A stretch of 64,000 bases of DNA. Source: Candidatus Levyibacteriota bacterium (lineage in GTDB: Bacteria; Patescibacteriota; Microgenomatia; Levybacterales; UBA12049). The notes under the pieces are model-generated. The model saw only the letters and a list, made by a program, of their open reading frames with translations. It did no database searches and was not told the origin of the DNA. A program made the translations under genes and the position numbers. The stretch lies in NCBI GenBank assembly GCA_029260905.1, contig JAJDCH010000012.1, positions 2,249 through 66,248 of the forward strand, in the 5' to 3' direction. Of the stretch, positions 1 to 64,000 are shown piece by piece (positions within the stretch are counted from its first letter, which is position 1; the number at the start of each line of letters is the position of its first letter).

Positions 1-2475
1 TGGCTGCTTGACTCTTATTCTCGCATCTTTTCTTGCTGACAGTCCCATCTCAACAATTTTTCTAACTATTTTCATATCATTAATCAGTTTTGAGTTTTGG
101 GTTTTGAGTTTTGAATCTGACAACGGCCAATCAACCAAGTGCACTGATTCCTCTTCAGTCAGATTTTTATAAATTGCATCTGATATAAACGGCGCAATTG
201 GTGCAAGCAGCTTACAAAGAGTTGTCAAAACTTCATAAGAAGTGGAATAAAATGCACCCTTATCATCCTCCCCAGTCGCGCTTGGCCCAACCCTATCCCT
301 ACTTCTCCTGACATACCAAGTTGAGAAATCATCAACGAATTTTTTGATGAGGTCAATAGCACTGACAGTATCATAACTATCCAAACTTTTTGTAGTATCT
401 TCTATCAAATTATTAAGAAGTGCCAAGATCCACTCGTCCAAAACGTTTTGAGTTTTGAGTATAGAGATTTGAGTTTTTGGATTCCAGGAATCCAGGTTCG
501 CATAAGTTACAAAAAAATTATAAGTATTCCAAAGAATAAGCATAGTACCTCTGATTTGCGATTTATATGCTTCCTCTGAAATCAAGATATCCTCACCCTT
601 CATCACAGGCGATCCAAGCAAATAAAATCTCAATGCATCCCCACCGTACTTATCAAGCATCTCCCGAGGATCTGGATAATTTTTAAAATTTTTACTCATT
701 TTTCTGCCATCTGTTCCAAGTATCACGCCCTCAACCAAAACATTTTTAAATGAAGGAGATTTATAAATCGCAGCTCCAATCACATGAAGAACATAAAACC
801 AAGCTCTGATCTGACCTGTATATTCAGCAATAAAATCAGGAGGAAAAAAATCATCTAATTTTTCATCCTTTTTAAACGGAAAATGCCGCTCTGCAAAAGA
901 AGCGGATCCTGCCTCAATCCAACTATCCAAAACCTCACTTACTCGCTTTGCATCCTTGCCACACTTTTTACACTTAACCATTACCTCATCGATATCAGGC
1001 TTATGAAGCTCAGACACCTTTCTACCTGACGCCTCTTCAAGCTCTTTTATAGATCCTGGAACAAACCTCTCCCCACACTTACATTCCCAAACAGGAACAG
1101 GAGAACCCCAGTATCTATTGCGAGAGATATTCCAATCTGGTGCATTTTCCAAACTTTTTAAAAATCTTCCATTTTTAAAGTGTTTTGGATACCAACCAAT
1201 ATCAAAGTTTGTTTTTTTCATCAGAGGCTTGAGATCTTGAACATTTACAAACCATGCATCAATTGGCGCATAGTAAAGCCTTGTATGACACCTCCAACAA
1301 AGAGGAACTCGGTGAGTGTAATCAACTTTTTTATAAACAAGACCACGCTTTTCAAGATCTTCATCAACTGCCTTGTTGGCTTTGAGATAATACATACCAC
1401 CAAAAATAGGCACCTCATCTTTAACATGTCCCTCCTCATCAAGATGAAGCTCCATGTGAACACCCTCTTCTTTCATCAGCTTCATATCCTCTTCACCATA
1501 AGCAGCAATTGTCACAACACCTGTCCCATCTAGTGCTGTCACAAACTCTCCTCCCAGTATTTCAAATACTTTTCCTTTTGCACGATTGCTGTAGTAATCA
1601 TAGTGCGGAACAAATTTTTTACCAATCAGATCTTTACCCATTAATCTCCCAACAATTTCGCATTTCCCATCAAGCATCTTTTGTGTTGTCTCAGCCAAAA
1701 TATAAAATTCTTTTCCTTGTTTAACTTTTATGTATTTCATTTCAGGATTAACAGCAAGAGCAGGTGTTGCTATCTTTGTCCAGGGAGTTGTTGACCATGC
1801 AAGAATATAAGTATCTTTTTCACCTTCTAGCTCATACTTATATGTTGTAGATGGATCAACAATGTCTTTGTAATTATCTGCATCCATCGCCACTTCAAAA
1901 TTGGAAATAGGTGTTACGCAATGCGGACAATAAAGAGAAACCCGAAGCCCCTTGTACACAAATCCCTTGTCATACATTTGCTTAAAAACCCACATCACAG
2001 ACTCCATATAATTCTTGTCCCAAGTTTTATATGCATTTTCAAAATCAACCCATCTGCCAATCCTATCCACATACCATTCCCAATCACTTGAAACCATATT
2101 TACATAATGCTTGCACTCGTCAATAAATTTCTTAACACCTACCACTTCTTCAATATCTCTCTTGCTCTGAATTTCAAGCTCCTGCTCAACTTTATTTTCA
2201 ATCGGAAGTCCATGCCCATCCCAACCCCAAACACGTCTCACTCTATATCCCTTCATAGTAAAATATCTACCAAATAGATCTTTGGGAAGACTTGAAAGAA
2301 GCGATCCATAATGAGGCATACCAGTTACGAAAGGGGGTCCGTCCAAAAAAGTCCATGAACCATTTGGTGCATCTTTTTCAACTGATTTTTCAAAAATCTT
2401 ATTTTTTTTCCAGAATTTAAGTATTTCATTCTCCAGATCAGGAAAACTAACTTGCGGTGAGACAGACTTAAACAT
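1..2475 (-). CDS. ileS: Isoleucyl-tRNA synthetase, type 2 (archaeal/eukaryote-like); partial, C-terminus lies beyond the window start
   Basis: Hand translation of the minus strand from the ATG at complement 2473-2475 gives MFKSVSPQVSFPDLENEILKFWKKNKIFEKS...FLDGPPFVTGMPHYG. That matches the IleRS type-2 N-terminal region (FYDGPPFATGLPHYGH-like), plus WSTTPWT and a KMSKS-type GRKMSKNFKNYPDP motif. The ORF is missing from the track because it runs off the window edge. Confidence 0.8.
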   Translation of the reverse strand, partial: MFKSVSPQVSFPDLENEILKFWKKNKIFEKSVEKDAPNGSWTFLDGPPFVTGMPHYGSLLSSLPKDLFGRYFTMKGYRVRRVWGWDGHGLPIENKVEQELEIQSKRDIEEVVGVKKFIDECKHYVNMVSSDWEWYVDRIGRWVDFENAYKTWDKNYMESVMWVFKQMYDKGFVYKGLRVSLYCPHCVTPISNFEVAMDADNYKDIVDPSTTYKYELEGEKDTYILAWSTTPWTKIATPALAVNPEMKYIKVKQGKEFYILAETTQKMLDGKCEIVGRLMGKDLIGKKFVPHYDYYSNRAKGKVFEILGGEFVTALDGTGVVTIAAYGEEDMKLMKEEGVHMELHLDEEGHVKDEVPIFGGMYYLKANKAVDEDLEKRGLVYKKVDYTHRVPLCWRCHTRLYYAPIDAWFVNVQDLKPLMKKTNFDIGWYPKHFKNGRFLKSLENAPDWNISRNRYWGSPVPVWECKCGERFVPGSIKELEEASGRKVSELHKPDIDEVMVKCKKCGKDAKRVSEVLDSWIEAGSASFAERHFPFKKDEKLDDFFPPDFIAEYTGQIRAWFYVLHVIGAAIYKSPSFKNVLVEGVILGTDGRKMSKNFKNYPDPREMLDKYGGDALRFYLLGSPVMKGEDILISEEAYKSQIRGTMLILWNTYNFFVTYANLDSWNPKTQISILKTQNVLDEWILALLNNLIEDTTKSLDSYDTVSAIDLIKKFVDDFSTWYVRRSRDRVGPSATGEDDKGAFYSTSYEVLTTLCKLLAPIAPFISDAIYKNLTEEESVHLVDWPLSDSKLKTQNSKLINDMKIVRKIVEMGLSARKDARIRVKQP
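84..118 (-). repeat. Degenerate tandem heptamer tract (TGAGTTT-like, about 5 copies) inside ileS. Coding strand reads AAACTCA/AAACCCA repeats, translated in frame as KTQNSKLKTQ-like
   Basis: Direct reading of tcagttt tgagttt tgggttt tgagttt tgaatct. Confidence 0.6.
450..477 (-). repeat. Degenerate tandem heptamer tract (GAGTTTT GAGTATA GAGATTT GAGTTTT) inside ileS
   Basis: Direct reading; same AAACTCA family as the tract at 84-118 and 4573-4586. Confidence 0.55.
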
Positions 2476-2566
2476 AGGTTTAATTTTAGCCTAAACACCG
2501 ATCTAATTCAAGGCTCTAGACAAACACTTAATTTGAGCTATAATAAGGTCAAGCTTCTGCTCAGTC

Positions 2567-3682
2567 ATGAAGATTAAAAAAACAAAAATTAGAGAAAGAA
2601 TAATTCCCTTCGCGCTTGCTCTAGCAGCAAGCATTATTTCTATTTTTATAGCAATTATCCTTAAACCCATTTTGGGCGATCAAATTTTTTTCTTCTCACT
2701 TATTGCAGTTGTCTCATCGGTTTTATCCAAAAACATAAAAGCAGGACTCACAACCACTTTTCTAAATACTCTTGGCATTACATATATTTACTCAGTCGAT
2801 CTTTCATCTGGAACACTTAATCCGATAATATTCATTATTCAAATATTTATTTTCCTCTTATCATCAGTTTTTCTTCTGAGTCTTGCAGACAAAATAAAAA
2901 ATACCAATGAGGTTCTTGCTTACAAAAAAAGAGAAAAAGAATACCTCGAATTGATTGAAAAAATGAAGCTGGAAAAAGCTGAAGATGAAAAAAAAATACG
3001 GGCAAGAGACGAATTCCTATCAATCGCATCACATGAACTAAAAACCCCTCTTTCGTCTATGCTTCTTCAAGTTCAAATGGCTATACATAATATAAGAAAC
3101 GTTTCCCTTGCTCAATTCTCAGTTGAAAAATTAATGAAAATGCTGCAATCAACCGAGCAGCAAACCCACCGCTTATCAAAGATGATTAATGACTTACTAA
3201 ATGTTTCACTTATTACAACCGGGCGACTCGAACTAGAAAAAGAAAGGTGTGACCTAAAACTACTTGTCAAAGGCGTTATAGAACGTTTTCATGAAAGAAT
3301 AAAAAAAGAAAAGTATCATGTCAAATTTGAGTCAAAATCAAAAATTATTGGCAACTGGGATAAATTGAGAATTGAACAAGTAGTAGGAAATTTAATTTCA
3401 AATGCTATTAAATATGGTGATGGAAAACCAATTGAGATAAAAGTTGTAAAATCAGGATCTAACGCAAAAATAACAGTTGTCGATCAGGGAATAGGTGTTC
3501 CGCAAGATATTCAAAAGAAAATTTTTGAAAGATTCCAACGAGGTGTTTCCAATCAAGATTACCGCGGACTTGGTGTGGGGCTATACATAGCAACTCAAAT
3601 TGTAAAAGCACATAGTGGTAAGATATATTTATCAAGTAAACTAGGAAAAGGTTCGACTTTTACAGTAGAACTACCCCTATAA
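2567..3682 (+). CDS. Membrane-anchored sensor histidine kinase (HisKA + HATPase_c). No response regulator is adjacent
   Basis: H-box SIASHELKTPLSSM and ATPase G-boxes DQGIGVP / GLGVGLYIATQIVKAHSGKI. Two N-terminal TM segments. Confidence 0.8.
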   Translation: MKIKKTKIRERIIPFALALAASIISIFIAIILKPILGDQIFFFSLIAVVSSVLSKNIKAGLTTTFLNTLGITYIYSVDLSSGTLNPIIFIIQIFIFLLSSVFLLSLADKIKNTNEVLAYKKREKEYLELIEKMKLEKAEDEKKIRARDEFLSIASHELKTPLSSMLLQVQMAIHNIRNVSLAQFSVEKLMKMLQSTEQQTHRLSKMINDLLNVSLITTGRLELEKERCDLKLLVKGVIERFHERIKKEKYHVKFESKSKIIGNWDKLRIEQVVGNLISNAIKYGDGKPIEIKVVKSGSNAKITVVDQGIGVPQDIQKKIFERFQRGVSNQDYRGLGVGLYIATQIVKAHSGKIYLSSKLGKGSTFTVELPL

Positions 3683-3699
3683 TAATTTTAGTAATTGAC

Positions 3700-3900
3700 A
3701 AAATCTCAAAACGGGATTATATTAAACAAAATTAAATTGGTCAAAAGGTCCGAAAGCTGTGTGATTCAGCGCTATGCCGTAACTGTTAAAGTCAGATCGC
3801 AGACTTTTGATCTCAATTACCATCCTTCGAGCAAAGGAGAGGCTAGCTAAGTTTAGACTTAACACAGACTTCTCACTTGAGAAGTCTTTTTTTACTTCTC
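3700..3900 (+). ncRNA. Candidate cobalamin (B12) riboswitch-like structured leader with an intrinsic-terminator expression platform
   Basis: The 259-nt untranslated region sits upstream of a putative corrinoid-binding cluster. It has partial matches to core B12-riboswitch elements: GGTCCGAAAGC vs GGUG-AAA-UCC, GCG..GCCGTAACTGT vs GC.G..CCGCCACUGU, and AAGGAGAGGCTAGC vs the B12-box AGCCAGGAGACC. Matches are imperfect and no covariance-model search was run. Confidence 0.3.
3866..3893 (+). terminator. Rho-independent terminator: 9-bp perfect stem AGACTTCTC / GAGAAGTCT, 4-nt loop, then a T7 run
   Basis: Read directly from the sequence. It lies 50 nt upstream of the 3942 start codon, consistent with a riboswitch or attenuator OFF-state terminator. 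Confidence 0.55.
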
Positions 3901-3941
3901 AGGTAGCTAACTGCCCCTTATCGAAGATTTGAATCAAAAAT

Positions 3942-4568
3942 ATGTTTGCACAAATTAAAAAACTATTTAAACAACTTCCAGTTCTTGTCTGGATATCAAT
4001 TCTGTTTTTCGGGTTGGCAATTGGACTCTACGCTACTCCTACAAATACTGATAAAAAATCAGATACAGAAACAGAAACAATCTTTCCTTCACTTGTTCCC
4101 TCTATTACTGATGAAAAAAACACTAATTTTGATTATTTAAAAACAACAAATAATGCACAGTCAATCACCCCTACAATTGTAGTTTCAAATTCTTCTAATG
4201 GAGAATCTCAAACAACTGCAAAAAATCAGAATGAGGCCAAAAATGAATCAGGAAATAGTCAGCAACAATCAAAAATTTCAGTAACCCTATCTATTAATGG
4301 CTCCTCAGTTGGTGCTGTTAGCCTTGATGAGGGATCAAACCAATGCAACGTGCTATCGAATGCAAAAGATCAAGGAAAAATATCAAGTCTTGATATGCGC
4401 TACATTTCAAGCCTTGGAACAAATGGTGTTTATAAAATAAACGGGATTGGAAAAGACAACGCCATCTGGTGGGTTTATAAAGTAAATGGCGCATCACCAA
4501 GCCAAGGATGCAGTCTGGTTAAAGCAAACAATAACGATAATGTTGATTGGGAATATGTTGGAAATTAA
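3942..4568 (+). CDS. Secreted/TM-anchored low-complexity protein with a C-terminal DUF4430-like (transcobalamin beta-domain-like) region
   Basis: N-terminal TM helix; S/T/N/Q-rich linker; C-terminal GVYKINGIGKDNAIWWVYKVNGASPSQGCSLVKANNNDNVDWEY, recalled from memory as DUF4430-like. Confidence 0.4.
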   Translation: MFAQIKKLFKQLPVLVWISILFFGLAIGLYATPTNTDKKSDTETETIFPSLVPSITDEKNTNFDYLKTTNNAQSITPTIVVSNSSNGESQTTAKNQNEAKNESGNSQQQSKISVTLSINGSSVGAVSLDEGSNQCNVLSNAKDQGKISSLDMRYISSLGTNGVYKINGIGKDNAIWWVYKVNGASPSQGCSLVKANNNDNVDWEYVGN

Positions 4569-4572
4569 TATG

Positions 4573-4586
4573 AAACTCAAAACTCA
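4573..4586 (+). repeat. AAACTCA x2 heptamer repeat at codons 2-5 of the secreted-protein gene
   Basis: Direct reading; the same heptamer occurs in ileS. Confidence 0.7.
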
Positions 4587-4619
4587 AATTTATAAAAATA
4601 ATCTTTGTCTTTTGCTTAC

Positions 4620-4647
4620 CACTTTTTGCTTATCACTTTTTGCTTAT
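4620..4647 (+). repeat. CACTTTTTGCTTAT x2 (14-mer) perfect tandem repeat, preceded by a partial copy, in the signal-peptide coding region
   Basis: Direct reading. Confidence 0.75.
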
Positions 4648-5938
4648 CACTCCTGTTTTTGCTGAATCTACTACTACAGATATTGCTCTTGATTTCTTAA
4701 GATCCAAGCAGGACTCTACCGGAAGAATAAATACTGGCTTTTCTGCTCCTTCTCAATGGTCTTCAATTGCTTTTGCATCCCAAAATATTAACATTTCAGA
4801 TGTCAAAAATCCCGATGTATCACTTCTTGATTTTCTCAAAACAGATATTCCTATTGATCCATCAGCAGCAACAGATTGGGAAACAAAAATTCTAGCAATT
4901 GTTGCAATTGGTAGTAATCCATCAAATTTTAACGGTGAAAACTTTATTAAAAACCTTGAAGACTTTCACACTGATGGACAAATTGGTGATATATGCTCTT
5001 TAAATGACGATATCTTTGGACTACTCGCACTCACCGCAAGCGGAAAGTTGGCTGACAACAAGATAAAACAAGACGCACTTAATTTTATTATTGATAATCA
5101 GGACGAAACTAATGGAGGATTTGGTTTTTCTGCTCCTGGCTGTGAATGGTATAACACATCAACAGACATGACAGCAGCAGGACTTCACGCTTTAGTATCA
5201 GCCAGGGATAGCGGTATGGAAGCAGCAGGGTTTGATGATGCTATAGATCAGGCAAAAAATTATCTTTTTTCAAACCAAAATTCTGATGGAGGATTTGGAT
5301 ATTCGGAGAAATCTGATTCAGACACAACTGGCTGGGTAATAATTGGTCTAAATGCTGCAGGTCTTAGTAGCTCAACTGAGGCAAAAAATGCCAAAAGCTG
5401 GCTTCTTACACAACAATCAGAATCAGATGGAGGTTTTACTGCTTTTGATTGGGGAACAAGTGAATTTGTATCCAATGCCACAACTACCTCTCATGCGATC
5501 CTTGCCATAAACGGTAAAACATGGATTTCCAAAATTTATCAAGCATCAACTGATGACATCATCCCAACTTCTACTCCCTCTCCGACAAATATGCCAACCC
5601 CTAGTCCAACTCTGACGCCAACACCAACAGCTACTCCTACAACATTAAGCACCACCAACAGCAACACAACCAATATCTACAATTACTCATCTGGCTTGGG
5701 ACAAGACACAGACAACATCAATAAGTATCTACAAAACCAAACACCAAAAGAACAAATCAATCAAGTTCTCGGAGAAAAAACAAAAAATGAAAATCATGAA
5801 GAAATAAAGATTGAAAATTTAAATAGTGGACTCAGAAGAATCTTTGCTGAAATATTCTTTTTTCTCGGAATAGCAACTTTAAGTTTTTATATAGGCGGTT
5901 TAAATCAAAAGAAAAAAGTTTCTCAAAAGTTGTTATAA
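4640..5938 (+). CDS. Secreted alpha/alpha-toroid protein with prenyltransferase/squalene-cyclase-type repeats (transcobalamin alpha-domain-like), ending in a P/T-rich linker and a C-terminal TM anchor. The 5' end is frameshifted relative to its ATG and signal peptide
   Basis: Repeated QxxxGG(F/W) motifs: QDSTGRINTGF, QDETNGGFGF, QNSDGGFGYS, QQSESDGGFTAF. The PTPSPT linker is followed by a hydrophobic C-terminus. The track's start is a TTG at 4640 and leaves no signal peptide. Confidence 0.55.
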   Translation: MLITPVFAESTTTDIALDFLRSKQDSTGRINTGFSAPSQWSSIAFASQNINISDVKNPDVSLLDFLKTDIPIDPSAATDWETKILAIVAIGSNPSNFNGENFIKNLEDFHTDGQIGDICSLNDDIFGLLALTASGKLADNKIKQDALNFIIDNQDETNGGFGFSAPGCEWYNTSTDMTAAGLHALVSARDSGMEAAGFDDAIDQAKNYLFSNQNSDGGFGYSEKSDSDTTGWVIIGLNAAGLSSSTEAKNAKSWLLTQQSESDGGFTAFDWGTSEFVSNATTTSHAILAINGKTWISKIYQASTDDIIPTSTPSPTNMPTPSPTLTPTPTATPTTLSTTNSNTTNIYNYSSGLGQDTDNINKYLQNQTPKEQINQVLGEKTKNENHEEIKIENLNSGLRRIFAEIFFFLGIATLSFYIGGLNQKKKVSQKLL

Positions 5939-5945
5939 TATTCTT

Positions 5946-6470
5946 ATGAAAAACATTTTAAAAAATCCTATTATTCCAATCTCCATTATCTTTATCGCTG
6001 TAATCGCACGTCTTATTCCACATGTTCCAAATTTTGCGCCAATTGCTGCAGTTGCGCTTTTTGGGGGTACATACCTTCCCAAAAAATTTGCATTCATAAT
6101 TCCACTTCTTGCAATGTTTTTTTCTGATATTTTTCTTGGGTTTCATTCAACCATGATTTATGTATATGGAAGTTTTGTTTTGACAACTTTTATTGGTCTC
6201 TGGATTAGGAAAAATAAAAAAATCTCAAATACGATCCTCGGAACATTTGGCGCATCTATTCTTTTCTTTCTAATTACCAATTTTGGTGTCTGGGCTAATG
6301 GAATGTACTCAAGAGGTATTGAAGGGCTAACACAAAGCTATATCATGGCGATTCCTTTTTTTCGTTTCACCCTTGCAGGGGATCTTTTTTACACAGGCAT
6401 CTTTTTCGTGGGATATGAATTAATCTTAATGTACTCCCAAAAGTATGCCAAAGCAAACGCCAAAGCTTAA
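5946..6470 (+). CDS. Small polytopic membrane protein (about 5 TM). A possible ECF-type substrate-capture component, but unverified
   Basis: Hydrophobicity pattern only, plus its position inside the putative corrinoid-uptake cluster. Confidence 0.35.
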   Translation: MKNILKNPIIPISIIFIAVIARLIPHVPNFAPIAAVALFGGTYLPKKFAFIIPLLAMFFSDIFLGFHSTMIYVYGSFVLTTFIGLWIRKNKKISNTILGTFGASILFFLITNFGVWANGMYSRGIEGLTQSYIMAIPFFRFTLAGDLFYTGIFFVGYELILMYSQKYAKANAKA

Positions 6471-7395
6471 AAAACTAAGAATCTTATCTCTTCTTCCCGC
6501 AGCAACTGAAATCATTTCCCTACTTGGTCTTTCAAAAAATCTTGTCGGTATAGGACATGATTCTTACTACCCCAAATCAGTAGCTGGACTCCCAAAAGTC
6601 ACAAGTACGATAATAACAAATCAGATGACAAGTCTTGAAATTGACCGAGCTGTCAAAAGAAGCATTCACAAAGGCCAGAGTATTTTCCATATTGATAAAA
6701 AGATAATTTCCAAACTTTCCCCAAATCTTATATTTACCCAGGAACTATGTCCGGTCTGCGCGCCATATCTAAAAGATGTTAAACAAATTGTAAAAAAAAT
6801 AGAAACAGATGCTAAGATTGTTTCTTTCTCTCCTACTACGATTTCTGATATTTTTGAAAATATCAAAACAGCTGGGAAAATAATAGGAAGATTAAAAAAA
6901 GCTAACAAGCTAATAAAAAATCTTAAACTTAGAATTAAAAAAGTAAAAGATAAAACAAGATCCTTGAAAAGACCGAGTGTAATAATAATTGAATGGATAG
7001 ATCCTATCATGTCCTCTGGGCACTGGACTTATGAGATGGTTGCTGTAGCAGGCGGGAGACTCTTTCTTTCTGAAAAAGGCGGCAAATCCAAAAGGATTCT
7101 CTGGGAGGATGTTTTGAAACTTGATCCTGATATACTTATCATCGCCCCTTGCGGATTTGATATTAAAAGATCAAAAAAGGAAATTGGGATTATTAAAAGT
7201 AAAAAAGGATTTAAAAATTTGAAGGCATACAAAAATAAAAAAATTTTTTATATGGACGGTGACTCATATCTGACGCGTCCAGGCCCCAGAATAGTAGATG
7301 GCATCGAAACCCTTGCCAAGATATTACACCCAAAAATTTTAAAAGAAAACACACAGAAGAGCACAGAGAAAAATAAATTAAGAATACCTTTGTAA
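6445..7395 (+). CDS. Periplasmic/solute-binding protein of the BtuF/FhuD (TroA-like, class III) family, a cobalamin or siderophore binder
   Basis: N-terminal LRILSLLPAATEIISLLGLSKNLVGIGHDSYYP resembles the BtuF motif (SLAPSNTEILFALG..VVGVS). The length is typical of the family. Confidence 0.6.
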   Translation: MPKQTPKLKKLRILSLLPAATEIISLLGLSKNLVGIGHDSYYPKSVAGLPKVTSTIITNQMTSLEIDRAVKRSIHKGQSIFHIDKKIISKLSPNLIFTQELCPVCAPYLKDVKQIVKKIETDAKIVSFSPTTISDIFENIKTAGKIIGRLKKANKLIKNLKLRIKKVKDKTRSLKRPSVIIIEWIDPIMSSGHWTYEMVAVAGGRLFLSEKGGKSKRILWEDVLKLDPDILIIAPCGFDIKRSKKEIGIIKSKKGFKNLKAYKNKKIFYMDGDSYLTRPGPRIVDGIETLAKILHPKILKENTQKSTEKNKLRIPL

Positions 7396-7613
7396 AATCT
7401 TTGGGTTTGTTTTATCATTTCACCCATTCCTTGAATCTTTGCTGGAGCTATTTCTGTATCCAAAACTTGAAACTCTCCATCTGCTTTGATAACTCCTCTT
7501 TCTAAATCTATTGGAGTATATACTCCTGATATATGCGTTTCTCTTTCCAAGCCAACAGCTCCATCCTCTCCTACACTAAATCTTAAACTTCCTTGAATCA
7601 GCTGACAGGCCAA
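7248..7613 (-). CDS. Hypothetical small protein. Only the first ~70 aa (7400-7613) look genuine; the remainder overlaps the 3' end of the BtuF-like gene
   Basis: An AAGGA-like RBS lies upstream of the ATG. Sequence MACQLIQGSLRFSVGEDGAVGLERETHISGVYTPIDLERGVIKADGEFQVLD was not recognised. Confidence 0.25.
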   Translation of the reverse strand: MACQLIQGSLRFSVGEDGAVGLERETHISGVYTPIDLERGVIKADGEFQVLDTEIAPAKIQGMGEMIKQTQRFYKGILNLFFSVLFCVFSFKIFGCNILARVSMPSTILGPGRVRYESPSI

Positions 7614-7775
7614 TCCTTTTCTTATCTCATCATCAACGGCCTATTTCCTATCGCTACTTCATTTCTCCAATGTTCTCTATCTATTCTAAAAAGACCATCA
7701 GCAGAATTTGCTGTCATATTGAAATACTTTTATCATGTTTTCTTATTAAGTCAAGATAATTTATCTTAATCAAGA

Positions 7776-9011
7776 TCAAGAATAAATGTTAAATAAAGGA
7801 TATATTTCCCACATGCTTACACTATAAAATAAATTGAATAAAACTCCGATTATAATTAGTGTTATTGCGGTTTTGGTGATTTTGCTTCCAAGTGCAGGTA
7901 TAAGAAGGAGAAAAAGAAACGGCAGGAAATCAAGCGCGTATCTATAGCCAAACTGGGCAAAACCAATGCTATACCAGGTAAAAACAGGAATAGCTAAAAC
8001 AAATGCAGCTATTCCAGCTGATAAGCTATATTTGTTTTTCTTAAAATTAGTAAGCAATACTAAAAATAGTGGCGATGTAAACCAAATCGCTATTCCCCAC
8101 GGATCGGCCTTAAGATATGGAAATTTTAACACCATTCCATTATTTTTGTTCTCAAGAAATGGTTCAGGAGATTTTAATAAAAAACTATAAAGATTTGCAG
8201 GAACATGAATAATATTTATTTCACCATATTTAAAATTCTCAGCAATTGGCCCATCATTTTTGGTAATGCTGTAGTGATAGCCTGTCTCAAAATAAGAATT
8301 AAAACGTCTATTGTTATACCCGCCAAGTATCAATAAAGCAATAATAATTGGAATTGCAATTATTACCAATTGTTTAAAAATCAATCTTTTTTTCAAAAAT
8401 TCTATAAAGAAAAATATAGATGCAAGAATAAGTGTCACTCGAGTCATAACAGCAAGACCCAAAAAAAGACCAGTTAAAAAAGCTGGTTTTTTATAAAAAT
8501 ATGCCCAAAGCGATAAAAGCATAAATGGCACTCCAAGCGCCTCAACCTGATATGCGCTGACATTTATAACACTTGAGCTAAACAAGACTGTGGAAAAGAC
8601 AAAGAAAACTGAAAGCCAAAGAGAATCCAACTTGTCAAATTTAAAATGTTTTGCAATTAAAAAAATAGAAGCAAAAGAAACAATTATTGAAAAAACACCA
8701 AGACTTACCTGTGGAACTGATTCACCAAATATAAAAACAAAAGGCATTAAAAGTATAGATGCCAAAGGACCAAAGTAAACATAATAATTATTGTAATAAT
8801 TTGCAACATCTCTGACAGGTACATTAAAAATAGAAAGTGATACTTTCCATTCTGTAAATCTCATTGAAAGCATTACCAAATCTGTATCAAATCCACGTTG
8901 ACCTATTGTGAGATATAAAAATGTAGCGTAAACACAAAGAAGTGCAACAAAAACTAATAAAATTTTCTTTACCATAATTACATCATACAATTTTAATGAT
9001 ATTTTTAACAA
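7776..9011 (-). CDS. Polytopic membrane protein, possibly a GT-C-fold glycosyltransferase (ArnT/PMT-like)
   Basis: About 11 predicted TM helices. AFLTGLFLGLAVMTRVTLILAS resembles the ArnT-family core. Not verified. Confidence 0.4.
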   Translation of the reverse strand: MLKISLKLYDVIMVKKILLVFVALLCVYATFLYLTIGQRGFDTDLVMLSMRFTEWKVSLSIFNVPVRDVANYYNNYYVYFGPLASILLMPFVFIFGESVPQVSLGVFSIIVSFASIFLIAKHFKFDKLDSLWLSVFFVFSTVLFSSSVINVSAYQVEALGVPFMLLSLWAYFYKKPAFLTGLFLGLAVMTRVTLILASIFFFIEFLKKRLIFKQLVIIAIPIIIALLILGGYNNRRFNSYFETGYHYSITKNDGPIAENFKYGEINIIHVPANLYSFLLKSPEPFLENKNNGMVLKFPYLKADPWGIAIWFTSPLFLVLLTNFKKNKYSLSAGIAAFVLAIPVFTWYSIGFAQFGYRYALDFLPFLFLLLIPALGSKITKTAITLIIIGVLFNLFYSVSMWEIYPLFNIYS

Positions 9012-9013
9012 GT

Positions 9014-10900
9014 TTAATAAAGCACACGAAGTTTTATAGTTCCTTTTATCTCAGATAATTTTTTAATAATTTCTTTGTTATAACCTGTATTAACATCAGA
9101 TATTACATATCCTATTTCATTTTTTGTCTTAAGGTATTGTCCCAATATATTAACATTTCCTTTCGCAAGAACTGTATTTATTTTTGAAAGAACACCTGGA
9201 ATATTTTTATGAATATGTATGAGCCTATGTGCATTTGGATAATCTGGGAGTTGAAGTTCAGGAAAGTTAACACTAAGCATCGTGCTTCCGTTATCAATAA
9301 ACTGCATTAATTTTTTACCAACAAACTCTCCTATATTTCTTTGCGCTTCAATTGTTGATCCACCAATATGTGGTGTGAGAATTACATTTGATATTTGCTG
9401 AAGCGGACTAAAAAAAGAATCATTATTCCCCCTTGGCTCTTCCGGAAATACATCAATTGCTGCGCCTGCAATTCTTCCTGACCCTAACACCTGTTCAAGT
9501 GCTGATATATCTACCACATGACCTCTGCTTGCATTAATAAAAAGTGCATTTTTTTTCATTAATGCAAATTCATTCTTGCCTATTAGGTTTGAATTACTTT
9601 TTGCACCATCAACATGAATTGTTACCACATCTGAAATTTTTAAAAGCTCATTAAGACTACTGCATTTTTTTGCATTACCAAGCGTCAATTTTTCCTGAAT
9701 GTCATAAAAAACAACATCCATTCCAAGTGTTTCTGCAACAACAGAAAGTTGTGTTCCTATATTTCCATATCCAACGATACCAAGCGTTTTACCACGGACT
9801 TCATGAGAATTCTTGGCAGACTTATCCCAAATACCTTTGTGAGCATTTAAACTTTTTTCAAAAAGTTGTCTATAAAGAAGAATAATTTCAGCAATTACCA
9901 TCTCTACCACAGACCTTGTATTGGAATATGGCGCATTAAAAACTGCAACGCCCTGATTAAGAGCGACCTGAAGATCAATCTGATTTGTTCCTATACAAAA
10001 CGCGCCAATTGCAAGAAGTTTTTTTGCTTTTTTGAAAACTTTTTCTGTGACATCTGTTTTGGATCTTATTCCAAGAATTGAAACGTCTTCAATTTTTTTT
10101 AAAAGGTCATCCTCACTTAAAGCTGTTTTTAAAAAATCTACTGCGTAGCCTTCATTTCTAAATGTTGCAACTGTTTTTTGTTCAATGTTTTCTAAAAGAA
10201 GAACTTTCATTTTACTTTTTGGGTATGAAAAAGCTCTTGGCATATTTAACATAAATAAAAACTCATCAAAACTTGATATTTTTTCATCTGCGACATCTAT
10301 GACATTTTTTCTCTTGATATTTTCCGTAAAAGCAATAAATTTATATGCAAGTCCTTCTTTTTTTATTTCATAATCCGTGTACCCATCACCTATTATGTAG
10401 GTTGTTCCTTTTAAGTCTAATTTTCTTACGGCTTTTACTTTACCTTTCTCTTTTGATAACAACATTTTCTTATCAAATCCTATTACTTTTTGTTTCTTGT
10501 TATAAATAAATTTATTTGCTAATACATGATTTTTTTTAATACCAAAGTCTTTAAGAATAGGAACAATATATTCTTCAAAACCACCAGATATTACATAAAT
10601 ATTTTTACTGTTTTCTACAAAAAAATGCTTATTTCTGATAATAGATTTTGAGATTTGCTTTTCCAAATTTTTTCTTAGAATTTCAATGTCTTTCATTGTC
10701 GGATTAAAAAGTAAAAGTCTTTTTTGAAGAGAAGTTGGGAAGTCAATTTTCCCTTCCATTCCCTGTTTTGTTATCTTTTTTATATTTGCTACAATTTTTG
10801 ATTTATTTGGGTTATTTTTAAGTACTATTTTTGAAAGCTCATCCAAAGATTCAACTTTTATAAAAGTGCTATCAAAATCAATAATAAAATTAATATTCAT
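9014..10900 (-). CDS. serA: Bifunctional phosphoserine phosphatase (HAD, SerB-like) / D-3-phosphoglycerate dehydrogenase (SerA) with a C-terminal ACT domain
   Basis: HAD motif I IDFDST and motif IV IGDGYTDYE in the N-terminal ~200 aa. NAD-binding GIVGYGNIGTQ and the catalytic region ...TPHIGGST follow. The ACT-like tail is IHIHKNIPGVLSKINTVLA. Confidence 0.75.
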   Translation of the reverse strand: MNINFIIDFDSTFIKVESLDELSKIVLKNNPNKSKIVANIKKITKQGMEGKIDFPTSLQKRLLLFNPTMKDIEILRKNLEKQISKSIIRNKHFFVENSKNIYVISGGFEEYIVPILKDFGIKKNHVLANKFIYNKKQKVIGFDKKMLLSKEKGKVKAVRKLDLKGTTYIIGDGYTDYEIKKEGLAYKFIAFTENIKRKNVIDVADEKISSFDEFLFMLNMPRAFSYPKSKMKVLLLENIEQKTVATFRNEGYAVDFLKTALSEDDLLKKIEDVSILGIRSKTDVTEKVFKKAKKLLAIGAFCIGTNQIDLQVALNQGVAVFNAPYSNTRSVVEMVIAEIILLYRQLFEKSLNAHKGIWDKSAKNSHEVRGKTLGIVGYGNIGTQLSVVAETLGMDVVFYDIQEKLTLGNAKKCSSLNELLKISDVVTIHVDGAKSNSNLIGKNEFALMKKNALFINASRGHVVDISALEQVLGSGRIAGAAIDVFPEEPRGNNDSFFSPLQQISNVILTPHIGGSTIEAQRNIGEFVGKKLMQFIDNGSTMLSVNFPELQLPDYPNAHRLIHIHKNIPGVLSKINTVLAKGNVNILGQYLKTKNEIGYVISDVNTGYNKEIIKKLSEIKGTIKLRVLY

Positions 10901-10902
10901 AT

Positions 10903-12294
10903 TTAATCTAAAAATATTTTACCAGGATTTAAAATTTCTTTTGGATCAAAAAGTTTTTTTATTTTTTTCATAAGAGACAAACTTGTCGGGTATTCTATTG
11001 GAAGATATTTCCTTTTTCCTATTCCTATTCCATGCTCACCGGAAGTTGTTCCACTTATTTTTATAGCATACTTAATCAGCTCTTCATTTAGGCTTATTGC
11101 TTTATCAAAGCTTTTTTTATTATCTTTTTCATAAAGCGCCCAGTCATGAAAATTTCCATCTCCTAGGTGACCGAAAATAATTGTTGGGATTTTGTATTTT
11201 TTTGAAAGAGAATCTGTCTTTTTCAAAAAATTAAAAAGTTTTGATATGGGCAATCCAACTTCAGCTGCGAGTATTGCTTTTGTGGGATAAATTTCTTGAA
11301 GAACTGTTCTTCCAGCTTTTCTATACTTCCAGAGTTTTTTAAGCGACTCCTCAGCAATATAATCTTTTTCAAAAGTAGGATTAAAAACTTGCATTTGTTT
11401 TTTTAAAAAATTCATTTTTTCTAAAACTGTTTTTTCATTTCCATGAAACTGAACAATAAGTGATGGATTTGCAGGAATTGTAAATCCTTTTGCCTTACCG
11501 ATATAACTTATATAGACACTATCCATGAACTCCATCGCGGCTGGTTCAAGATCAGATTTCAAAATATTAAGCGCAGCACTCGTACATAACTTTATATTTT
11601 TAAATGAAATAAGCTTGGCAACTTTTTTATCTGGAACTGATAAAAGCTTAAGAACTGCTTCTGTTATAATACCAAGTGTTCCTTCTGATCCGATAAATAA
11701 TTTTTTTAAATCATAACCTGTCACACTTTTAAATGACCTGCTTCCTGTCTCGATTATTTGCCCATCTGCCATCACAATTTTAAGCTTCAAGACCCAATCA
11801 CCGACTACTCCATAAGCCACAGCATGCATCCCTCCTGCGTTATTGGCAATCATCCCTCCAACAGTTGCTATATTGCTACTACCTGGTGCAGGGGGAAAAA
11901 ATAATTTATATTTTTTTAATTTTTGATTAAGTATGTCTCCAACAATTCCTGGCTGAACGACCACCTGAAAATCTTCTTTATAGATTTTGATGATCTTGTT
12001 CATTCGAGTCATATCAAGAACTATCCCGCCTTTTACAGGAATAGGATTGCCCTCAGTACTTGATCCACCACCCCAAGGAGTAACAAAAATACTGTTTTTA
12101 TTTGCAATCTTCATGACCGCACTTACTTCTTCTGTTTTTTTGGGCCAGATCACAACTTCTGGATTTTTGGCTGGGTGAAATGACCAATCCTTGGAATGAG
12201 CTACCAAATCCTTAGCACTTGTTGAGATATATTTTTTACCAACTATGTTTTCAATTTTTCTTATCAGAAAGGGAGTTAATTTATTCATAAACAA
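10903..12294 (-). CDS. FAD-linked oxidase of the GlcD / D-lactate / D-2-hydroxyacid dehydrogenase family
   Basis: FAD_binding_4 region TPWGGGSSTEGNPIPVKGGIVLDMTRMNKII and a C-terminal FAD-oxidase_C-like region. Confidence 0.75.
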   Translation of the reverse strand: MFMNKLTPFLIRKIENIVGKKYISTSAKDLVAHSKDWSFHPAKNPEVVIWPKKTEEVSAVMKIANKNSIFVTPWGGGSSTEGNPIPVKGGIVLDMTRMNKIIKIYKEDFQVVVQPGIVGDILNQKLKKYKLFFPPAPGSSNIATVGGMIANNAGGMHAVAYGVVGDWVLKLKIVMADGQIIETGSRSFKSVTGYDLKKLFIGSEGTLGIITEAVLKLLSVPDKKVAKLISFKNIKLCTSAALNILKSDLEPAAMEFMDSVYISYIGKAKGFTIPANPSLIVQFHGNEKTVLEKMNFLKKQMQVFNPTFEKDYIAEESLKKLWKYRKAGRTVLQEIYPTKAILAAEVGLPISKLFNFLKKTDSLSKKYKIPTIIFGHLGDGNFHDWALYEKDNKKSFDKAISLNEELIKYAIKISGTTSGEHGIGIGKRKYLPIEYPTSLSLMKKIKKLFDPKEILNPGKIFLD

Positions 12295-12390
12295 AAAAAG
12301 GGGGACAGCGCTAAGTATCTATAATGTTATTATATTGGTAATAAGAAATAAATACAAATCATTAAATATGCTTGTATTATACTATAAGTT

Positions 12391-12978
12391 TTGCTATACT
12401 CTGAAATCATGGTTGAACGCGCAGAAACAAAATCACCAAAAACATTTTTTCAAATCGAAGGAGTTCCACACATAAAACAAAAAAAGGGTCCTTGGTGTGG
12501 ATACACAAGTCTTGCAATGGTATTACAACACCTTGGCCATTCCCAAATAACACCTGATGTTGTTTTTAATCATATTTATCCTGATATCCCTCCAGATCAT
12601 GACTGGAGACATCCTCCGCTCGCACCAAGCATAGATACACTTGCCTTAGTGGCCAAAGAACTAAAACCAGAAGTGGTTTCTCACCTATTTACCAGAAAAA
12701 TATATAAAGCTCTTCAACAAAATAAAGGTCTTTCGCCCTCTGAAACCCTTAGAACGTTTATAAATAAAGGTGTCCCCCCAATCATAAGAACACCAGGACA
12801 TTTTATGGTTGTAACTGGAATGAATCTTACTGATAAAACGTATAGAGTTAACGATCCTGTGTGGAGTCGACCTCGTTGGATTTCAGCAAAGGAACTCGAA
12901 GAAAACTGGTCACGAAGTAGTAGTATTTATACCAGAACAGATAAAAATTTAATGCTTGTAATCCGCCCAGCAAAATAA
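12391..12978 (+). CDS. Papain-fold cysteine peptidase domain protein (peptidase C39-like)
   Basis: Cys motif KKGPWCGYTSLAMVLQHLG and a downstream His in PGHFMVVTGMN. It runs convergent with ftsZ and abuts it directly. Confidence 0.5.
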   Translation: MLYSEIMVERAETKSPKTFFQIEGVPHIKQKKGPWCGYTSLAMVLQHLGHSQITPDVVFNHIYPDIPPDHDWRHPPLAPSIDTLALVAKELKPEVVSHLFTRKIYKALQQNKGLSPSETLRTFINKGVPPIIRTPGHFMVVTGMNLTDKTYRVNDPVWSRPRWISAKELEENWSRSSSIYTRTDKNLMLVIRPAK

Positions 12979-14145
12979 TCAATTTCTCTGTCTGAGGAAT
13001 GCGGGGATGTCCCAGTCGTCTTCTGGCGTGTCTTCCTTTTTATCTTGCGCACCGTTTCCTTGCTGAGGCTGCTGATTATTATTAAAATTTATAGGATCTT
13101 GCTGTTGTTGAGACTGATTCTCAGTCAACATGGATGGAGACTTGACCTCTGGCTCAGGCTGCTCCACCATAAATTGCTGAAGACGTTGTTTGTTTTGATC
13201 AAATCCTGTTGCAACAACAGTGATCCTTATTTGATCACGCATCGTTTCATCAATTGTTGCTCCAAAAATAATGTTAGCATCTGGATCTGCAGCATTTGAA
13301 ATAATCTTTGCTGCCTCATCTACCTCAGTCATAGTCAAATCCTCACCACCAACTATATTAAACAGAACGCCCCTTGCGCCTTCCATTGAGATCTCAAGAA
13401 GTGGCGAAGAAATCGCAGAGCGCGCTGCTGTTTGAGCCCTATTCTCACCAATTCCTGTTCCAATTCCCATCAAAGATGATCCTGCCTCAGACATAATAGT
13501 ACGGACATCAGCAAAGTCAACATTAATAAGTCCTGGAAGTGTGATTATTTCAGAAATTCCTTGCACGCCCTGTGAGAGCACGCTATCTGCTACTCTAAAA
13601 GCATCAACAAGCGATAATTTGCGATCAACTACGTCTAAGATTCTTTGGTTTGGGATAACAATAAGCGTATCAACCTTATCCTTAAGACTTTCTATTCCTT
13701 CTTCAGCTGCGACCATTCTTCTTGTTCCTTCAAAAAGAAAAGGCTTTGTAACAACTGCTATTGTCAATGCGCCGATCTCTTTTGCAATCTCAGCTATTTT
13801 GGCTGTTGCGCCAGTGCCTGTTCCGCCCCCCATACCAGCTGTTAAGAAAACCATATCTGATCCATCAAGAATTTGTTTTATTTTCTCTGCTGATTCTTCA
13901 GCCGCTTGCCTTCCCATCTCAGGATCCCCACCCGATCCAAGACCTTTAGTGATATTCTCACCGATTTGAATTTTGGTATCTGCTTTGTTGAGAAGAAGAG
14001 CTTGTGCATCTGTATTTACTGAAACAAAGTCAACGCCTTGAATGCTGCCATGTGAGATCATGGAGCCAACTGCATTTCCTCCTCCACCACCTATACCGAC
14101 TACTCTTATTTTGGCAAAATTACTTGATTGGGGTCTAATTAACAT
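12979..14145 (-). CDS. ftsZ: Cell division GTPase FtsZ
   Basis: GGGGGNAVG and the tubulin signature GGGTGTG. Q/N-rich C-terminal linker ending in [10 protein letters not shown]. Confidence 0.92.
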
Positions 14146-14246
14146 ATAGTGTCTATATCAATCAAATCCTACCAGATGTAGATATCAATTGCAAGATAGT
14201 AAATTGAGGCTCTGCTTGATATAATCAGAAAAACTAATGGAAATGT

Positions 14247-14579
14247 TTAGAACTTTGATGGGGTGGTGATGCCAACTTCTTCTTCCAGCACTTCAATTCT
14301 TTTTCTATGATTCTCTAGTCCCACAAATACATCCTGAATTAAATTACCCAAATCTTCTGATTCCTGCATAATAACATTTTCCAATTTTTCTTCTAAGGAA
14401 TTTATCTCTTCAGATATTTTCTTGCCTATCCTTGCTTCTGAAGCTTTAATCTCAGTTGAAATTTTATTGCTCATTCTTGCTTCTGAGGCACTGATCTTTT
14501 TTGAAGTGCTTTCGTCAGATTTATCAAAGAGCTCCTGAAGTTGTTTTACTTGCTGAACACTAAACATCGTATTATCCAA
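14247..14579 (-). CDS. Small coiled-coil protein with an internal repeat (ASEARMSNKISTEI / ASEARIGKKISEEI), inserted between ftsA and ftsZ
   Basis: Heptad-like charged repeats and no TM segment. The ftsA-ftsZ junction it occupies is normally conserved. Confidence 0.5.
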   Translation of the reverse strand: MDNTMFSVQQVKQLQELFDKSDESTSKKISASEARMSNKISTEIKASEARIGKKISEEINSLEEKLENVIMQESEDLGNLIQDVFVGLENHRKRIEVLEEEVGITTPSKF

Positions 14580-14626
14580 TATAAACGCTAGGGGTAAAAA
14601 TTACAAGAGATAAAACCGTATCAATT

Positions 14627-15922
14627 TTAAGGAATGAAGGATTTGATGATATTGAAAGCTTTTTTAAAAATCTTACTTATCCCACCCATTCCTTTTGGAA
14701 TAGGAAGACGAAAACTTGATCCACCACCACTACTATTTCTCGCACCATATTGAATAAGACCAATCGCAGTTGAAAAAGCAGGATGTGAAATCTCATCAAC
14801 AATTCCTTTTAAGTTGCTTGGAACGCCAATCCTAACAGGCATTGCTAAAGTTCGCTTTGCAGATTCCTTAATGCCTGCAGTGAGTGCCCCCCCACCAGTT
14901 AAAACAATTCCAGCTGGTGTTTGTCCTGCAAAACCAGATTTTTTAATCTCCATTCCAATCATTGTACATATTTCATTGAGGCGTGGTTTGATTATCCCTT
15001 CAACCAATGTTTTTTGTGAAACTTTTCTAATCTCCTCTGATAGATTTAGGTGTGTCAGATCAATCTCATCAGATGGTCTTCTCTCTTTTTCTTCCCCATC
15101 CTCTGATTCATCCGGAACTACTATAGTTCTCTTGCTCGGGTCTTGTGAAAGAAAAAGCTTTATTTTTTCCGCTGATTCAAGTGAAATGCGAAGTCCTATT
15201 GCGAGATCATTTGTAACATGACGAGATCCAATTGCCAAAACAGATGAATACGCAACTGATCCTTCTACATAAATAGAAATGTCCGTTGTTCCAGCACCAA
15301 TATCAACCAGTATCACTCCCAACTCTTTTTCAGTATCTGACAAAACTGCAAGAGACGATGCATAACCTGAAAACGCGAAACTATCAACATCAACTCCCAC
15401 CTCAGAAAAGGCTTTGTCCATGTTTCTAATTGATACAGAGTTGGCTGTAATAATATGCGTATCTACTTCAAGACGTGTCCCTGACATACCAGTTGGATCT
15501 TTAATCCCTTCCTGACCATCAACTATATAATTTCTTGGAAGAACATGAACAATATCACGAGTTGATGGGAGAGAGACTGCCTTTGCAGCATCGATAACAC
15601 GTGCTAGATCCTGATTTGATATCTCAGCTTGAGGATTGGAAACAGCAACTACCCCACGAGAATTTTGACATTCGATTTGTGATCCACCAATTGATGCAAA
15701 GACGTGAGATGCAGAATATCCTGCCATTCTTTCTGCAGATTCCAAAGAATTATTAATAACACCAACTGCTTCTTCTATGTCAACAACTTGACCCTTTCTT
15801 ATTCCTTTGGATTTTACCTCTGAAGCACCAAGAATATTTACAATATTCTCAGTTACCTTCGCAATAACTGTTACTGCTTTGTATGTGCCGACATCAATTC
15901 CTACTATAATCTTTCCATCCAT
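14627..15922 (-). CDS. ftsA: Cell division protein FtsA (actin-like ATPase)
   Basis: N-terminal IVGIDVGTYKAVTVIA phosphate-1 motif, DIGAGTTDISI, and its position upstream of ftsZ. Confidence 0.85.
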   Translation of the reverse strand: MDGKIIVGIDVGTYKAVTVIAKVTENIVNILGASEVKSKGIRKGQVVDIEEAVGVINNSLESAERMAGYSASHVFASIGGSQIECQNSRGVVAVSNPQAEISNQDLARVIDAAKAVSLPSTRDIVHVLPRNYIVDGQEGIKDPTGMSGTRLEVDTHIITANSVSIRNMDKAFSEVGVDVDSFAFSGYASSLAVLSDTEKELGVILVDIGAGTTDISIYVEGSVAYSSVLAIGSRHVTNDLAIGLRISLESAEKIKLFLSQDPSKRTIVVPDESEDGEEKERRPSDEIDLTHLNLSEEIRKVSQKTLVEGIIKPRLNEICTMIGMEIKKSGFAGQTPAGIVLTGGGALTAGIKESAKRTLAMPVRIGVPSNLKGIVDEISHPAFSTAIGLIQYGARNSSGGGSSFRLPIPKGMGGISKIFKKAFNIIKSFIP

Positions 15923-15924
15923 AT

Positions 15925-16353
15925 TTATTTTTCTTTTATGACTGGTTTATCAAAACGCAAATCAAGACTCGTAAAGAGCTTACCTTCCATTTTAAGCCTT
16001 GTAAGCATGAATTGTAAAGAGGCGATTTGATCCCTCAGCCTCTTAACACTTGATAAAATAATAATTGATCCATCTTTTAACTCAATTATAAAGGCTTCAT
16101 CCTTTATTGTGACCTCCTTGTAGTCAATTTTTTCCTTTTCCAAAAGAAGCTCTAACTCGTTAATTCCTTGCGTATTATCTGATGATTTAGCTGATAAAAC
16201 ATCAGCAAGCGGACTAATAAAGTAAGTTTTATTATCAAAATTTGAAAAATAAAAAAAACCTGAAATAAAAATCAAAAAAGATCCAAGAAAAATTCCTAGT
16301 GTTTTGAGAAGTTTTTTTAACTTTCTTTTGTTCTTAAGACCTTTTTTCTGCAT
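15925..16353 (-). CDS. Short FtsQ/DivIB-like protein (single TM + POTRA-like region)
   Basis: Basic N-terminus, one TM helix, ~100-aa extracytoplasmic domain, and its position between murG and ftsA. Confidence 0.45.
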   Translation of the reverse strand: MQKKGLKNKRKLKKLLKTLGIFLGSFLIFISGFFYFSNFDNKTYFISPLADVLSAKSSDNTQGINELELLLEKEKIDYKEVTIKDEAFIIELKDGSIIILSSVKRLRDQIASLQFMLTRLKMEGKLFTSLDLRFDKPVIKEK

Positions 16354-17446
16354 ATATAATATCTATTATTTTATCAGCAGCATCTTTACTTACAAGTGCT
16401 TTAGCTTTTTCAGCACTTTCTTGATAAACATTTAGGCTTTTGAGCATTTGCTTTATTTTTTTAAAAAGCTTTAGCGGTGTGATGTCTTTTTGCTCTATCA
16501 CTTCAGCAATGCCTGTTTTTTGAACAAACTCCGCATTGGTAAGCTGTTCGTTTTTTTGTCCATATGGAAGCGGGATAAAAAGAGAAGTTTTTCCGAGCGA
16601 CAAGATCTCACTAACAATATTTATACCAGATCTTGAAACAACTAAATCTGCATAATTTAAATAATTTAAAATCTCATCAGGATCAGCAAATTTCAAAATT
16701 TTATATCTATCCCGCAAATCATCTTTTAAATTCTTCTTTAACTCTGAAAGTCTTTCAAAATCTTTATATTTCCTGGCGTCTCCTGTTTGATGAATTACAT
16801 TGTAATTTTGTAGCAAATCATTCAGACATCCCTCAATCAGAAGATTCAGATCATGCGCTCCGGCACTTCCACCAGTAACAAAAACTACAGGTAAATGACT
16901 GTTTGCCGTTTGCCATTTTCCTTTTTTTATTTGCTTGCTACGTATCGGATTTCCGGTTAAAACTGTTTTTTCTTTGGAAAAAAATCTGGCTGATTGCTCC
17001 CATGAAATAAGAATCTTGCTTGCAAACCGTGAAGTTTCTTTACTTGTAATTCCAGCACCTAGTGTTTGTTCGTGAACAACAATTGGAATTCCTCGAAAAT
17101 AGCCAGCAGCACAAATCGGATAAGCGACATAACCGCCAAAGGAAAGAACCACATCTGGCTTAAAACTTGAAATAATTTTAACTGCTTGAAAAAATCCAAA
17201 AGGAATTTTTATAAAAGACCTCATTGCTTCAAAACTAATCTTTCTCTGGATTCTTCCTGTTGCAAGCGGCTTAAAATTAATACCAAGCTTTTTGGAAGTA
17301 ATATATTCAAAAGAAAGAGTCTTATCTGCTTCAAACGCATATTTTCGTCCTACCACCAAAAAATCAGCATCTTTGGGAAGTTTTTCAATAACTGAAAAAG
17401 CTGCAGCAAAATGCCCTCCACCTCCTGCAACAATAAGTACTCTCAT
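16334..17446 (-). CDS. murG: Undecaprenyl-PP-MurNAc-pentapeptide UDP-GlcNAc transferase MurG
   Basis: N-terminal VLIVAGGGGHFAAAFSV (G-rich loop), a GT28 C-terminal domain, and dcw context. Confidence 0.85.
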   Translation of the reverse strand: MRVLIVAGGGGHFAAAFSVIEKLPKDADFLVVGRKYAFEADKTLSFEYITSKKLGINFKPLATGRIQRKISFEAMRSFIKIPFGFFQAVKIISSFKPDVVLSFGGYVAYPICAAGYFRGIPIVVHEQTLGAGITSKETSRFASKILISWEQSARFFSKEKTVLTGNPIRSKQIKKGKWQTANSHLPVVFVTGGSAGAHDLNLLIEGCLNDLLQNYNVIHQTGDARKYKDFERLSELKKNLKDDLRDRYKILKFADPDEILNYLNYADLVVSRSGINIVSEILSLGKTSLFIPLPYGQKNEQLTNAEFVQKTGIAEVIEQKDITPLKLFKKIKQMLKSLNVYQESAEKAKALVSKDAADKIIDIIYAEKRS

Positions 17447-17494
17447 ATTTTTGATTATAGCATCAAAAATGATAATTTCAGCTAATACCTGTAA

Positions 17495-18571
17495 TCAACT
17501 TTGATGATGTCCTTGTTTGGCGATATTTAACAGTATTCCAATTGATGCAATATCGACGATGAGGGCTGATCCGCCAAATGAAATGAACGGAAGAGGAACA
17601 CCAGTAAGTGGCAAAAGAGCTGTCATCGCGCCAAGGTTAATAATAATTTGAATACCAATAAAAGATGTAATTCCTGCTGCAAGAAGCTTTCCAAAGTTGT
17701 CTTTTGCGCGTGTTGCTATCACAAACCCCCTTGCAATAAGCGCAGCAAAAAAAAATACTAAAACTGCAGATCCCAAAAGCCCAAATTCCTCAGCAATAAT
17801 CGGGAAGATAGAATCGGTGACATTCTCTGGAAGATAATCATATTTCTGAATCGAGTTACCAATTCCTAGTCCAAATATCCCACCTGATCCCAGCGCAATT
17901 AAGATCTGTTTCACATGATAAGAAGTTCCCTCAAGTGATCTGTCAAGGTTAAGAAAACTAGTAAGCCTTGCCATACGGTATGGAGCTGATTTTATGAGAA
18001 GATATCCTATTCCAAAAGCAACTGGTGTAGCTACCACAAAATGCATTATACTTCCACCTGATAGAAAATAAATAACAGCTGCTTCAAAAAGTATAATTGC
18101 AGCTGTCCCCATATCGGGTTGCAGCATCACAAGCAATAAAACTGAACCGATCAAAAGTAGAAATGCAAAAAACCTGCCTTTCTCTTTTTTGGAAAACCAG
18201 GCAGATAAATAAATTGCCAGAGCAAGCTTGACAAACTCCGCAGGTTGCAATCTGAAAGAACCAAGATTTATCCAGCGTGATGCGCCCTTGGCGCTTGATC
18301 CTATCCCAGGTATAAAAACCAAAACAAGAATAAAAAGAGCAACAAGAAGTATTGGAATAGCAAGATTAAAAAATCTGTGATAATCAAAAAAGTAAAAAAA
18401 TAAAAGACCACTAAAACCAAGAAGAACCCAAACCAATTGATCTTTTATAAAATGGTACTTATCATTAAATATATTAAATCCAACAACAGAAGATGCGCTA
18501 TAAATCATCAAAAGTCCAAACACAACTAGTATAAAGACTACACCAAAAAGTAAAAAATCAAATTTCTTCAT
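17495..18571 (-). CDS. ftsW: SEDS-family peptidoglycan glycosyltransferase FtsW
   Basis: 10-TM SEDS pattern and its position between mraY and murG. Confidence 0.8.
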   Translation of the reverse strand: MKKFDFLLFGVVFILVVFGLLMIYSASSVVGFNIFNDKYHFIKDQLVWVLLGFSGLLFFYFFDYHRFFNLAIPILLVALFILVLVFIPGIGSSAKGASRWINLGSFRLQPAEFVKLALAIYLSAWFSKKEKGRFFAFLLLIGSVLLLVMLQPDMGTAAIILFEAAVIYFLSGGSIMHFVVATPVAFGIGYLLIKSAPYRMARLTSFLNLDRSLEGTSYHVKQILIALGSGGIFGLGIGNSIQKYDYLPENVTDSIFPIIAEEFGLLGSAVLVFFFAALIARGFVIATRAKDNFGKLLAAGITSFIGIQIIINLGAMTALLPLTGVPLPFISFGGSALIVDIASIGILLNIAKQGHHQS

Positions 18572-18625
18572 AAAATACAGGAAGCCCCTTATATAATTCT
18601 ATAATAATTTGGATAAATATGTAAC

Positions 18626-19627
18626 TCAGACGAAGGCCATGAAGACACCAAGAACAGCAAGAAAAATACCTATCAGCCACGCCCTCATAACTATTTTTGG
18701 CTCTTCCCAGCCCTTTTGTTGTAAATATAAATGAAACGGCGCAGCTGGAAAAACTTTTCTTCCTAGATATTTTTTAGCAAGAAGCTGAATAAGAGATGAT
18801 CCAGCTTCAAGAACAAAGAATCCACCTATTATCATTAGAGCAAGCGCCTTTCCTGTCAGAAGTCCGATAACAGCAAGAACCGCACCAAGAGATAATGACC
18901 CAACATCTCCAAGCCAAATCCTTGCTTTGTAAATATTAAAATACAAAAATGCTATCATCGCCCCCACCAATACTGCTATAAAAATACCAAGCGATTCATC
19001 AAGTTGAGCTGAGTTTATAATCAAAAAAGCAATTAGACAAATAAGAAGAAGCCCCGATGCAAGACCATCTAGACCATCTGTAATATTAAAAGCATTTACA
19101 AAAGCAACAATCACAAATGCTGCGAAAGGAATAAATAAAATTCCAAGAGGAAGCTGACCCACAGCATGAATATATATAAAGTCGTATCCAAGCTGAAAAT
19201 AAAAAACAGATGCTATTATAAATGCCAAGATCCACTGAATAATAAATTTATGCCTGAAGCGAAGACCAAACCAGCCAGTATTGTCAATCAATTTTTTAAA
19301 ATCATCATAAAATCCTAAAAGTCCAAAACCAATAAAGCTGAAAAACAACACAAAAATCTCCCAGATCCTTAGCTGTGTTGCAAAAACACCGTATGCCCAA
19401 AAAGTACAAATTGTTACAATAAGAATGATTATTATTCCTCCTCCAAAAGGCGTTCCTACCTTCCAGGAATTGAATTTATCAAAAAGAGGAGTTTTTTTAT
19501 TGAAGATGTCACGCGTTATCTGATGCTGTCTTCTCAGCTTTATTCTATATAGGAAATCAATAAACGGCACCAGCAAAATAGCTGTTACAAAAAATGATGA
19601 CAAAATTAATCCTAAAATCCGTTCCAC
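18626..19627 (-). CDS. mraY: Phospho-N-acetylmuramoyl-pentapeptide transferase MraY
   Basis: Signature NAFNITDGLDGLASG, polytopic topology, and dcw context. Confidence 0.88.
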   Translation of the reverse strand: MERILGLILSSFFVTAILLVPFIDFLYRIKLRRQHQITRDIFNKKTPLFDKFNSWKVGTPFGGGIIIILIVTICTFWAYGVFATQLRIWEIFVLFFSFIGFGLLGFYDDFKKLIDNTGWFGLRFRHKFIIQWILAFIIASVFYFQLGYDFIYIHAVGQLPLGILFIPFAAFVIVAFVNAFNITDGLDGLASGLLLICLIAFLIINSAQLDESLGIFIAVLVGAMIAFLYFNIYKARIWLGDVGSLSLGAVLAVIGLLTGKALALMIIGGFFVLEAGSSLIQLLAKKYLGRKVFPAAPFHLYLQQKGWEEPKIVMRAWLIGIFLAVLGVFMAFV

Positions 19628-19650
19628 AACTTGTTATTATACTCTATCTA

Positions 19651-20406
19651 CTAGTCGGAGTTCAAATAAGAAGATTTCAGAAGCTTTTCCGCCTCAATTA
19701 AATCACTCTCTGTATTCACGCCACGCCACAAAATATTTCCCGCTCTTAATGTTTGCACCCTCTCATTATTTTCAACTCCCAAATTTATTATGTCTGTCAA
19801 GTAATATTCATTTGTAATCTTGTTTTTCTTAATACGTGGCAGATATTTTTCTAAAAAATCTATTCTGAAAATATAACAACCTGTATTTACTTCCTTTATC
19901 TCTTTTTCTTGATCAGTTGCATGTCTTTCCTCTATGCTTCTTATAGCTTTACCAGTACTATCTCTCACAATTCTACCAGCACCTCTAGGGTTATCTACAT
20001 CAACCGTCAAAAAGGTAAGTTCTGATCCCGAATCAATATGCTTAAGCAACATTTTTTCCAGGAGCTTATCTTTATATAAAAAAGAGTCATCTCCCTGAAT
20101 AACCAATACGTCGGTAATATCATTTTTTATTTTTAAGAGACCTGTTTTTAAGACATCAGCAGTCCCAATCTGCTCATCCTGAACAGCAAAATCCACACCC
20201 TTTCCTCTCAATGAATTTTTTACTGAATCTTTTGCAAATCCGACAACCACTACAATTTGCCTAAGGTCCAACTTTTCAAGAAGTTCTATTGTATGAAGAA
20301 TCAAGGGCTTTCCAAAAATTGGCAAAGCAACTTTGTTGATATTAGTTGACCCCATTCTTTTGCCTTTGCCAGCTGCAAAGACAACTGCTCCTATTTTCCT
20401 TGTCAT
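19651..20406 (-). CDS. Sugar-phosphate nucleotidyltransferase (GlmU N-terminal-like uridylyltransferase domain only, no LbH domain)
   Basis: G-rich loop VFAAGKGKRMGS...NKVALPIFGKPLILHTIE. At 251 aa it lacks the hexapeptide acetyltransferase half. It overlaps murA by 4 nt. Confidence 0.6.
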   Translation of the reverse strand: MTRKIGAVVFAAGKGKRMGSTNINKVALPIFGKPLILHTIELLEKLDLRQIVVVVGFAKDSVKNSLRGKGVDFAVQDEQIGTADVLKTGLLKIKNDITDVLVIQGDDSFLYKDKLLEKMLLKHIDSGSELTFLTVDVDNPRGAGRIVRDSTGKAIRSIEERHATDQEKEIKEVNTGCYIFRIDFLEKYLPRIKKNKITNEYYLTDIINLGVENNERVQTLRAGNILWRGVNTESDLIEAEKLLKSSYLNSD

Positions 20407-21737
20407 AATTCGTCTTTTTTTTCTCTTTTTATATTGGCGCCAAGTTTTTTTAATCTTTTTTCAAAACTCTCATAACCCCGATCCAATTTCTCAATTCCAA
20501 AAATAGTCGAAACGCCAGTTGCTGCAAGAGCTGCAAGAACAACTGCAGCACCAGCCCTTATGTCAAGAGTAGTCATCACTGCATCATGCAGCTGGGATGG
20601 TCCTTTTATCTTTACTGCATGGAAATTTTCAGGACTATCATCATCAAGATTGAAGTTATAAACTTGCTCAGGACTTTTAACGTTTGGGTTAAAAAGCTCT
20701 GCTCTTGCACCCATTCTTACAAGATCATGAACATACGATAATCTATCTTCAAAAACTGTTTCATGAATAACAGACTCGCCTTTTGCCTGTGTCATAAAAA
20801 CTGTCCAAATTGATTGCCAATCAGTTAAAAACCCAGGATGAATTCCTGTTGTCACATTAACTGCATCGAGATCTCCAGTTGAATAAAATCTGATCCCGCC
20901 GTTTCCTATCTCAACACCAGCACCTGTTTCTCTAAATTTTTCCAAAAAATCCCCAATCTGGGTTTTATCAGCATCTTTGATAAATACATCTCCCCCTGTC
21001 ACGACGGCTGCAATTGCAAATGTCGCGACCTCTATTCTGTCTGGATTTATAACAATTTCTGCCCCATGCAGTTTCTCAACTCCTTTGATAGTGATCTGAC
21101 GCTTTGCCGAACGCTTAATTTTAGCACCCATCTGATTTAAAAGATCAATTATCTCATCAATCTCTGGTTCTTCTGCGGCATTATCAAGAACTGTTGTTCC
21201 TCTTGCAAGAACTGCTGTAAGAATCATTGTCTCTGTTCCTGTATGAGTGTTTTTTTTAAACTCATAATTAGCTCCAATTAGACCTTTTGTCTTGGCATAA
21301 AAAAATCCATCATCACTTTCATAAAGAATATCAACATTCATTTTTTCGATTCCTTCAATTGTCCGATTAATAGGACGCGCACCAAGCCTGCATCCTCCGG
21401 GATTTGGAATGACAGCTTCCCCCACCCTTGCAAGAAGCGGTGCTATGAACATAGATGATGTTCGTGCCAATACTGCTTTATCAAGAGGTATAGAAAAATG
21501 ATTAAAATTCTCCATCTGTATCGAAAGAGTGTGATCATTAAGCTTTACCTTTGCTCCGAGATCTTTCATAATATCAACCATTACAAAAAAATCAGCAATC
21601 AATGGAACATTGTGAATAATAACCTCTTCCTGAGTCATACATGAAGCAACAAGCGCTTTAAGCGCAGCATTTTTTGCGCCGGAAACAGTCACAGATCCTT
21701 TTAATTTATTACCACCTTTTATTATGTATTTTTCCAT
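20403..21737 (-). CDS. murA: UDP-N-acetylglucosamine 1-carboxyvinyltransferase MurA
   Basis: IKGGNKLKGSVTVSGAKNAAL and the active-site loop NPGGCRLGARPINRT. Confidence 0.9.
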   Translation of the reverse strand: MEKYIIKGGNKLKGSVTVSGAKNAALKALVASCMTQEEVIIHNVPLIADFFVMVDIMKDLGAKVKLNDHTLSIQMENFNHFSIPLDKAVLARTSSMFIAPLLARVGEAVIPNPGGCRLGARPINRTIEGIEKMNVDILYESDDGFFYAKTKGLIGANYEFKKNTHTGTETMILTAVLARGTTVLDNAAEEPEIDEIIDLLNQMGAKIKRSAKRQITIKGVEKLHGAEIVINPDRIEVATFAIAAVVTGGDVFIKDADKTQIGDFLEKFRETGAGVEIGNGGIRFYSTGDLDAVNVTTGIHPGFLTDWQSIWTVFMTQAKGESVIHETVFEDRLSYVHDLVRMGARAELFNPNVKSPEQVYNFNLDDDSPENFHAVKIKGPSQLHDAVMTTLDIRAGAAVVLAALAATGVSTIFGIEKLDRGYESFEKRLKKLGANIKREKKDEL

Positions 21738-21764
21738 AAAAATTTATAATGCAAATTTCAAAAC

Positions 21765-23180
21765 TCAAATAAATTTCAATTCTGAGTGTATTTTATAGAT
21801 ATCTCCTGCCCCCATTGTCACGAGAACCACATCTGACCTAAATCGTTTTTGATTTATGTATTCTACCACATCAACAAGAGAAGGTTGATAGCTGACGTTT
21901 CTGGTATTATTCATGATTTCATCTGTTAGAAATTTGGCTGTAACACTATCGTCTTTTTCTTCTCTGAGAGATGCATAAATATCTGTAATCACCACCTCAA
22001 AGGCATCTTCAAATGACTTTGAAAAATCAATAAAAAGATTCTTAGTCCGAGAATAAGTGTGTGGTTGAAAAATACAAACTATTTTCTTGTTTGGATACTT
22101 CTTTTTTAGTGTTGCAAGAGTTGTCTTTATTTCTGTTGGGTGATGGGCATAGTCATCATAAAATATCCCTCCAGTTATAAGCTCTCCAATATATTCAAGT
22201 CTTCTTTTCGATCCTGTAAAAGCTGAGAGCCCTTTTTTAATATCTTCAACTGAAAGACCTATTTCTAGCCCCGCAACAACTGCTGCCAAAGCATTTTTTG
22301 CATTATGATCACCTGATACTTTTAATACAAACTCTCCAAGCCTTGAAGAAAAAGCAGTTACCCAAAAAAATGTCTGATCGCCTGAAACAGTAATCCTATC
22401 AATAATATAATCATTCTCTGGACTCGTTCCATATTTAATTATTCTTCCATGGTAATCTTTAAGCATCTCTTTTATTTCTGGATCATCACCACTTGCAATC
22501 AAAACTCCATCTTTTGGCAAGCTATTTACAAACTTTAAAAACTCATCTCTTATCTTTTCAACAGAATCATAAACATCAGGATGATCAAATTCTATATTTG
22601 TGAGAACAATTATTTTTGGTTTTTGCCAATGAAACTTAATAGTCTTATCATGTAGAGGATCTGTTATATATTCATCTGCTTCGGCAATAAAATAATTGCC
22701 CTTTCCAAAGTGTCCTGGTGCACCAAGCGATCCTACATCTCCTGTCCCGATAACATACGACGGATCAAGACCAGCCTCCTTAAAAAGAGTTGCAATCATA
22801 GCAGTTGTAGTCGTTTTACCATGTGCGCCAGCAACTGATATTCCTATAAATTTTTTATTAAAAAGATGACCCTTCATGAACTCACCGACTGCCTCAGCCT
22901 GTGTAATAACCTGAATATTTTTACTCTTTGCTGTTTTTACCTCAATATTATCCAACCCGCCATGAGCACCAGTAGCGACAATTAAATCCTGATTATTAAT
23001 ATGTGATTGATTAAATTCGGAAAAGACTTCTATTCCTGCGCTTTTTAAGGCCTTATCAGTTATAAATTCTTGAGCGATATCAGATCCTGTTACACCAAAA
23101 CCAGCCTGCTTTGCGATAATTGCCAGAGGCGTCATCCCAACGCCCTTTATCCCTGTAAAATGTATTTTTAACTTCTTCAT
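21765..23180 (-). CDS. murC: UDP-N-acetylmuramate--L-alanine ligase MurC
   Basis: IHFTGIKGVGMTPLAIIAKQAGFGVTGSD and the P-loop GISVAGAHGKTTTTAM. Confidence 0.85.
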   Translation of the reverse strand: MKKLKIHFTGIKGVGMTPLAIIAKQAGFGVTGSDIAQEFITDKALKSAGIEVFSEFNQSHINNQDLIVATGAHGGLDNIEVKTAKSKNIQVITQAEAVGEFMKGHLFNKKFIGISVAGAHGKTTTTAMIATLFKEAGLDPSYVIGTGDVGSLGAPGHFGKGNYFIAEADEYITDPLHDKTIKFHWQKPKIIVLTNIEFDHPDVYDSVEKIRDEFLKFVNSLPKDGVLIASGDDPEIKEMLKDYHGRIIKYGTSPENDYIIDRITVSGDQTFFWVTAFSSRLGEFVLKVSGDHNAKNALAAVVAGLEIGLSVEDIKKGLSAFTGSKRRLEYIGELITGGIFYDDYAHHPTEIKTTLATLKKKYPNKKIVCIFQPHTYSRTKNLFIDFSKSFEDAFEVVITDIYASLREEKDDSVTAKFLTDEIMNNTRNVSYQPSLVDVVEYINQKRFRSDVVLVTMGAGDIYKIHSELKFI

Positions 23181-23217
23181 AAAATTTTTTGTGATGTATC
23201 AATACATGGGTACTGAC

Positions 23218-23865
23218 TCAAATCAATGAAATAACAGATGCAAATCTTCCATTAACATTTCCACCACGATATGAATAAAAAATATCCATATTGTCCTTTG
23301 TACAAATATTTATAACTTCAATATTTTTTTTCTCAATTCCTTTTTTCTCTAGCTGATCAAATGCCAACTGAAAAATATCAATAAAATCTCCATCAACCTC
23401 ATAACATTTCTTCTCAATACCAGGTCCAATACCAATTAAAATATCTTTAGGATCTGATCCAAATTCTGATACAAGCTTATTTACCACGTTTCCAAGAATA
23501 TTTAGTCCCAAGCCCTTCCTTCCACCATGCCCTATTCCTACTGCTTCTTTTTTAGGATCATAAAAAAGAACTGGCAGACAATCCGCAACAACAACTGACA
23601 ATGGAATATTTTTTTTATCGGTTACCAGTCCGTCCGCATTCTGAATCTGCCAAATTTTGTTGTCAGTTACAACTGCGACATCCCCACCATGGATCTGATG
23701 CATGCAAACTTCTGCTTTTGGTAAATTAAGTTCAATGATAAACTTTTCAAGATTCTCTTTACTAAGAGAACCATCTTCATTTTTCATACTGCCAAAACTA
23801 CGAGTTGAAATCCCATGTTTTATGTTTCCAAATTCAGATAAATTTTTAAATCTTAAAAAATTCAT
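23218..23865 (-). CDS. pgeF: Peptidoglycan editing factor PgeF (YfiH/DUF152 family)
   Basis: HQIHGGDVAVVTD...ADGLVTD...VVVADCLPVLFYD...GIGHGGRKG matches the family's His/Cys/His pattern. Confidence 0.75.
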   Translation of the reverse strand: MNFLRFKNLSEFGNIKHGISTRSFGSMKNEDGSLSKENLEKFIIELNLPKAEVCMHQIHGGDVAVVTDNKIWQIQNADGLVTDKKNIPLSVVVADCLPVLFYDPKKEAVGIGHGGRKGLGLNILGNVVNKLVSEFGSDPKDILIGIGPGIEKKCYEVDGDFIDIFQLAFDQLEKKGIEKKNIEVINICTKDNMDIFYSYRGGNVNGRFASVISLI

Positions 23866-23867
23866 GA

Positions 23868-25106
23868 TTATTTACCATTGGTTATTTTTTCAATTGCTTT
23901 AAGGGCAATCGCGCTCTCATTCCATTCCTCCTCACCTCTTCCGTAATTCATAGATTTCTCATGCCCCTTTCCTGTTAACAGAACAATATCGCCCTTTTTT
24001 GCAATTGATACAGCAAATAATATCGCTTCTCTCCGATCTTTTATTTTATAAACATTTTGAACTTTACGTTTTGAGCTTTTTGTTCCAAGTTCTATCTCAT
24101 CCATTATCCCACCCGCATCTTCACTACGCGGATCCTCAGACGTCAGAATAATAACATCAGCATTCTCAGCTGATATCTTTCCCATTTCAGATCTTTTATA
24201 TTTATCTCTCTCACCTGCCGCTCCAAAAACATGAATAAGTCTACCATTGGTTATTTTTTTTATCTCAGGAAGTACACTTAAAAATGAATTTGGTGTATGT
24301 GCAAAATCATTTATAATCTTAAATTCATTGTCATAGACAATTTCCTGTCTGCCTTTTGGTAAAGAAAAAGTCTTAATCCCATCTCTTATCAAGACGTCAG
24401 GTATACCAATCTGTCTAGCAACAGAAATAGCAGCAAGACAATTATAAAGATTAAATTTCCCAATTAAATTTGTTTCAAAAGGAAAAACATCGGGATTTAC
24501 ATCTGAGTCATTTTTCAAACCATAAGTAATCATTTTTCTTTCCTTAATTCCTAGTTCATAATTCATAATTCTTTCATAGGATTTATCATCTTTATTAATA
24601 ATTGCAGTTTTTGCGGCTTTTAAAAGCCTGGCCTTTACATCAACATATCTATCATATGTTTTGTGATAATCTAAGTGCTCATTTGAAACATTGGTAAGTA
24701 CTCCGATCTCAACCGGTATTCCAAATGCCCTATACTGATCAAGAGCATGTGATGTTAACTCCAACACGACATATTCAACACCCATATTTTTTGATTTTCT
24801 CAGATATGATTGAAGAGCAAATCTCCCGGGAGTTGTGACATGATAGCCAATATCTGATGACTTATCTTTAATTGTCGCGCCAATTGTCGAGATAAGCGAA
24901 ACGTCTTTTCCTGAATTAGATAAAATATGAAAAATCAAATTTGCAGTTGTTGTTTTTCCATCAGTTCCAGTAACACCAATAACTCTTAATTTTCTGGATG
25001 GAAACCAGTATATAAGATTGGCAAGTAACGCCTGACCGAGATGATACTGATTCTTTGCCTGTTGCCACATAGTTTGCTTGTATAGTATATCAAAATTCAA
25101 GCACAA
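23868..25106 (-). CDS. murE: Mur ligase, most likely UDP-MurNAc-L-Ala-D-Glu:diamino-acid ligase MurE, with a shortened N-terminal domain
   Basis: P-loop VIGVTGTDGKTTTANLI and the MurE-like TSEDPRSED (DNPR-type) motif. It sits directly downstream of ftsI. Confidence 0.65.
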   Translation of the reverse strand: MCLNFDILYKQTMWQQAKNQYHLGQALLANLIYWFPSRKLRVIGVTGTDGKTTTANLIFHILSNSGKDVSLISTIGATIKDKSSDIGYHVTTPGRFALQSYLRKSKNMGVEYVVLELTSHALDQYRAFGIPVEIGVLTNVSNEHLDYHKTYDRYVDVKARLLKAAKTAIINKDDKSYERIMNYELGIKERKMITYGLKNDSDVNPDVFPFETNLIGKFNLYNCLAAISVARQIGIPDVLIRDGIKTFSLPKGRQEIVYDNEFKIINDFAHTPNSFLSVLPEIKKITNGRLIHVFGAAGERDKYKRSEMGKISAENADVIILTSEDPRSEDAGGIMDEIELGTKSSKRKVQNVYKIKDRREAILFAVSIAKKGDIVLLTGKGHEKSMNYGRGEEEWNESAIALKAIEKITNGK

Positions 25107-25134
25107 ATATGGAATTTTGTGTTAAAATAGATTA

Positions 25135-25470
25135 ATGAAACCGATTATTGAGTATGATGATTTTGTCAAGCTTGACCTACGGGTGGGCACTGTAGTTGCA
25201 TGCGTTGAAAAAGAGGGATCTGATAAGCTTTTGAGATTAACTGTCGATTTTGGTGAAGATGGAACTCGAAATGTTTTGTCAGGAATTAAGCAATGGTTTA
25301 AACCAAAAGATCTGATGGACAAACAATTTGTCTTTGTTTTTAATCTTGCTCCACGCCGGATGATGGGTGAAGAATCAGAAGGCATGATCTTGGCAGCAGA
25401 TGGAAAAGATGGAAAGCCAGCCCCCCTCAAACCCAAGTCCAAAGTCCCAAATGGAGCAAAAATCCTTTAA
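25135..25470 (+). CDS. tRNA-binding protein (CsaA/YgjH, Myf/EMAP-II-like OB domain)
   Basis: DDFVKLDLRVGTVVACVEKEGSDKLLRLTVDFGEDGTRNVLSGIK...ESEGMILAA is collinear with CsaA. Confidence 0.8.
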   Translation: MKPIIEYDDFVKLDLRVGTVVACVEKEGSDKLLRLTVDFGEDGTRNVLSGIKQWFKPKDLMDKQFVFVFNLAPRRMMGEESEGMILAADGKDGKPAPLKPKSKVPNGAKIL

Positions 25471-25472
25471 TT

Positions 25473-25733
25473 ATGCTAGACAACCTCAAAAAACAATCGC
25501 TATTTGAAAAAATAACCCAAATACTTCTACCAATTTTTACAATCGCTGGCTTTATTCTTACATCAGTTAAAAACCCAGGACTTGGCTTAGTGTTTGGTCT
25601 AATTGCACAAATATTTTGGCTTTATTCAAGCTACAAAGCATGGAAAGGAGCAAATCAAATCGGGATTTTTGTCACTTCCATAATTCTTACTTTTGTTATC
25701 TTGTTTGGTGTCATCAATTACTGGCTTTTGTAA
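25473..25733 (+). CDS. Small membrane protein (2-3 TM), hypothetical
   Basis: Hydrophobicity only. Confidence 0.35.
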   Translation: MLDNLKKQSLFEKITQILLPIFTIAGFILTSVKNPGLGLVFGLIAQIFWLYSSYKAWKGANQIGIFVTSIILTFVILFGVINYWLL

Positions 25734-25750
25734 AAAAGACAATTATAATA

Positions 25751-27427
25751 CTAGTTCGTAGGTGTTATTCCATAATATGTTAAGATCTTCTGCGCGACAC
25801 TAAAAAAAACAGGTGCTGCTGTTTCTGCACCATAAATAGAACTTGTTGGTCTATCAAAAATAACAAGCATTAAAAATTTGGGATCATCAGCTGGCGCAAA
25901 TCCGATAAATGACGCAATTGTTTTAGTCGGATCGTAATGTCCGGCAACAGGGATTTGAGCAGTACCTGTTTTTCCTGCAATTCGATAGCCCTCAGGTTTG
26001 GCAAATTTTGCCTCACCATTATCAACTGCGTTCACCATCATTTCAGTTATCACCTTTGCAGCTCTATCTGAGATTGGTCTTGAGAGAACTTTTGGTTTTA
26101 TTTTTATTTCCTCAGCATCTGCTGTAATAATCTTTGCAACCACATGTGGTTCCATTCTTTTACCCTCATTTGCAATGGCTGAAAAGGCTGTAAGAAGCTG
26201 AATCGGAGTCACAGTTATTCCCTGACCAAAACTTGCTGTTGCAACATCTATGGGGTACCAATTGTCCCTTGGTCTTAAATTTTCACCAACTTCTCCTTGA
26301 AGATCAATTCCTGTTGTTTCGCCTATTCCAAATTTCTGAAGATAACCAACCATCTTATCCAAGCCTAGCTTTTGTCCTGCAAAAACCATACCTGTGTTAT
26401 CAGAATGCATTATTACATCAGTCATGCTTGATCCCGCATAGTATTTATCATTCCACGTCTTTATCTCATACCCTCCAATTGATACAGGACCAGAGCAAAT
26501 ACTGCACTTGGTGTCTGCTTTTACCAGCCCTGCATCCAAAGCACTAGACATGATAAGAGGTTTAAACGTACTCCCAGGCTCGTAAGTATCAGAAATAAAA
26601 GGATTTTTATAAAACAAATCGCTATACTCTGCATAATTACTAGGATCAAAATTGGGAAAAGAAGACATAGCAAGTATTCCACCTGTTTTGGGATCCATTA
26701 CAGCAGCCATTGCGCTTTTTGCCCCGTATTTTTTGACACCATCTTTGATAGCTTCATCCAAAAGGAACTGAATGGTTCTATCAGTATGAAGAACCAGCGT
26801 TCTACCATCAATTTTATTATTTTTATCAAGCTTTGAGAGAATCGGTTTTCCAAGAGCGTCATGAATAACAACAGCCTCAGCCCCTTTTCCTTTTAGCTGT
26901 CTATCATAATAGCCCTCGAGCCCAAAATAGCCTTTACTTTCACCATTTTCACCTTTGCCGACAAACCCCAAAAGCTTTGCAGCCATTGAAGCCTCAGGAT
27001 AAAACCTGCTTGACTGCTCCTCAAATCCGATTCCTGGAATATTCATTGAGCTAATTTTCTCTTTCTGATCATGATTGAGATCGTTTTGTATTGAAACCCA
27101 AAATTTATCAAGCTCAAGAACTGCGCTAATTGATGCTGAATCTGCTTCGAGAACTGAAGAGATTTTCTCTGCAATCTTTTGAGTATCTTTTATTTGTTTT
27201 GGATTGGCAAAAAGAAGATAGGTAAGCTTATTTGCAGCAATTGGAAAATTATCTGAAGTTTTTATTTCGCCACGCAGAGCATCAAGGCTTATTCTTCTTT
27301 CATACTGGTTCCTGGCAATAACTGATAACTCATCTGCTCTTACTACCTGCCAATAAAAAAGACGTGCAAGAACCAAAACAAAAAGAAAAATAAAACCTGA
27401 TAATATAAAACGATACCTCCAGTTCAT
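25751..27427 (-). CDS. ftsI: Class B penicillin-binding protein / septal transpeptidase FtsI
   Basis: N-terminal TM anchor, then STFK (SxxK), HSDN (SxN) and KTGTAQ (KTG) motifs. Confidence 0.85.
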   Translation of the reverse strand: MNWRYRFILSGFIFLFVLVLARLFYWQVVRADELSVIARNQYERRISLDALRGEIKTSDNFPIAANKLTYLLFANPKQIKDTQKIAEKISSVLEADSASISAVLELDKFWVSIQNDLNHDQKEKISSMNIPGIGFEEQSSRFYPEASMAAKLLGFVGKGENGESKGYFGLEGYYDRQLKGKGAEAVVIHDALGKPILSKLDKNNKIDGRTLVLHTDRTIQFLLDEAIKDGVKKYGAKSAMAAVMDPKTGGILAMSSFPNFDPSNYAEYSDLFYKNPFISDTYEPGSTFKPLIMSSALDAGLVKADTKCSICSGPVSIGGYEIKTWNDKYYAGSSMTDVIMHSDNTGMVFAGQKLGLDKMVGYLQKFGIGETTGIDLQGEVGENLRPRDNWYPIDVATASFGQGITVTPIQLLTAFSAIANEGKRMEPHVVAKIITADAEEIKIKPKVLSRPISDRAAKVITEMMVNAVDNGEAKFAKPEGYRIAGKTGTAQIPVAGHYDPTKTIASFIGFAPADDPKFLMLVIFDRPTSSIYGAETAAPVFFSVAQKILTYYGITPTN

Positions 27428-27452
27428 AATCTAAGTGTAGCAAATTTGACAC

Positions 27453-27737
27453 CTATCGTCCCAGCGCAATAGGCAGAGGTTCTGTGAGATAAACATGAGA
27501 TTTTGCATCAACAAAGCCTGAGCTACTTGCTTTTTTTGAAACTTCAATCAAAGATGCCTCCTTTAAGTATCTTTCTTTAAGAATTGCATTTGCTTTTCTA
27601 TAGCTTGATAAAGATTCTTCTAGTTTCACCAACTCCACACCAGTAGTTGAAACATTATTCTCAACACCAACTCTCACAATTGTCAAAACAACAATTATGC
27701 TAAAAATTATTGAAATAATAAATATTGGTTTCTTCAT
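27453..27737 (-). CDS. FtsL-like small bitopic division protein
   Basis: 94 aa, one TM helix then a coiled-coil region, located between rsmH and ftsI. Confidence 0.5.
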   Translation of the reverse strand: MKKPIFIISIIFSIIVVLTIVRVGVENNVSTTGVELVKLEESLSSYRKANAILKERYLKEASLIEVSKKASSSGFVDAKSHVYLTEPLPIALGR

Positions 27738-28648
27738 ATCTTTTCAAAAACTCTTAATTTTGCACTTCTGCTTCTTGGATTCATATCGATCTCTTCATCT
27801 CCTGGCGCGATTGGTTTTTTTGTAACTATTATCCCCTTTCCTATCTCTGCCCATTTTTTGAATTCATTCTTTACTATCCTATCCTCAAGTGAGTGAAAAG
27901 AAATAATTGCTATCCTACCACCTTCTTCAATCACATCAAGTGCTCTTGGCAAAAAATCTCTTAAACTATTCAACTCATCATTTATGGCAATCCTCAATGC
28001 CTGAAATACTTTGGTGGCTGGATTTATTTTCCCGCCACTGCTTCTTACCACTTTCCTAACAATCTCTGACAGTTCCCAAGTTGTCTCTATCTTTTTCACT
28101 TGACGGGCGCTGACAATAGCGCTAGCAATGGCTTTGGCATGATAATCTTCACCAAGTTTATTAAAAAGCTCATACAATTCTCCTTTCGTTAAAATATTTA
28201 CTAAATCTCCTGCTTTGACATTAAGATTTCTATCCATCCGCATATCAAGAGGGCCAAGATTCATAAAACTAAAACCCCGCTCACCCTCATCAATCTGATG
28301 GCTAGAAACCCCAAGATCAACCAAAACTCCTGCGACCGGATCAAATTCATTCTCTTTTACAATTTTTTCTATGTCTTTAAAATTCCCCTGAACCAAAATC
28401 AAATTCTCACCTATTCTTAAATCTTTAATCTTAAATCTTAAATCTGTTTCCGAATAATCTAAAGCGTCTTGATCCAGATCTATACTCAAGACTTTTCCAC
28501 CTCGCTCTAAAATTTCCCCCGTGTGTCCTCCTCCTCCTAAAGTGCCATCTACATAATGCTTCTCAGGCTTGACTTTTAATAAATCTATCGTCTCCTTCAA
28601 AAGTACTGTTTTATGAAAAAAACCAGCTTGTCTATTGTTATCAGTCAT
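27734..28648 (-). CDS. rsmH: 16S rRNA (cytosine1402-N4)-methyltransferase RsmH (MraW)
   Basis: HKTVLLKETIDLL...YVDGTLGGGGHTGEIL. Confidence 0.9.
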   Translation of the reverse strand: MTDNNRQAGFFHKTVLLKETIDLLKVKPEKHYVDGTLGGGGHTGEILERGGKVLSIDLDQDALDYSETDLRFKIKDLRIGENLILVQGNFKDIEKIVKENEFDPVAGVLVDLGVSSHQIDEGERGFSFMNLGPLDMRMDRNLNVKAGDLVNILTKGELYELFNKLGEDYHAKAIASAIVSARQVKKIETTWELSEIVRKVVRSSGGKINPATKVFQALRIAINDELNSLRDFLPRALDVIEEGGRIAIISFHSLEDRIVKNEFKKWAEIGKGIIVTKKPIAPGDEEIDMNPRSRSAKLRVFEKI

Positions 28649-28661
28649 AAATTATCAGTTA

Positions 28662-29093
28662 TCAGTCTGTAGTATTGGATAGTTTTTCAGCTATCGCTTC
28701 GATATTCCCACTCAAACTTTTCTGATGATCATTCCAAACCTTTTTATCCCAGATCTCAACAAATCTCTCAATTCCTGCAAAGATTATCTCTGTCTTTATA
28801 TCTGCAAACTCTCTCAAATATGATGGAAGCACAAATCTTCCCTTGTTATCCAAATCTAAATCAGTTGCATTTCCCAATAAAAATCTCTGCAATTCCCTGG
28901 TATTTTTACTTGTAAAAGGCCTTCCCTCAGTTCCCTCAAGTAACGTTTTCCAATTCTTAACTGAAACAACAATCAGACAATTCTCAAATCCCTTTGTTAT
29001 TATTATTTTTTGTCCAAGAACATCTCTAAACTTTTTCGGCAATGCTGTTTGGTTTTTTTCACTAACTTTAGCTTCATACTGACCTATTAACAT
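28662..29093 (-). CDS. mraZ: Transcriptional regulator MraZ
   Basis: Two MraZ repeats (MLIGQYEAKVSEKNQTALPKKFRDVLG... and ...DLDNKGRFVLPSYLREFA); first gene of the dcw cluster. Confidence 0.85.
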   Translation of the reverse strand: MLIGQYEAKVSEKNQTALPKKFRDVLGQKIIITKGFENCLIVVSVKNWKTLLEGTEGRPFTSKNTRELQRFLLGNATDLDLDNKGRFVLPSYLREFADIKTEIIFAGIERFVEIWDKKVWNDHQKSLSGNIEAIAEKLSNTTD

Positions 29094-29149
29094 TTCTCCT
29101 GCCTTTCTGAGTCCAAATCTTGACCTACTATTTCCTACTTTGGACTACT

Positions 29150-29190
29150 TTTATATAATGCGCCTTTAAAAATATCTTGTCAACAGGTTC
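29150..29190 (-). promoter_or_regulatory. Possible mraZ/dcw promoter (TTGACA on the minus strand at complement 29182-29187, with an A/T-rich -10-like element 18-20 nt downstream)
   Basis: Hexamer read from the sequence; the spacing is imperfect. Confidence 0.25.
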
Positions 29191-29305
29191 GATCAATATG
29201 GTAGTGTTTGTCAAAACAATAAGGTACAAAATGTGGGGTATTTTATGTAAGAAAAGTGTAAGAACAATTAATTGGGGTAAATAAATTAGAGGCTAAAATC
29301 AAAAA

Positions 29306-29803
29306 CTACAACTCCAGGTTACTTTCGGCAGAGTATGTTTTTCCGTCAGCTTTTTCAATTTTCAAATCAAGCTCAACCAATTCAACTCCTGAGTCATATC
29401 TACAAACATTTTTGGAACAACTCCCAAGATCAAGCCACTCTGATTCAAAACTTGCTCCTCCTTTTACATCAGCCTCGCCTATTATGCCTCTTTGCACACG
29501 ATCCAATCCACCCTCACTTCTCTCACTAGCTGTAGAATCTGCTTCATAGCTAAGGCTGTATTCGATTGATTCAATTCCCTCGGCTTTCTCAATTATAAAT
29601 TTTACTGCTTTTCCATCAGATTTTGCCTCCAGCTTTAATCCAAGCTCGTCTGCTGAAAGTTTTATGACTTTATTGGTTTCAACCAGTGATTCATCATCTT
29701 GTTTTTCTGCTTTGGGTGCAAAAAGAAGAAAACCCGTGACAAGAAGTAAAATAACGACAACAGCTGCACCTATCTGAACCCGACGATCTTTAAACATTTT
29801 CAT
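29306..29803 (-). CDS. Hypothetical signal-anchored secreted protein
   Basis: N-terminal TM helix (IGAAVVVILLLVTGFLLFA), then an acidic soluble domain. Confidence 0.4.
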   Translation of the reverse strand: MKMFKDRRVQIGAAVVVILLLVTGFLLFAPKAEKQDDESLVETNKVIKLSADELGLKLEAKSDGKAVKFIIEKAEGIESIEYSLSYEADSTASERSEGGLDRVQRGIIGEADVKGGASFESEWLDLGSCSKNVCRYDSGVELVELDLKIEKADGKTYSAESNLEL

Positions 29804-29835
29804 TAATTAATGATACTGAAATGCAATGAGCATTG

Positions 29836-31209
29836 TCAAGCAAGCTTTGCCTGAAAATATGAAGCAAGATCTTTTATCGCAACCCTTTCCTGATCTGCGG
29901 TATTGCGATCTCTGATTGTCACTGTATCATCATCTAACGTGTCAAAATCAACTGTCACACACCATGGTGTGCCTGCCTCGTCTTGAGCCATGTAGCGCTT
30001 GCCTATATTGCCCCGTCCATCAAAAACAACTGAGAAATCTTCCTGAAGATCATCAAAAATTGATCTAGCCTTACTGATAAGCTCTTCTTTATTGCCAAGA
30101 AGCGGAAAAACAGCTACTTTGTACGGCGCGAGCATGGGGTGAATCTGCAGAACAACTCTTTTTTCTTCCTCTTTATATGAATCAACCAAAACCATTAGTA
30201 AAAGCCTGTTAATGCCAACAGCAGGCTCTATAACATGAGGCAGAATCTTTATTCCTGTTTGTGGATCAACTATTGTGAGATCTTTTTTTGACAAATCCAT
30301 ATGCTGTCTGAGGTCGTAGTCCGTACGATACGCAAGCCCCCAGAGCTCTTTAAAACCAAAAGGAAATTGGTATTCAAGATCCTCTGTGCGCATACTATAA
30401 AAAGACCTTTCCTCATTTGTATGCTCTCTCCAACGGAGATTGGTTTCATCGATTCCGAGTTTTTTAATCACAAAATCCCATATTTCTGCTTTCCATTTCT
30501 CAAATAACTCCTGCCAGTTACTTTGCTTGGGATCAAAAAAATACTCAATCTCACTCATGTCAAACTCGATTGTCCGAAAAACCGAATTACCTGGTGTTAT
30601 CTCATTCCTAAATCCTTTCCCTTGTTGGGCAATACCAAAGGGGAGTCTTACTCTTGTTGAATCAACGATGTTTCTGAAATTTATAAACATTCCTTGTGCT
30701 GTTTCTCCTCTCAAATAAGCCAAGCCCTTATCACCCTCAACTATTCCCAACTGAACAGGAAAAAGTTGATTAAATTTTCGAACATCAGTCCAGTCGATCT
30801 TGCCGCAATTGGGACACTTTATCTTATTTTGCTCAATGATCTTTTGCAGCTTGTCAATTGGAAGACCTTCTACTTTCTGATCAGGCAGACTATCCTCAAT
30901 CAGGTGATCAGCCCGCATCCGAGCCTTGCAGTTCTTGCAATCAATCATCGCATCAGCAAATCCCGACACGTGCCCTGATGCTTCCCAAACTTTCTGATGC
31001 GAGATGAGGCTGGCATCAAGTCCGACTATATCTGAATGTTTTTGCACAAAAGTCTTCCACCAGAGATCTTTTATATTTCGAAGAAGCTCTGTCCCCAGAG
31101 GTCCGTAGTCATAAGTATTGGCAAGCCCGCCATAGATCTCACTGCCTGGATAAATAAACCCGCGACGCTTTGCCAGTGCCACAATCTTTTCCATCTTATC
31201 TGATACCAT
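29836..31209 (-). CDS. glyQS: Glycyl-tRNA synthetase, alpha2 homodimeric (archaeal/eukaryote-like) type
   Basis: RRGFIYPGSEIYGGLANTYDYGPLG class II motif 1 region, a two-zinc-knuckle-like CKNC...CPNCG insertion, and an anticodon-binding C-terminus. Confidence 0.9.
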   Translation of the reverse strand: MVSDKMEKIVALAKRRGFIYPGSEIYGGLANTYDYGPLGTELLRNIKDLWWKTFVQKHSDIVGLDASLISHQKVWEASGHVSGFADAMIDCKNCKARMRADHLIEDSLPDQKVEGLPIDKLQKIIEQNKIKCPNCGKIDWTDVRKFNQLFPVQLGIVEGDKGLAYLRGETAQGMFINFRNIVDSTRVRLPFGIAQQGKGFRNEITPGNSVFRTIEFDMSEIEYFFDPKQSNWQELFEKWKAEIWDFVIKKLGIDETNLRWREHTNEERSFYSMRTEDLEYQFPFGFKELWGLAYRTDYDLRQHMDLSKKDLTIVDPQTGIKILPHVIEPAVGINRLLLMVLVDSYKEEEKRVVLQIHPMLAPYKVAVFPLLGNKEELISKARSIFDDLQEDFSVVFDGRGNIGKRYMAQDEAGTPWCVTVDFDTLDDDTVTIRDRNTADQERVAIKDLASYFQAKLA

Positions 31210-31263
31210 TAGGGATATTATAAAGGGTTGAGCAAAAAGCGTAAAGGGTGAAGAAATAATAAT

Positions 31264-31542
31264 CTATTTTTTAGGCTTTTTGGGAACTGGTTTTAAGACT
31301 GGATCTGAGCCTTCGGGACTAACAGGATAAAAAACACCCTTCAACACTAGTCCTCCTGGATTCTTTGCGGCTTTAGCGAAAAGATTTCTTACTCCTCTTT
31401 CATTCATTGGCGTCGTATCTTTTGGCTTCTTCCTTAACCCTTCTGCTCTTCTTTCCTGACCAAAAGTCATAGCACTTGCAGCATCAGCTCTTGAATCCCT
31501 GAAGCCTCCATTGATTACCTCTCCCATACCTATATTATACAC
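31264..31542 (-). CDS. Hypothetical small basic protein (K/P-rich C-terminal tail)
   Basis: ORF with good spacing between glyQS and recO; no recognised motif. Confidence 0.3.
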   Translation of the reverse strand: MYNIGMGEVINGGFRDSRADAASAMTFGQERRAEGLRKKPKDTTPMNERGVRNLFAKAAKNPGGLVLKGVFYPVSPEGSDPVLKPVPKKPKK

Positions 31543-31567
31543 CTAGTAGTCAATATTTGAGGCTGAA

Positions 31568-32113
31568 TTAGTTAATTTTGGTGAAGATTCTGAGGGATTT
31601 GAGACGACGCTCGAGTATGTTTTCTATAAATTGCTCTGAATCAAATGCTTGAGCAAACTGCTGCTTATTCCAGTACCCCAAAAGGCTCAAAAGGCTTACT
31701 TCAAAATCAGCCACAATCTTCTCGATATTATTTTGATTATCAGATAATCTATCAAGTGTGTCAACTAGCAACTCAAACACTTCCATATTTTCCTGATTTT
31801 CAGGACAAAGCCCATCAACGATCTCACAAAGATGATAACTTGGAGGAATTTTATCCATATTATTTTTTATCTCAGCAAAATTATTAATTGTTATCGCCTC
31901 AGTCAAAATAGGATATGAATTGCCTTGATAAAGAGTGAAGACACCATGATTGAGAAGCTCTATATGGCCTGCCCTGCGGCTTGTGATCTTACGTACACCT
32001 GTCCCGCGGACAAAAATCTTACCATGAGTTTTGGTAAAAATAGTAAGAACACGATCCTGATCCTTATAATTACGTCTTCTTATAACCACTCCCTCTGTTT
32101 TGAAATTCTTCAT
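31568..32113 (-). CDS. recO: DNA repair protein RecO (short form)
   Basis: N-terminal OB-fold pattern MKNFKTEGVVIRRRNYKDQDRVLTIFTKTHGKIFVRGTGVRK matches the RecO N-terminus. Confidence 0.65.
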   Translation of the reverse strand: MKNFKTEGVVIRRRNYKDQDRVLTIFTKTHGKIFVRGTGVRKITSRRAGHIELLNHGVFTLYQGNSYPILTEAITINNFAEIKNNMDKIPPSYHLCEIVDGLCPENQENMEVFELLVDTLDRLSDNQNNIEKIVADFEVSLLSLLGYWNKQQFAQAFDSEQFIENILERRLKSLRIFTKIN

Positions 32114-34149
32114 ATTTCAAGCTCAAGTTCTTTATCTGACAAGAGCGGGAATTCATCAATGACCTCATCGTTTACAACGATCGTGTATTGGTTATCATAA
32201 GTACCAGGCTGTTTTTGGATAAGAACAGGAAGTGGAGATCCTTTCTCAAGCTTAAATGGAAGAGTGTATGTGATTTCAAATTCAGCAGCTCCTTTGGGAC
32301 GCACTGTCAAAAAGCCCTCAAAGACAGTCTTTCCAAACTCCTCATAAGTACTTACCTTGACTTGAGATCCTTTACTATTAATCAGCTTACTGCCTTTTGG
32401 CACATAGATCCTAAACCAATCACGATATTCTGCATTTAGACAAAGCCCACCTGATTCAAGATTACAATCACTTGGAGGGAAAGGATTTTTATAATTAACA
32501 GTCACAGTTTTGGTAATTACGCCATCTTCAATCTGATACTTTTGCTCTACAGCCTCCTCCATAAAGATATTTACCTTCGCGCCAGAAAAACTACTTTCAT
32601 TAATATGCAGATAATCCCCTTCAAAATCCTTTATCCTACCTGCTGCATTTAAACCCTCGATGCCTTTTTGAGCTTGCTCATCATATAAATAAACAAGTAG
32701 ATGCTTTTCATTAATTTGTGTCAGCATTGATTGAAAAAGCGGACCCCAGTAAATCTTGGGACTTGATGAAAGAGCCTTTGTCATAATAGCTTGCAAGAGA
32801 TCTCCTAGAAGTCCTTTTCTGTCTGTTTTAACATAATTAACAGGACGTGAGATATTATCTTCCAATTCATAAATAACTTGTGGACAATCACACCTCGCAT
32901 CTTCTTTGGTGTTGAATTCGACACCTCCTGCAGTAACGGTATCATCAAGAATTTTAATAGTTGAGACAAGAACATTTGTATCAATTGCGACTATTCCATC
33001 AACATCAACACTTGTTGTTGCCTTTTCATAAAGTTTATTAAACTCTTCCATTGAGGTTATGAAATCAGGCGATAAATTACTGTCTCTCAAATTGGCTTGA
33101 GGAACTTTTGGCAAATATTTGAGAATTGGGGCTGATGCCTTTCCCTTGTTTGGTATCGAATCATCAAGATTGTAGATGTCCTCAGACTTATCAATATGAA
33201 TAACACCTTTATCAAGCCTGAATATCGCATATCCTGTCAGGAAACCACCTGTTGGTCTTAGCTCCTTATCATTCTGGAAAAGAATCAGATATTTCTTTTC
33301 CTCCTTCTCACCAAGAAGCGAAGGCAACACTTTTATAAGTGGCTTTGCATCGCTTACAAACGTAACCCCTTCATCTGTGAGATTCTTTACCATTGCTATC
33401 TGTGTCTGGATCTTTTCACCAAAGATAAGCTTAGGGTAATGCTGGGGATCTACCTTATCCATCTCTTCTTTGACTTTATCAAGGCTTTCTGAAATCTTAT
33501 CAATTTGTGGCGTTATCTTTCCCGCCGTAAGAACTGCTGTCTTGATTCTATCTTCTGCTGATCCTTCAGCAAAGCTTCCCTGCCCCTTAAGCCCCAAAAC
33601 ATCTGCATAAGGTTTAAGCGAGTCAACCACAATTGTTGCCGAATCAAGTCCATGCGCGCCAGCTGCCATCATGTGTTCTGCATCATTATAATACCAGTTA
33701 ACAACTGGGACTATTTTCAATGGAAGTAAAAATGCAAAATTTCTCCTGGTTGCCCCAAGCTCTTTTTTGGTTTTTTCAATCTCAACTGATGCTAGTTCAA
33801 TATTTTGGGTTTTTATTGCCTCAGCAGTAAGTCTCGCCTGATGATAAGTCTTTATTCCAGAACGGTATGTAGCATAAGCAGGAATACTAATAAGCCCAAA
33901 AAGAACAAGAACAATAAGAAACGCCACTCTAACTTTTTTGGGAATCCCAAATTTATTTTTTTTACTTCTTTTTCCCATATTAAAATTTGTATTCTTCCAA
34001 TCGCTTTGACCTTTTTCTTTTGAGAGACGAGAATGCACAACCGTTCCTTTTTGTCCCCAGTCACGTCCTGAATTTTTTGAAACAGGAATTCTCAATCCTG
34101 AATCGGATTTGGAATTATTATTTCCTAGCTCAATCTTATCAAACCCCAT
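32110..34149 (-). CDS. Membrane-anchored extracytoplasmic protein, DUF4012-like (envelope-polysaccharide associated)
   Basis: TM helix VAFLIVLVLFGLISIPAYA; motif FQNDKELRPTGGFLTGYAIF is recalled as DUF4012-like. The likely start is the ATG at complement 34147-34149 or 33976-33978. The track's 5' extension to 34353 runs into the IS promoter region. Confidence 0.5.
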   Translation of the reverse strand: MGFDKIELGNNNSKSDSGLRIPVSKNSGRDWGQKGTVVHSRLSKEKGQSDWKNTNFNMGKRSKKNKFGIPKKVRVAFLIVLVLFGLISIPAYATYRSGIKTYHQARLTAEAIKTQNIELASVEIEKTKKELGATRRNFAFLLPLKIVPVVNWYYNDAEHMMAAGAHGLDSATIVVDSLKPYADVLGLKGQGSFAEGSAEDRIKTAVLTAGKITPQIDKISESLDKVKEEMDKVDPQHYPKLIFGEKIQTQIAMVKNLTDEGVTFVSDAKPLIKVLPSLLGEKEEKKYLILFQNDKELRPTGGFLTGYAIFRLDKGVIHIDKSEDIYNLDDSIPNKGKASAPILKYLPKVPQANLRDSNLSPDFITSMEEFNKLYEKATTSVDVDGIVAIDTNVLVSTIKILDDTVTAGGVEFNTKEDARCDCPQVIYELEDNISRPVNYVKTDRKGLLGDLLQAIMTKALSSSPKIYWGPLFQSMLTQINEKHLLVYLYDEQAQKGIEGLNAAGRIKDFEGDYLHINESSFSGAKVNIFMEEAVEQKYQIEDGVITKTVTVNYKNPFPPSDCNLESGGLCLNAEYRDWFRIYVPKGSKLINSKGSQVKVSTYEEFGKTVFEGFLTVRPKGAAEFEITYTLPFKLEKGSPLPVLIQKQPGTYDNQYTIVVNDEVIDEFPLLSDKELELEI

Positions 34150-34208
34150 CACTATATCATAGTGAAACAAAATAAGCTTTGTCAACTTGACAAAACGGCA
34201 CTTATCCC

Positions 34209-34237
34209 TTGACAACAAGGAAATAGTATGATATACT
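34209..34237 (+). promoter_or_regulatory. Sigma70-type promoter inside the left IR: TTGACA, 17 nt, TATACT. It abuts the transposase ATG, so the mRNA is probably leaderless
   Basis: Hexamers at 34209-34214 and 34232-34237. ATG codons lie at 34238 and 34244. Confidence 0.5.
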
Positions 34238-35149
34238 ATGCCTATGACAAATAAATTTAGCCTTAGACAATTTAAGAGAAAATATGGTACACATGATATG
34301 TGCCTTGAAGCTATCAAGCAATTACGCTTTCCTGACCCATACACTTGCCCCAAATGTAATTCAGAGCAAAAGTTTTATCCTGTTAAGGGTCGCACTTCCT
34401 ATGCTTGTAATTCATGCGGTCATCACATCTATCCTCTAGCTGGTACAATCTTTGAGAAATCCACTACTCCACTTGATCTATGGTTTTTCGCTATGTATCT
34501 AATGGTACAAACACGAAGCGGTATATCCGCCAAACAGCTTGAGAGAATGCTAGGCGTTACATATAAGACTGCATGGCGTATGTTTAAGCAAATCAGAATG
34601 TTAATGGCTGAAACAGGCGGAGGGCTTTTAGACGGGATTGTTGAGATAGATGAGACTTTTGTAGGCGGTAAGGGCAAGAATAGAGCCTATGAATGGAAAC
34701 AGGAAGTTGAGGAGAAAGAAAAACAAATCTTAATGGGTTTTATCCAAAGAGAGGGCAAAGCATATATAAAACACATACCAAATACAGGTAAATATACTCT
34801 TTTAAGACAAGTTAAAGAAAATGTTAGTCCTACTGCTAGGGTTATGACAGATGAGTTTATGTCTTATCACGGATTAACTCAAATGGGATACTTTCATCAA
34901 TCAGTCAAACACAAAGCTAGAGAGTACGCTAGAGGCGATGTACACACTCAAAGCATTGAGAGCTTCTGGGGTGGCTTGAAAAGAGGTATATATGGTGTAT
35001 ACCGAGTAGTAAGTAAAAAATATCTTCAAGCCTATGCTGATGAGTACGCATGGAGATACAATTACAGATTACATCAAGGCGGAATGTTTGAGTTGCTACT
35101 TAATCAAGTAGCTGAGGTTAAGGCTTTGAAGGCTGAGAAGCTCGTTTAA
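34238..35149 (+). CDS. IS1595-family (ISXO2-like) DDE transposase with an N-terminal zinc ribbon
   Basis: CPKCNSEQKFYPV...CNSCGHH zinc ribbon, EIDETFVGGKGKN and DEFMSYHGL DDE-region motifs typical of IS1595 transposases. Confidence 0.8.
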   Translation: MPMTNKFSLRQFKRKYGTHDMCLEAIKQLRFPDPYTCPKCNSEQKFYPVKGRTSYACNSCGHHIYPLAGTIFEKSTTPLDLWFFAMYLMVQTRSGISAKQLERMLGVTYKTAWRMFKQIRMLMAETGGGLLDGIVEIDETFVGGKGKNRAYEWKQEVEEKEKQILMGFIQREGKAYIKHIPNTGKYTLLRQVKENVSPTARVMTDEFMSYHGLTQMGYFHQSVKHKAREYARGDVHTQSIESFWGGLKRGIYGVYRVVSKKYLQAYADEYAWRYNYRLHQGGMFELLLNQVAEVKALKAEKLV

Positions 35150-35214
35150 GAAGTGCTAAAAAATCTTTTTTGGCATCCTCACGACCACCTTTTGAAAGCC
35201 AATCTCGTACTTTT

Positions 35215-35694
35215 TTATCCTTTGGGCTGAATTGTCTTTTTTTGTTTGCCATCTTTTTTTCCTACCTCCTTTTCTTCTTTCTTTTTCTGAATATAATTAT
35301 AGGCTTGAAAAGCTAACGGAATAAAAATTGTAGCTAAGCCTTCAATTTTTTTGTCGTACATAAGTAGTCCTGCTCCAACAAGTATCATTGTAATTGTAAT
35401 TACAAAAGCAGCTATTATTCCCAGTCGTTCATTTAGAACATTTGAGCCTATTACTTTCCCTTCTATGCCTTGTCTATGCTTTACTTGACCTTCAAAGACT
35501 TTAATAATTCTATTAGCTGCTCCAGGACATATTTCTTCATACTTTTGCAAAATACTAGGATGTGGCAGAGGACCTGCAAAACTTTGCGAAACCATTATTG
35601 AGGTTTGTCTTGTGTTTTGGGCAGGATTAGATGTTGGCTGTTCTGTAGGCTGCTGCCTGTTCTGGATTTTCTTGTTCATATTGCTTGATTGCAT
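35215..35694 (-). CDS. Passenger ORF: membrane protein with a GPLPHPSILQKYEEICPG motif (DUF2335-like) and two C-terminal TM helices
   Basis: Motif recalled from memory as DUF2335-like. An alternative start at complement 35595 (MVSQSF...) would remove the overlap with the next ORF. Confidence 0.4.
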   Translation of the reverse strand: MQSSNMNKKIQNRQQPTEQPTSNPAQNTRQTSIMVSQSFAGPLPHPSILQKYEEICPGAANRIIKVFEGQVKHRQGIEGKVIGSNVLNERLGIIAAFVITITMILVGAGLLMYDKKIEGLATIFIPLAFQAYNYIQKKKEEKEVGKKDGKQKKTIQPKG

Positions 35695-35887
35695 TATCTA
35701 AATCACATCCAACAACTATCCAATCTCTGTTAACTGCTTTGCTATCCGCTTCCTCGTCTGTCTGGGAATAATTGTAATGATCTAATTGCCCAAATAAATC
35801 CACACCTCTTGCCACGCCCTTCATAAAAGATGGTTTTATAAATAGGGCGGACGAATTTAGGATTTGTTCTGACATATCTTTTTGCAT
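35627..35887 (-). CDS. Passenger ORF: hypothetical acidic 86-aa protein, probably transcribed from the promoter in the right IR
   Basis: ORF only. TTGACA at complement 35911-35916 lies 16 nt upstream of an A/T-rich element and the ATG. Confidence 0.3.
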   Translation of the reverse strand: MQKDMSEQILNSSALFIKPSFMKGVARGVDLFGQLDHYNYSQTDEEADSKAVNRDWIVVGCDLDNAIKQYEQENPEQAAAYRTANI

Positions 35888-36004
35888 TATCTAATTTTCC
35901 CTTCTCCATGTCAAGAAGGGATAAGATTTGTGTAAAAAAAAGGTAAATTTACTCCTTGCTCTCACGGGATAGGGTCGGACAAAACGCTTGAAAATAGATC
36001 TAAA

Positions 36005-36670
36005 TCAAAGAGCACCGCGACCAGAGATCATAGCCCATGGAGTTTTGAGAATTATCCAAAAATCATAAAAAATTGATCTTCTTTTCGCATACTCAGCATC
36101 CATCTGGATTCTTTTATCAAAATTAATATCAGACCTTCCGGCAACCTGCCAAAAACCTGTAATTCCAGGCTTGACCGAAAGCACGACTTTTACTGCATCT
36201 TTTGTATAAGGATATTTCTTCTGTTGCTCAGTCAACTCATCTGGATAATATGCGCGAGGTCCAACTATACTCATCTCACCTTTTAAGACATTTATAAATT
36301 GGGGTAATTCATCAAGTGAATACTTTCTGATAAATTTTCCAACCTTTGTAATTCTTGGATCATTCTTTAGCTTATAGCTTCCTTTTTTATAAGCATTATA
36401 TAGTTCTTTATAACGCGGATCTTTTCTAAGCAGGATGTGAGCATCTTTCACCATTGAACGAAATTTATACATCTTGAAGCGTTTCCCAAACTGACCAACC
36501 CTTTCTGGTGTATCAGCAAGAATTGTTCCTTTTGAATTTAATTTTATTGCAATAGTAACAGCAATAATAATGGGAGAAAATATGAAAAGGAGGATGATTG
36601 ACAAAATTACATCAATAATTCTTTTGGCAGTATCATAAAGGCCCTTTTTTTCTGATTCTTTATTTGACAT
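36005..36670 (-). CDS. Polyprenyl-phosphate hexose-1-phosphate transferase (small monotopic bacterial sugar transferase, PglC/WbaP C-terminal type)
   Basis: KRFKMYKFRSM and the signature DELPQFINVLKGEMSIVGPRA. Confidence 0.85.
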   Translation of the reverse strand: MSNKESEKKGLYDTAKRIIDVILSIILLFIFSPIIIAVTIAIKLNSKGTILADTPERVGQFGKRFKMYKFRSMVKDAHILLRKDPRYKELYNAYKKGSYKLKNDPRITKVGKFIRKYSLDELPQFINVLKGEMSIVGPRAYYPDELTEQQKKYPYTKDAVKVVLSVKPGITGFWQVAGRSDINFDKRIQMDAEYAKRRSIFYDFWIILKTPWAMISGRGAL

Positions 36671-36673
36671 TTC

Positions 36674-37759
36674 TTATGCTAAGTGTTCGTGTTTAGTACC
36701 CTCAAGTTTTTCAACAAACTTCTTAACCTTTGGTATTGAACTTTTCGGACAAACAAGTGTAACATCATCAGTTTGCACAACAACCATCTCCTCAAGATCA
36801 ATACCTACAACAAGACTTTTACCACCAATATTATAAACAAGTGAATCTGAACTATCCTCAACCAAAACATTGCCTCTTATAACATTATCTTTTTCTTTTT
36901 CGGAAAGTGCCTCCTTGAGCGCCTCCCATGCGCCAATATCGCTCCATTCAATGTTTTCTGAAATAACATATGCATCTTTTGGATCAAGCTTTTCCAAAAT
37001 CACATTGTCAAAATGAATTTTTTCAAGGTCCGGATAAATCTTTCCCAAAACTTCATAAAAATTATCAGTACCCCAAGAATCAACTATTTCTTTAAGTCCT
37101 TTATAAACATCTGGCGCAAACTTTTGATATTTCTTCCACAAAAAATCAGGCGTTGTAACAAAATAGCCCAAATTCCAAGTATGCTCTCCGCTTGTCAAAT
37201 ATCTTTTTGCAGTTTCACTATCAGGCCTGTATTTAAAGTCAACAAATGAATAAAAAGGAATATCGTTTCTACTTGATACAGGGTCACCATGTTTTATCCA
37301 GCCAAGGTTCTCACTTGCAAATCTAGGCTTTTGCGAAACAAAAACAATTCTATCTTTTTCTTCAGTTATTATCTCGCCTGCTGTTTTTAGTATTTTCCTG
37401 AAATGCTTTTCATTTTTAACCAAATGATCACTCCAAAGAATTACCATTGGCTCATCTGGCGCAACTTTAGTTAAGATACCAGCCATCAGACCAACAGCTG
37501 GTCCCACATCCCGCATCTTTGGCTCTCCCACCACATGATCATGGGGAAGATCTGGCAACTGCTTTCTTACTATATCTACATACGATTTTCCTGTTGCCAC
37601 AAATATATCTTCATATTTAAAATCTGGCTGAAGTCTTTCAACTGCCAACTGAAGGGTAGATTTATCCCCAACAATTTTCTCAAACTGCTTTGGAGTGTTT
37701 TTTCTTGAGAGTGGCCACAGCCTGCTACCAACTCCTCCTGCAAAAATCACAATTTTCAT
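36674..37759 (-). CDS. Mannose-1-phosphate guanylyltransferase-like NDP-sugar pyrophosphorylase
   Basis: MKIVIFAGGVGSRLWPLSRKNTPKQF N-terminus, typical of ManC/GMP. Confidence 0.7.
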   Translation of the reverse strand: MKIVIFAGGVGSRLWPLSRKNTPKQFEKIVGDKSTLQLAVERLQPDFKYEDIFVATGKSYVDIVRKQLPDLPHDHVVGEPKMRDVGPAVGLMAGILTKVAPDEPMVILWSDHLVKNEKHFRKILKTAGEIITEEKDRIVFVSQKPRFASENLGWIKHGDPVSSRNDIPFYSFVDFKYRPDSETAKRYLTSGEHTWNLGYFVTTPDFLWKKYQKFAPDVYKGLKEIVDSWGTDNFYEVLGKIYPDLEKIHFDNVILEKLDPKDAYVISENIEWSDIGAWEALKEALSEKEKDNVIRGNVLVEDSSDSLVYNIGGKSLVVGIDLEEMVVVQTDDVTLVCPKSSIPKVKKFVEKLEGTKHEHLA

Positions 37760-37777
37760 ACTTTACACATTATAATA

Positions 37778-38857
37778 TCAAAAAAGATTATTAACAACTA
37801 TTTGAAAACTTTTCTTAAAATTTTCAAATTTAAATTTGCTCGAATTCACCACTGCGCCTTCAGGATTTAGCTTTAGTCCATTAAATTTTTTAATTGCTCC
37901 AATTAGTGATTCTTTGGTTTGCTTTTCAAATAAGATTCCTGTTTTATTATCAATTACAATCTCTCTTGCGCCACCTTTTTCAAAAGCAATAATAGGTTTT
38001 CCAAAAATTTGGGCCTCAATCATCACCAATCCCAAATCTTCATATCCAGGAAAAATAAGCGCCTTACAGCTTCGATAATACTTAATAAGCTCTTCATCGC
38101 TTACTTTTCCAACAAATTCAACAGTTGGTCCTGATATTTTTTTATAATACTCAATATCACCATCACCAACTATCTTGAGGTTAATTCCAAGCTCATTTGC
38201 AGCAGCGATTGCAAGATCAACTCTCTTGTACTTTGTAAACTTCGAAAGCCTGGAAACAACCACGAAGTAATTTCCTTCCCTTGATTCTTGATTCTTGATT
38301 CTTGATTCTAACGTTACTGGTGGATAAACAACATCTGCTTCACGTTTGTAATATTTCTTAATCCTTTTTCTAACCTCCTCTGAGATGGCAACAATCTGGT
38401 CAGGCCTTTTTGATGCCTGCAAATCCCAAATTCTCAAACCATTAATAATTGGTTTTGATAATAAACGCAAAATCTTATTTGAAAAATATTCATCATAACC
38501 ACTCCAAAGATAACGAGTGGGAGTAAGCATATAACAGAGGTGCTTTGTCTTTCCTGTTGTTATTATTCCTTTTGCAGACTCGGACGTAACAGATATAACT
38601 AAATCAAAATCTTTAAAATTAAAAGATTCAAAAGCAAATGGCATAAATGGCGCAAAAAATTGATGATAATTTTTTGCAAAAGGAATATTTTGCAAAAAAG
38701 ATGGATTTACCTTAAAAACTTTAGCCCAGGAAGCCTTGTCTTTGTCATAAACAGATGTAAAAAGAGGAGCATCAGGATACAATTTATGAAGTGCCAAAAG
38801 AACACGTTCTGCTCCTCCCCATTTATTTACCCTATCATAGACAAAAGCTACACGCAT
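37778..38857 (-). CDS. GT4-family (GT-B) glycosyltransferase containing an in-frame heptamer repeat
   Basis: C-terminal EX7E region EDLGLVMIEAQIFGKPIIAFEKGGAREIV. GAATCAA x4 encodes LESRIKNQESRE. Confidence 0.8.
   Translation of the reverse strand: MRVAFVYDRVNKWGGAERVLLALHKLYPDAPLFTSVYDKDKASWAKVFKVNPSFLQNIPFAKNYHQFFAPFMPFAFESFNFKDFDLVISVTSESAKGIITTGKTKHLCYMLTPTRYLWSGYDEYFSNKILRLLSKPIINGLRIWDLQASKRPDQIVAISEEVRKRIKKYYKREADVVYPPVTLESRIKNQESREGNYFVVVSRLSKFTKYKRVDLAIAAANELGINLKIVGDGDIEYYKKISGPTVEFVGKVSDEELIKYYRSCKALIFPGYEDLGLVMIEAQIFGKPIIAFEKGGAREIVIDNKTGILFEKQTKESLIGAIKKFNGLKLNPEGAVVNSSKFKFENFKKSFQIVVNNLF
38281..38308 (-). repeat. GAATCAA x4 (plus strand TTGATTC x4) perfect tandem heptamer inside the GT4 gene
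   Basis: Direct reading. Confidence 0.85.
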
Positions 38858-38901
38858 ATTTTGGCTTATGGCATATAGCTTATGGCATATTGAACCACAA
38901 A

Positions 38902-40077
38902 CTACTTACTACCCGCTACCTCCTTATAAATATTTATTGTTTGTTTTGCCATTTTTTCCCAGGAATACTTCCTAACCCATCCCAGACCCGAGTCAATAAT
39001 TTCTTTTTTCTTTTTATCATCAAGTACATAGACTTCATTCATCTTTTTTGCTATATCCCCAACTGAATTTGGATCAAAATAAAATGCGTGAGTAGAAAGA
39101 ACCTCTCTAAAAACAGCAATATCAGAAACTGCAACCAGAGAACCATGGGATATTGCCTCAACGGGAGTCAAACCAAATCCTTCAGCAAGAGATGGAGAAA
39201 GTAAAGCAATTGAATTCTCATAAAGTCCATAGAGCTCAGCATCTTTTACATTATGTTTAAACACTATGTTTGTGTAATTCTCTTTGTCGATTTTCTCTTC
39301 AAGTTTTTTATAAAAATAATCATCTTTTCCAACAAGAATAAGCATCACATCTTCATTAATATTCGTTCTAAAAACAGAAAATGCTCTTATCAATTTTTCC
39401 AGATTTTTATGCGGATATGCATTCCCAACATATAAAAAGTATGAAGTATTATGTATTAAGTATTTAGTGTTATTTTTTCTTTCCCCTGATGCTTTATGCT
39501 TGCTACTTGATACTGCATAGCCCACTCCCTCATATGTCACTGCAATCTTATCCTCATGAACCCCAAGTGTCTCAATAAGATCTTTCCCAACCGTCTCAGT
39601 TGGAACAATTATTTTCTTTGCTTTATCTACTGCACGTTTTACAACATATTTATAACCAAGCCGCTTGAGATTATACAAAGAAAGGGGAAGAGTGGATGCC
39701 TTGCCTGTCGGGAAATGGCTTATGATCAGATCGTGAATTGTAATAACATACGGCTTTTTATAAAAAGCAGGTGCAGAAAAATATGGAAAGTGCATCAGGT
39801 CAAGCTCCTCTTTATTCAAAATCATGGGAAATCTAACCTGTTCTTCAATTGAATGCCAACGAATATCAGCAATAACAATTTTCCAGTTTTTACTAATTCC
39901 CAATTCCTTACCTGCCTTGCCGGCAAGTAGGTTCCTTATTACTTCATAATCTCTACTGCGGATAAACAAAACATATTCATTGTCTTCATCAATCTTTTGC
40001 AATTCACTAACTAGATTTCTGATATATCTACCAACCCCAGTCTGTCCCCACAGCCTGCAATCAATGCCTATTTTCAT
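38902..40077 (-). CDS. GT4-family glycosyltransferase
   Basis: AEGFGLTPVEAISHGSLVAVSDIAVFREV (EX7E). Confidence 0.8.
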   Translation of the reverse strand: MKIGIDCRLWGQTGVGRYIRNLVSELQKIDEDNEYVLFIRSRDYEVIRNLLAGKAGKELGISKNWKIVIADIRWHSIEEQVRFPMILNKEELDLMHFPYFSAPAFYKKPYVITIHDLIISHFPTGKASTLPLSLYNLKRLGYKYVVKRAVDKAKKIIVPTETVGKDLIETLGVHEDKIAVTYEGVGYAVSSSKHKASGERKNNTKYLIHNTSYFLYVGNAYPHKNLEKLIRAFSVFRTNINEDVMLILVGKDDYFYKKLEEKIDKENYTNIVFKHNVKDAELYGLYENSIALLSPSLAEGFGLTPVEAISHGSLVAVSDIAVFREVLSTHAFYFDPNSVGDIAKKMNEVYVLDDKKKKEIIDSGLGWVRKYSWEKMAKQTINIYKEVAGSK

Positions 40078-40101
40078 GCAATAAGTATAACACAGGAAAG
40101 T

Positions 40102-41013
40102 TTAAGAAGAGTGTTTTCTATGAAAAATATCAATCCCCTTGTTAACCAGCCAATTTACAAACTTCGGATATTTTTTATCATAATTTTTTTTGAAAAAAAT
40201 TCTCATTGCATCAAAGCGGTGGCCTTGCATTTTTTTCTTAATAACATGATCAGCAGTTATTTCATTATGATTCCTATTTCGAATTCCTGATGCAGCACTT
40301 CCCAGATGGATTATGCTAACATCTGGAACAAAATAAATTTTATACCCCAACTTTTTTAAATCAAAACAAAATTGAATATCCTCACCATAAAAAAAATAGT
40401 CTTCGTCCCACCAATTAATTCTTTCACCCACTTCGCGTCTGACAAAAAGAAACGCACCAGATATCACATCTACCTCATGAATTTTTGATAAATCTTTAAA
40501 GCCCTGGATATATCCACCAAACAATTTTGTTTTTGGAAGTATTTTCTCAAGTCGGGAAAAATGAGCAAATGCATTCCAAGGCGTTGGAAATCCACGATGA
40601 CAGGCATCATCAAGTGCACCATCAACTGTTTCGATCCTACAAGTCACAGCTCCAGCATCTTTATTTTCATCCATAAATTCAATCATCTGATTTAAGGTCT
40701 TAGGATTTACAATAGTGTCGGGATTTAGAAACAAAACATATTTGCCATTGGCAAGAGACAATGCTTTATTATTACCCTTTGCAAAACCAATATTTTGCTT
40801 ATTATCAATAACTACAAAGTTTTTAACTTTTGTCTGCTTTTTATATTTTTCAAACACAGCAAGGGATCCATCGGGGCTTGCGTTATCTGCCAAAATAATT
40901 TCAAATTTACCTGATGCAACTTCATGAGGATAATTCTCCTCAATCGATTTCACACAATCAAGCGCTAGGTCTTTCGTATTATAATTTAGAATAATTATTG
41001 ATAATTCTCTCAT
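40102..41013 (-). CDS. GT2-family (GT-A) glycosyltransferase
   Basis: LSIIILNYNTKDLALDCVKSI...ILADNASPDGS (DXD-type). Confidence 0.8.
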   Translation of the reverse strand: MRELSIIILNYNTKDLALDCVKSIEENYPHEVASGKFEIILADNASPDGSLAVFEKYKKQTKVKNFVVIDNKQNIGFAKGNNKALSLANGKYVLFLNPDTIVNPKTLNQMIEFMDENKDAGAVTCRIETVDGALDDACHRGFPTPWNAFAHFSRLEKILPKTKLFGGYIQGFKDLSKIHEVDVISGAFLFVRREVGERINWWDEDYFFYGEDIQFCFDLKKLGYKIYFVPDVSIIHLGSAASGIRNRNHNEITADHVIKKKMQGHRFDAMRIFFKKNYDKKYPKFVNWLVNKGIDIFHRKHSS

Positions 41014-41453
41014 CGTAAATCTTACTCCTTATATCCTACATCTTCATAAACCCGATTTAGTTTCTCAGCTATACTTTTCCAGGTATATTTTTGCTCCACC
41101 AACTTCCGTCCATTTTTACTTATTCTTTCATAAAGTTTTTCATCTTCCAAAAGACTTATGGTTTTTATTGCCAAATCAATTGATAGATCAGATGCCATAA
41201 TGTCCTCATTATCTTTTGCGCCAAGACTATCTGCGCTCATTTTTGTGGTTATAACTGGTGTTCCACAACTCATGCTTTCCAAAATCTTATAACTTGTCCC
41301 ACCACCAACTCTTATTGGAGCAAGCAAGACATCTGCTTTCTGAAAAATCTTCTCAGTTGGCAATTCAGAATTTTTTTCATCGAACAAAATATCTGGATCA
41401 TTTGTTAGATTTTTAATTGAGGTAGAAATTTTTCTCCCCACAACCCACAACTG

Positions 41454-41478
41454 GATCTTTGATCTTTGATCTTTGATC
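41454..41478 (-). repeat. GATCTTT x3.6 tandem heptamer (coding strand GATCAAA), sitting at the frameshift point
   Basis: Direct reading. Confidence 0.85.
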
Positions 41479-41563
41479 TAATTTTTGGCCAGATTTCTTC
41501 AATTATGAATTTTACAGAATCTCTATTTTGTATCCATTTAAAATCTCCAATAAATAGTATCTG

Positions 41564-41596
41564 CTTTGATCTTTGATCTTTGATCTTTGATCTTTG
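41564..41596 (-). repeat. CTTTGAT x4.7 tandem heptamer (second tract of the same unit, translated as QRSKIKDQRSKQ)
   Basis: Direct reading. Confidence 0.85.
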
Positions 41597-42232
41597 GAGA
41601 AACACGAACTTTTCCGTATCCACTCCATTTGAAACAACTTCAGCGCTAGCTCCTGCATCCCTCATCACTTTTTTATCTTCTTCAGAAACAGCAATCAATT
41701 TGTCGGCTTTTTTCCACGAAGCTTCTTCTTCTTTTTTTATTTTTGCGATATCAATATTCAAAAATGGTCGCATAAAAAAAGGCGCTTTGTCAACAAATCT
41801 CTGATAAACCTGATATTCGATATTGTGCTCTGCCAAAACAATTGGAATCTTTGTTGTGGGCAGATTGTGCATGACATAAAATGTTTCAATGTGAATAAGA
41901 TCATATTTATTTTCTTTCAACTCTTTCTCAATCTCTTCTTTAAGCAAAAAATTGGTATGTCCGATTCTTAGAAAAGAATCATTACCCTTTATTGAATAAA
42001 AAACATTTTTCAAAGACCACTGTCTACCTGTCGCAACTGAAATTACTTTTTTACAAATTTTCTGAAGAACTTTTATATCATTATCAGTTATCGTTTGCCT
42101 AAATCTTTTCTCACAAATAAGTGTAATTTCGTGTTTTTTCGACAACTCTTTTAAGAGATTAAATAGCCGCACTTGTCCACCAGAATACAAAGGGTATGGA
42201 AAATAAGATGAAACAACAAGTATCTTCATAAA

Positions 42233-43990
42233 TTATGAATCAACAATAAAACCTTTTACTTGATGATCCCACATAGTCTTAAATACTCCATTTTTTTTCT
42301 TTAAAAGCCTGTTCGGATCTCCGTCTTCAACAATTTTTCCTTCATTTATCACTATAATTCTGTCCATTTTCTTTAAGGTTGAGAGTCTATGCGCTATTGC
42401 AACTACGGTTCTTTTTTTCATCAACTTCTCCAAAGACTCCTGAACAGCATGCTCACTTTCACTATCAAGGCTGCTTGTTGCTTCATCAAGAATTAAGATT
42501 GGAGCGTTTTTGATAAAGGCTCTTGCAATTGCAATCCTTTGCCTTTGCCCTCCTGACAGCTTCACCCCGCGCTCTCCAACAAGTGTATCATAACCCTTTG
42601 GAAGCTTCATTATAAAATCATGCGCCTGCGCCAATTTAGAAGAATTTATCACATCATTTTCAGAGGCAGAAGGATTACTATAGATTATGTTTTCTCTTAT
42701 ACTTCTATGAAACATGCTTGTATCTTGAGGAACAAAAGCAATCGCACGTCTCAAGCTATCAAGTGTTACGAGTGAAATATTTTGGCCATCAATTTTTATC
42801 TCGCCTTTTCTTATATCAAAATGACGAAGAATTAGAGATACGAAAGTTGTTTTACCCGCACCAGATCTTCCAACCAGTCCCACCTTTTCACCAGATAATA
42901 TTTTTAAAGAAAAGTCTCTAAATATTCTGGTATTATCATATTCAAACGTTATATTATCAAAAACAATATCTCCTTTTTCCGCCCTTAAATCAACCGAGCC
43001 TTTTCTGTTGACAATTGAATGTTCTTTTAAAATCTCAGAAAGTCCTTCTTTTGTTTTTCCATAATTTTCAGCTGTATCTCTTAGCTGTTCACCGATAAAA
43101 AACAACTGACTTGACATTTCTGTAACTATTGCAATAACCATCACAATCACTCCGATACTAATCAGTTCGTTCTGGAAAAGATAAATAGATGTTCCTATCA
43201 TCATAAAAATAAAACCAAAAATTAAGATTCCGTTTATTGTAAGCGTGTACTCAAAATATCTCCATTGCTTAAGGCCAGTATCGTGTTGATTTTTAACAAA
43301 TCCGCCTATATATTTCCTTTCGCCCGATACTGAAGCATATTCATGAACCAGGGAAATGTTGGATAAAGAGTCAACTATTCTTCCTTTTAATGCTGACAGT
43401 GATGAGGCAAATTTATAAGCATGAGGTTGTAGAATTTTTGCAAACCAGATATTTGCACCCAGAAAAAGAACTGCCCAAGCTACGATAATAACACCAAGCC
43501 TGAAATCGCTTTGCCATGCAATCCCAACATACCATACAAGCCCGACAATAAGTGGTAAAAACTGCCACAAAATTTTTTCAAATATTGATTCAGCGCCATC
43601 AACAGCATTCGAAACTTTATTCGTAAGCGCTCCTGCAAATCTACTATTAAAGTAATCCTTGCTATGCAGAGTTAAGTATTCATAAAGTTTTCTATATGCA
43701 GATGTCCTCAAATTCATAAACCACTGCATTCCCGTGAACCCACTTCCTCTCCAAAATATATGAGCCACAAGATAAAAAATAGGGTATAAAACACCCCACA
43801 CCCAGACTGTTTCAATACTAATTGGGTCTGCTGCAACTGAATCTGTCAAATTTCTAAGAACTATAATACCTATCCTCTCACTAGCAGTTGCAAGAAATAC
43901 GAATATCAATGCGCTTATCGCCCATTTCTTATGAATTTTGGTAATAAAAAGTCCAAATGAGATTGGATTTTTGGGAATCTTATTTTCCAT
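42233..43990 (-). CDS. ABC exporter, fused permease-ATPase (MsbA/PglK-like), a candidate lipid-linked oligosaccharide flippase
   Basis: Six-TM N-terminal domain, Walker A GRSGAGKTT, signature LSGGQRQRIAIARA, Walker B ILILDEATSSLD. Confidence 0.85.
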   Translation of the reverse strand: MENKIPKNPISFGLFITKIHKKWAISALIFVFLATASERIGIIVLRNLTDSVAADPISIETVWVWGVLYPIFYLVAHIFWRGSGFTGMQWFMNLRTSAYRKLYEYLTLHSKDYFNSRFAGALTNKVSNAVDGAESIFEKILWQFLPLIVGLVWYVGIAWQSDFRLGVIIVAWAVLFLGANIWFAKILQPHAYKFASSLSALKGRIVDSLSNISLVHEYASVSGERKYIGGFVKNQHDTGLKQWRYFEYTLTINGILIFGFIFMMIGTSIYLFQNELISIGVIVMVIAIVTEMSSQLFFIGEQLRDTAENYGKTKEGLSEILKEHSIVNRKGSVDLRAEKGDIVFDNITFEYDNTRIFRDFSLKILSGEKVGLVGRSGAGKTTFVSLILRHFDIRKGEIKIDGQNISLVTLDSLRRAIAFVPQDTSMFHRSIRENIIYSNPSASENDVINSSKLAQAHDFIMKLPKGYDTLVGERGVKLSGGQRQRIAIARAFIKNAPILILDEATSSLDSESEHAVQESLEKLMKKRTVVAIAHRLSTLKKMDRIIVINEGKIVEDGDPNRLLKKKNGVFKTMWDHQVKGFIVDS

Positions 43991-44023
43991 AAATAAATTA
44001 TAGCAGAATACGAGGCTAAAAGT

Positions 44024-45454
44024 TTATTTTCTAATATCAAAAATTACATATTGAGAATCACTCTTTATAATATTATACTGCCTAGCAAAATTTAGCTCAT
44101 TTTTTCCTGGGTTAACAAGGATCATATAATCAGCTCCTTTTTCTACCATTTCTTCGACTGAGTTTTGCTGACTCGCCCAACCTTTTCTCTTAGTCTGATA
44201 CAGAAATGATGTGTCTCCATCATAGACTGCAATTACTTTTGCACCCCTTGGAGTCAAACGATCAACTGCCATGCCAGCTGCAATTATAGATCTATTGTTG
44301 ATATTAAAGTAATCCTTTATCTGATTCCAGCCAAAATAGAAAAGACAGAATATGCAAGTCAACAAAATTACTTTACCTAGGGTTGATTTATACAAATAAA
44401 AACTTCCTATTGCAAAAATGATCGAAAGACTGGGCATGATGAGAATCTGATAATAGTCATGCTGCACATTTCCTGTTGCAAAAACAGTCACATAAAATAT
44501 AGAACTGATCAAAAAAGAAGATAAAAAAATCCATTCTTTGAGCATACGAATTTTCCATATCCCAAAAAACAAAATCACAACACCTAGATATCCACTAATT
44601 AATTTTATTATTCTTTCATAGCCAATCCAACGGAAAAAGGAAGGCCTAAAACGAATCCCATTTCCATTTAAAAGCCACTTACCCGCTGGCACACCTTCAG
44701 GAAACTGCATAATCCAGATCCTCCAAAACGCCAATGGCGTTACTGTCAAAATGGCAAAAAGCCAGAGTTGCCATTTTTTTAAAAACCCCCAACCCCATTT
44801 TTGATAAGAAAGAACAATCATCGGAAGTGTAAAAAATAATGCATAAGGCTTGAGAAGAAAAGCTGATGCAGTAAATATTGTTGCCAGTAAAAAATATATT
44901 GTGCTTTTGGTTTTGAGCTTTATGCTTTTTCCAATCCACAGATCAAAAAAATAAACACCACCCAGAATTGCAGCTACCATCAAAGTATCAGGCAAGATCG
45001 TCCTTCCATAATAAATGTTATAAGGAATAAATGCGTAAAAGAAACTACTTAAAAGTCCAAGCATTTTATTACTTTTTCTTGCAACAATCAAATATAAAAA
45101 CAGGGACGAGAAAACAGAAGAGATTATACTAACCAACCTTCCCCATTCTTCAAGCGTAAAAAAACCAAATGTCTTAAATAAAAATGCTTGTTTGATGTTA
45201 TAAATCGGAAACTCCACCATCCTATATCCTTCGGGGTTATCTATCCCTGATGGAACATTTGAGAGATCATGGTATTTGGGATGAAGTATGTCAAATCCCT
45301 TTTCAACAAATTCTCTTGAAACACTGGAGGTGTCAGCCTGGCGCCAACTATGCCAGTCAGCAATAGGACTATCAAACCTGTAAAGACGCACCAAAAATCC
45401 ACCAATTAAAATCAAAACGAGGATAAAAATATGTAGCTTTTTCTTTGAAAACAT
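44024..45454 (-). CDS. GT-C-fold glycosyltransferase, family 39/83-like (ArnT/PMT-like)
   Basis: Polytopic protein whose N-terminal loop motif DWHSWRQADTSSVSREF is typical of GT39-annotated proteins. Confidence 0.55.
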   Translation of the reverse strand: MFSKKKLHIFILVLILIGGFLVRLYRFDSPIADWHSWRQADTSSVSREFVEKGFDILHPKYHDLSNVPSGIDNPEGYRMVEFPIYNIKQAFLFKTFGFFTLEEWGRLVSIISSVFSSLFLYLIVARKSNKMLGLLSSFFYAFIPYNIYYGRTILPDTLMVAAILGGVYFFDLWIGKSIKLKTKSTIYFLLATIFTASAFLLKPYALFFTLPMIVLSYQKWGWGFLKKWQLWLFAILTVTPLAFWRIWIMQFPEGVPAGKWLLNGNGIRFRPSFFRWIGYERIIKLISGYLGVVILFFGIWKIRMLKEWIFLSSFLISSIFYVTVFATGNVQHDYYQILIMPSLSIIFAIGSFYLYKSTLGKVILLTCIFCLFYFGWNQIKDYFNINNRSIIAAGMAVDRLTPRGAKVIAVYDGDTSFLYQTKRKGWASQQNSVEEMVEKGADYMILVNPGKNELNFARQYNIIKSDSQYVIFDIRK

Positions 45455-45465
45455 TTATCTTAATA

Positions 45466-48400
45466 CTATTTAACTCTTGCAATATCACCATATTTATCAA
45501 AGCTAAATATATAACTGCTTGTTGGATTTTTTAATGCTTCTTTTTTTGCAAGACCTATTGAATCAACATATGTTATATTTGGCAGATTATCCCCATAAAT
45601 AAACCACAAACCATCCTCAACCCCGGTTGGAAACGCCCAAACACCCTTGTATTTAACAGGTGTATTAACAAGATACACATAATCCTTATTATTAAGATTT
45701 TGATAATTTGCTCTAAAGAAATAAAGCGTATTTTTGGTAACAAATCCTGATTCTTTCCATTTATTTTCTGCTTTTACCAAACTTTGATAATAAAAAAGTA
45801 ACAATACAAAAACAAAAACAAAAGCTATTAATGCTTTGTGCTTTTTATTTATCTTGGCAGAAACAAGATTAACAAAATATATCAAACTAATTGAAAAACC
45901 AATTGACGCAAGATACATATATCGATCAGCAATATTTCCAAGACCTAGAAAGGGAATTAGCGCAGAAAAAGCAAACACAATTCCAAAAACGATCTCTTTT
46001 CCATCTTTTCCAAAAAAGTCATTAATTACCTTTCTGGATTTATAAATAACAAATGATGCTACTCCCAAAAAGATTATTATTAAAAAACCAACGGTAAAAG
46101 AATTGTCTCTTAATCCATCTCTTAAAGAATTATAAACCGGAAGAACCAAGTCTCCTCCCAGAAAAAGCGCGATATACCCTAAGAAATTACCTATAATATT
46201 TGGGATAAGTTTTAAGAAATTATAAGTATAGTCACCTCCAGATTGAAATGCATCTGCAAAAATTCTAAGTATGTAATATGCGGGAATAAGCGCAAAAAAC
46301 AAAACATGCGGGAGGTAATACTTCAACTTTTTTGTTGCCCTAAAAAGACAAATATCAATAGCTAGAAAAACAAAAGGAATCGCAACTGCTATTTCATATG
46401 AGGCAAACGCTAAAAGACTAAATACAAATGCCAGACAGTATGACAAAATAGATCTTTTTTCCCTGAATCTATAAAAACTAATAAGTCCATAAATTATAAA
46501 AACCACTGCCAAAACACCAGATAACCCTGAATACCAAAAAACATTTTCTGCATGAGTTGGGTGAATTGCAAAAATAATCGAAACCAAAAATGCAATCCAA
46601 CCTTTTTTGCTCACTTGTTTTGCAAAAAGAAATACGCCAATAATTCCAAGATAATGAAGAAATGTAATAAATACATGATAGGCATGTGGCTGAAATGAAA
46701 ATATAACGTAAAGAAAATAAGTAATTATTTTATCAAGCGGTCTATAGAAAAATCCCTGAGCGTCAACAAAATGCTTTAGGAGCATTGATCCATCATCGTT
46801 TGCTGCCCATCTAAGCCAGGTAAAATCATCTGCGACAAAAAAGTTTCCCATTGATGGAAGAAATACAAAAACAATTATCATTAATAGATAAAAAAAGTAT
46901 GCAATATTTGTTGTGAGAACTCGACCAAGCTCTGTAATCCAGGATATTTTATTTTTTTGATAAAGAAGAAGGGAACCAACTCCAATACCAGATAATATCC
47001 ACAAGCTTTCAGCCACTTTTGATGCCTCAAAAACATCAATCAATATCGCATTTACCAAAAGCCCCAACACGCCTCCGGCTAGACCATACGCAAACCCACT
47101 TGCTAAAGAAGGCTTTGATATTGGAGCAAGTTTTAAAAGAACGACATACAGCATCACAAAAATACCGATAAAACTAAAAAGCCCCAACACGCCAGTCTCG
47201 CCTATTGCCCTAAAATAATCATTATCAGTTGCAAGAGTTATGGTTGAATAACCACTTCCCAAAAGCTTATTTCTTTCATACGCTTTCCAGGCATTTGGCC
47301 ACTCAGCCTGGAATCTGGTTGTAAAAGATATATCATAAAGAAGAACTTTTTTTACCAGAAAACTTCCGGAAACTGTTGATATCTGAACACTGCCACTCTG
47401 AAGCCTTCTTCTCCTTGCCTCTTCAGGAGTAAGTGTTCTTTTTACAATGGCAGAATCAGTTTTTTCCAAATCCTTATCTTGAGACAAACCAATAAATGCA
47501 GATCCCTCAGGAAGCTCTTCTCCTGAATTGGGTCCTTCTATGTCAGATTTTAATCCACTTGGCACTGTTCCACCAATCAACTTTCCCTGATCGTCAACCA
47601 CAACCTCTGCAACTCGAAATGTAGAAAGAAATCTCCTTGCAGTTGACTCACTAAAAATCGATAAAAATAAAACACTTATTATCAAAAGAGGAATAATAAG
47701 AATTTTTTTCTTATACAAGACTAGAGTAAAAATGCTTCCTATCACAAATGCAACAAAAGCTGCTCTTTGAGCCGTAAAAACAAGCATGATAATACCACTT
47801 AGAAAAATCAAGCCAGTCAGAATTTTCCAAATCCTTTTTTTGATTGCCAAAAATCCACCCAAAATGATCGGAATCACAAGTACAGAATAAGCCGCCAAAT
47901 CATAGGATCCTCCAAAAGTACTGGTAATCCTGCCTCCTGGTGGCAGACAAAGAGGTATTCCTTTTGCAAATTCTTCATTCCCTGTCTGAAATGATGGAAA
48001 ACAAGCTCTTATTTCTTGAAGACTAGGAAGCGCGCTCCACAAAATTAGATAATATCTCTGACCAAGCGCATAAAGAAAAACAGCAGAGGCAGTACTTGCA
48101 AGAATTACAAAAAAGTCTCTGAGGTCACTTTTTTCTTTTATTGCAGAAAAGGCAACAAAGAAAAGAATCAAATACTCAATTCTTCTTATATATGAAAGGA
48201 CAGCAATGCTTGGGAAAAAATTTGTGAGATTGGGGGCTATGAACAAAAACGAAAAAACAAGTGATAAAAGCCCAACCAACCAGTACAATCCAACCGATAC
48301 AGACATTGGCTTAAACAAGCTTACTTTTTTTCGCAGAAGCTGCACAAACCAGATAAAAACAGTTATAAGTATGAAAAAATCTTCAAGTCTTATATAGACC

Positions 48401-48516
48401 CATGTGTGGTGAATATTTATTGATGGAAGCTTGGGATAAAGCGCAACAAAAGGAATCAATCCTCCAACAAGAATCTTTAAAATGTATTTGTCATATAACC
48501 CTAAGAGCTTTTTCAT
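45466..48516 (-). CDS. Large (1016 aa) polytopic membrane protein. The N-terminal region is O-antigen ligase/polymerase-like and the C-terminal region GT-C/PMT-like
   Basis: More than 20 hydrophobic segments. The central soluble loop is rich in charged residues. The fusion architecture is inferred from composition only. Confidence 0.35.
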   Translation of the reverse strand: MKKLLGLYDKYILKILVGGLIPFVALYPKLPSINIHHTWVYIRLEDFFILITVFIWFVQLLRKKVSLFKPMSVSVGLYWLVGLLSLVFSFLFIAPNLTNFFPSIAVLSYIRRIEYLILFFVAFSAIKEKSDLRDFFVILASTASAVFLYALGQRYYLILWSALPSLQEIRACFPSFQTGNEEFAKGIPLCLPPGGRITSTFGGSYDLAAYSVLVIPIILGGFLAIKKRIWKILTGLIFLSGIIMLVFTAQRAAFVAFVIGSIFTLVLYKKKILIIPLLIISVLFLSIFSESTARRFLSTFRVAEVVVDDQGKLIGGTVPSGLKSDIEGPNSGEELPEGSAFIGLSQDKDLEKTDSAIVKRTLTPEEARRRRLQSGSVQISTVSGSFLVKKVLLYDISFTTRFQAEWPNAWKAYERNKLLGSGYSTITLATDNDYFRAIGETGVLGLFSFIGIFVMLYVVLLKLAPISKPSLASGFAYGLAGGVLGLLVNAILIDVFEASKVAESLWILSGIGVGSLLLYQKNKISWITELGRVLTTNIAYFFYLLMIIVFVFLPSMGNFFVADDFTWLRWAANDDGSMLLKHFVDAQGFFYRPLDKIITYFLYVIFSFQPHAYHVFITFLHYLGIIGVFLFAKQVSKKGWIAFLVSIIFAIHPTHAENVFWYSGLSGVLAVVFIIYGLISFYRFREKRSILSYCLAFVFSLLAFASYEIAVAIPFVFLAIDICLFRATKKLKYYLPHVLFFALIPAYYILRIFADAFQSGGDYTYNFLKLIPNIIGNFLGYIALFLGGDLVLPVYNSLRDGLRDNSFTVGFLIIIFLGVASFVIYKSRKVINDFFGKDGKEIVFGIVFAFSALIPFLGLGNIADRYMYLASIGFSISLIYFVNLVSAKINKKHKALIAFVFVFVLLLFYYQSLVKAENKWKESGFVTKNTLYFFRANYQNLNNKDYVYLVNTPVKYKGVWAFPTGVEDGLWFIYGDNLPNITYVDSIGLAKKEALKNPTSSYIFSFDKYGDIARVK

Positions 48517-49366
48517 AAGTTTGCTTTAGATAACTATTATTTGTAATTGTGCTTAAAAAAATTAAAGATTTTGCCTTTGTAATTAAGAGATTTTTTGCTA
48601 AATTATATTCAAAACTACTTTTATGTTTTTTATAAAAATATAAAATATTTTTATAAATATTTACTACTGCAAAACTTCTATTTGATGACCCTTGATCTTT
48701 ATGAGTTGCAGAAACAGATGGATAAAAATAAGTAAAGAAATTATTTTTTCTTGCTCTATAACAAAACTCCATATCCTCAACATACATAAAAATGTTTTCA
48801 TCAAAGCCTTCCAACTTTTCAAAAACACTTCTTCTGACCATCATCAAACTTCCCTTTACCCAATCAACTCTTGATGGATTTCTCAAACCCCAAAACCCAA
48901 TCTTTTCAATTCCCAACAGGAAAAGGCTTAACTGAAAAGGATCCAAAAAATTACCATACGACAGCTGCCTTGAACCATCAGTATTTTTCATATCCGCGCC
49001 AACTACTGAGGCATCGCTTGTTTTTTCAAAAAAAAGAGACATCTCCAAAAAGCCCCGATCTTCAACAATAATATCATTATTTAGAAATAGAAACAAATCT
49101 CCTTTTGCTTTTTTTGCGCCGATATTGCAACCCGTACTAAAACCTGCATTTTCATTGTTTAAAATAAGTAATAAATTTTTATAATTTCTCTTTCCAATTT
49201 CTTTTTCTAACTTTTCTCTGTTTTCTTTTTCTGATCCATTGTCTACAAGAATTACTTCAAATACACCTGTTTCTAGTTCTTTTTTAAAATTTTTATAAAT
49301 CGAATCTATACATAAAAGAGTCATCTGAGGCTTATTGTAGTTCAGGGTAATTATTGAAAGATTCAT
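48491..49366 (-). CDS. GT2-family glycosyltransferase
   Basis: LSIITLNYNKPQMTLLCIDSI...ILVDNGS. Confidence 0.75.
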   Translation of the reverse strand: MNLSIITLNYNKPQMTLLCIDSIYKNFKKELETGVFEVILVDNGSEKENREKLEKEIGKRNYKNLLLILNNENAGFSTGCNIGAKKAKGDLFLFLNNDIIVEDRGFLEMSLFFEKTSDASVVGADMKNTDGSRQLSYGNFLDPFQLSLFLLGIEKIGFWGLRNPSRVDWVKGSLMMVRRSVFEKLEGFDENIFMYVEDMEFCYRARKNNFFTYFYPSVSATHKDQGSSNRSFAVVNIYKNILYFYKKHKSSFEYNLAKNLLITKAKSLIFLSTITNNSYLKQTYEKALRVI

Positions 49367-49369
49367 ATC

Positions 49370-49963
49370 CTAGCTAAACCATGCTGCCCTTCCTAACCTG
49401 TAGTCAAAATCTTTAAGCTTGCGATCACTTATCACTTCAGCCGGCACACCCCCAACAATCTTTCCTTTTTCAACATTTTTGGTTACAACTGCGCCTGCTG
49501 CGACAACTGCTCCTTTCCCGATCTTAACACCAGGAAGTATTATTGCGCGAGGTCCTACAAAAACATAATCTGCTATTTCAACAGGTTTTGTGATAGCATT
49601 AAAATCTTTTGAATTTAGATCATGCTGAGCATTGTAAATCATTACATCAGATGCTATATCAACATGATCTCCGATAATTAATTTATCCCGTCCATCAAGC
49701 ACTGACCCCTCTCCAATTATGGTATCTTTTCCAATAAAAATATTTTCTGGATTATAAAATCTTGCACCCATATGAACTGATGATCCAACGCCAATTGAAA
49801 CACCAGATATTCGATAGAAAACTTTTCTGACAAAATGTGAAGGTATAAATCCAACAATACGAAGAATCATTACCCAAAATTCCAGAAGAATAGTATCTAG
49901 TCTATTACTAGTTTTTTTAATAAGTTCTTCTGTGGATAGCACTTTTCCTGCTTTATCTTTCAT
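49370..49963 (-). CDS. Hexapeptide-repeat (LbH) sugar O-acetyltransferase (WcaF/WbbJ-like) with an N-terminal membrane anchor
   Basis: Left-handed beta-helix repeats IGKDTIIGEGSVLDGRDKLIIGDHVDIASDVMIY. Confidence 0.7.
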   Translation of the reverse strand: MKDKAGKVLSTEELIKKTSNRLDTILLEFWVMILRIVGFIPSHFVRKVFYRISGVSIGVGSSVHMGARFYNPENIFIGKDTIIGEGSVLDGRDKLIIGDHVDIASDVMIYNAQHDLNSKDFNAITKPVEIADYVFVGPRAIILPGVKIGKGAVVAAGAVVTKNVEKGKIVGGVPAEVISDRKLKDFDYRLGRAAWFS

Positions 49964-49995
49964 AACTTATGATTTCTTGCATCATATATCCTAAA

Positions 49996-51147
49996 TCATT
50001 TATCGCTTCCTGCTGCTTTTTGTATAACCCTAAGTGTTTCCTTTGCTGTTTTTTCCCAACTAAATTTCTTTATCTGTTTTTTTCCTTTTTCTACCAATTC
50101 TTTTCTCAAATCCTTATCATCAACTAGCCTTTTGATCTTCTCAGCTATATCATCAACATCTTCTGGATCTACGTAAAGCGCTGCATCTCCCCCAACTTCA
50201 GGCAGACTACTGACATTACTTGTTATTACCGGACAACCATCTTTCATCGCCTCGAGAACAGGAAGTCCAAATCCCTCGTAGAGAGATGGGAGGACAAAAC
50301 AGATCGCATTTTTATACAAAATACTTAAATCACGATCATCAACATTTTCAAGAAACTTAACCTGTTTTTCAATACCAAATTTTTGTGGGGCTGATAAAAT
50401 TTCTTCAAACTGCCAACCCTTCTTACCAACAATCACCAGCTCCAGATCCGCTTTGCTTAGTACTTTATACTTAACACTTAATACTTTACTGAATGCCTCT
50501 ATTAACTTTGCAATATTTTTCCTAGGCTGAAGAGTCCCAACAAAAAGAACAAAATTATTACCTATTTTATATTTTTTCTTGAAATCCTTCATATTTCCTA
50601 AATCATAAGTCTTAAAACTTAAATCATTTTTAATTCCGGGATATGTAACCACCACCTCGCTTGATGACTTTTTATACTCCCTGATTATATCATTTTTACT
50701 TGAATTACTGATTGTAAGAATACTCTTTGCATTTCGCACTGAATACTTTGTCCAACTTTTTAGTTGATGTAGGTCATTTGCATTAAAAAGCTCAGAAAAA
50801 TACAAATATGATAAATCCATTACTGATATTACCGTTGGACATGGTGAGAGTCTGGGAGCATAGTGACTGGGGCTAAAAAAAACATCAGGCTTTATCCCAC
50901 CAAAAAATAAATCCAAGGGCAACCTCCATTGTGTCCACAGCCTGCCAGGCCTTAAGACTCGGTACTTCCAATTGCCAGATTCTTTTGGCATATCAGAGAG
51001 CTGCTTATTCTTTAGATAAACAACAAAACTAATGGCTGATGGCTGATGACTGATGACTGAAAACTCCCTCAATAATTCAAACGCGTATTGTCCTATTCCG
51101 ACGCGCTTTTCTACATTTGCCTCATTTCCATCAATTCCAATTATCAT
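49996..51147 (-). CDS. GT4-family glycosyltransferase with an in-frame heptamer repeat near its N-terminus
   Basis: [36 protein letters not shown]. The tract ATGGCTG/ATGACTG x4 encodes [11 protein letters not shown]. Confidence 0.8.
51032..51059 (-). repeat. ATGGCTG ATGGCTG ATGACTG ATGACTG tandem heptamer (coding strand CAGTCAT/CAGCCAT) inside the GT4 gene
   Basis: Direct reading. Confidence 0.8.
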
Positions 51148-51149
51148 AA

Positions 51150-51686
51150 TTACATTCCCGGACTTGCAACGGACAATCTATCCCGCTTAATTCCAAGTAT
51201 TTCAATTGCATCAGTTCTTGTTTGATCTGAAATACAAATTATCTGATCACATTCCTTCTTTACCCAATTCAATCTTCGCCTTTGAGTTTGAACTATCCTG
51301 CTATGAGTCTCTTCTGGATATCGATAAACAATAAGGTCATAAAGAATAGTCACTTTTTTGGCGCGTTTAGTTGGAGGCTGTGTCCAGTCAGATGAGACAA
51401 AAACATCAACTGGTCCAATCAATTCTTCAATTGGCATTATGTGAAGCTGATTCCAAAAAACATCAAGCATGGTCGATGGCATCTTCTTTAGATTAAGAGT
51501 AAAATTTTTATTTCTTTCTGCTATGTCTTTTGCAAATTGAGGTACTTTTTTCCGGAGGGAAGAGAAAAAAAGAATATATTCATTTTTTTTATCAACTGCT
51601 GCCAAATTCTCAACCAAATTTTGCACATAGTTTGCAACACCTGTATTCTCGTATGCAGTTTGTGATATGTCTATTCCTATTTTCAT
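51150..51686 (-). CDS. GT4 N-terminal-domain-only protein, a likely remnant of a duplicated glycosyltransferase
   Basis: MKIGIDISQTAYENTGVANYVQNL parallels the N-terminus of the adjacent full-length GT4 ([25 protein letters not shown]). There is no EX7E C-domain. Its stop overlaps the next start (ATGA). Confidence 0.45.
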   Translation of the reverse strand: MKIGIDISQTAYENTGVANYVQNLVENLAAVDKKNEYILFFSSLRKKVPQFAKDIAERNKNFTLNLKKMPSTMLDVFWNQLHIMPIEELIGPVDVFVSSDWTQPPTKRAKKVTILYDLIVYRYPEETHSRIVQTQRRRLNWVKKECDQIICISDQTRTDAIEILGIKRDRLSVASPGM

Positions 51687-51760
51687 AATTTAAATAGCTA
51701 AATAGTTGTATGGCTATATTGCTCATAACTATCTAGCCATATAGTTATCTCGCTATTCCA

Positions 51761-52696
51761 TTACCCCTCGCTTGAAAATTTCAATGGAAAACTTTTTTCG
51801 TAATCTGATCTGTTTTGAGAAATATTTATTACTAGATCAGCAATAAATCCTGTGAAGAAAATCTGAAGACCGGCTATGAAAAGAAGTATTCCAAAAAGAA
51901 GCAGTGGTCTATCTCCTATCGTTTCTCCAGAAAACCACAATACAATCAAATAAGAAAGAATAACTAATCCAATAAACGCCGCCCCACCTCCGATAAAACC
52001 AAAAAAATGCATCGGCTTCTTGCCAAATTTGGAAAGAAAAATCATGGTAAACATGTCTGGAATATCTTTAAAGACTTTTGAAAAACCGTATTTGGATTTT
52101 CCAAACTTTCGTACCTCATGAACAACGGGAATCTCGGTTACACTAAACCCACTTTGCACAGCTAAAAGTGGTATAAATCTATGAAGCCCTCCATACAGTC
52201 GAAGAGACTTTGCAAGATCTTTTGAATATGCCTTAAATCCACAGTTATAATCATGTACATCTATACCAAAAATATAGTTTAATAATTTATTAAAAATCTT
52301 TGATATCACAAGCATTTTCTTCTTATCTTTTCTTTCTTTTCTCCATCCACAGACCAAATCTACTCCCTTCCTACTTTCTTTCAAGAAGCCTGAAATCTCT
52401 GAGGGCTTATCCTGAAGATCTGCATCCATTGTAATCACAATTTCTCCTCTTGCTTTTGCAAAACCAAGAGTTAATGCCTCTGATTTACCTAGGTTCCGAC
52501 GAAATGAAAAAATGCGGATCGATTTGTCTTCTTTGGATAAGTCTTTTAATATTTCAAGTGATTTGTCAACTGATCCATCGTCAACAAAAACCACTTCTGA
52601 ATCTTCCTTCAAGTCTGACAAGACAGTCTTCAGCTCTATATAAAAGGCCTCGACTCCTTCTTCTTCATTAAAAACAGGAACGACAATTGAAATCAT
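51761..52696 (-). CDS. GT2 polyprenol-phosphate sugar synthase (DPM1/Ppm1/ArnC/GtrB-like) with C-terminal TM helices
   Basis: MISIVVPVFNEEEGVEAF...VVFVDDGSVDKS...ITMDADLQD, then two C-terminal TM segments. Confidence 0.75.
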   Translation of the reverse strand: MISIVVPVFNEEEGVEAFYIELKTVLSDLKEDSEVVFVDDGSVDKSLEILKDLSKEDKSIRIFSFRRNLGKSEALTLGFAKARGEIVITMDADLQDKPSEISGFLKESRKGVDLVCGWRKERKDKKKMLVISKIFNKLLNYIFGIDVHDYNCGFKAYSKDLAKSLRLYGGLHRFIPLLAVQSGFSVTEIPVVHEVRKFGKSKYGFSKVFKDIPDMFTMIFLSKFGKKPMHFFGFIGGGAAFIGLVILSYLIVLWFSGETIGDRPLLLFGILLFIAGLQIFFTGFIADLVINISQNRSDYEKSFPLKFSSEG

Positions 52697-52786
52697 AGAG
52701 GTATTTTAACACTTTTTTGCATTCAAGACTATGCGAACAAAAAATCTAACCCCCAAGAATCAAGCTGCTCTGAACCCAAAAATTTT

Positions 52787-55711
52787 TTAAAACAGATAGT
52801 TTATCTGCCCTTTTTCTGTAATTATTTGCAATATTTTTATTCCTTCATACTCTTGCTTCTTCTTGTCTTCAACTACTTTCGTGATGTTTTCTTTGGGGTC
52901 ATACTTCAGAACTATTTTATCTTGATTATTTAGCTGAAGCTTCTGGTCAAATTGCTTAATTTCTCCATTTTCATCTTCTTTATATGCAACCACAAATTTA
53001 TTTTTATCCAGTTCAAAAGACTGATCATTGTATGATAATGAATAGATATTTAGCTTACTTCTTTTTCCCTTCTCTCTTTCTCTGTCCTCAACAACTAATT
53101 CATTTCCTGCAATGTCTGATATTATTATTTGCTCCCTTTTCTTTCCAAAATCTTTTTCTTCTATGTCTACTTTTCCTGAATCATCTATACCAATAAATTC
53201 AATTTCTTGTTTATCTCTGTTGAATTGAACTTTTACCTCAGGTGTTGTTTTGTCGATATGAAACTCTACTGATTTAGGTTCTTCCAGATTTCCATCTTTA
53301 TCTTGAGAATAATAATCAATCTTGTAGCTATTCTCTTCACTAAATTTAATCGGGTCTGTGTATTCTTGCCACTCCTCACCTTCAATCTTATAAAGCACTA
53401 TTTCAACCCCAAGACCTCCTTGGTTGTCAATGCTATCAAGTGAAAACTCTACATCAAAGCGAAACCAATTATCTTTCCCTTCCACTCCTTTTAGATTTAC
53501 AGATGTAGTGGGAGGAGATGTATCAATCCTCTCACCCATCAAAGCAAAATATGTCAGATGGTCAACTTCTGTTGTTGCATTTTTATTAAAAAAATCAATT
53601 AACGTATTTTCTTTTTTCCATGTCTTTCTATCTGTACTTGAATAAATCGAAACTGTTCCAGGTTTGAATCTTGAAATATCGGCCTGACTAAAATCAATAG
53701 TTATTTTTATTGGTTTTACCAAAGTTGTTATTAATTCTCCAAAAGGATTTCTAAGAAAAATATTTATTATTTGACCAATGGGTACGACTATTTCTGATAT
53801 CTTTTCAGATGGGAAAAGATTTGCAGAAAATTCCAATCCTTCAAGCGTTTCTTCTTCGGGAAGAAATAGCTCATATCTGCCAATTTCGAAAATTCCACCA
53901 TTTGCTGTTAATTTTTTATCAAGTTTTGGGATTTTCTTTTTCCAAAGATAATAACTTCTATTTCCTGTTTTTTGCACTCCGTGTTGAAAAAATGAATAAT
54001 TCTCCCATGGATCAGGATCAGCTGACTGCCAACCAAATGGATCCGTTGCACCATCAGGAATATTATCATTAAAGCTACCATCGTTATTTTTGTCCTGAAA
54101 AACTCCAAAATGAATATGAGGACCTGTTGTATGTTCGCCAGTTGAGCCAACTCTTCCGATAACAGTTTCTCTATCAACCGGTATATTTACACCTGGAGTT
54201 TTCGCAATAAGTCCCGTACTTTGAAGATGATAATACCTGGTCTGATATCCGTTGCCATGATCTATAAATATACCATGACCTCCAGCTCTGTCATAAACAT
54301 ACTGCGCAATTCCTGGAGCTGCTGGATATACAGGATCGCCATTTTTGACACCTGCTTTATATGCACCCCAATCATATCCATCATGACGAGAATAATCTCT
54401 CTCAGCATCACTTAGACCATCAAATGCTGTTATCTGATTTGAAAAATTAGCAGGCTCAATCATGCCCCCGCCAAGCAGCGGATAACTATGATCAAAATAC
54501 GCATTTATCTCCAATCCTACGTCTTCAAATTTCTTTCCTTGCCCCTCATAATTCCATGGAAGATCCAGAAACGGCGCCGGCGCGCTTTTTTCCCTTAGTA
54601 TCTCTGCGCTTTTTAACCATTCTGAATCAGAATCTAATCCACCTACTACCAGGATATCTCCATTTTTAAGCAAAACTGCCATGTGAAATGTCCTCACATT
54701 ATTCATAGCAGGCATCAACTTCCATTCATTACTACTAGGGCTATATAACTCGACAAGATTTGTCGCTATAGTCTCGTCAATATTATTCATACTTGACCCT
54801 CCTAGCACCATCACTTCACCACTTGGCATCAGAACAGCTTGATGAAATGCTCTTTTTGTATCCATATCATCTGCCTTACTCCATGCTCCTGTTGAGGGAT
54901 TATAGATTTCAGCTCCTTTTGAGGTGATATTTATATCAGTTCCTCCCGTCACAAGCACTCTTCCATCTGTTAATAATGTTGCAGTGTGCCCAAAACGACT
55001 TTCGTTCATACTTCCAGTTGGCTGCCAGGTATTAGTTAACGGATCATATATCTCTGCGCTTTTAAGAAAAGTGGATGAGTTAATCTGTCCACCTGTCACA
55101 AGGACTTTACCATTATTGAGCCTAGTTGCAGTATGAAAAAAACGCGGGCTGTTCATCTGCGCAGCCTCAGACCAACTATTTGAAGTAAGCTTATAAATCT
55201 CTGCCCTCCATAATATAGAAAATGACGTAGTTAACCCTCCCGTAACCAAAACATTGCCATTATCAAGAAGTGTGGCTCTATGAAAAAATCTGGGATCAAT
55301 CATATCTCCACCTTTTACCCAGCTATTGTTTTCAAAATCATATATCTCTGAAGATATCAGCTCCGAATTATTTTTGCCATAACCAAATCCAGCTATCAAT
55401 AGCTTGCCGTTTTTAAGATCAGTAACTGTACTTCCCTGTATGGCCATTGATACGGGCGATGTTTGCTCCCATTTTTCAGTTTTAGAGTTAAAAAGCTCTG
55501 CTACTGATTCTCCTTGAGAAGAACTATTACCGACAATAAGTACTTTCCCGTTTTGAAGCAGTGTAGCCTGAGGCAAAAATCGTGAAGCTCGCATATCATC
55601 TACATTCTCCCAGCTTCCAAGATTTTGAGCATGGATGTTTGGGACAGAAACAAAAAGGAATAACAAAACAAAAAGAGGTAATAAAAATAAAGTTGTTAGC
55701 TTTTGCTTCAT
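52787..55711 (-). CDS. Secreted multidomain protein: signal peptide, 7-blade Kelch-type beta-propeller, M23 (LytM/lysostaphin-like) metallopeptidase, and a ~400-aa beta-rich C-terminal region
   Basis: Kelch blades NGKVLIVGN, NGNVLVTGG, NGKVLVTGG, DGRVLVTGG, SGEVMVLGG, NGDILVVGG. M23 motifs HDGYD...GHGIFIDHGNGYQTRYYHL...GPHIHFGV. Confidence 0.75.
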   Translation of the reverse strand: MKQKLTTLFLLPLFVLLFLFVSVPNIHAQNLGSWENVDDMRASRFLPQATLLQNGKVLIVGNSSSQGESVAELFNSKTEKWEQTSPVSMAIQGSTVTDLKNGKLLIAGFGYGKNNSELISSEIYDFENNSWVKGGDMIDPRFFHRATLLDNGNVLVTGGLTTSFSILWRAEIYKLTSNSWSEAAQMNSPRFFHTATRLNNGKVLVTGGQINSSTFLKSAEIYDPLTNTWQPTGSMNESRFGHTATLLTDGRVLVTGGTDINITSKGAEIYNPSTGAWSKADDMDTKRAFHQAVLMPSGEVMVLGGSSMNNIDETIATNLVELYSPSSNEWKLMPAMNNVRTFHMAVLLKNGDILVVGGLDSDSEWLKSAEILREKSAPAPFLDLPWNYEGQGKKFEDVGLEINAYFDHSYPLLGGGMIEPANFSNQITAFDGLSDAERDYSRHDGYDWGAYKAGVKNGDPVYPAAPGIAQYVYDRAGGHGIFIDHGNGYQTRYYHLQSTGLIAKTPGVNIPVDRETVIGRVGSTGEHTTGPHIHFGVFQDKNNDGSFNDNIPDGATDPFGWQSADPDPWENYSFFQHGVQKTGNRSYYLWKKKIPKLDKKLTANGGIFEIGRYELFLPEEETLEGLEFSANLFPSEKISEIVVPIGQIINIFLRNPFGELITTLVKPIKITIDFSQADISRFKPGTVSIYSSTDRKTWKKENTLIDFFNKNATTEVDHLTYFALMGERIDTSPPTTSVNLKGVEGKDNWFRFDVEFSLDSIDNQGGLGVEIVLYKIEGEEWQEYTDPIKFSEENSYKIDYYSQDKDGNLEEPKSVEFHIDKTTPEVKVQFNRDKQEIEFIGIDDSGKVDIEEKDFGKKREQIIISDIAGNELVVEDREREKGKRSKLNIYSLSYNDQSFELDKNKFVVAYKEDENGEIKQFDQKLQLNNQDKIVLKYDPKENITKVVEDKKKQEYEGIKILQIITEKGQINYLF

Positions 55712-56331
55712 GGATCGTATTGGAAAGATCTGGCTATTTGGTCAAGGTCATTGTACAAAATCTTATCATCTGCTGAAAATGCATAAACCCGACCTTCTGA
55801 TATAAAAATAAAGTATACTTTTCTAGAAGGAATAGTATTGCTAAATACATGTGTGCGAAAAGCCGCATCGTGTCCATCTATCAATAATCTTTGATCTATT
55901 TGTACTTCCATTGTCCTTCGAGAGTCAAAAACCTTTAGAAACTCATTTAAGTTGTTCTGATTTGTGGTCAATTTATCTATTTTTATCTGACCAAATTCAG
56001 CGTCTAAAATTATTGTATTAAACCTCTCCTCCACCTCATATTCAGCAGGGTATTTGAAAGTTAACTTTAGAAAATCAGAATGGTATGTTTTAAGAGCTGG
56101 TGTGGGGGTGATTGTTTTTTGAATTTCAGGTTTTGAGATGTTATCAATTGATTGACTGCTGGACATCAGGCTTACCAACCACAAAACACTTAACGCTAAA
56201 ATCCCGATTAGAATATGGATTTGGAAATTTTTCTTTATACTTTTCTTCTTTGCCATAAATATGCCCCTACAAATTATACTACGTAGCTTTTCTGAAAAAT
56301 GCAAGACCAAGATTAATGAAGGATAAAGCAA
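55708..56331 (-). CDS. Hypothetical signal-anchored secreted protein
   Basis: N-terminal TM helix; no recognised motif; start overlaps the upstream gene. Confidence 0.35.
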   Translation of the reverse strand: MLYPSLILVLHFSEKLRSIICRGIFMAKKKSIKKNFQIHILIGILALSVLWLVSLMSSSQSIDNISKPEIQKTITPTPALKTYHSDFLKLTFKYPAEYEVEERFNTIILDAEFGQIKIDKLTTNQNNLNEFLKVFDSRRTMEVQIDQRLLIDGHDAAFRTHVFSNTIPSRKVYFIFISEGRVYAFSADDKILYNDLDQIARSFQYDP

Positions 56332-56363
56332 TTAAATCCCGATGATTTTAATTCCCTACTAGA

Positions 56364-57488
56364 TTATCCGGTATTAACTCCTATTTTTGAAGCTCGAAAA
56401 ACAAAAGACATATGGAAAGCTCCTACAACAAGAAATAAATACGCCCAGATTGCTGATTTTTCTGCAAAATCTTCAAAACCAAAAACGAAGAAGAATAAAG
56501 TCAGGACAAGAAAAAAAACTGCCAAAAGAAATGAACTTTCTACTCTCAGTCTACTTATTGCTACCAAAATTGCCCAAATTAAAATAATGATAAAAAGTAA
56601 TAAATTGTTAATTTCTGTTACTATAAAAATCTCACCAATAATCACCATAAATAAAACCACTCCAAATACAGGAATGCTTTCTAATTTTCTTTTATCATCC
56701 AACAAGTGGATGTTATACAAAAAGCCAAAAACAACATTAAGCAATCTTATTACTGGGGGAAGAATATATTTGTGAACAAAATTAATAAAAAATATTTTTT
56801 TAACAAATTCAGGTGTAATTTTTTTATTCTTCTCATAAAGTAAATAATAGTAAGCCACAAAAGGTAAAAAGAAAACGAGTATTGAATAAATACTTTCTAG
56901 GTTTTTAACAGCATAAACTATTTTTTCTTTTAAATATGAAAGGGCAAATGAAGGATTTTTTAGATTACTTCGTTCTATTTGATATTCTGTAACTATGGGT
57001 CTATTTTGATTTACAGACAATGCGCTTTTTTCATTTGCCCCCTTGGTAGATACTTCAAATACATAATTTTTATTTTTTGAATTAGAAATCAGATTAAAAC
57101 CAAAAGGAAATAAATTCAGCTCCTTGAATTGTCCCCCGCTATAACTATTAACACTTTGCCATTCATTCTCGCCCTTTTCTCTTATTTTGAAAAAAACTTT
57201 GAAATTATCAGAAACATTTTCTTCATTATTATTCCTAATCCTAATCGCCACAACACCCAAATTCTCTTTCTTTGCTACAAATTCTCCTTTAATTATCTTG
57301 CCATCATATAGCTTTGCGCCTGATGTGTAAATTGCTGAATCTATTTCATGGACAACAGGCACCACGGTATAATGAACATCAAGCATTATGATTTTATAAA
57401 ATGATGCCAAAAAACCAACTAAAAATATAGTCAAAGGAATGATAAATAATAAAAATAATTTTGTTTTTAGAAATTTAATTTTTGTCAT
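56364..57488 (-). CDS. Hypothetical membrane protein (N-terminal TM, ~180-aa extracytoplasmic domain, C-terminal multi-TM)
   Basis: Topology only; translationally coupled (14-nt overlap) to the upstream YfhO-like gene. Confidence 0.35.
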   Translation of the reverse strand: MTKIKFLKTKLFLLFIIPLTIFLVGFLASFYKIIMLDVHYTVVPVVHEIDSAIYTSGAKLYDGKIIKGEFVAKKENLGVVAIRIRNNNEENVSDNFKVFFKIREKGENEWQSVNSYSGGQFKELNLFPFGFNLISNSKNKNYVFEVSTKGANEKSALSVNQNRPIVTEYQIERSNLKNPSFALSYLKEKIVYAVKNLESIYSILVFFLPFVAYYYLLYEKNKKITPEFVKKIFFINFVHKYILPPVIRLLNVVFGFLYNIHLLDDKRKLESIPVFGVVLFMVIIGEIFIVTEINNLLLFIIILIWAILVAISRLRVESSFLLAVFFLVLTLFFFVFGFEDFAEKSAIWAYLFLVVGAFHMSFVFRASKIGVNTG

Positions 57489-59742
57489 AAAATTTTCTAA
57501 CCTCTTGAATTAAAGTATAAATTGTTAACAAAAGCAAGGCCGTACTCGCAATAAGTATCGTAATCAAGTAATAAACTTGATTTTTATAGATAATTACTCC
57601 ATACAATTCATTGTTTTGGACTGTTAATTCAGGAATGTCTTTTGGATAGATAATCCATGTATTTCCAATATAATTTCCCTCTATGTGATAATTGGATGAA
57701 GCGCTAGAACTATTTAGATATAATGCAGTTTCTAAATCTATCATCGGACTATCGTATTGACAACTAGAATTATTACTTTTCTGAAAAGATACTGGCTTTG
57801 AAATACAATCAATTTTTTCATATTCTTCTCTGGATATCCAGACAATCTTCCAACTAGATTTAAATGCCTGAGTCAGATGAATAGCAAACGGCTTATCAGT
57901 TTCTAAATTTGCGAGCTTTATGTAATATCTTGTAGGATCATTTGGAGATACTTTATACGAAACTGAAACACCCTGCTGCAAAGAAGTATTCTTATATTTA
58001 CTATTATTAGGCATGAAAACAACCTCTCTTAATTCAGGATCCAATGAATTGTCAAAAATAGAATCAATTGTTTGTTTGAAAACTATTTTTTTAGGAGAAT
58101 AGATAAAGAAATCATAATCTTTTTTGTTTTTAAAATAATAATGGTTAAAATTAGGGTTTTGGGACACATCCAGTTTGGGATTCTTTTCCATTTCCCCTCT
58201 TAATGAATTTATTTTCTCAATCTCTTCTTCACCATAAAGAGGCCCAGCGTCAATTTCTGGAACAATATCTTTTGCAACAATTATATTTTTCAAATTATGA
58301 GTTACCTGCAAATTATCTATATTCGGATTCATAAATAAATTTTTTGTTATATAAAGTTCTTTGCCTGATATAACTCGAGGATTATCAAAAGAAATTGAGC
58401 GATATTTAGATACTCCATTGTCTAAACAAAGCGTTGAAATTTTTTCATCTTGCATATATCCAGCTCTCCAACATGCACCTGGATAATACTGAACTGCCTC
58501 TGGAATTTTATAAAAAGATTTAACAAAATAGCTTTGATATGAAAGAGGTATTTTATCAACCTGATATTTTTGAAGTCTAAAATCAGAAAAGTTTAATAAT
58601 GGAAGAACGGAAAGTATAACTATTAGTGATGAAAGAGAAAGAAATACTTTTTTATTTCTGGTTCCTACAGTGCCGAGTAAAAAAATAATTGGAATATTTG
58701 CCAAATACAATCCATAGATAGGCGCGTTTGTTAAAAATGGAAAGAGCTTTATCAGAGATGAATAAGCTTCCCGTCCAAAAATATACCCCATCTCAAAAAA
58801 AGTAAACCCCAAAATCATCAAAACAATATTCAAAAAAGTAAATAGTGATTTTTCTTTTAAAACATTTTTAAGCAAATAAATTAAAAAGGTAATAAAAATA
58901 CAAAAACCAAGTACTGTGTATGATCTATGTTCATAAAGAATAAGATTTGTTGACTGAAAGTAGTTGAACATGTCATAAAATCTTCCTTTTACAACAAAAT
59001 TATTAAATACCGAACTGAAATTAAATATACCTGGATTTTTTTCAAAAAAAGGAGTAATAAATGAATATAAAACAGGTAAAAAAATAATTATATTAAAAAT
59101 AACAAAACAAACTATTTTTTTAATTTTCAGAGTTTGCTTTCTTAAAGAAAAAATAATAAACAACAAATACGGTACGATTATAAAAAAATTCAAATGCAAG
59201 AAGCGTACATTTGCCAACCATAAAGACGATGCAGCAAGATTAACCAATAAATACTTCCCCCATCCTTTGTCTTCAAAATAAAATTTATAAAAGCTATATA
59301 TAAACAGTGGAACTGCTGCGTGAATAAGCCCAACACCTCTAAAGCTATACATTAACGGGTTAAACGAATATATTAAAGATAAAACAAATCTTAGCGTTTT
59401 ATCCTTGAAAAATATTGAAGTTAAAAAATAAAATGAGAAAAAAACAAGAATATATGTGGTTAATGAATTAAAGAGTTGAGATCCACCAGCTCCAAATATA
59501 TTGAAAATTGAAAAAGTAAAGAGATTAATTAAAAAATTATTGAAAGCAAAAATTCCCCGATCAAGACCTAAATAATAATTAGTGTTTGAAAAAAGATAAA
59601 ACTGAGAATTAAGCAAGGAGTAAGCTTCTGCAAAATTTTTTGGCCATGATGACTGATCCTGATAAAACCACAAACCCTCTTGAAACATAAAAAAGTTTGT
59701 AGCAATAAGGAAAAATAAAAAAACTATTATTTTAATCTTCAT
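57475..59742 (-). CDS. YfhO-like GT-C-superfamily polytopic membrane protein (~13 N-terminal TM, large extracytoplasmic domain, final TM)
   Basis: The architecture matches YfhO-family teichoic-acid/glycopolymer glycosyltransferases. No motif-level confirmation. Confidence 0.4.
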   Translation of the reverse strand: MKIKIIVFLFFLIATNFFMFQEGLWFYQDQSSWPKNFAEAYSLLNSQFYLFSNTNYYLGLDRGIFAFNNFLINLFTFSIFNIFGAGGSQLFNSLTTYILVFFSFYFLTSIFFKDKTLRFVLSLIYSFNPLMYSFRGVGLIHAAVPLFIYSFYKFYFEDKGWGKYLLVNLAASSLWLANVRFLHLNFFIIVPYLLFIIFSLRKQTLKIKKIVCFVIFNIIIFLPVLYSFITPFFEKNPGIFNFSSVFNNFVVKGRFYDMFNYFQSTNLILYEHRSYTVLGFCIFITFLIYLLKNVLKEKSLFTFLNIVLMILGFTFFEMGYIFGREAYSSLIKLFPFLTNAPIYGLYLANIPIIFLLGTVGTRNKKVFLSLSSLIVILSVLPLLNFSDFRLQKYQVDKIPLSYQSYFVKSFYKIPEAVQYYPGACWRAGYMQDEKISTLCLDNGVSKYRSISFDNPRVISGKELYITKNLFMNPNIDNLQVTHNLKNIIVAKDIVPEIDAGPLYGEEEIEKINSLRGEMEKNPKLDVSQNPNFNHYYFKNKKDYDFFIYSPKKIVFKQTIDSIFDNSLDPELREVVFMPNNSKYKNTSLQQGVSVSYKVSPNDPTRYYIKLANLETDKPFAIHLTQAFKSSWKIVWISREEYEKIDCISKPVSFQKSNNSSCQYDSPMIDLETALYLNSSSASSNYHIEGNYIGNTWIIYPKDIPELTVQNNELYGVIIYKNQVYYLITILIASTALLLLTIYTLIQEVRKFYDKN

Positions 59743-62015
59743 TTTCTTAAATTATACTTTTCGAATCTCTGAATAACAAATATTGAAACAAAAAATATGA
59801 TTGCCACGATAAGCTGAACAAGTAAACTTACATAAAAAAGCATCTGTGTTGAATAATAAGCAATTATATTTATATCAATACTTCCGTCTTTGTTCTCGAT
59901 ATAATAATCTTTTGAAAAATTTTCCTTTATTGTTCCTGGGTCTATCTTCCATAAATTTGCATATCCATTTCCAATTGTATGTGAAGATTCTGAAATTTGA
60001 AAATCTTTCTTCATAAAACTTAATTCATATTCATACAGCTCATTTACATCTCCCGATATATAATTTCTTGAGCTTAAATTGAAATTTTTATTATTTGTCT
60101 TCTGAAGATACAGCTTCCAGTTTTTATCAAAATTAAGATTTAAATAAATATCAGAAACGTCTTTTATACCGTTTATATTTGCAGAAACCCTAACGGGATT
60201 CTGAAAATAAACATTTGATAGTTTGATGTTTTTACCCACCGATAAAACATCACTTCTACAATCGCTTACAATTGAATAAATTGTAAATCCGCTTTCCTTT
60301 TTACCGAAATATTTCTTATTTTTGACCATTTTGTTTTCATCCAGTAATTTTATTAATTCTTCAGATCCATCCTCAGTATTTGCGCCTTTAAAAACATCCT
60401 GTCTTATCATAAGATGTGATATCCCTTGTTCTTTTACAGAACTACAAAACGACTTATTTCCTCTAATCAAATCCATAGTTTCATTTACTTTTTCCTTTTG
60501 GAATGTTTCCAAGGATCCTGTTGAAGAGTCAGGAATAAGCATCTGGAAATTCCAAAAAGTCTTAAGAAAATCATCACCATGATAATAATTTAAAGATTTA
60601 TCATAATATGGTGAGTCACCGTAAAAACCTGGAGCGATAAAAACCTTATTTACATTATCTTTCTTAAGAACTTCTTTCGCATCAAAATAATATCTTGGAA
60701 TTGAAAAATATGTAAAATTCTGTATAAGTAAAAATGAAACAATTGAATAAATTGACAATCCACTCATTAATATTAACAATAATATTTTTTGTTTTTTAAT
60801 TTTTAAGTATTTAAAAATGAATGAAATACCTCCAGCCGACAGCATTAAAAAGAAAAAATAAAATACCCAATAAAATTTCTGAACAGGTCTTCTAAAAATC
60901 TGAAATCCTGGTACATTGTCATACAGCCATTGAAACACTATTTGAAAAGGTTCCTGTCCGCCCTTTGTTATAAAAATTCCAGCAATTATCATCAATACAT
61001 AAAGAGCTATTGCCTTCTTTTTTATTTTTAAAATCGCAATTATAAAAAATGTTATCAAAAAAAGAAAAAATATTATTGAGAAAGGATATGAATTTGGTTG
61101 TGCACCTAGAACTGCTTGATTGCTAAAAAATAATTTATAAATATCTGCATTTTTTACATTTAGCGAGATTGCCTGGCTAATAGCGTTTGTAGCTGAATTA
61201 AGAGAAATTGCTTTGCCAATATTGGAGATAAAAGGAATAAGCCACCACAGGTTGGATAATAAAAGTACAGCAATCACTCCTGAAAATCTTAATAATGATT
61301 TGAAAAAATTTAACTTTTCTATAAATACCAAAAAAATAAAGTAAAAACCAAGAGCTATTAAAAGCGAATAAATTATGGCAACATTACCAAATGAGGTTGC
61401 AGAAAAAAAGAAAATCCAAAATAAAATAATAAAAAAACTTAACTTAATCTTTTTCTCTATTAGTATTTTGTCTGTTAAAAAAATTATTGTCGGAAATAAT
61501 GAATATGGAATAAGGAGAATAAAATGTCCTGGCTCAATGAAGCTTGCAAAAAATGGAGAAAAGGCATATAAAATTGCTCCAAATCCAGCTATCAGATTAT
61601 CAAATCTAGTTGTAGTTTTTATCTTATTTGTCAAAAAATCTTTTATAAAAAAATACATTGAAATCTCAGCCAAAAAGAGCAACATAGATATAAAAAGAAT
61701 TGTCGCAGCTGGAAAAGAAATATTTATAAAATCAAGCAGTAAAAAAAATAAGGTTAGCGGAAAAAGCCCAGAAATATAAAAAGATATATCAATTCCACCA
61801 AAAACAATCGGGTCAAAAACAAACAATCTTTTTTGAAGATATATATCCCAGATAATAGGGGAAATAAAATCTCCTTCTCCTGCTATTAAAAATTTAGAAT
61901 TTCCTACTAGCCATGTGAGAGGTAAAAAAGAAAAAACTATAAATAAAATAATGAATGGATTATTCTTTACAATTTTATTTACTGAAGTAAAAATTTTTTG
62001 CATGATTCTGACCAA
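59739..62015 (-). CDS. Second YfhO-like GT-C-superfamily polytopic membrane protein (tandem paralogue)
   Basis: Same architecture as 57475-59742, with a 4-nt overlap to it. Confidence 0.4.
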   Translation of the reverse strand: MVRIMQKIFTSVNKIVKNNPFIILFIVFSFLPLTWLVGNSKFLIAGEGDFISPIIWDIYLQKRLFVFDPIVFGGIDISFYISGLFPLTLFFLLLDFINISFPAATILFISMLLFLAEISMYFFIKDFLTNKIKTTTRFDNLIAGFGAILYAFSPFFASFIEPGHFILLIPYSLFPTIIFLTDKILIEKKIKLSFFIILFWIFFFSATSFGNVAIIYSLLIALGFYFIFLVFIEKLNFFKSLLRFSGVIAVLLLSNLWWLIPFISNIGKAISLNSATNAISQAISLNVKNADIYKLFFSNQAVLGAQPNSYPFSIIFFLFLITFFIIAILKIKKKAIALYVLMIIAGIFITKGGQEPFQIVFQWLYDNVPGFQIFRRPVQKFYWVFYFFFLMLSAGGISFIFKYLKIKKQKILLLILMSGLSIYSIVSFLLIQNFTYFSIPRYYFDAKEVLKKDNVNKVFIAPGFYGDSPYYDKSLNYYHGDDFLKTFWNFQMLIPDSSTGSLETFQKEKVNETMDLIRGNKSFCSSVKEQGISHLMIRQDVFKGANTEDGSEELIKLLDENKMVKNKKYFGKKESGFTIYSIVSDCRSDVLSVGKNIKLSNVYFQNPVRVSANINGIKDVSDIYLNLNFDKNWKLYLQKTNNKNFNLSSRNYISGDVNELYEYELSFMKKDFQISESSHTIGNGYANLWKIDPGTIKENFSKDYYIENKDGSIDINIIAYYSTQMLFYVSLLVQLIVAIIFFVSIFVIQRFEKYNLRK

Positions 62016-62027
62016 AGAGAGGAGAGC

Positions 62028-62738
62028 TTAATAGTTCATCCTAACAGCAATCTGCTTAAGCATATCCATAAAAGATTGTACGAAATTGTCATTTCTTAGA
62101 GATTCAATATATTTTCCGTATTTTTTAAGATATTTCTCATCAACAATTACACAAAGCCCACAACTCCATTTGAACCGAATCAAATGTAAATTGATGCCTG
62201 TTTTCTCAACCCATTCATTTATCGCTTTTGTACCATGAAATCTTATATCTTGCAGATCAGGATCTGAAGGCGCGCAATATTCATCAAATAAAATTATTGT
62301 GCCTACTTGTATGTGAGGAGTGATCTTATTCAGAGCATCACGATATCCTTCATAAATATCCGCATCAATATGCGCAAATTTTATTTTCTTCACGCCATAT
62401 TTTGACAAAGGTTTTAATTTAGAAAAAACACCTTTAACTAGTTTTGCATTTACTTTTTCTTTGTTCATTCTTCTCTCAACTTGCTTAAGACTTGTTTCTG
62501 TAAAAGTGCCTATTCCCCAATCTTTTTTTAAATTCCCCCCAAGGGGTTGATTAGTGGGTGGCATTCCTCCAAAAGAATCAAATCCAAACAGCTTAATTTT
62601 TTTACCCAAATACCTTTCGCCGAGCTTTGAAGTTTGCACAAGACTACCACCTTGATATACGCCAAACTCCACAAAATCACCAGCAACTGGCGCTTTCCTC
62701 ATTAACTTAAATGCTCTATCAAAAAGAAACTGGATCAT
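62028..62738 (-). CDS. TylF/MycF-family (macrocin-O-methyltransferase-like) SAM-dependent sugar O-methyltransferase
   Basis: GDFVEFGVYQGGS (TylF GDIVECGVWRGGS-like) and HIDADIYEGYRDALNKITPHIQVGTIILFDEY (TylF DGDLYEST..AL..LYPKLS.GG.VIVDDY-like). Confidence 0.65.
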   Translation of the reverse strand: MIQFLFDRAFKLMRKAPVAGDFVEFGVYQGGSLVQTSKLGERYLGKKIKLFGFDSFGGMPPTNQPLGGNLKKDWGIGTFTETSLKQVERRMNKEKVNAKLVKGVFSKLKPLSKYGVKKIKFAHIDADIYEGYRDALNKITPHIQVGTIILFDEYCAPSDPDLQDIRFHGTKAINEWVEKTGINLHLIRFKWSCGLCVIVDEKYLKKYGKYIESLRNDNFVQSFMDMLKQIAVRMNY

Positions 62739-62755
62739 AATTTAAACAAAACTTA

Positions 62756-63817
62756 TTATAACACTTTATTTTTTATTTTTTTACTCTTTTTATATATTTC
62801 TATTATCTGCTCAGCTCTATTATGATATGTATGATATTTCAAAACCCTTTCCATGCCCGCCTTTGCTATTTTTTTTCTTTCTACTGGATGTCTAAGATAA
62901 TAATCTATTTTATCATGCCAGTCTTTTTCATTCTTCGCAATTACCAGTTCTTTTTCAGAAAAATACTTTCGAATAAGTGGAACATTATCAACCAACTCAA
63001 ATCCTCCACATGCAAGAATCTTATATGTTCTCTCATTGAATTCACAATTGCACTTCTGGACCTGGGCTTCATGAACGTTTAAACAAATCTTTGCTGATGA
63101 ATAAACTTTTTTCTCGTCTTGAAAAGAAAGTGAAAACTTGCGTACTTTTTTTAACGGATTTATATTAAAGTACTGTCCTGCTTTTTGTGCATATCCAAGC
63201 ATTTTATTTACAAACGTCCAGTCACTGCCATATATCTTTACATCATATTTATTTTTCAATGGTAATAAATTTTTTTTAAAAAATGCCCGCTTTGCTGGTA
63301 AAAAACTACCCACATAAGAAATGTCGCATTCAAATTTTTTATTGTATTTAGGATAATAAATTGTCTTATCAGCCGCCATGTGTATAGTTTCAAATTTATA
63401 TCCTGTTTCTTCTGTAAATCCCTTCATCATCGGCTCTTCCTGTTCAAACCAATGCCAAAAAACATCTCCAGCAAGACCATCTTTTATAGCCCTTACCTCT
63501 TTTTTATTCTTACTAAGATCTCCAGAACCAGGAAGATCAGAAAGATGATTCCACGAACGGAGTTGACAAAAAACAATGAGTCCTTTCTTTCTATATTTTT
63601 TAAGTATATTAAGATCTATGAATTTCAGATGGTAAAAATTAAGACTGTAGAAGAAAATATCAGGCTGAAAACTATCAAGAAGCTTTTCCAAATTATCATT
63701 GGAAGTAAAAGGCCTAAAATCATGCCCCTTATCTTTGAATGCATTTCTTAACCCTTCATATATAAATCTCGCCGCATAAACAGACTCGAGACTTGGAATT
63801 GTAAACAAGATTCTCAT
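62756..63817 (-). CDS. CgeB-like / GT1-fold glycosyltransferase-like protein
   Basis: C-terminal region ...ILACGGFELVDNVPLIRKYFSEKELVIAKNEKDW...AGMERVLKYHTY resembles the CgeB/Glyco_trans_1_2 C-domain. Confidence 0.45.
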   Translation of the reverse strand: MRILFTIPSLESVYAARFIYEGLRNAFKDKGHDFRPFTSNDNLEKLLDSFQPDIFFYSLNFYHLKFIDLNILKKYRKKGLIVFCQLRSWNHLSDLPGSGDLSKNKKEVRAIKDGLAGDVFWHWFEQEEPMMKGFTEETGYKFETIHMAADKTIYYPKYNKKFECDISYVGSFLPAKRAFFKKNLLPLKNKYDVKIYGSDWTFVNKMLGYAQKAGQYFNINPLKKVRKFSLSFQDEKKVYSSAKICLNVHEAQVQKCNCEFNERTYKILACGGFELVDNVPLIRKYFSEKELVIAKNEKDWHDKIDYYLRHPVERKKIAKAGMERVLKYHTYHNRAEQIIEIYKKSKKIKNKVL

Positions 63818-64000
63818 TATTTTTTTTCTCCCGACACATAATACATTTGTGTTGCAAATGATTTTTTTGAAATGTTGTAATATAAATCACGAAGAAACTT
63901 GTTTCTAAGCTTTGATTTTGATGGATAAAAAGCGAATGATCCGACTGAAATATTTATAAATCCATTTTTAACTTGAAGCTTCTTTAGTTTATTTTTAGTA
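63817..64000 (-). CDS. 3' end of a minus-strand gene that continues beyond the window end (hypothetical)
   Basis: Open frame ...NGFINISVGSFAFYPSKSKLRNKFLRDLYYNISKKSFATQMYYVSGEKK* ends at a TAA overlapping the next ATG (TAATG). It is missing from the track because it runs off the edge. Confidence 0.35.
   Translation of the reverse strand, partial: TKNKLKKLQVKNGFINISVGSFAFYPSKSKLRNKFLRDLYYNISKKSFATQMYYVSGEKK

Follow-up and report, generated by a model that had tools for sequence, protein, structure and literature searches.

Loss of a heptanucleotide unit as the probable cause of a broken surface-glycan glycosyltransferase gene in Levybacteria

Introduction

A 64,000-nucleotide stretch of a Candidatus Levyibacteriota genome (the window) contains a gene for a GT4 glycosyltransferase that is divided between two reading frames. 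The break is located within a tandem repeat of a 7-nt unit, and a second repeat of the same unit lies close by. This raises the question of how the gene came to be broken. The initial annotation viewed the locus as a candidate contingency locus in its OFF phase. The tract could be a dedicated switch, or it could belong to a more general class of repeats that occasionally breaks a gene. The question bears on the biology of the lineage. Members of the CPR/Patescibacteria are believed to be attached to host cells, and their surface glycans are therefore probably important both for this attachment and for exposure to phages.

We compared the locus with its orthologues and with repeats elsewhere in the lineage. 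We favor the view, to which we assign a probability of about 0.65, that the OFF allele arose as a knockout by slippage, reversible in principle, at a generic heptamer microsatellite within a gene, and that it is not the product of a dedicated switch.

Results

A GT4 gene is split within a heptamer tract

The broken gene, its two reading frames and its two repeat tracts (T1 and T2) are located as follows.

41022..42229, minus strand: GT4 (retaining GT-B) glycosyltransferase gene, frameshifted allele, identified from Pfam domains, gapless alignment and an AF2 model
41405..42229, minus strand: N-half ORF, 274 aa, with the N-domain, the first β-α element of the C-domain and an out-of-frame tail
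41022..41450, minus strand: C-half reading frame, 142 aa, from LWVVGRK... to the stop codon
41454..41479, minus strand: T2, perfect (AGATCAA)x3.7 (TRF: period 7, 100% match), site of the frame break
41564..41596, minus strand: T1, perfect (AGATCAA)x4.7 (TRF: period 7, 100% match), in frame

The domains of the two ORFs bear out the proposal that they form a single GT4 enzyme split in two. In Pfam, the 274-aa N-half matches Glyco_transf_4 only, and the 142-aa C-half matches Glycos_transf_1/Glyco_trans_1_4 only. The match becomes contiguous once the frame is repaired. The repaired protein matches PF13439 at residues 16-207 and PF13692 at 222-365, and also PF00534. With one unit added, the Glyco_trans_1_4 profile is matched at 2-142 of 142 across the junction. 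The AF2 model of the repaired protein (pLDDT 91.4, pTM 0.88) has a GT-B fold with two Rossmann domains. Its best Foldseek matches are MshA (3c4q), BshA, PglA and PimA, with E values of about 1e-16 to 1e-14, and PimA is the best sequence match. The C-half frame carries the donor-binding residues PIRVGGGTSYKILE. An EX7E motif had been assigned to this region, of which the second Glu alone is present. This residue, E320, is invariant in 45 sequences. In the alignment with PimA (GGESFGIVLVE), the position of the first Glu falls on a Gly in PIRVGGGTSYKILE, and the motif reads G-x7-E.

The two ORFs overlap by 46 nt, and the change from the N frame to the C frame takes place inside T2, exactly within the heptamer tract as first described. 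In the C frame, a TAG codon is found immediately 5' of T2. The N frame continues beyond T2 into a 19-aa out-of-frame tail, SSCGLWGEKFLPQLKI, which ends at a TAA stop codon at 41405-41407. On the coding (minus) strand both tracts are (AGATCAA)n in the same codon phase (RSKIKDQRS...), and they share an identical 26-nt string. T1 is read in frame as QRSKIKDQRSKQ, directly ahead of ILFIGD, and occupies the interdomain loop preceding the strand ILFIGDF. T2 is located in a surface loop between helix 233-253 and strand 260-266 of the AF2 model. Both tracts fall in low-pLDDT loops of this confident GT-B model. The coordinates first given for T1 and for the start of T2 are correct; TRF places the end of T2 at 41479, so the earlier 41478 was one base short. 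The second tract had been placed 90 bp upstream. It exists, with the same unit and in frame, at a spacing of 84 nt, and the tract starts are 114 nt apart.

Copy number at T2 sets the frame, in agreement with the initial annotation. The gene is ON with +1 or -2 units and OFF with 0, -1, +2 or +3 units. By frame arithmetic, one added unit gives a repaired protein of 404 aa, and two removed units give one of 397 aa. Modeling of a change by one copy in either direction, an early suggestion for this locus, gave a single 404-aa GT4 for +1 and a truncated protein for -1. The 404-aa form reads ...WPKIRSKIKDQRSKIQLWVVGRK... over the repaired T2. It aligns without gaps to 44 orthologues, and the alignment to the nearest of them, P0003 (...WPEIRNKNKEQRTKIVLWIVGRE...), has zero gaps across T1 and T2. 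T2 is one unit below the in-frame 33-nt state. One more unit would make it 33 nt and 4.7 copies, the size of T1 and the modal array size. Since the +1 form is gapless and its T2 has the modal size, the most economical history is that a 4.7-copy tract lost one unit.

The C-half shows no decay. Downstream of the T2 break we found no extra stop codon and no indel, and conserved residues are not lost. Of the positions that are at least 90% conserved, 47 of 49 are kept in the C-half and 79 of 83 in the N-half. Identity of the C-half to orthologues is not lowered, with a C-half/N-half identity ratio of 1.01, and the conservation ratio of the two halves ranks 37th from the lowest among 45 sequences (index 36, counted from 0). 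This indicates that the lesion is recent, or that the sequence is still under selection. The deposited annotation has the truncated 274-aa product (P0001) alone, which is identical to the N-half ORF. Exact-sequence look-ups with the N-half ORF and the neighboring GT2 identified zero other contigs. In a protein search the nearest match, apart from the window's own N-half, was 66% identical.

The gene belongs to a conserved glycan-assembly cluster

The target gene is part of a conserved cluster.

36005..52696, minus strand: glycan-assembly cluster containing the target GT4 (Pfam; synteny in loci L001 and L003)

In transcription order, the cluster encodes a GT2, a 178-aa GT4 N-domain protein, a GT4, a Hexapep acyltransferase, a GT2, a Wzy_C-like protein of 1016 aa, a PMT_2-like protein, an ABC exporter, the target GT4, a GT2, two GT4s, an NTP_transferase (sugar-nucleotidyltransferase) and a Bac_transf (initiating transferase). 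The 178-aa ORF, which contains only a GT4 N-domain, was considered as a truncated glycosyltransferase. Its size is conserved in relatives, and it is thus not a pseudogene.

Additional heptamer arrays are found in the cluster and elsewhere in the window.

38280..38309, minus strand: perfect (AGAATCA)x4.3, in frame, in the neighboring GT4 (37778-38857), at the same interdomain position as T1 (TRF)
39437..39472, minus strand: degenerate AATACTT-type heptamer array, 79% match, in the GT4 at 38902-40077, in the interdomain loop before FLYVGN
51028..51060, minus strand: imperfect (TCAGTCA)x4.7, in frame, in the GT4 at 49996-51147 (TRF)
28415..28445, minus strand: imperfect (AGATTTA)x4.4, in frame, in RsmH (27734-28648) (TRF)
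86-114 and 445-477, minus strand: two interrupted TCAAAAC-type arrays, in frame, in an IleRS-like aminoacyl-tRNA synthetase

The window contains three perfect period-7 arrays of at least 3 copies, and 0.03 are expected from shuffles, which excludes chance. All three are in GT4 genes. The window's arrays in essential genes are interrupted; interrupted heptamer arrays are found in the IleRS-like gene (1 to about 1200 on the minus strand, running off the window edge), in a Mur ligase and in RsmH. The site orthologous to the degenerate array at 39437..39472 (GT4_b, aa ~190-215) carries perfect arrays in many relatives. Searches of the window for Rfam families and tRNA genes identified none.

Period-7 arrays are abundant in Levybacteria loci

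We took a census of arrays in two genomic neighborhoods, the glycan cluster and the dcw region, with metagenome contigs assigned to the lineage by protein identity alone. The Levybacteria loci, 1.14 Mb in total, contain 64 perfect period-7 arrays with 3 or more copies, where about 0 are expected. The excess is confined to this period. The same 1.14 Mb contains two arrays of period 5, one of period 6, two of period 8 and none of periods 9-15.

The arrays are mostly intragenic and in frame. With those of the window included there are 67, of which 57 are in frame in long ORFs, 7 are intergenic and 3 were flagged as frame breaks. Two of these flags (L006, 9222-9242; L041, 12694-12726) mark arrays that lie at the 3' end of a gene and provide its stop codon, and the T2 of the window is the only true frame break. 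Among arrays scored as coding, 57/58 are in frame. Coding arrays cluster at 30-34 nt, mostly with 3-5 copies, and reach at most 45 nt and 6.4 copies. Intergenic arrays are up to 77 nt long.

Housekeeping genes carry arrays as well. In a contrast set centered on RsmH, the 15 closest relatives have 7 period-7 arrays in 152 kb, and 65 loci of other bacteria (557 kb) have zero. The density in dcw regions is about 1 per 22 kb, compared to 1 per 18 kb in glycan loci. Arrays are found at one loop of RsmH in four genomes, and at one loop of MurB in two genomes. The RsmH loop that holds the imperfect array of the window has perfect arrays in L084, L089 and L090. In the cluster loci, all in-ORF arrays are in glycosyltransferase genes (GT4, GT2 and PMT_2/GT-C-like), at a few recurrent loop positions. 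None was found in the Wzy-like, NTP_transferase, Bac_transf and Hexapep genes of these loci.

The repeat units are also restricted. In 62 of 64 arrays the unit is stop-free in all three phases. The commonest units are A-rich, and AAATCTC, AAAAATC and AATTTTC together account for 34% of arrays. These three recur about 30-fold above a null model of composition and stop-free units. Identical units are found at non-orthologous sites in 4.5% of pairs, compared to 0.16% under the same null.

T1 and T2 sites change by whole units in orthologues

The initial annotation called for a comparison across strains. We examined 83 orthologue loci at the DNA level. All 83 are intact at T2, and the window allele is the only one broken by copy number. 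There are about 14 perfect T1/T2 arrays among orthologues, and only the T2 of the window is out of frame. Perfect heptamer arrays of other units are found at the T2 site in L003, L004, L020, L041, L049, L061 and L069 (units AAGAACA, ATCAAAA, AGGGGAA, TCAAAAG, AAAATCA, AAATGGC and AATTTCA), and at the T1 site in L006, L032, L036, L041 and L051 (units AAGAACC, AATTCAG, ATTTACA, AAAATTC and AAAGTTC). Many other orthologues have 7-aa-periodic remnants at these sites.

Units at a given site evolve in concert. Several T2 units are one base apart, and the differing base is found in every copy (AAATCAA, AGATCAA, AAGTCAA, AGAACAA). The sister genomes L036 and L049 demonstrate this directly. Their flanks are 85% identical with no gaps, and between them L036 has (AAATCTC)x4.6 and L049 has (CAATTTC)x4.9. 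The sharing of sequence between T1 and T2 is not unique to the window. The two sites share 17 nt in L166 and 24 nt in L012, the latter in a GC-rich insert with no array, and only 2% of control pairs share at least 10 nt.

Five loci from a single species, L164-L168, share 99.7-99.97% identity over 3.4 kb and differ at T2. The tract is (AGCAAAA)x4.6 in L165-L168, with one variant unit in L165, and x1.6 in L164. The difference between L164 and L166-L168 is exactly 21 nt, or three units, and the frame is kept. The T2 site thus changes by whole heptamer units in nature. This three-unit difference is the sole natural polymorphism seen at T2, a frame-preserving step in another species.

Two orthologues are disrupted in other ways. 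In L047 the gene is knocked out inside the T1 array by a TAG-bearing variant unit, which is duplicated within the array. In L069 it is split by a T-homopolymer indel near residue 305, unrelated to the arrays. This indicates that the gene is dispensable in some lineages. Two further candidates for variation were discarded. The 138-aa protein P0134, a possible second split allele, comes from a gene cut by the contig end, and P0002 and P0122 differ in length by 7 aa only because of an alternative start codon.

Discussion

A proposed origin of the OFF allele

We propose that a GT4 of a conserved Levybacteria cell-surface glycan cluster was inactivated by the loss of one 7-nt unit at T2. Translation would leave the frame in the loop before the second β-strand of the C-terminal Rossmann domain and stop 19 codons on. 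The product would then be without its nucleotide-sugar-binding half. As this half contains the donor-binding C-domain, the corresponding step in glycan synthesis is presumably lost. Premature termination may also lower the expression of downstream cluster genes.

T2 would be one case of a lineage-wide class of heptamer arrays, roughly 21-35 nt long and located in tolerant surface loops. The arrays probably turn over in whole units by replication slippage, and selection is expected to keep them stop-free, loop-confined, short and in frame. Permitted moves would normally preserve the frame, for example by three units (21 nt, 7 aa). A one-unit step would be a knockout, able to persist only in dispensable genes such as the target GT4. 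Reversion by +1 or -2 units should be possible in principle, which would make the tract a low-rate mutational switch. Our best reading is that the arrays are not specialized for switching.

Alternative explanations

The initial annotation suggested a dedicated contingency locus, in which the tracts are selected for frequent reversible ON/OFF switching of the glycan and the genome was sampled in phase OFF. Phage escape and modulated host attachment are examples of the benefits that such switching could bring. Part of this proposal stands: the unit length cannot be divided by 3 and the frame depends on copy number, the target gene is without secondary lesions, and orthologous T2 sites change by units. 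The confinement of in-ORF arrays in cluster loci to glycosyltransferase genes, the location of the window's three perfect arrays in GT4 genes while those in essential genes are interrupted, and the precedent of Neisseria pglE (PMC7157529) also argue for it. Several observations do not agree with a contingency locus in the sense of Moxon. Array density is similar in the housekeeping regions of relatives, where RsmH and MurB have perfect arrays, and IleRS in the window also carries arrays. T2 has only 3.7 copies, and tracts in the lineage have 3-5, compared to 13-38 for the hmw-associated heptanucleotide tracts of H. influenzae (PMC2651432). The target lacks two defining features of contingency loci, enrichment in surface over housekeeping genes and long tracts. 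In addition, 57/58 coding arrays and about 13/14 T1/T2 arrays are in frame; if switching were frequent and neutral, many arrays would be found in an out-of-frame state. The polymorphism at T2, the only one observed, preserves the frame. We consider a dedicated switch unlikely. A switch based on Dam methylation at GATC, which is contained in AGATCAA, was also considered and rejected, since arrays at the same sites in relatives are without GATC.

The remaining alternatives are less probable still. The frameshift could be fixed and irreversible in practice, in a dead gene that is being lost. The truncated 274-aa product in the deposited annotation and the disruption of L047 (stop codon) and L069 (indel) are consistent with this. 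A dead gene is expected to accumulate additional inactivating mutations, and none was found downstream of the break. Conserved C-half residues are kept and the conservation ratio is not low. What broke the gene is a change of one unit, at a site that varies by units in nature, and we regard a pseudogene as improbable. The break could also be an error of assembly or consensus, with a true or majority sequence of 4.7 copies from which one unit was collapsed, or with a minority variant picked. Repeats are classic sites of assembly error, and the source is a metagenome-assembled contig of 72.5 kb. However, an array of 26-33 nt is far below any read length, and one allele has exactly the same form in independent assemblies (L002 and L004). 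Systematic collapse is not seen either, since none of the other 66 perfect arrays, which come from the window and from independent assemblies, is broken in frame. An artefact is thus very improbable. Finally, the gene could still be functional, either by -1 ribosomal frameshifting at A_AAG in the tract or as a split enzyme. The C frame lies at -1 relative to the N frame, and tRNA-Lys slipping back by one base at TCA AAG would carry translation into the C frame past the TAG. The C-half is also undecayed. On the other hand, no orthologue needs recoding, as all are in frame, and the tract has no canonical X_XXY_YYZ slippery site and no stimulatory element. A split enzyme would be broken inside the C-terminal Rossmann domain and not at a domain boundary, and no Shine-Dalgarno sequence is evident ahead of the TTG. 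We give this possibility almost no weight.

A slippage knockout at a generic microsatellite would account for the state of T2. Plain slippage leaves unexplained the preference for period 7, the small number of recurring units and the sharing of units between T1 and T2 in several lineages. These features could point to a distinct process in Levybacteria, perhaps in Microgenomates more widely, that writes or homogenizes heptanucleotide arrays in coding sequence. We put this forward as a tentative idea, with odds well below even. The process might depend on an unusual replicase or repair property, or on a templated mechanism. Its arrays would be about 30 nt long, with a preferred TCAAANN-like unit, and would occupy fixed positions in loops throughout the proteome, also in the products of essential genes. 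It might involve sequence exchange between sites, as the unit shared by T1 and T2 would indicate. Seven-residue loop indels would then be its normal output, and frameshift knockouts like that of the target GT4 its by-products. If such a process exists, it would supply variation in protein loops and surface glycans in a way that is specific to the lineage and distinct from ordinary microsatellite slippage.

Significance

The locus provides a concrete OFF allele, apparently of recent origin, in the gene of a conserved glycosyltransferase, together with evidence of whole-unit change at the orthologous tract between near-identical natural strains. It belongs to a sharply period-7-specific and mostly intragenic class of microsatellites that undergoes concerted evolution. 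Such a class makes the bacterial 'heptamer excess' testable in a small genome, both for polymerase or repair features that co-vary with it and for adaptive variation in loops and glycans. The arrays also matter in practice, since gene callers applied to CPR MAGs will split or truncate the genes that contain them.

Comparison with known systems

The classical contingency loci include the LOS/LPS and capsule glycosyltransferases of Campylobacter, Helicobacter and Neisseria, which are switched by homopolymers. As proposed here, slippage frameshifts turn glycan-modifying enzymes ON and OFF. The unit length is 1 in these loci and 7 in T2. Their switching rates are high and have been measured, and SSRs are depleted from housekeeping genes.

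A closer parallel is pglE of Neisseria meningitidis and N. gonorrhoeae, a protein O-glycan galactosyltransferase that phase-varies via an intragenic heptanucleotide repeat (PMC7157529). Like the target, it is a surface-glycan glycosyltransferase whose frame is set by an intragenic 7-nt SSR, and it has neighboring glycosyltransferases of the same pathway. Unlike in the target, switching of pglE has been documented in carriage isolates, and the pglE repeat is among SSRs concentrated in surface genes. The target has only 3.7 copies, its switching is hypothetical, and the same type of array is found in essential genes.

In Haemophilus influenzae, (AATTTTG)14 is located inside hmw1A, with a frameshift, and (AACAACC)8-13 is located in a TonB-dependent receptor gene (PMC2651432). 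These are also heptamer tracts inside ORFs, where a change in length truncates the ORF. They have 8-14 or more copies, are strain-specific and belong to a host-adapted pathogen. In contrast, the Levybacteria arrays follow a period-7-only pattern that appears to be genome-wide, judging from a census of two neighborhoods.

In the CPR, the 'hypervariable repeat' (PMC6851277) was considered as the same phenomenon and set aside, since it is an in-frame 9-mer. A literature search for heptamer arrays or SSR-driven variation of glycan genes in CPR found no report.

The period-7 excess has counterparts in other bacteria. [quoted passage not shown] 2007 as cited in PMC4692102, which, again citing that study, gives polymerase-footprint slippage as a proposed cause. 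GGGAATC/GGGGAYT arrays are found in Xanthomonas and Nostoc, and heptanucleotide repeats in Calothrix (PMC4692102). These cases resemble Levybacteria in that period 7 is in excess while other long periods are normal, and in that arrays at conserved positions vary in length and sequence among close relatives. Their arrays are reported to be mainly intergenic and G-rich, with G-quadruplex potential. In contrast, about 85% of the Levybacteria arrays are inside ORFs and in frame. They are A-rich (TCAAANN-like) and located at conserved loops of proteins, and within coding sequence their copy number does not exceed about 5-6.

Heptamer arrays in housekeeping genes

Heptamer arrays are found in several housekeeping genes of the window and of its relatives.

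Window 1 to about 1200, minus strand: IleRS-like class I aminoacyl-tRNA synthetase gene, running past the left edge
Window 86-114 and 445-477, minus strand: two interrupted, in-frame TCAAAAC-type arrays in the IleRS-like gene
Window 24545-24571: array in a Mur ligase gene
Window 28415-28445: array in RsmH
Relatives' loci L084 3576-3607, L089 3678-3710, L090 2017-2042, L097 8736-8766 and L098 17380-17406: arrays in housekeeping genes

The IleRS-like gene is missing from the ORF list because it runs off the left edge of the window. Its two arrays encode the peptides SKLKTQNSKL and KTQISILKTQN. Residues ~58-78 of RsmH form a fixed loop that carries arrays in four genomes, with a different unit each time. 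Similarly, one loop of MurB contains arrays in two genomes, and their units differ.

Array length and recurrence

The longest arrays are intergenic, (ATAAATC)x11 in L005 (614-690) and (AACAATA)x6.6 in L059 (9241-9286), and the maximum among coding arrays is 6.4 copies. An exact copy of the window's 33-nt T1 array, CAAAGATCAAAGATCAAAGATCAAAGATCAAAG, is located at L068 7045-7077 in a different, PMT_2-like gene. The GT4 orthologue of that genome is only about 50% identical. The window itself contains an intergenic stretch with two repeats.

Window 4573-4588: intergenic (AAACTCA)x2.3
Window 4610-4651: 14-nt unit, (TTTTGCTTATCACT)x3

The second stretch overlaps the TTG start of ORF 4640-5938, whose product is a Thr/Pro/Ser-rich protein.

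Stop codons within arrays

In the L047 GT4 orthologue, the T1 array (about 1500-1545) contains an in-frame TAG. TAGTTCG and AAGTTCG units alternate in it, with the T variant in units 1 and 3; this pattern implies that a two-unit duplication placed the stop codon in frame. GT genes of L006 (GAATTAA, 9222-9242) and L041 (AACTAAT, 12694-12726) carry at their 3' end a TAA-containing array that supplies the stop codon. A change in copy number at these sites would affect nothing but the C-terminal tail or the distance to the following gene.

Genes of the glycan cluster and its neighbours

Window 42233-43990, minus strand: ABC exporter, 585 aa, ABC_membrane and ABC_tran domains
Window 51150-51686, minus strand: 178-aa ORF, GT4 N-domain only
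Window 52787-55711, minus strand: 974-aa protein, Kelch beta-propeller repeats and M23 peptidase domain

The 178-aa ORF adjoins a full-length GT4 (49996-51147). Its equivalents in L027, L032, L040 and L068, which themselves carry heptamer arrays, are 178-188 aa long. Because its size is conserved, the ORF is a genuine small protein and not a pseudogene. It is possibly a partner subunit. The ABC exporter is located between the PMT_2-like gene and the frame-broken GT4; L001 and L003, the closest syntenic relatives, lack it there. The Kelch/M23 gene lies directly upstream of the cluster.

Palindromic inserts at the T1 and T2 loops

The T2 loop of L036 (about 8760-8800) is occupied by short, in-frame, GC-rich palindromic inserts. 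Such inserts are also found in the T2 loops of L008, L017, L024, L029, L047 and L073, and one insert is placed within a heptamer array. One example, TCCCGCAAGTGGCGGGA, encodes IIPQVAGQ. In L012, an identical 24-nt GC-rich string, CTTCGCGAACGCTCCGCGGGGCA, is present at both T1 and T2. Rickettsia RPEs are palindromic mini-elements that are located in frame. The loop inserts in the relatives are reminiscent of them, being likewise palindromic and in frame.
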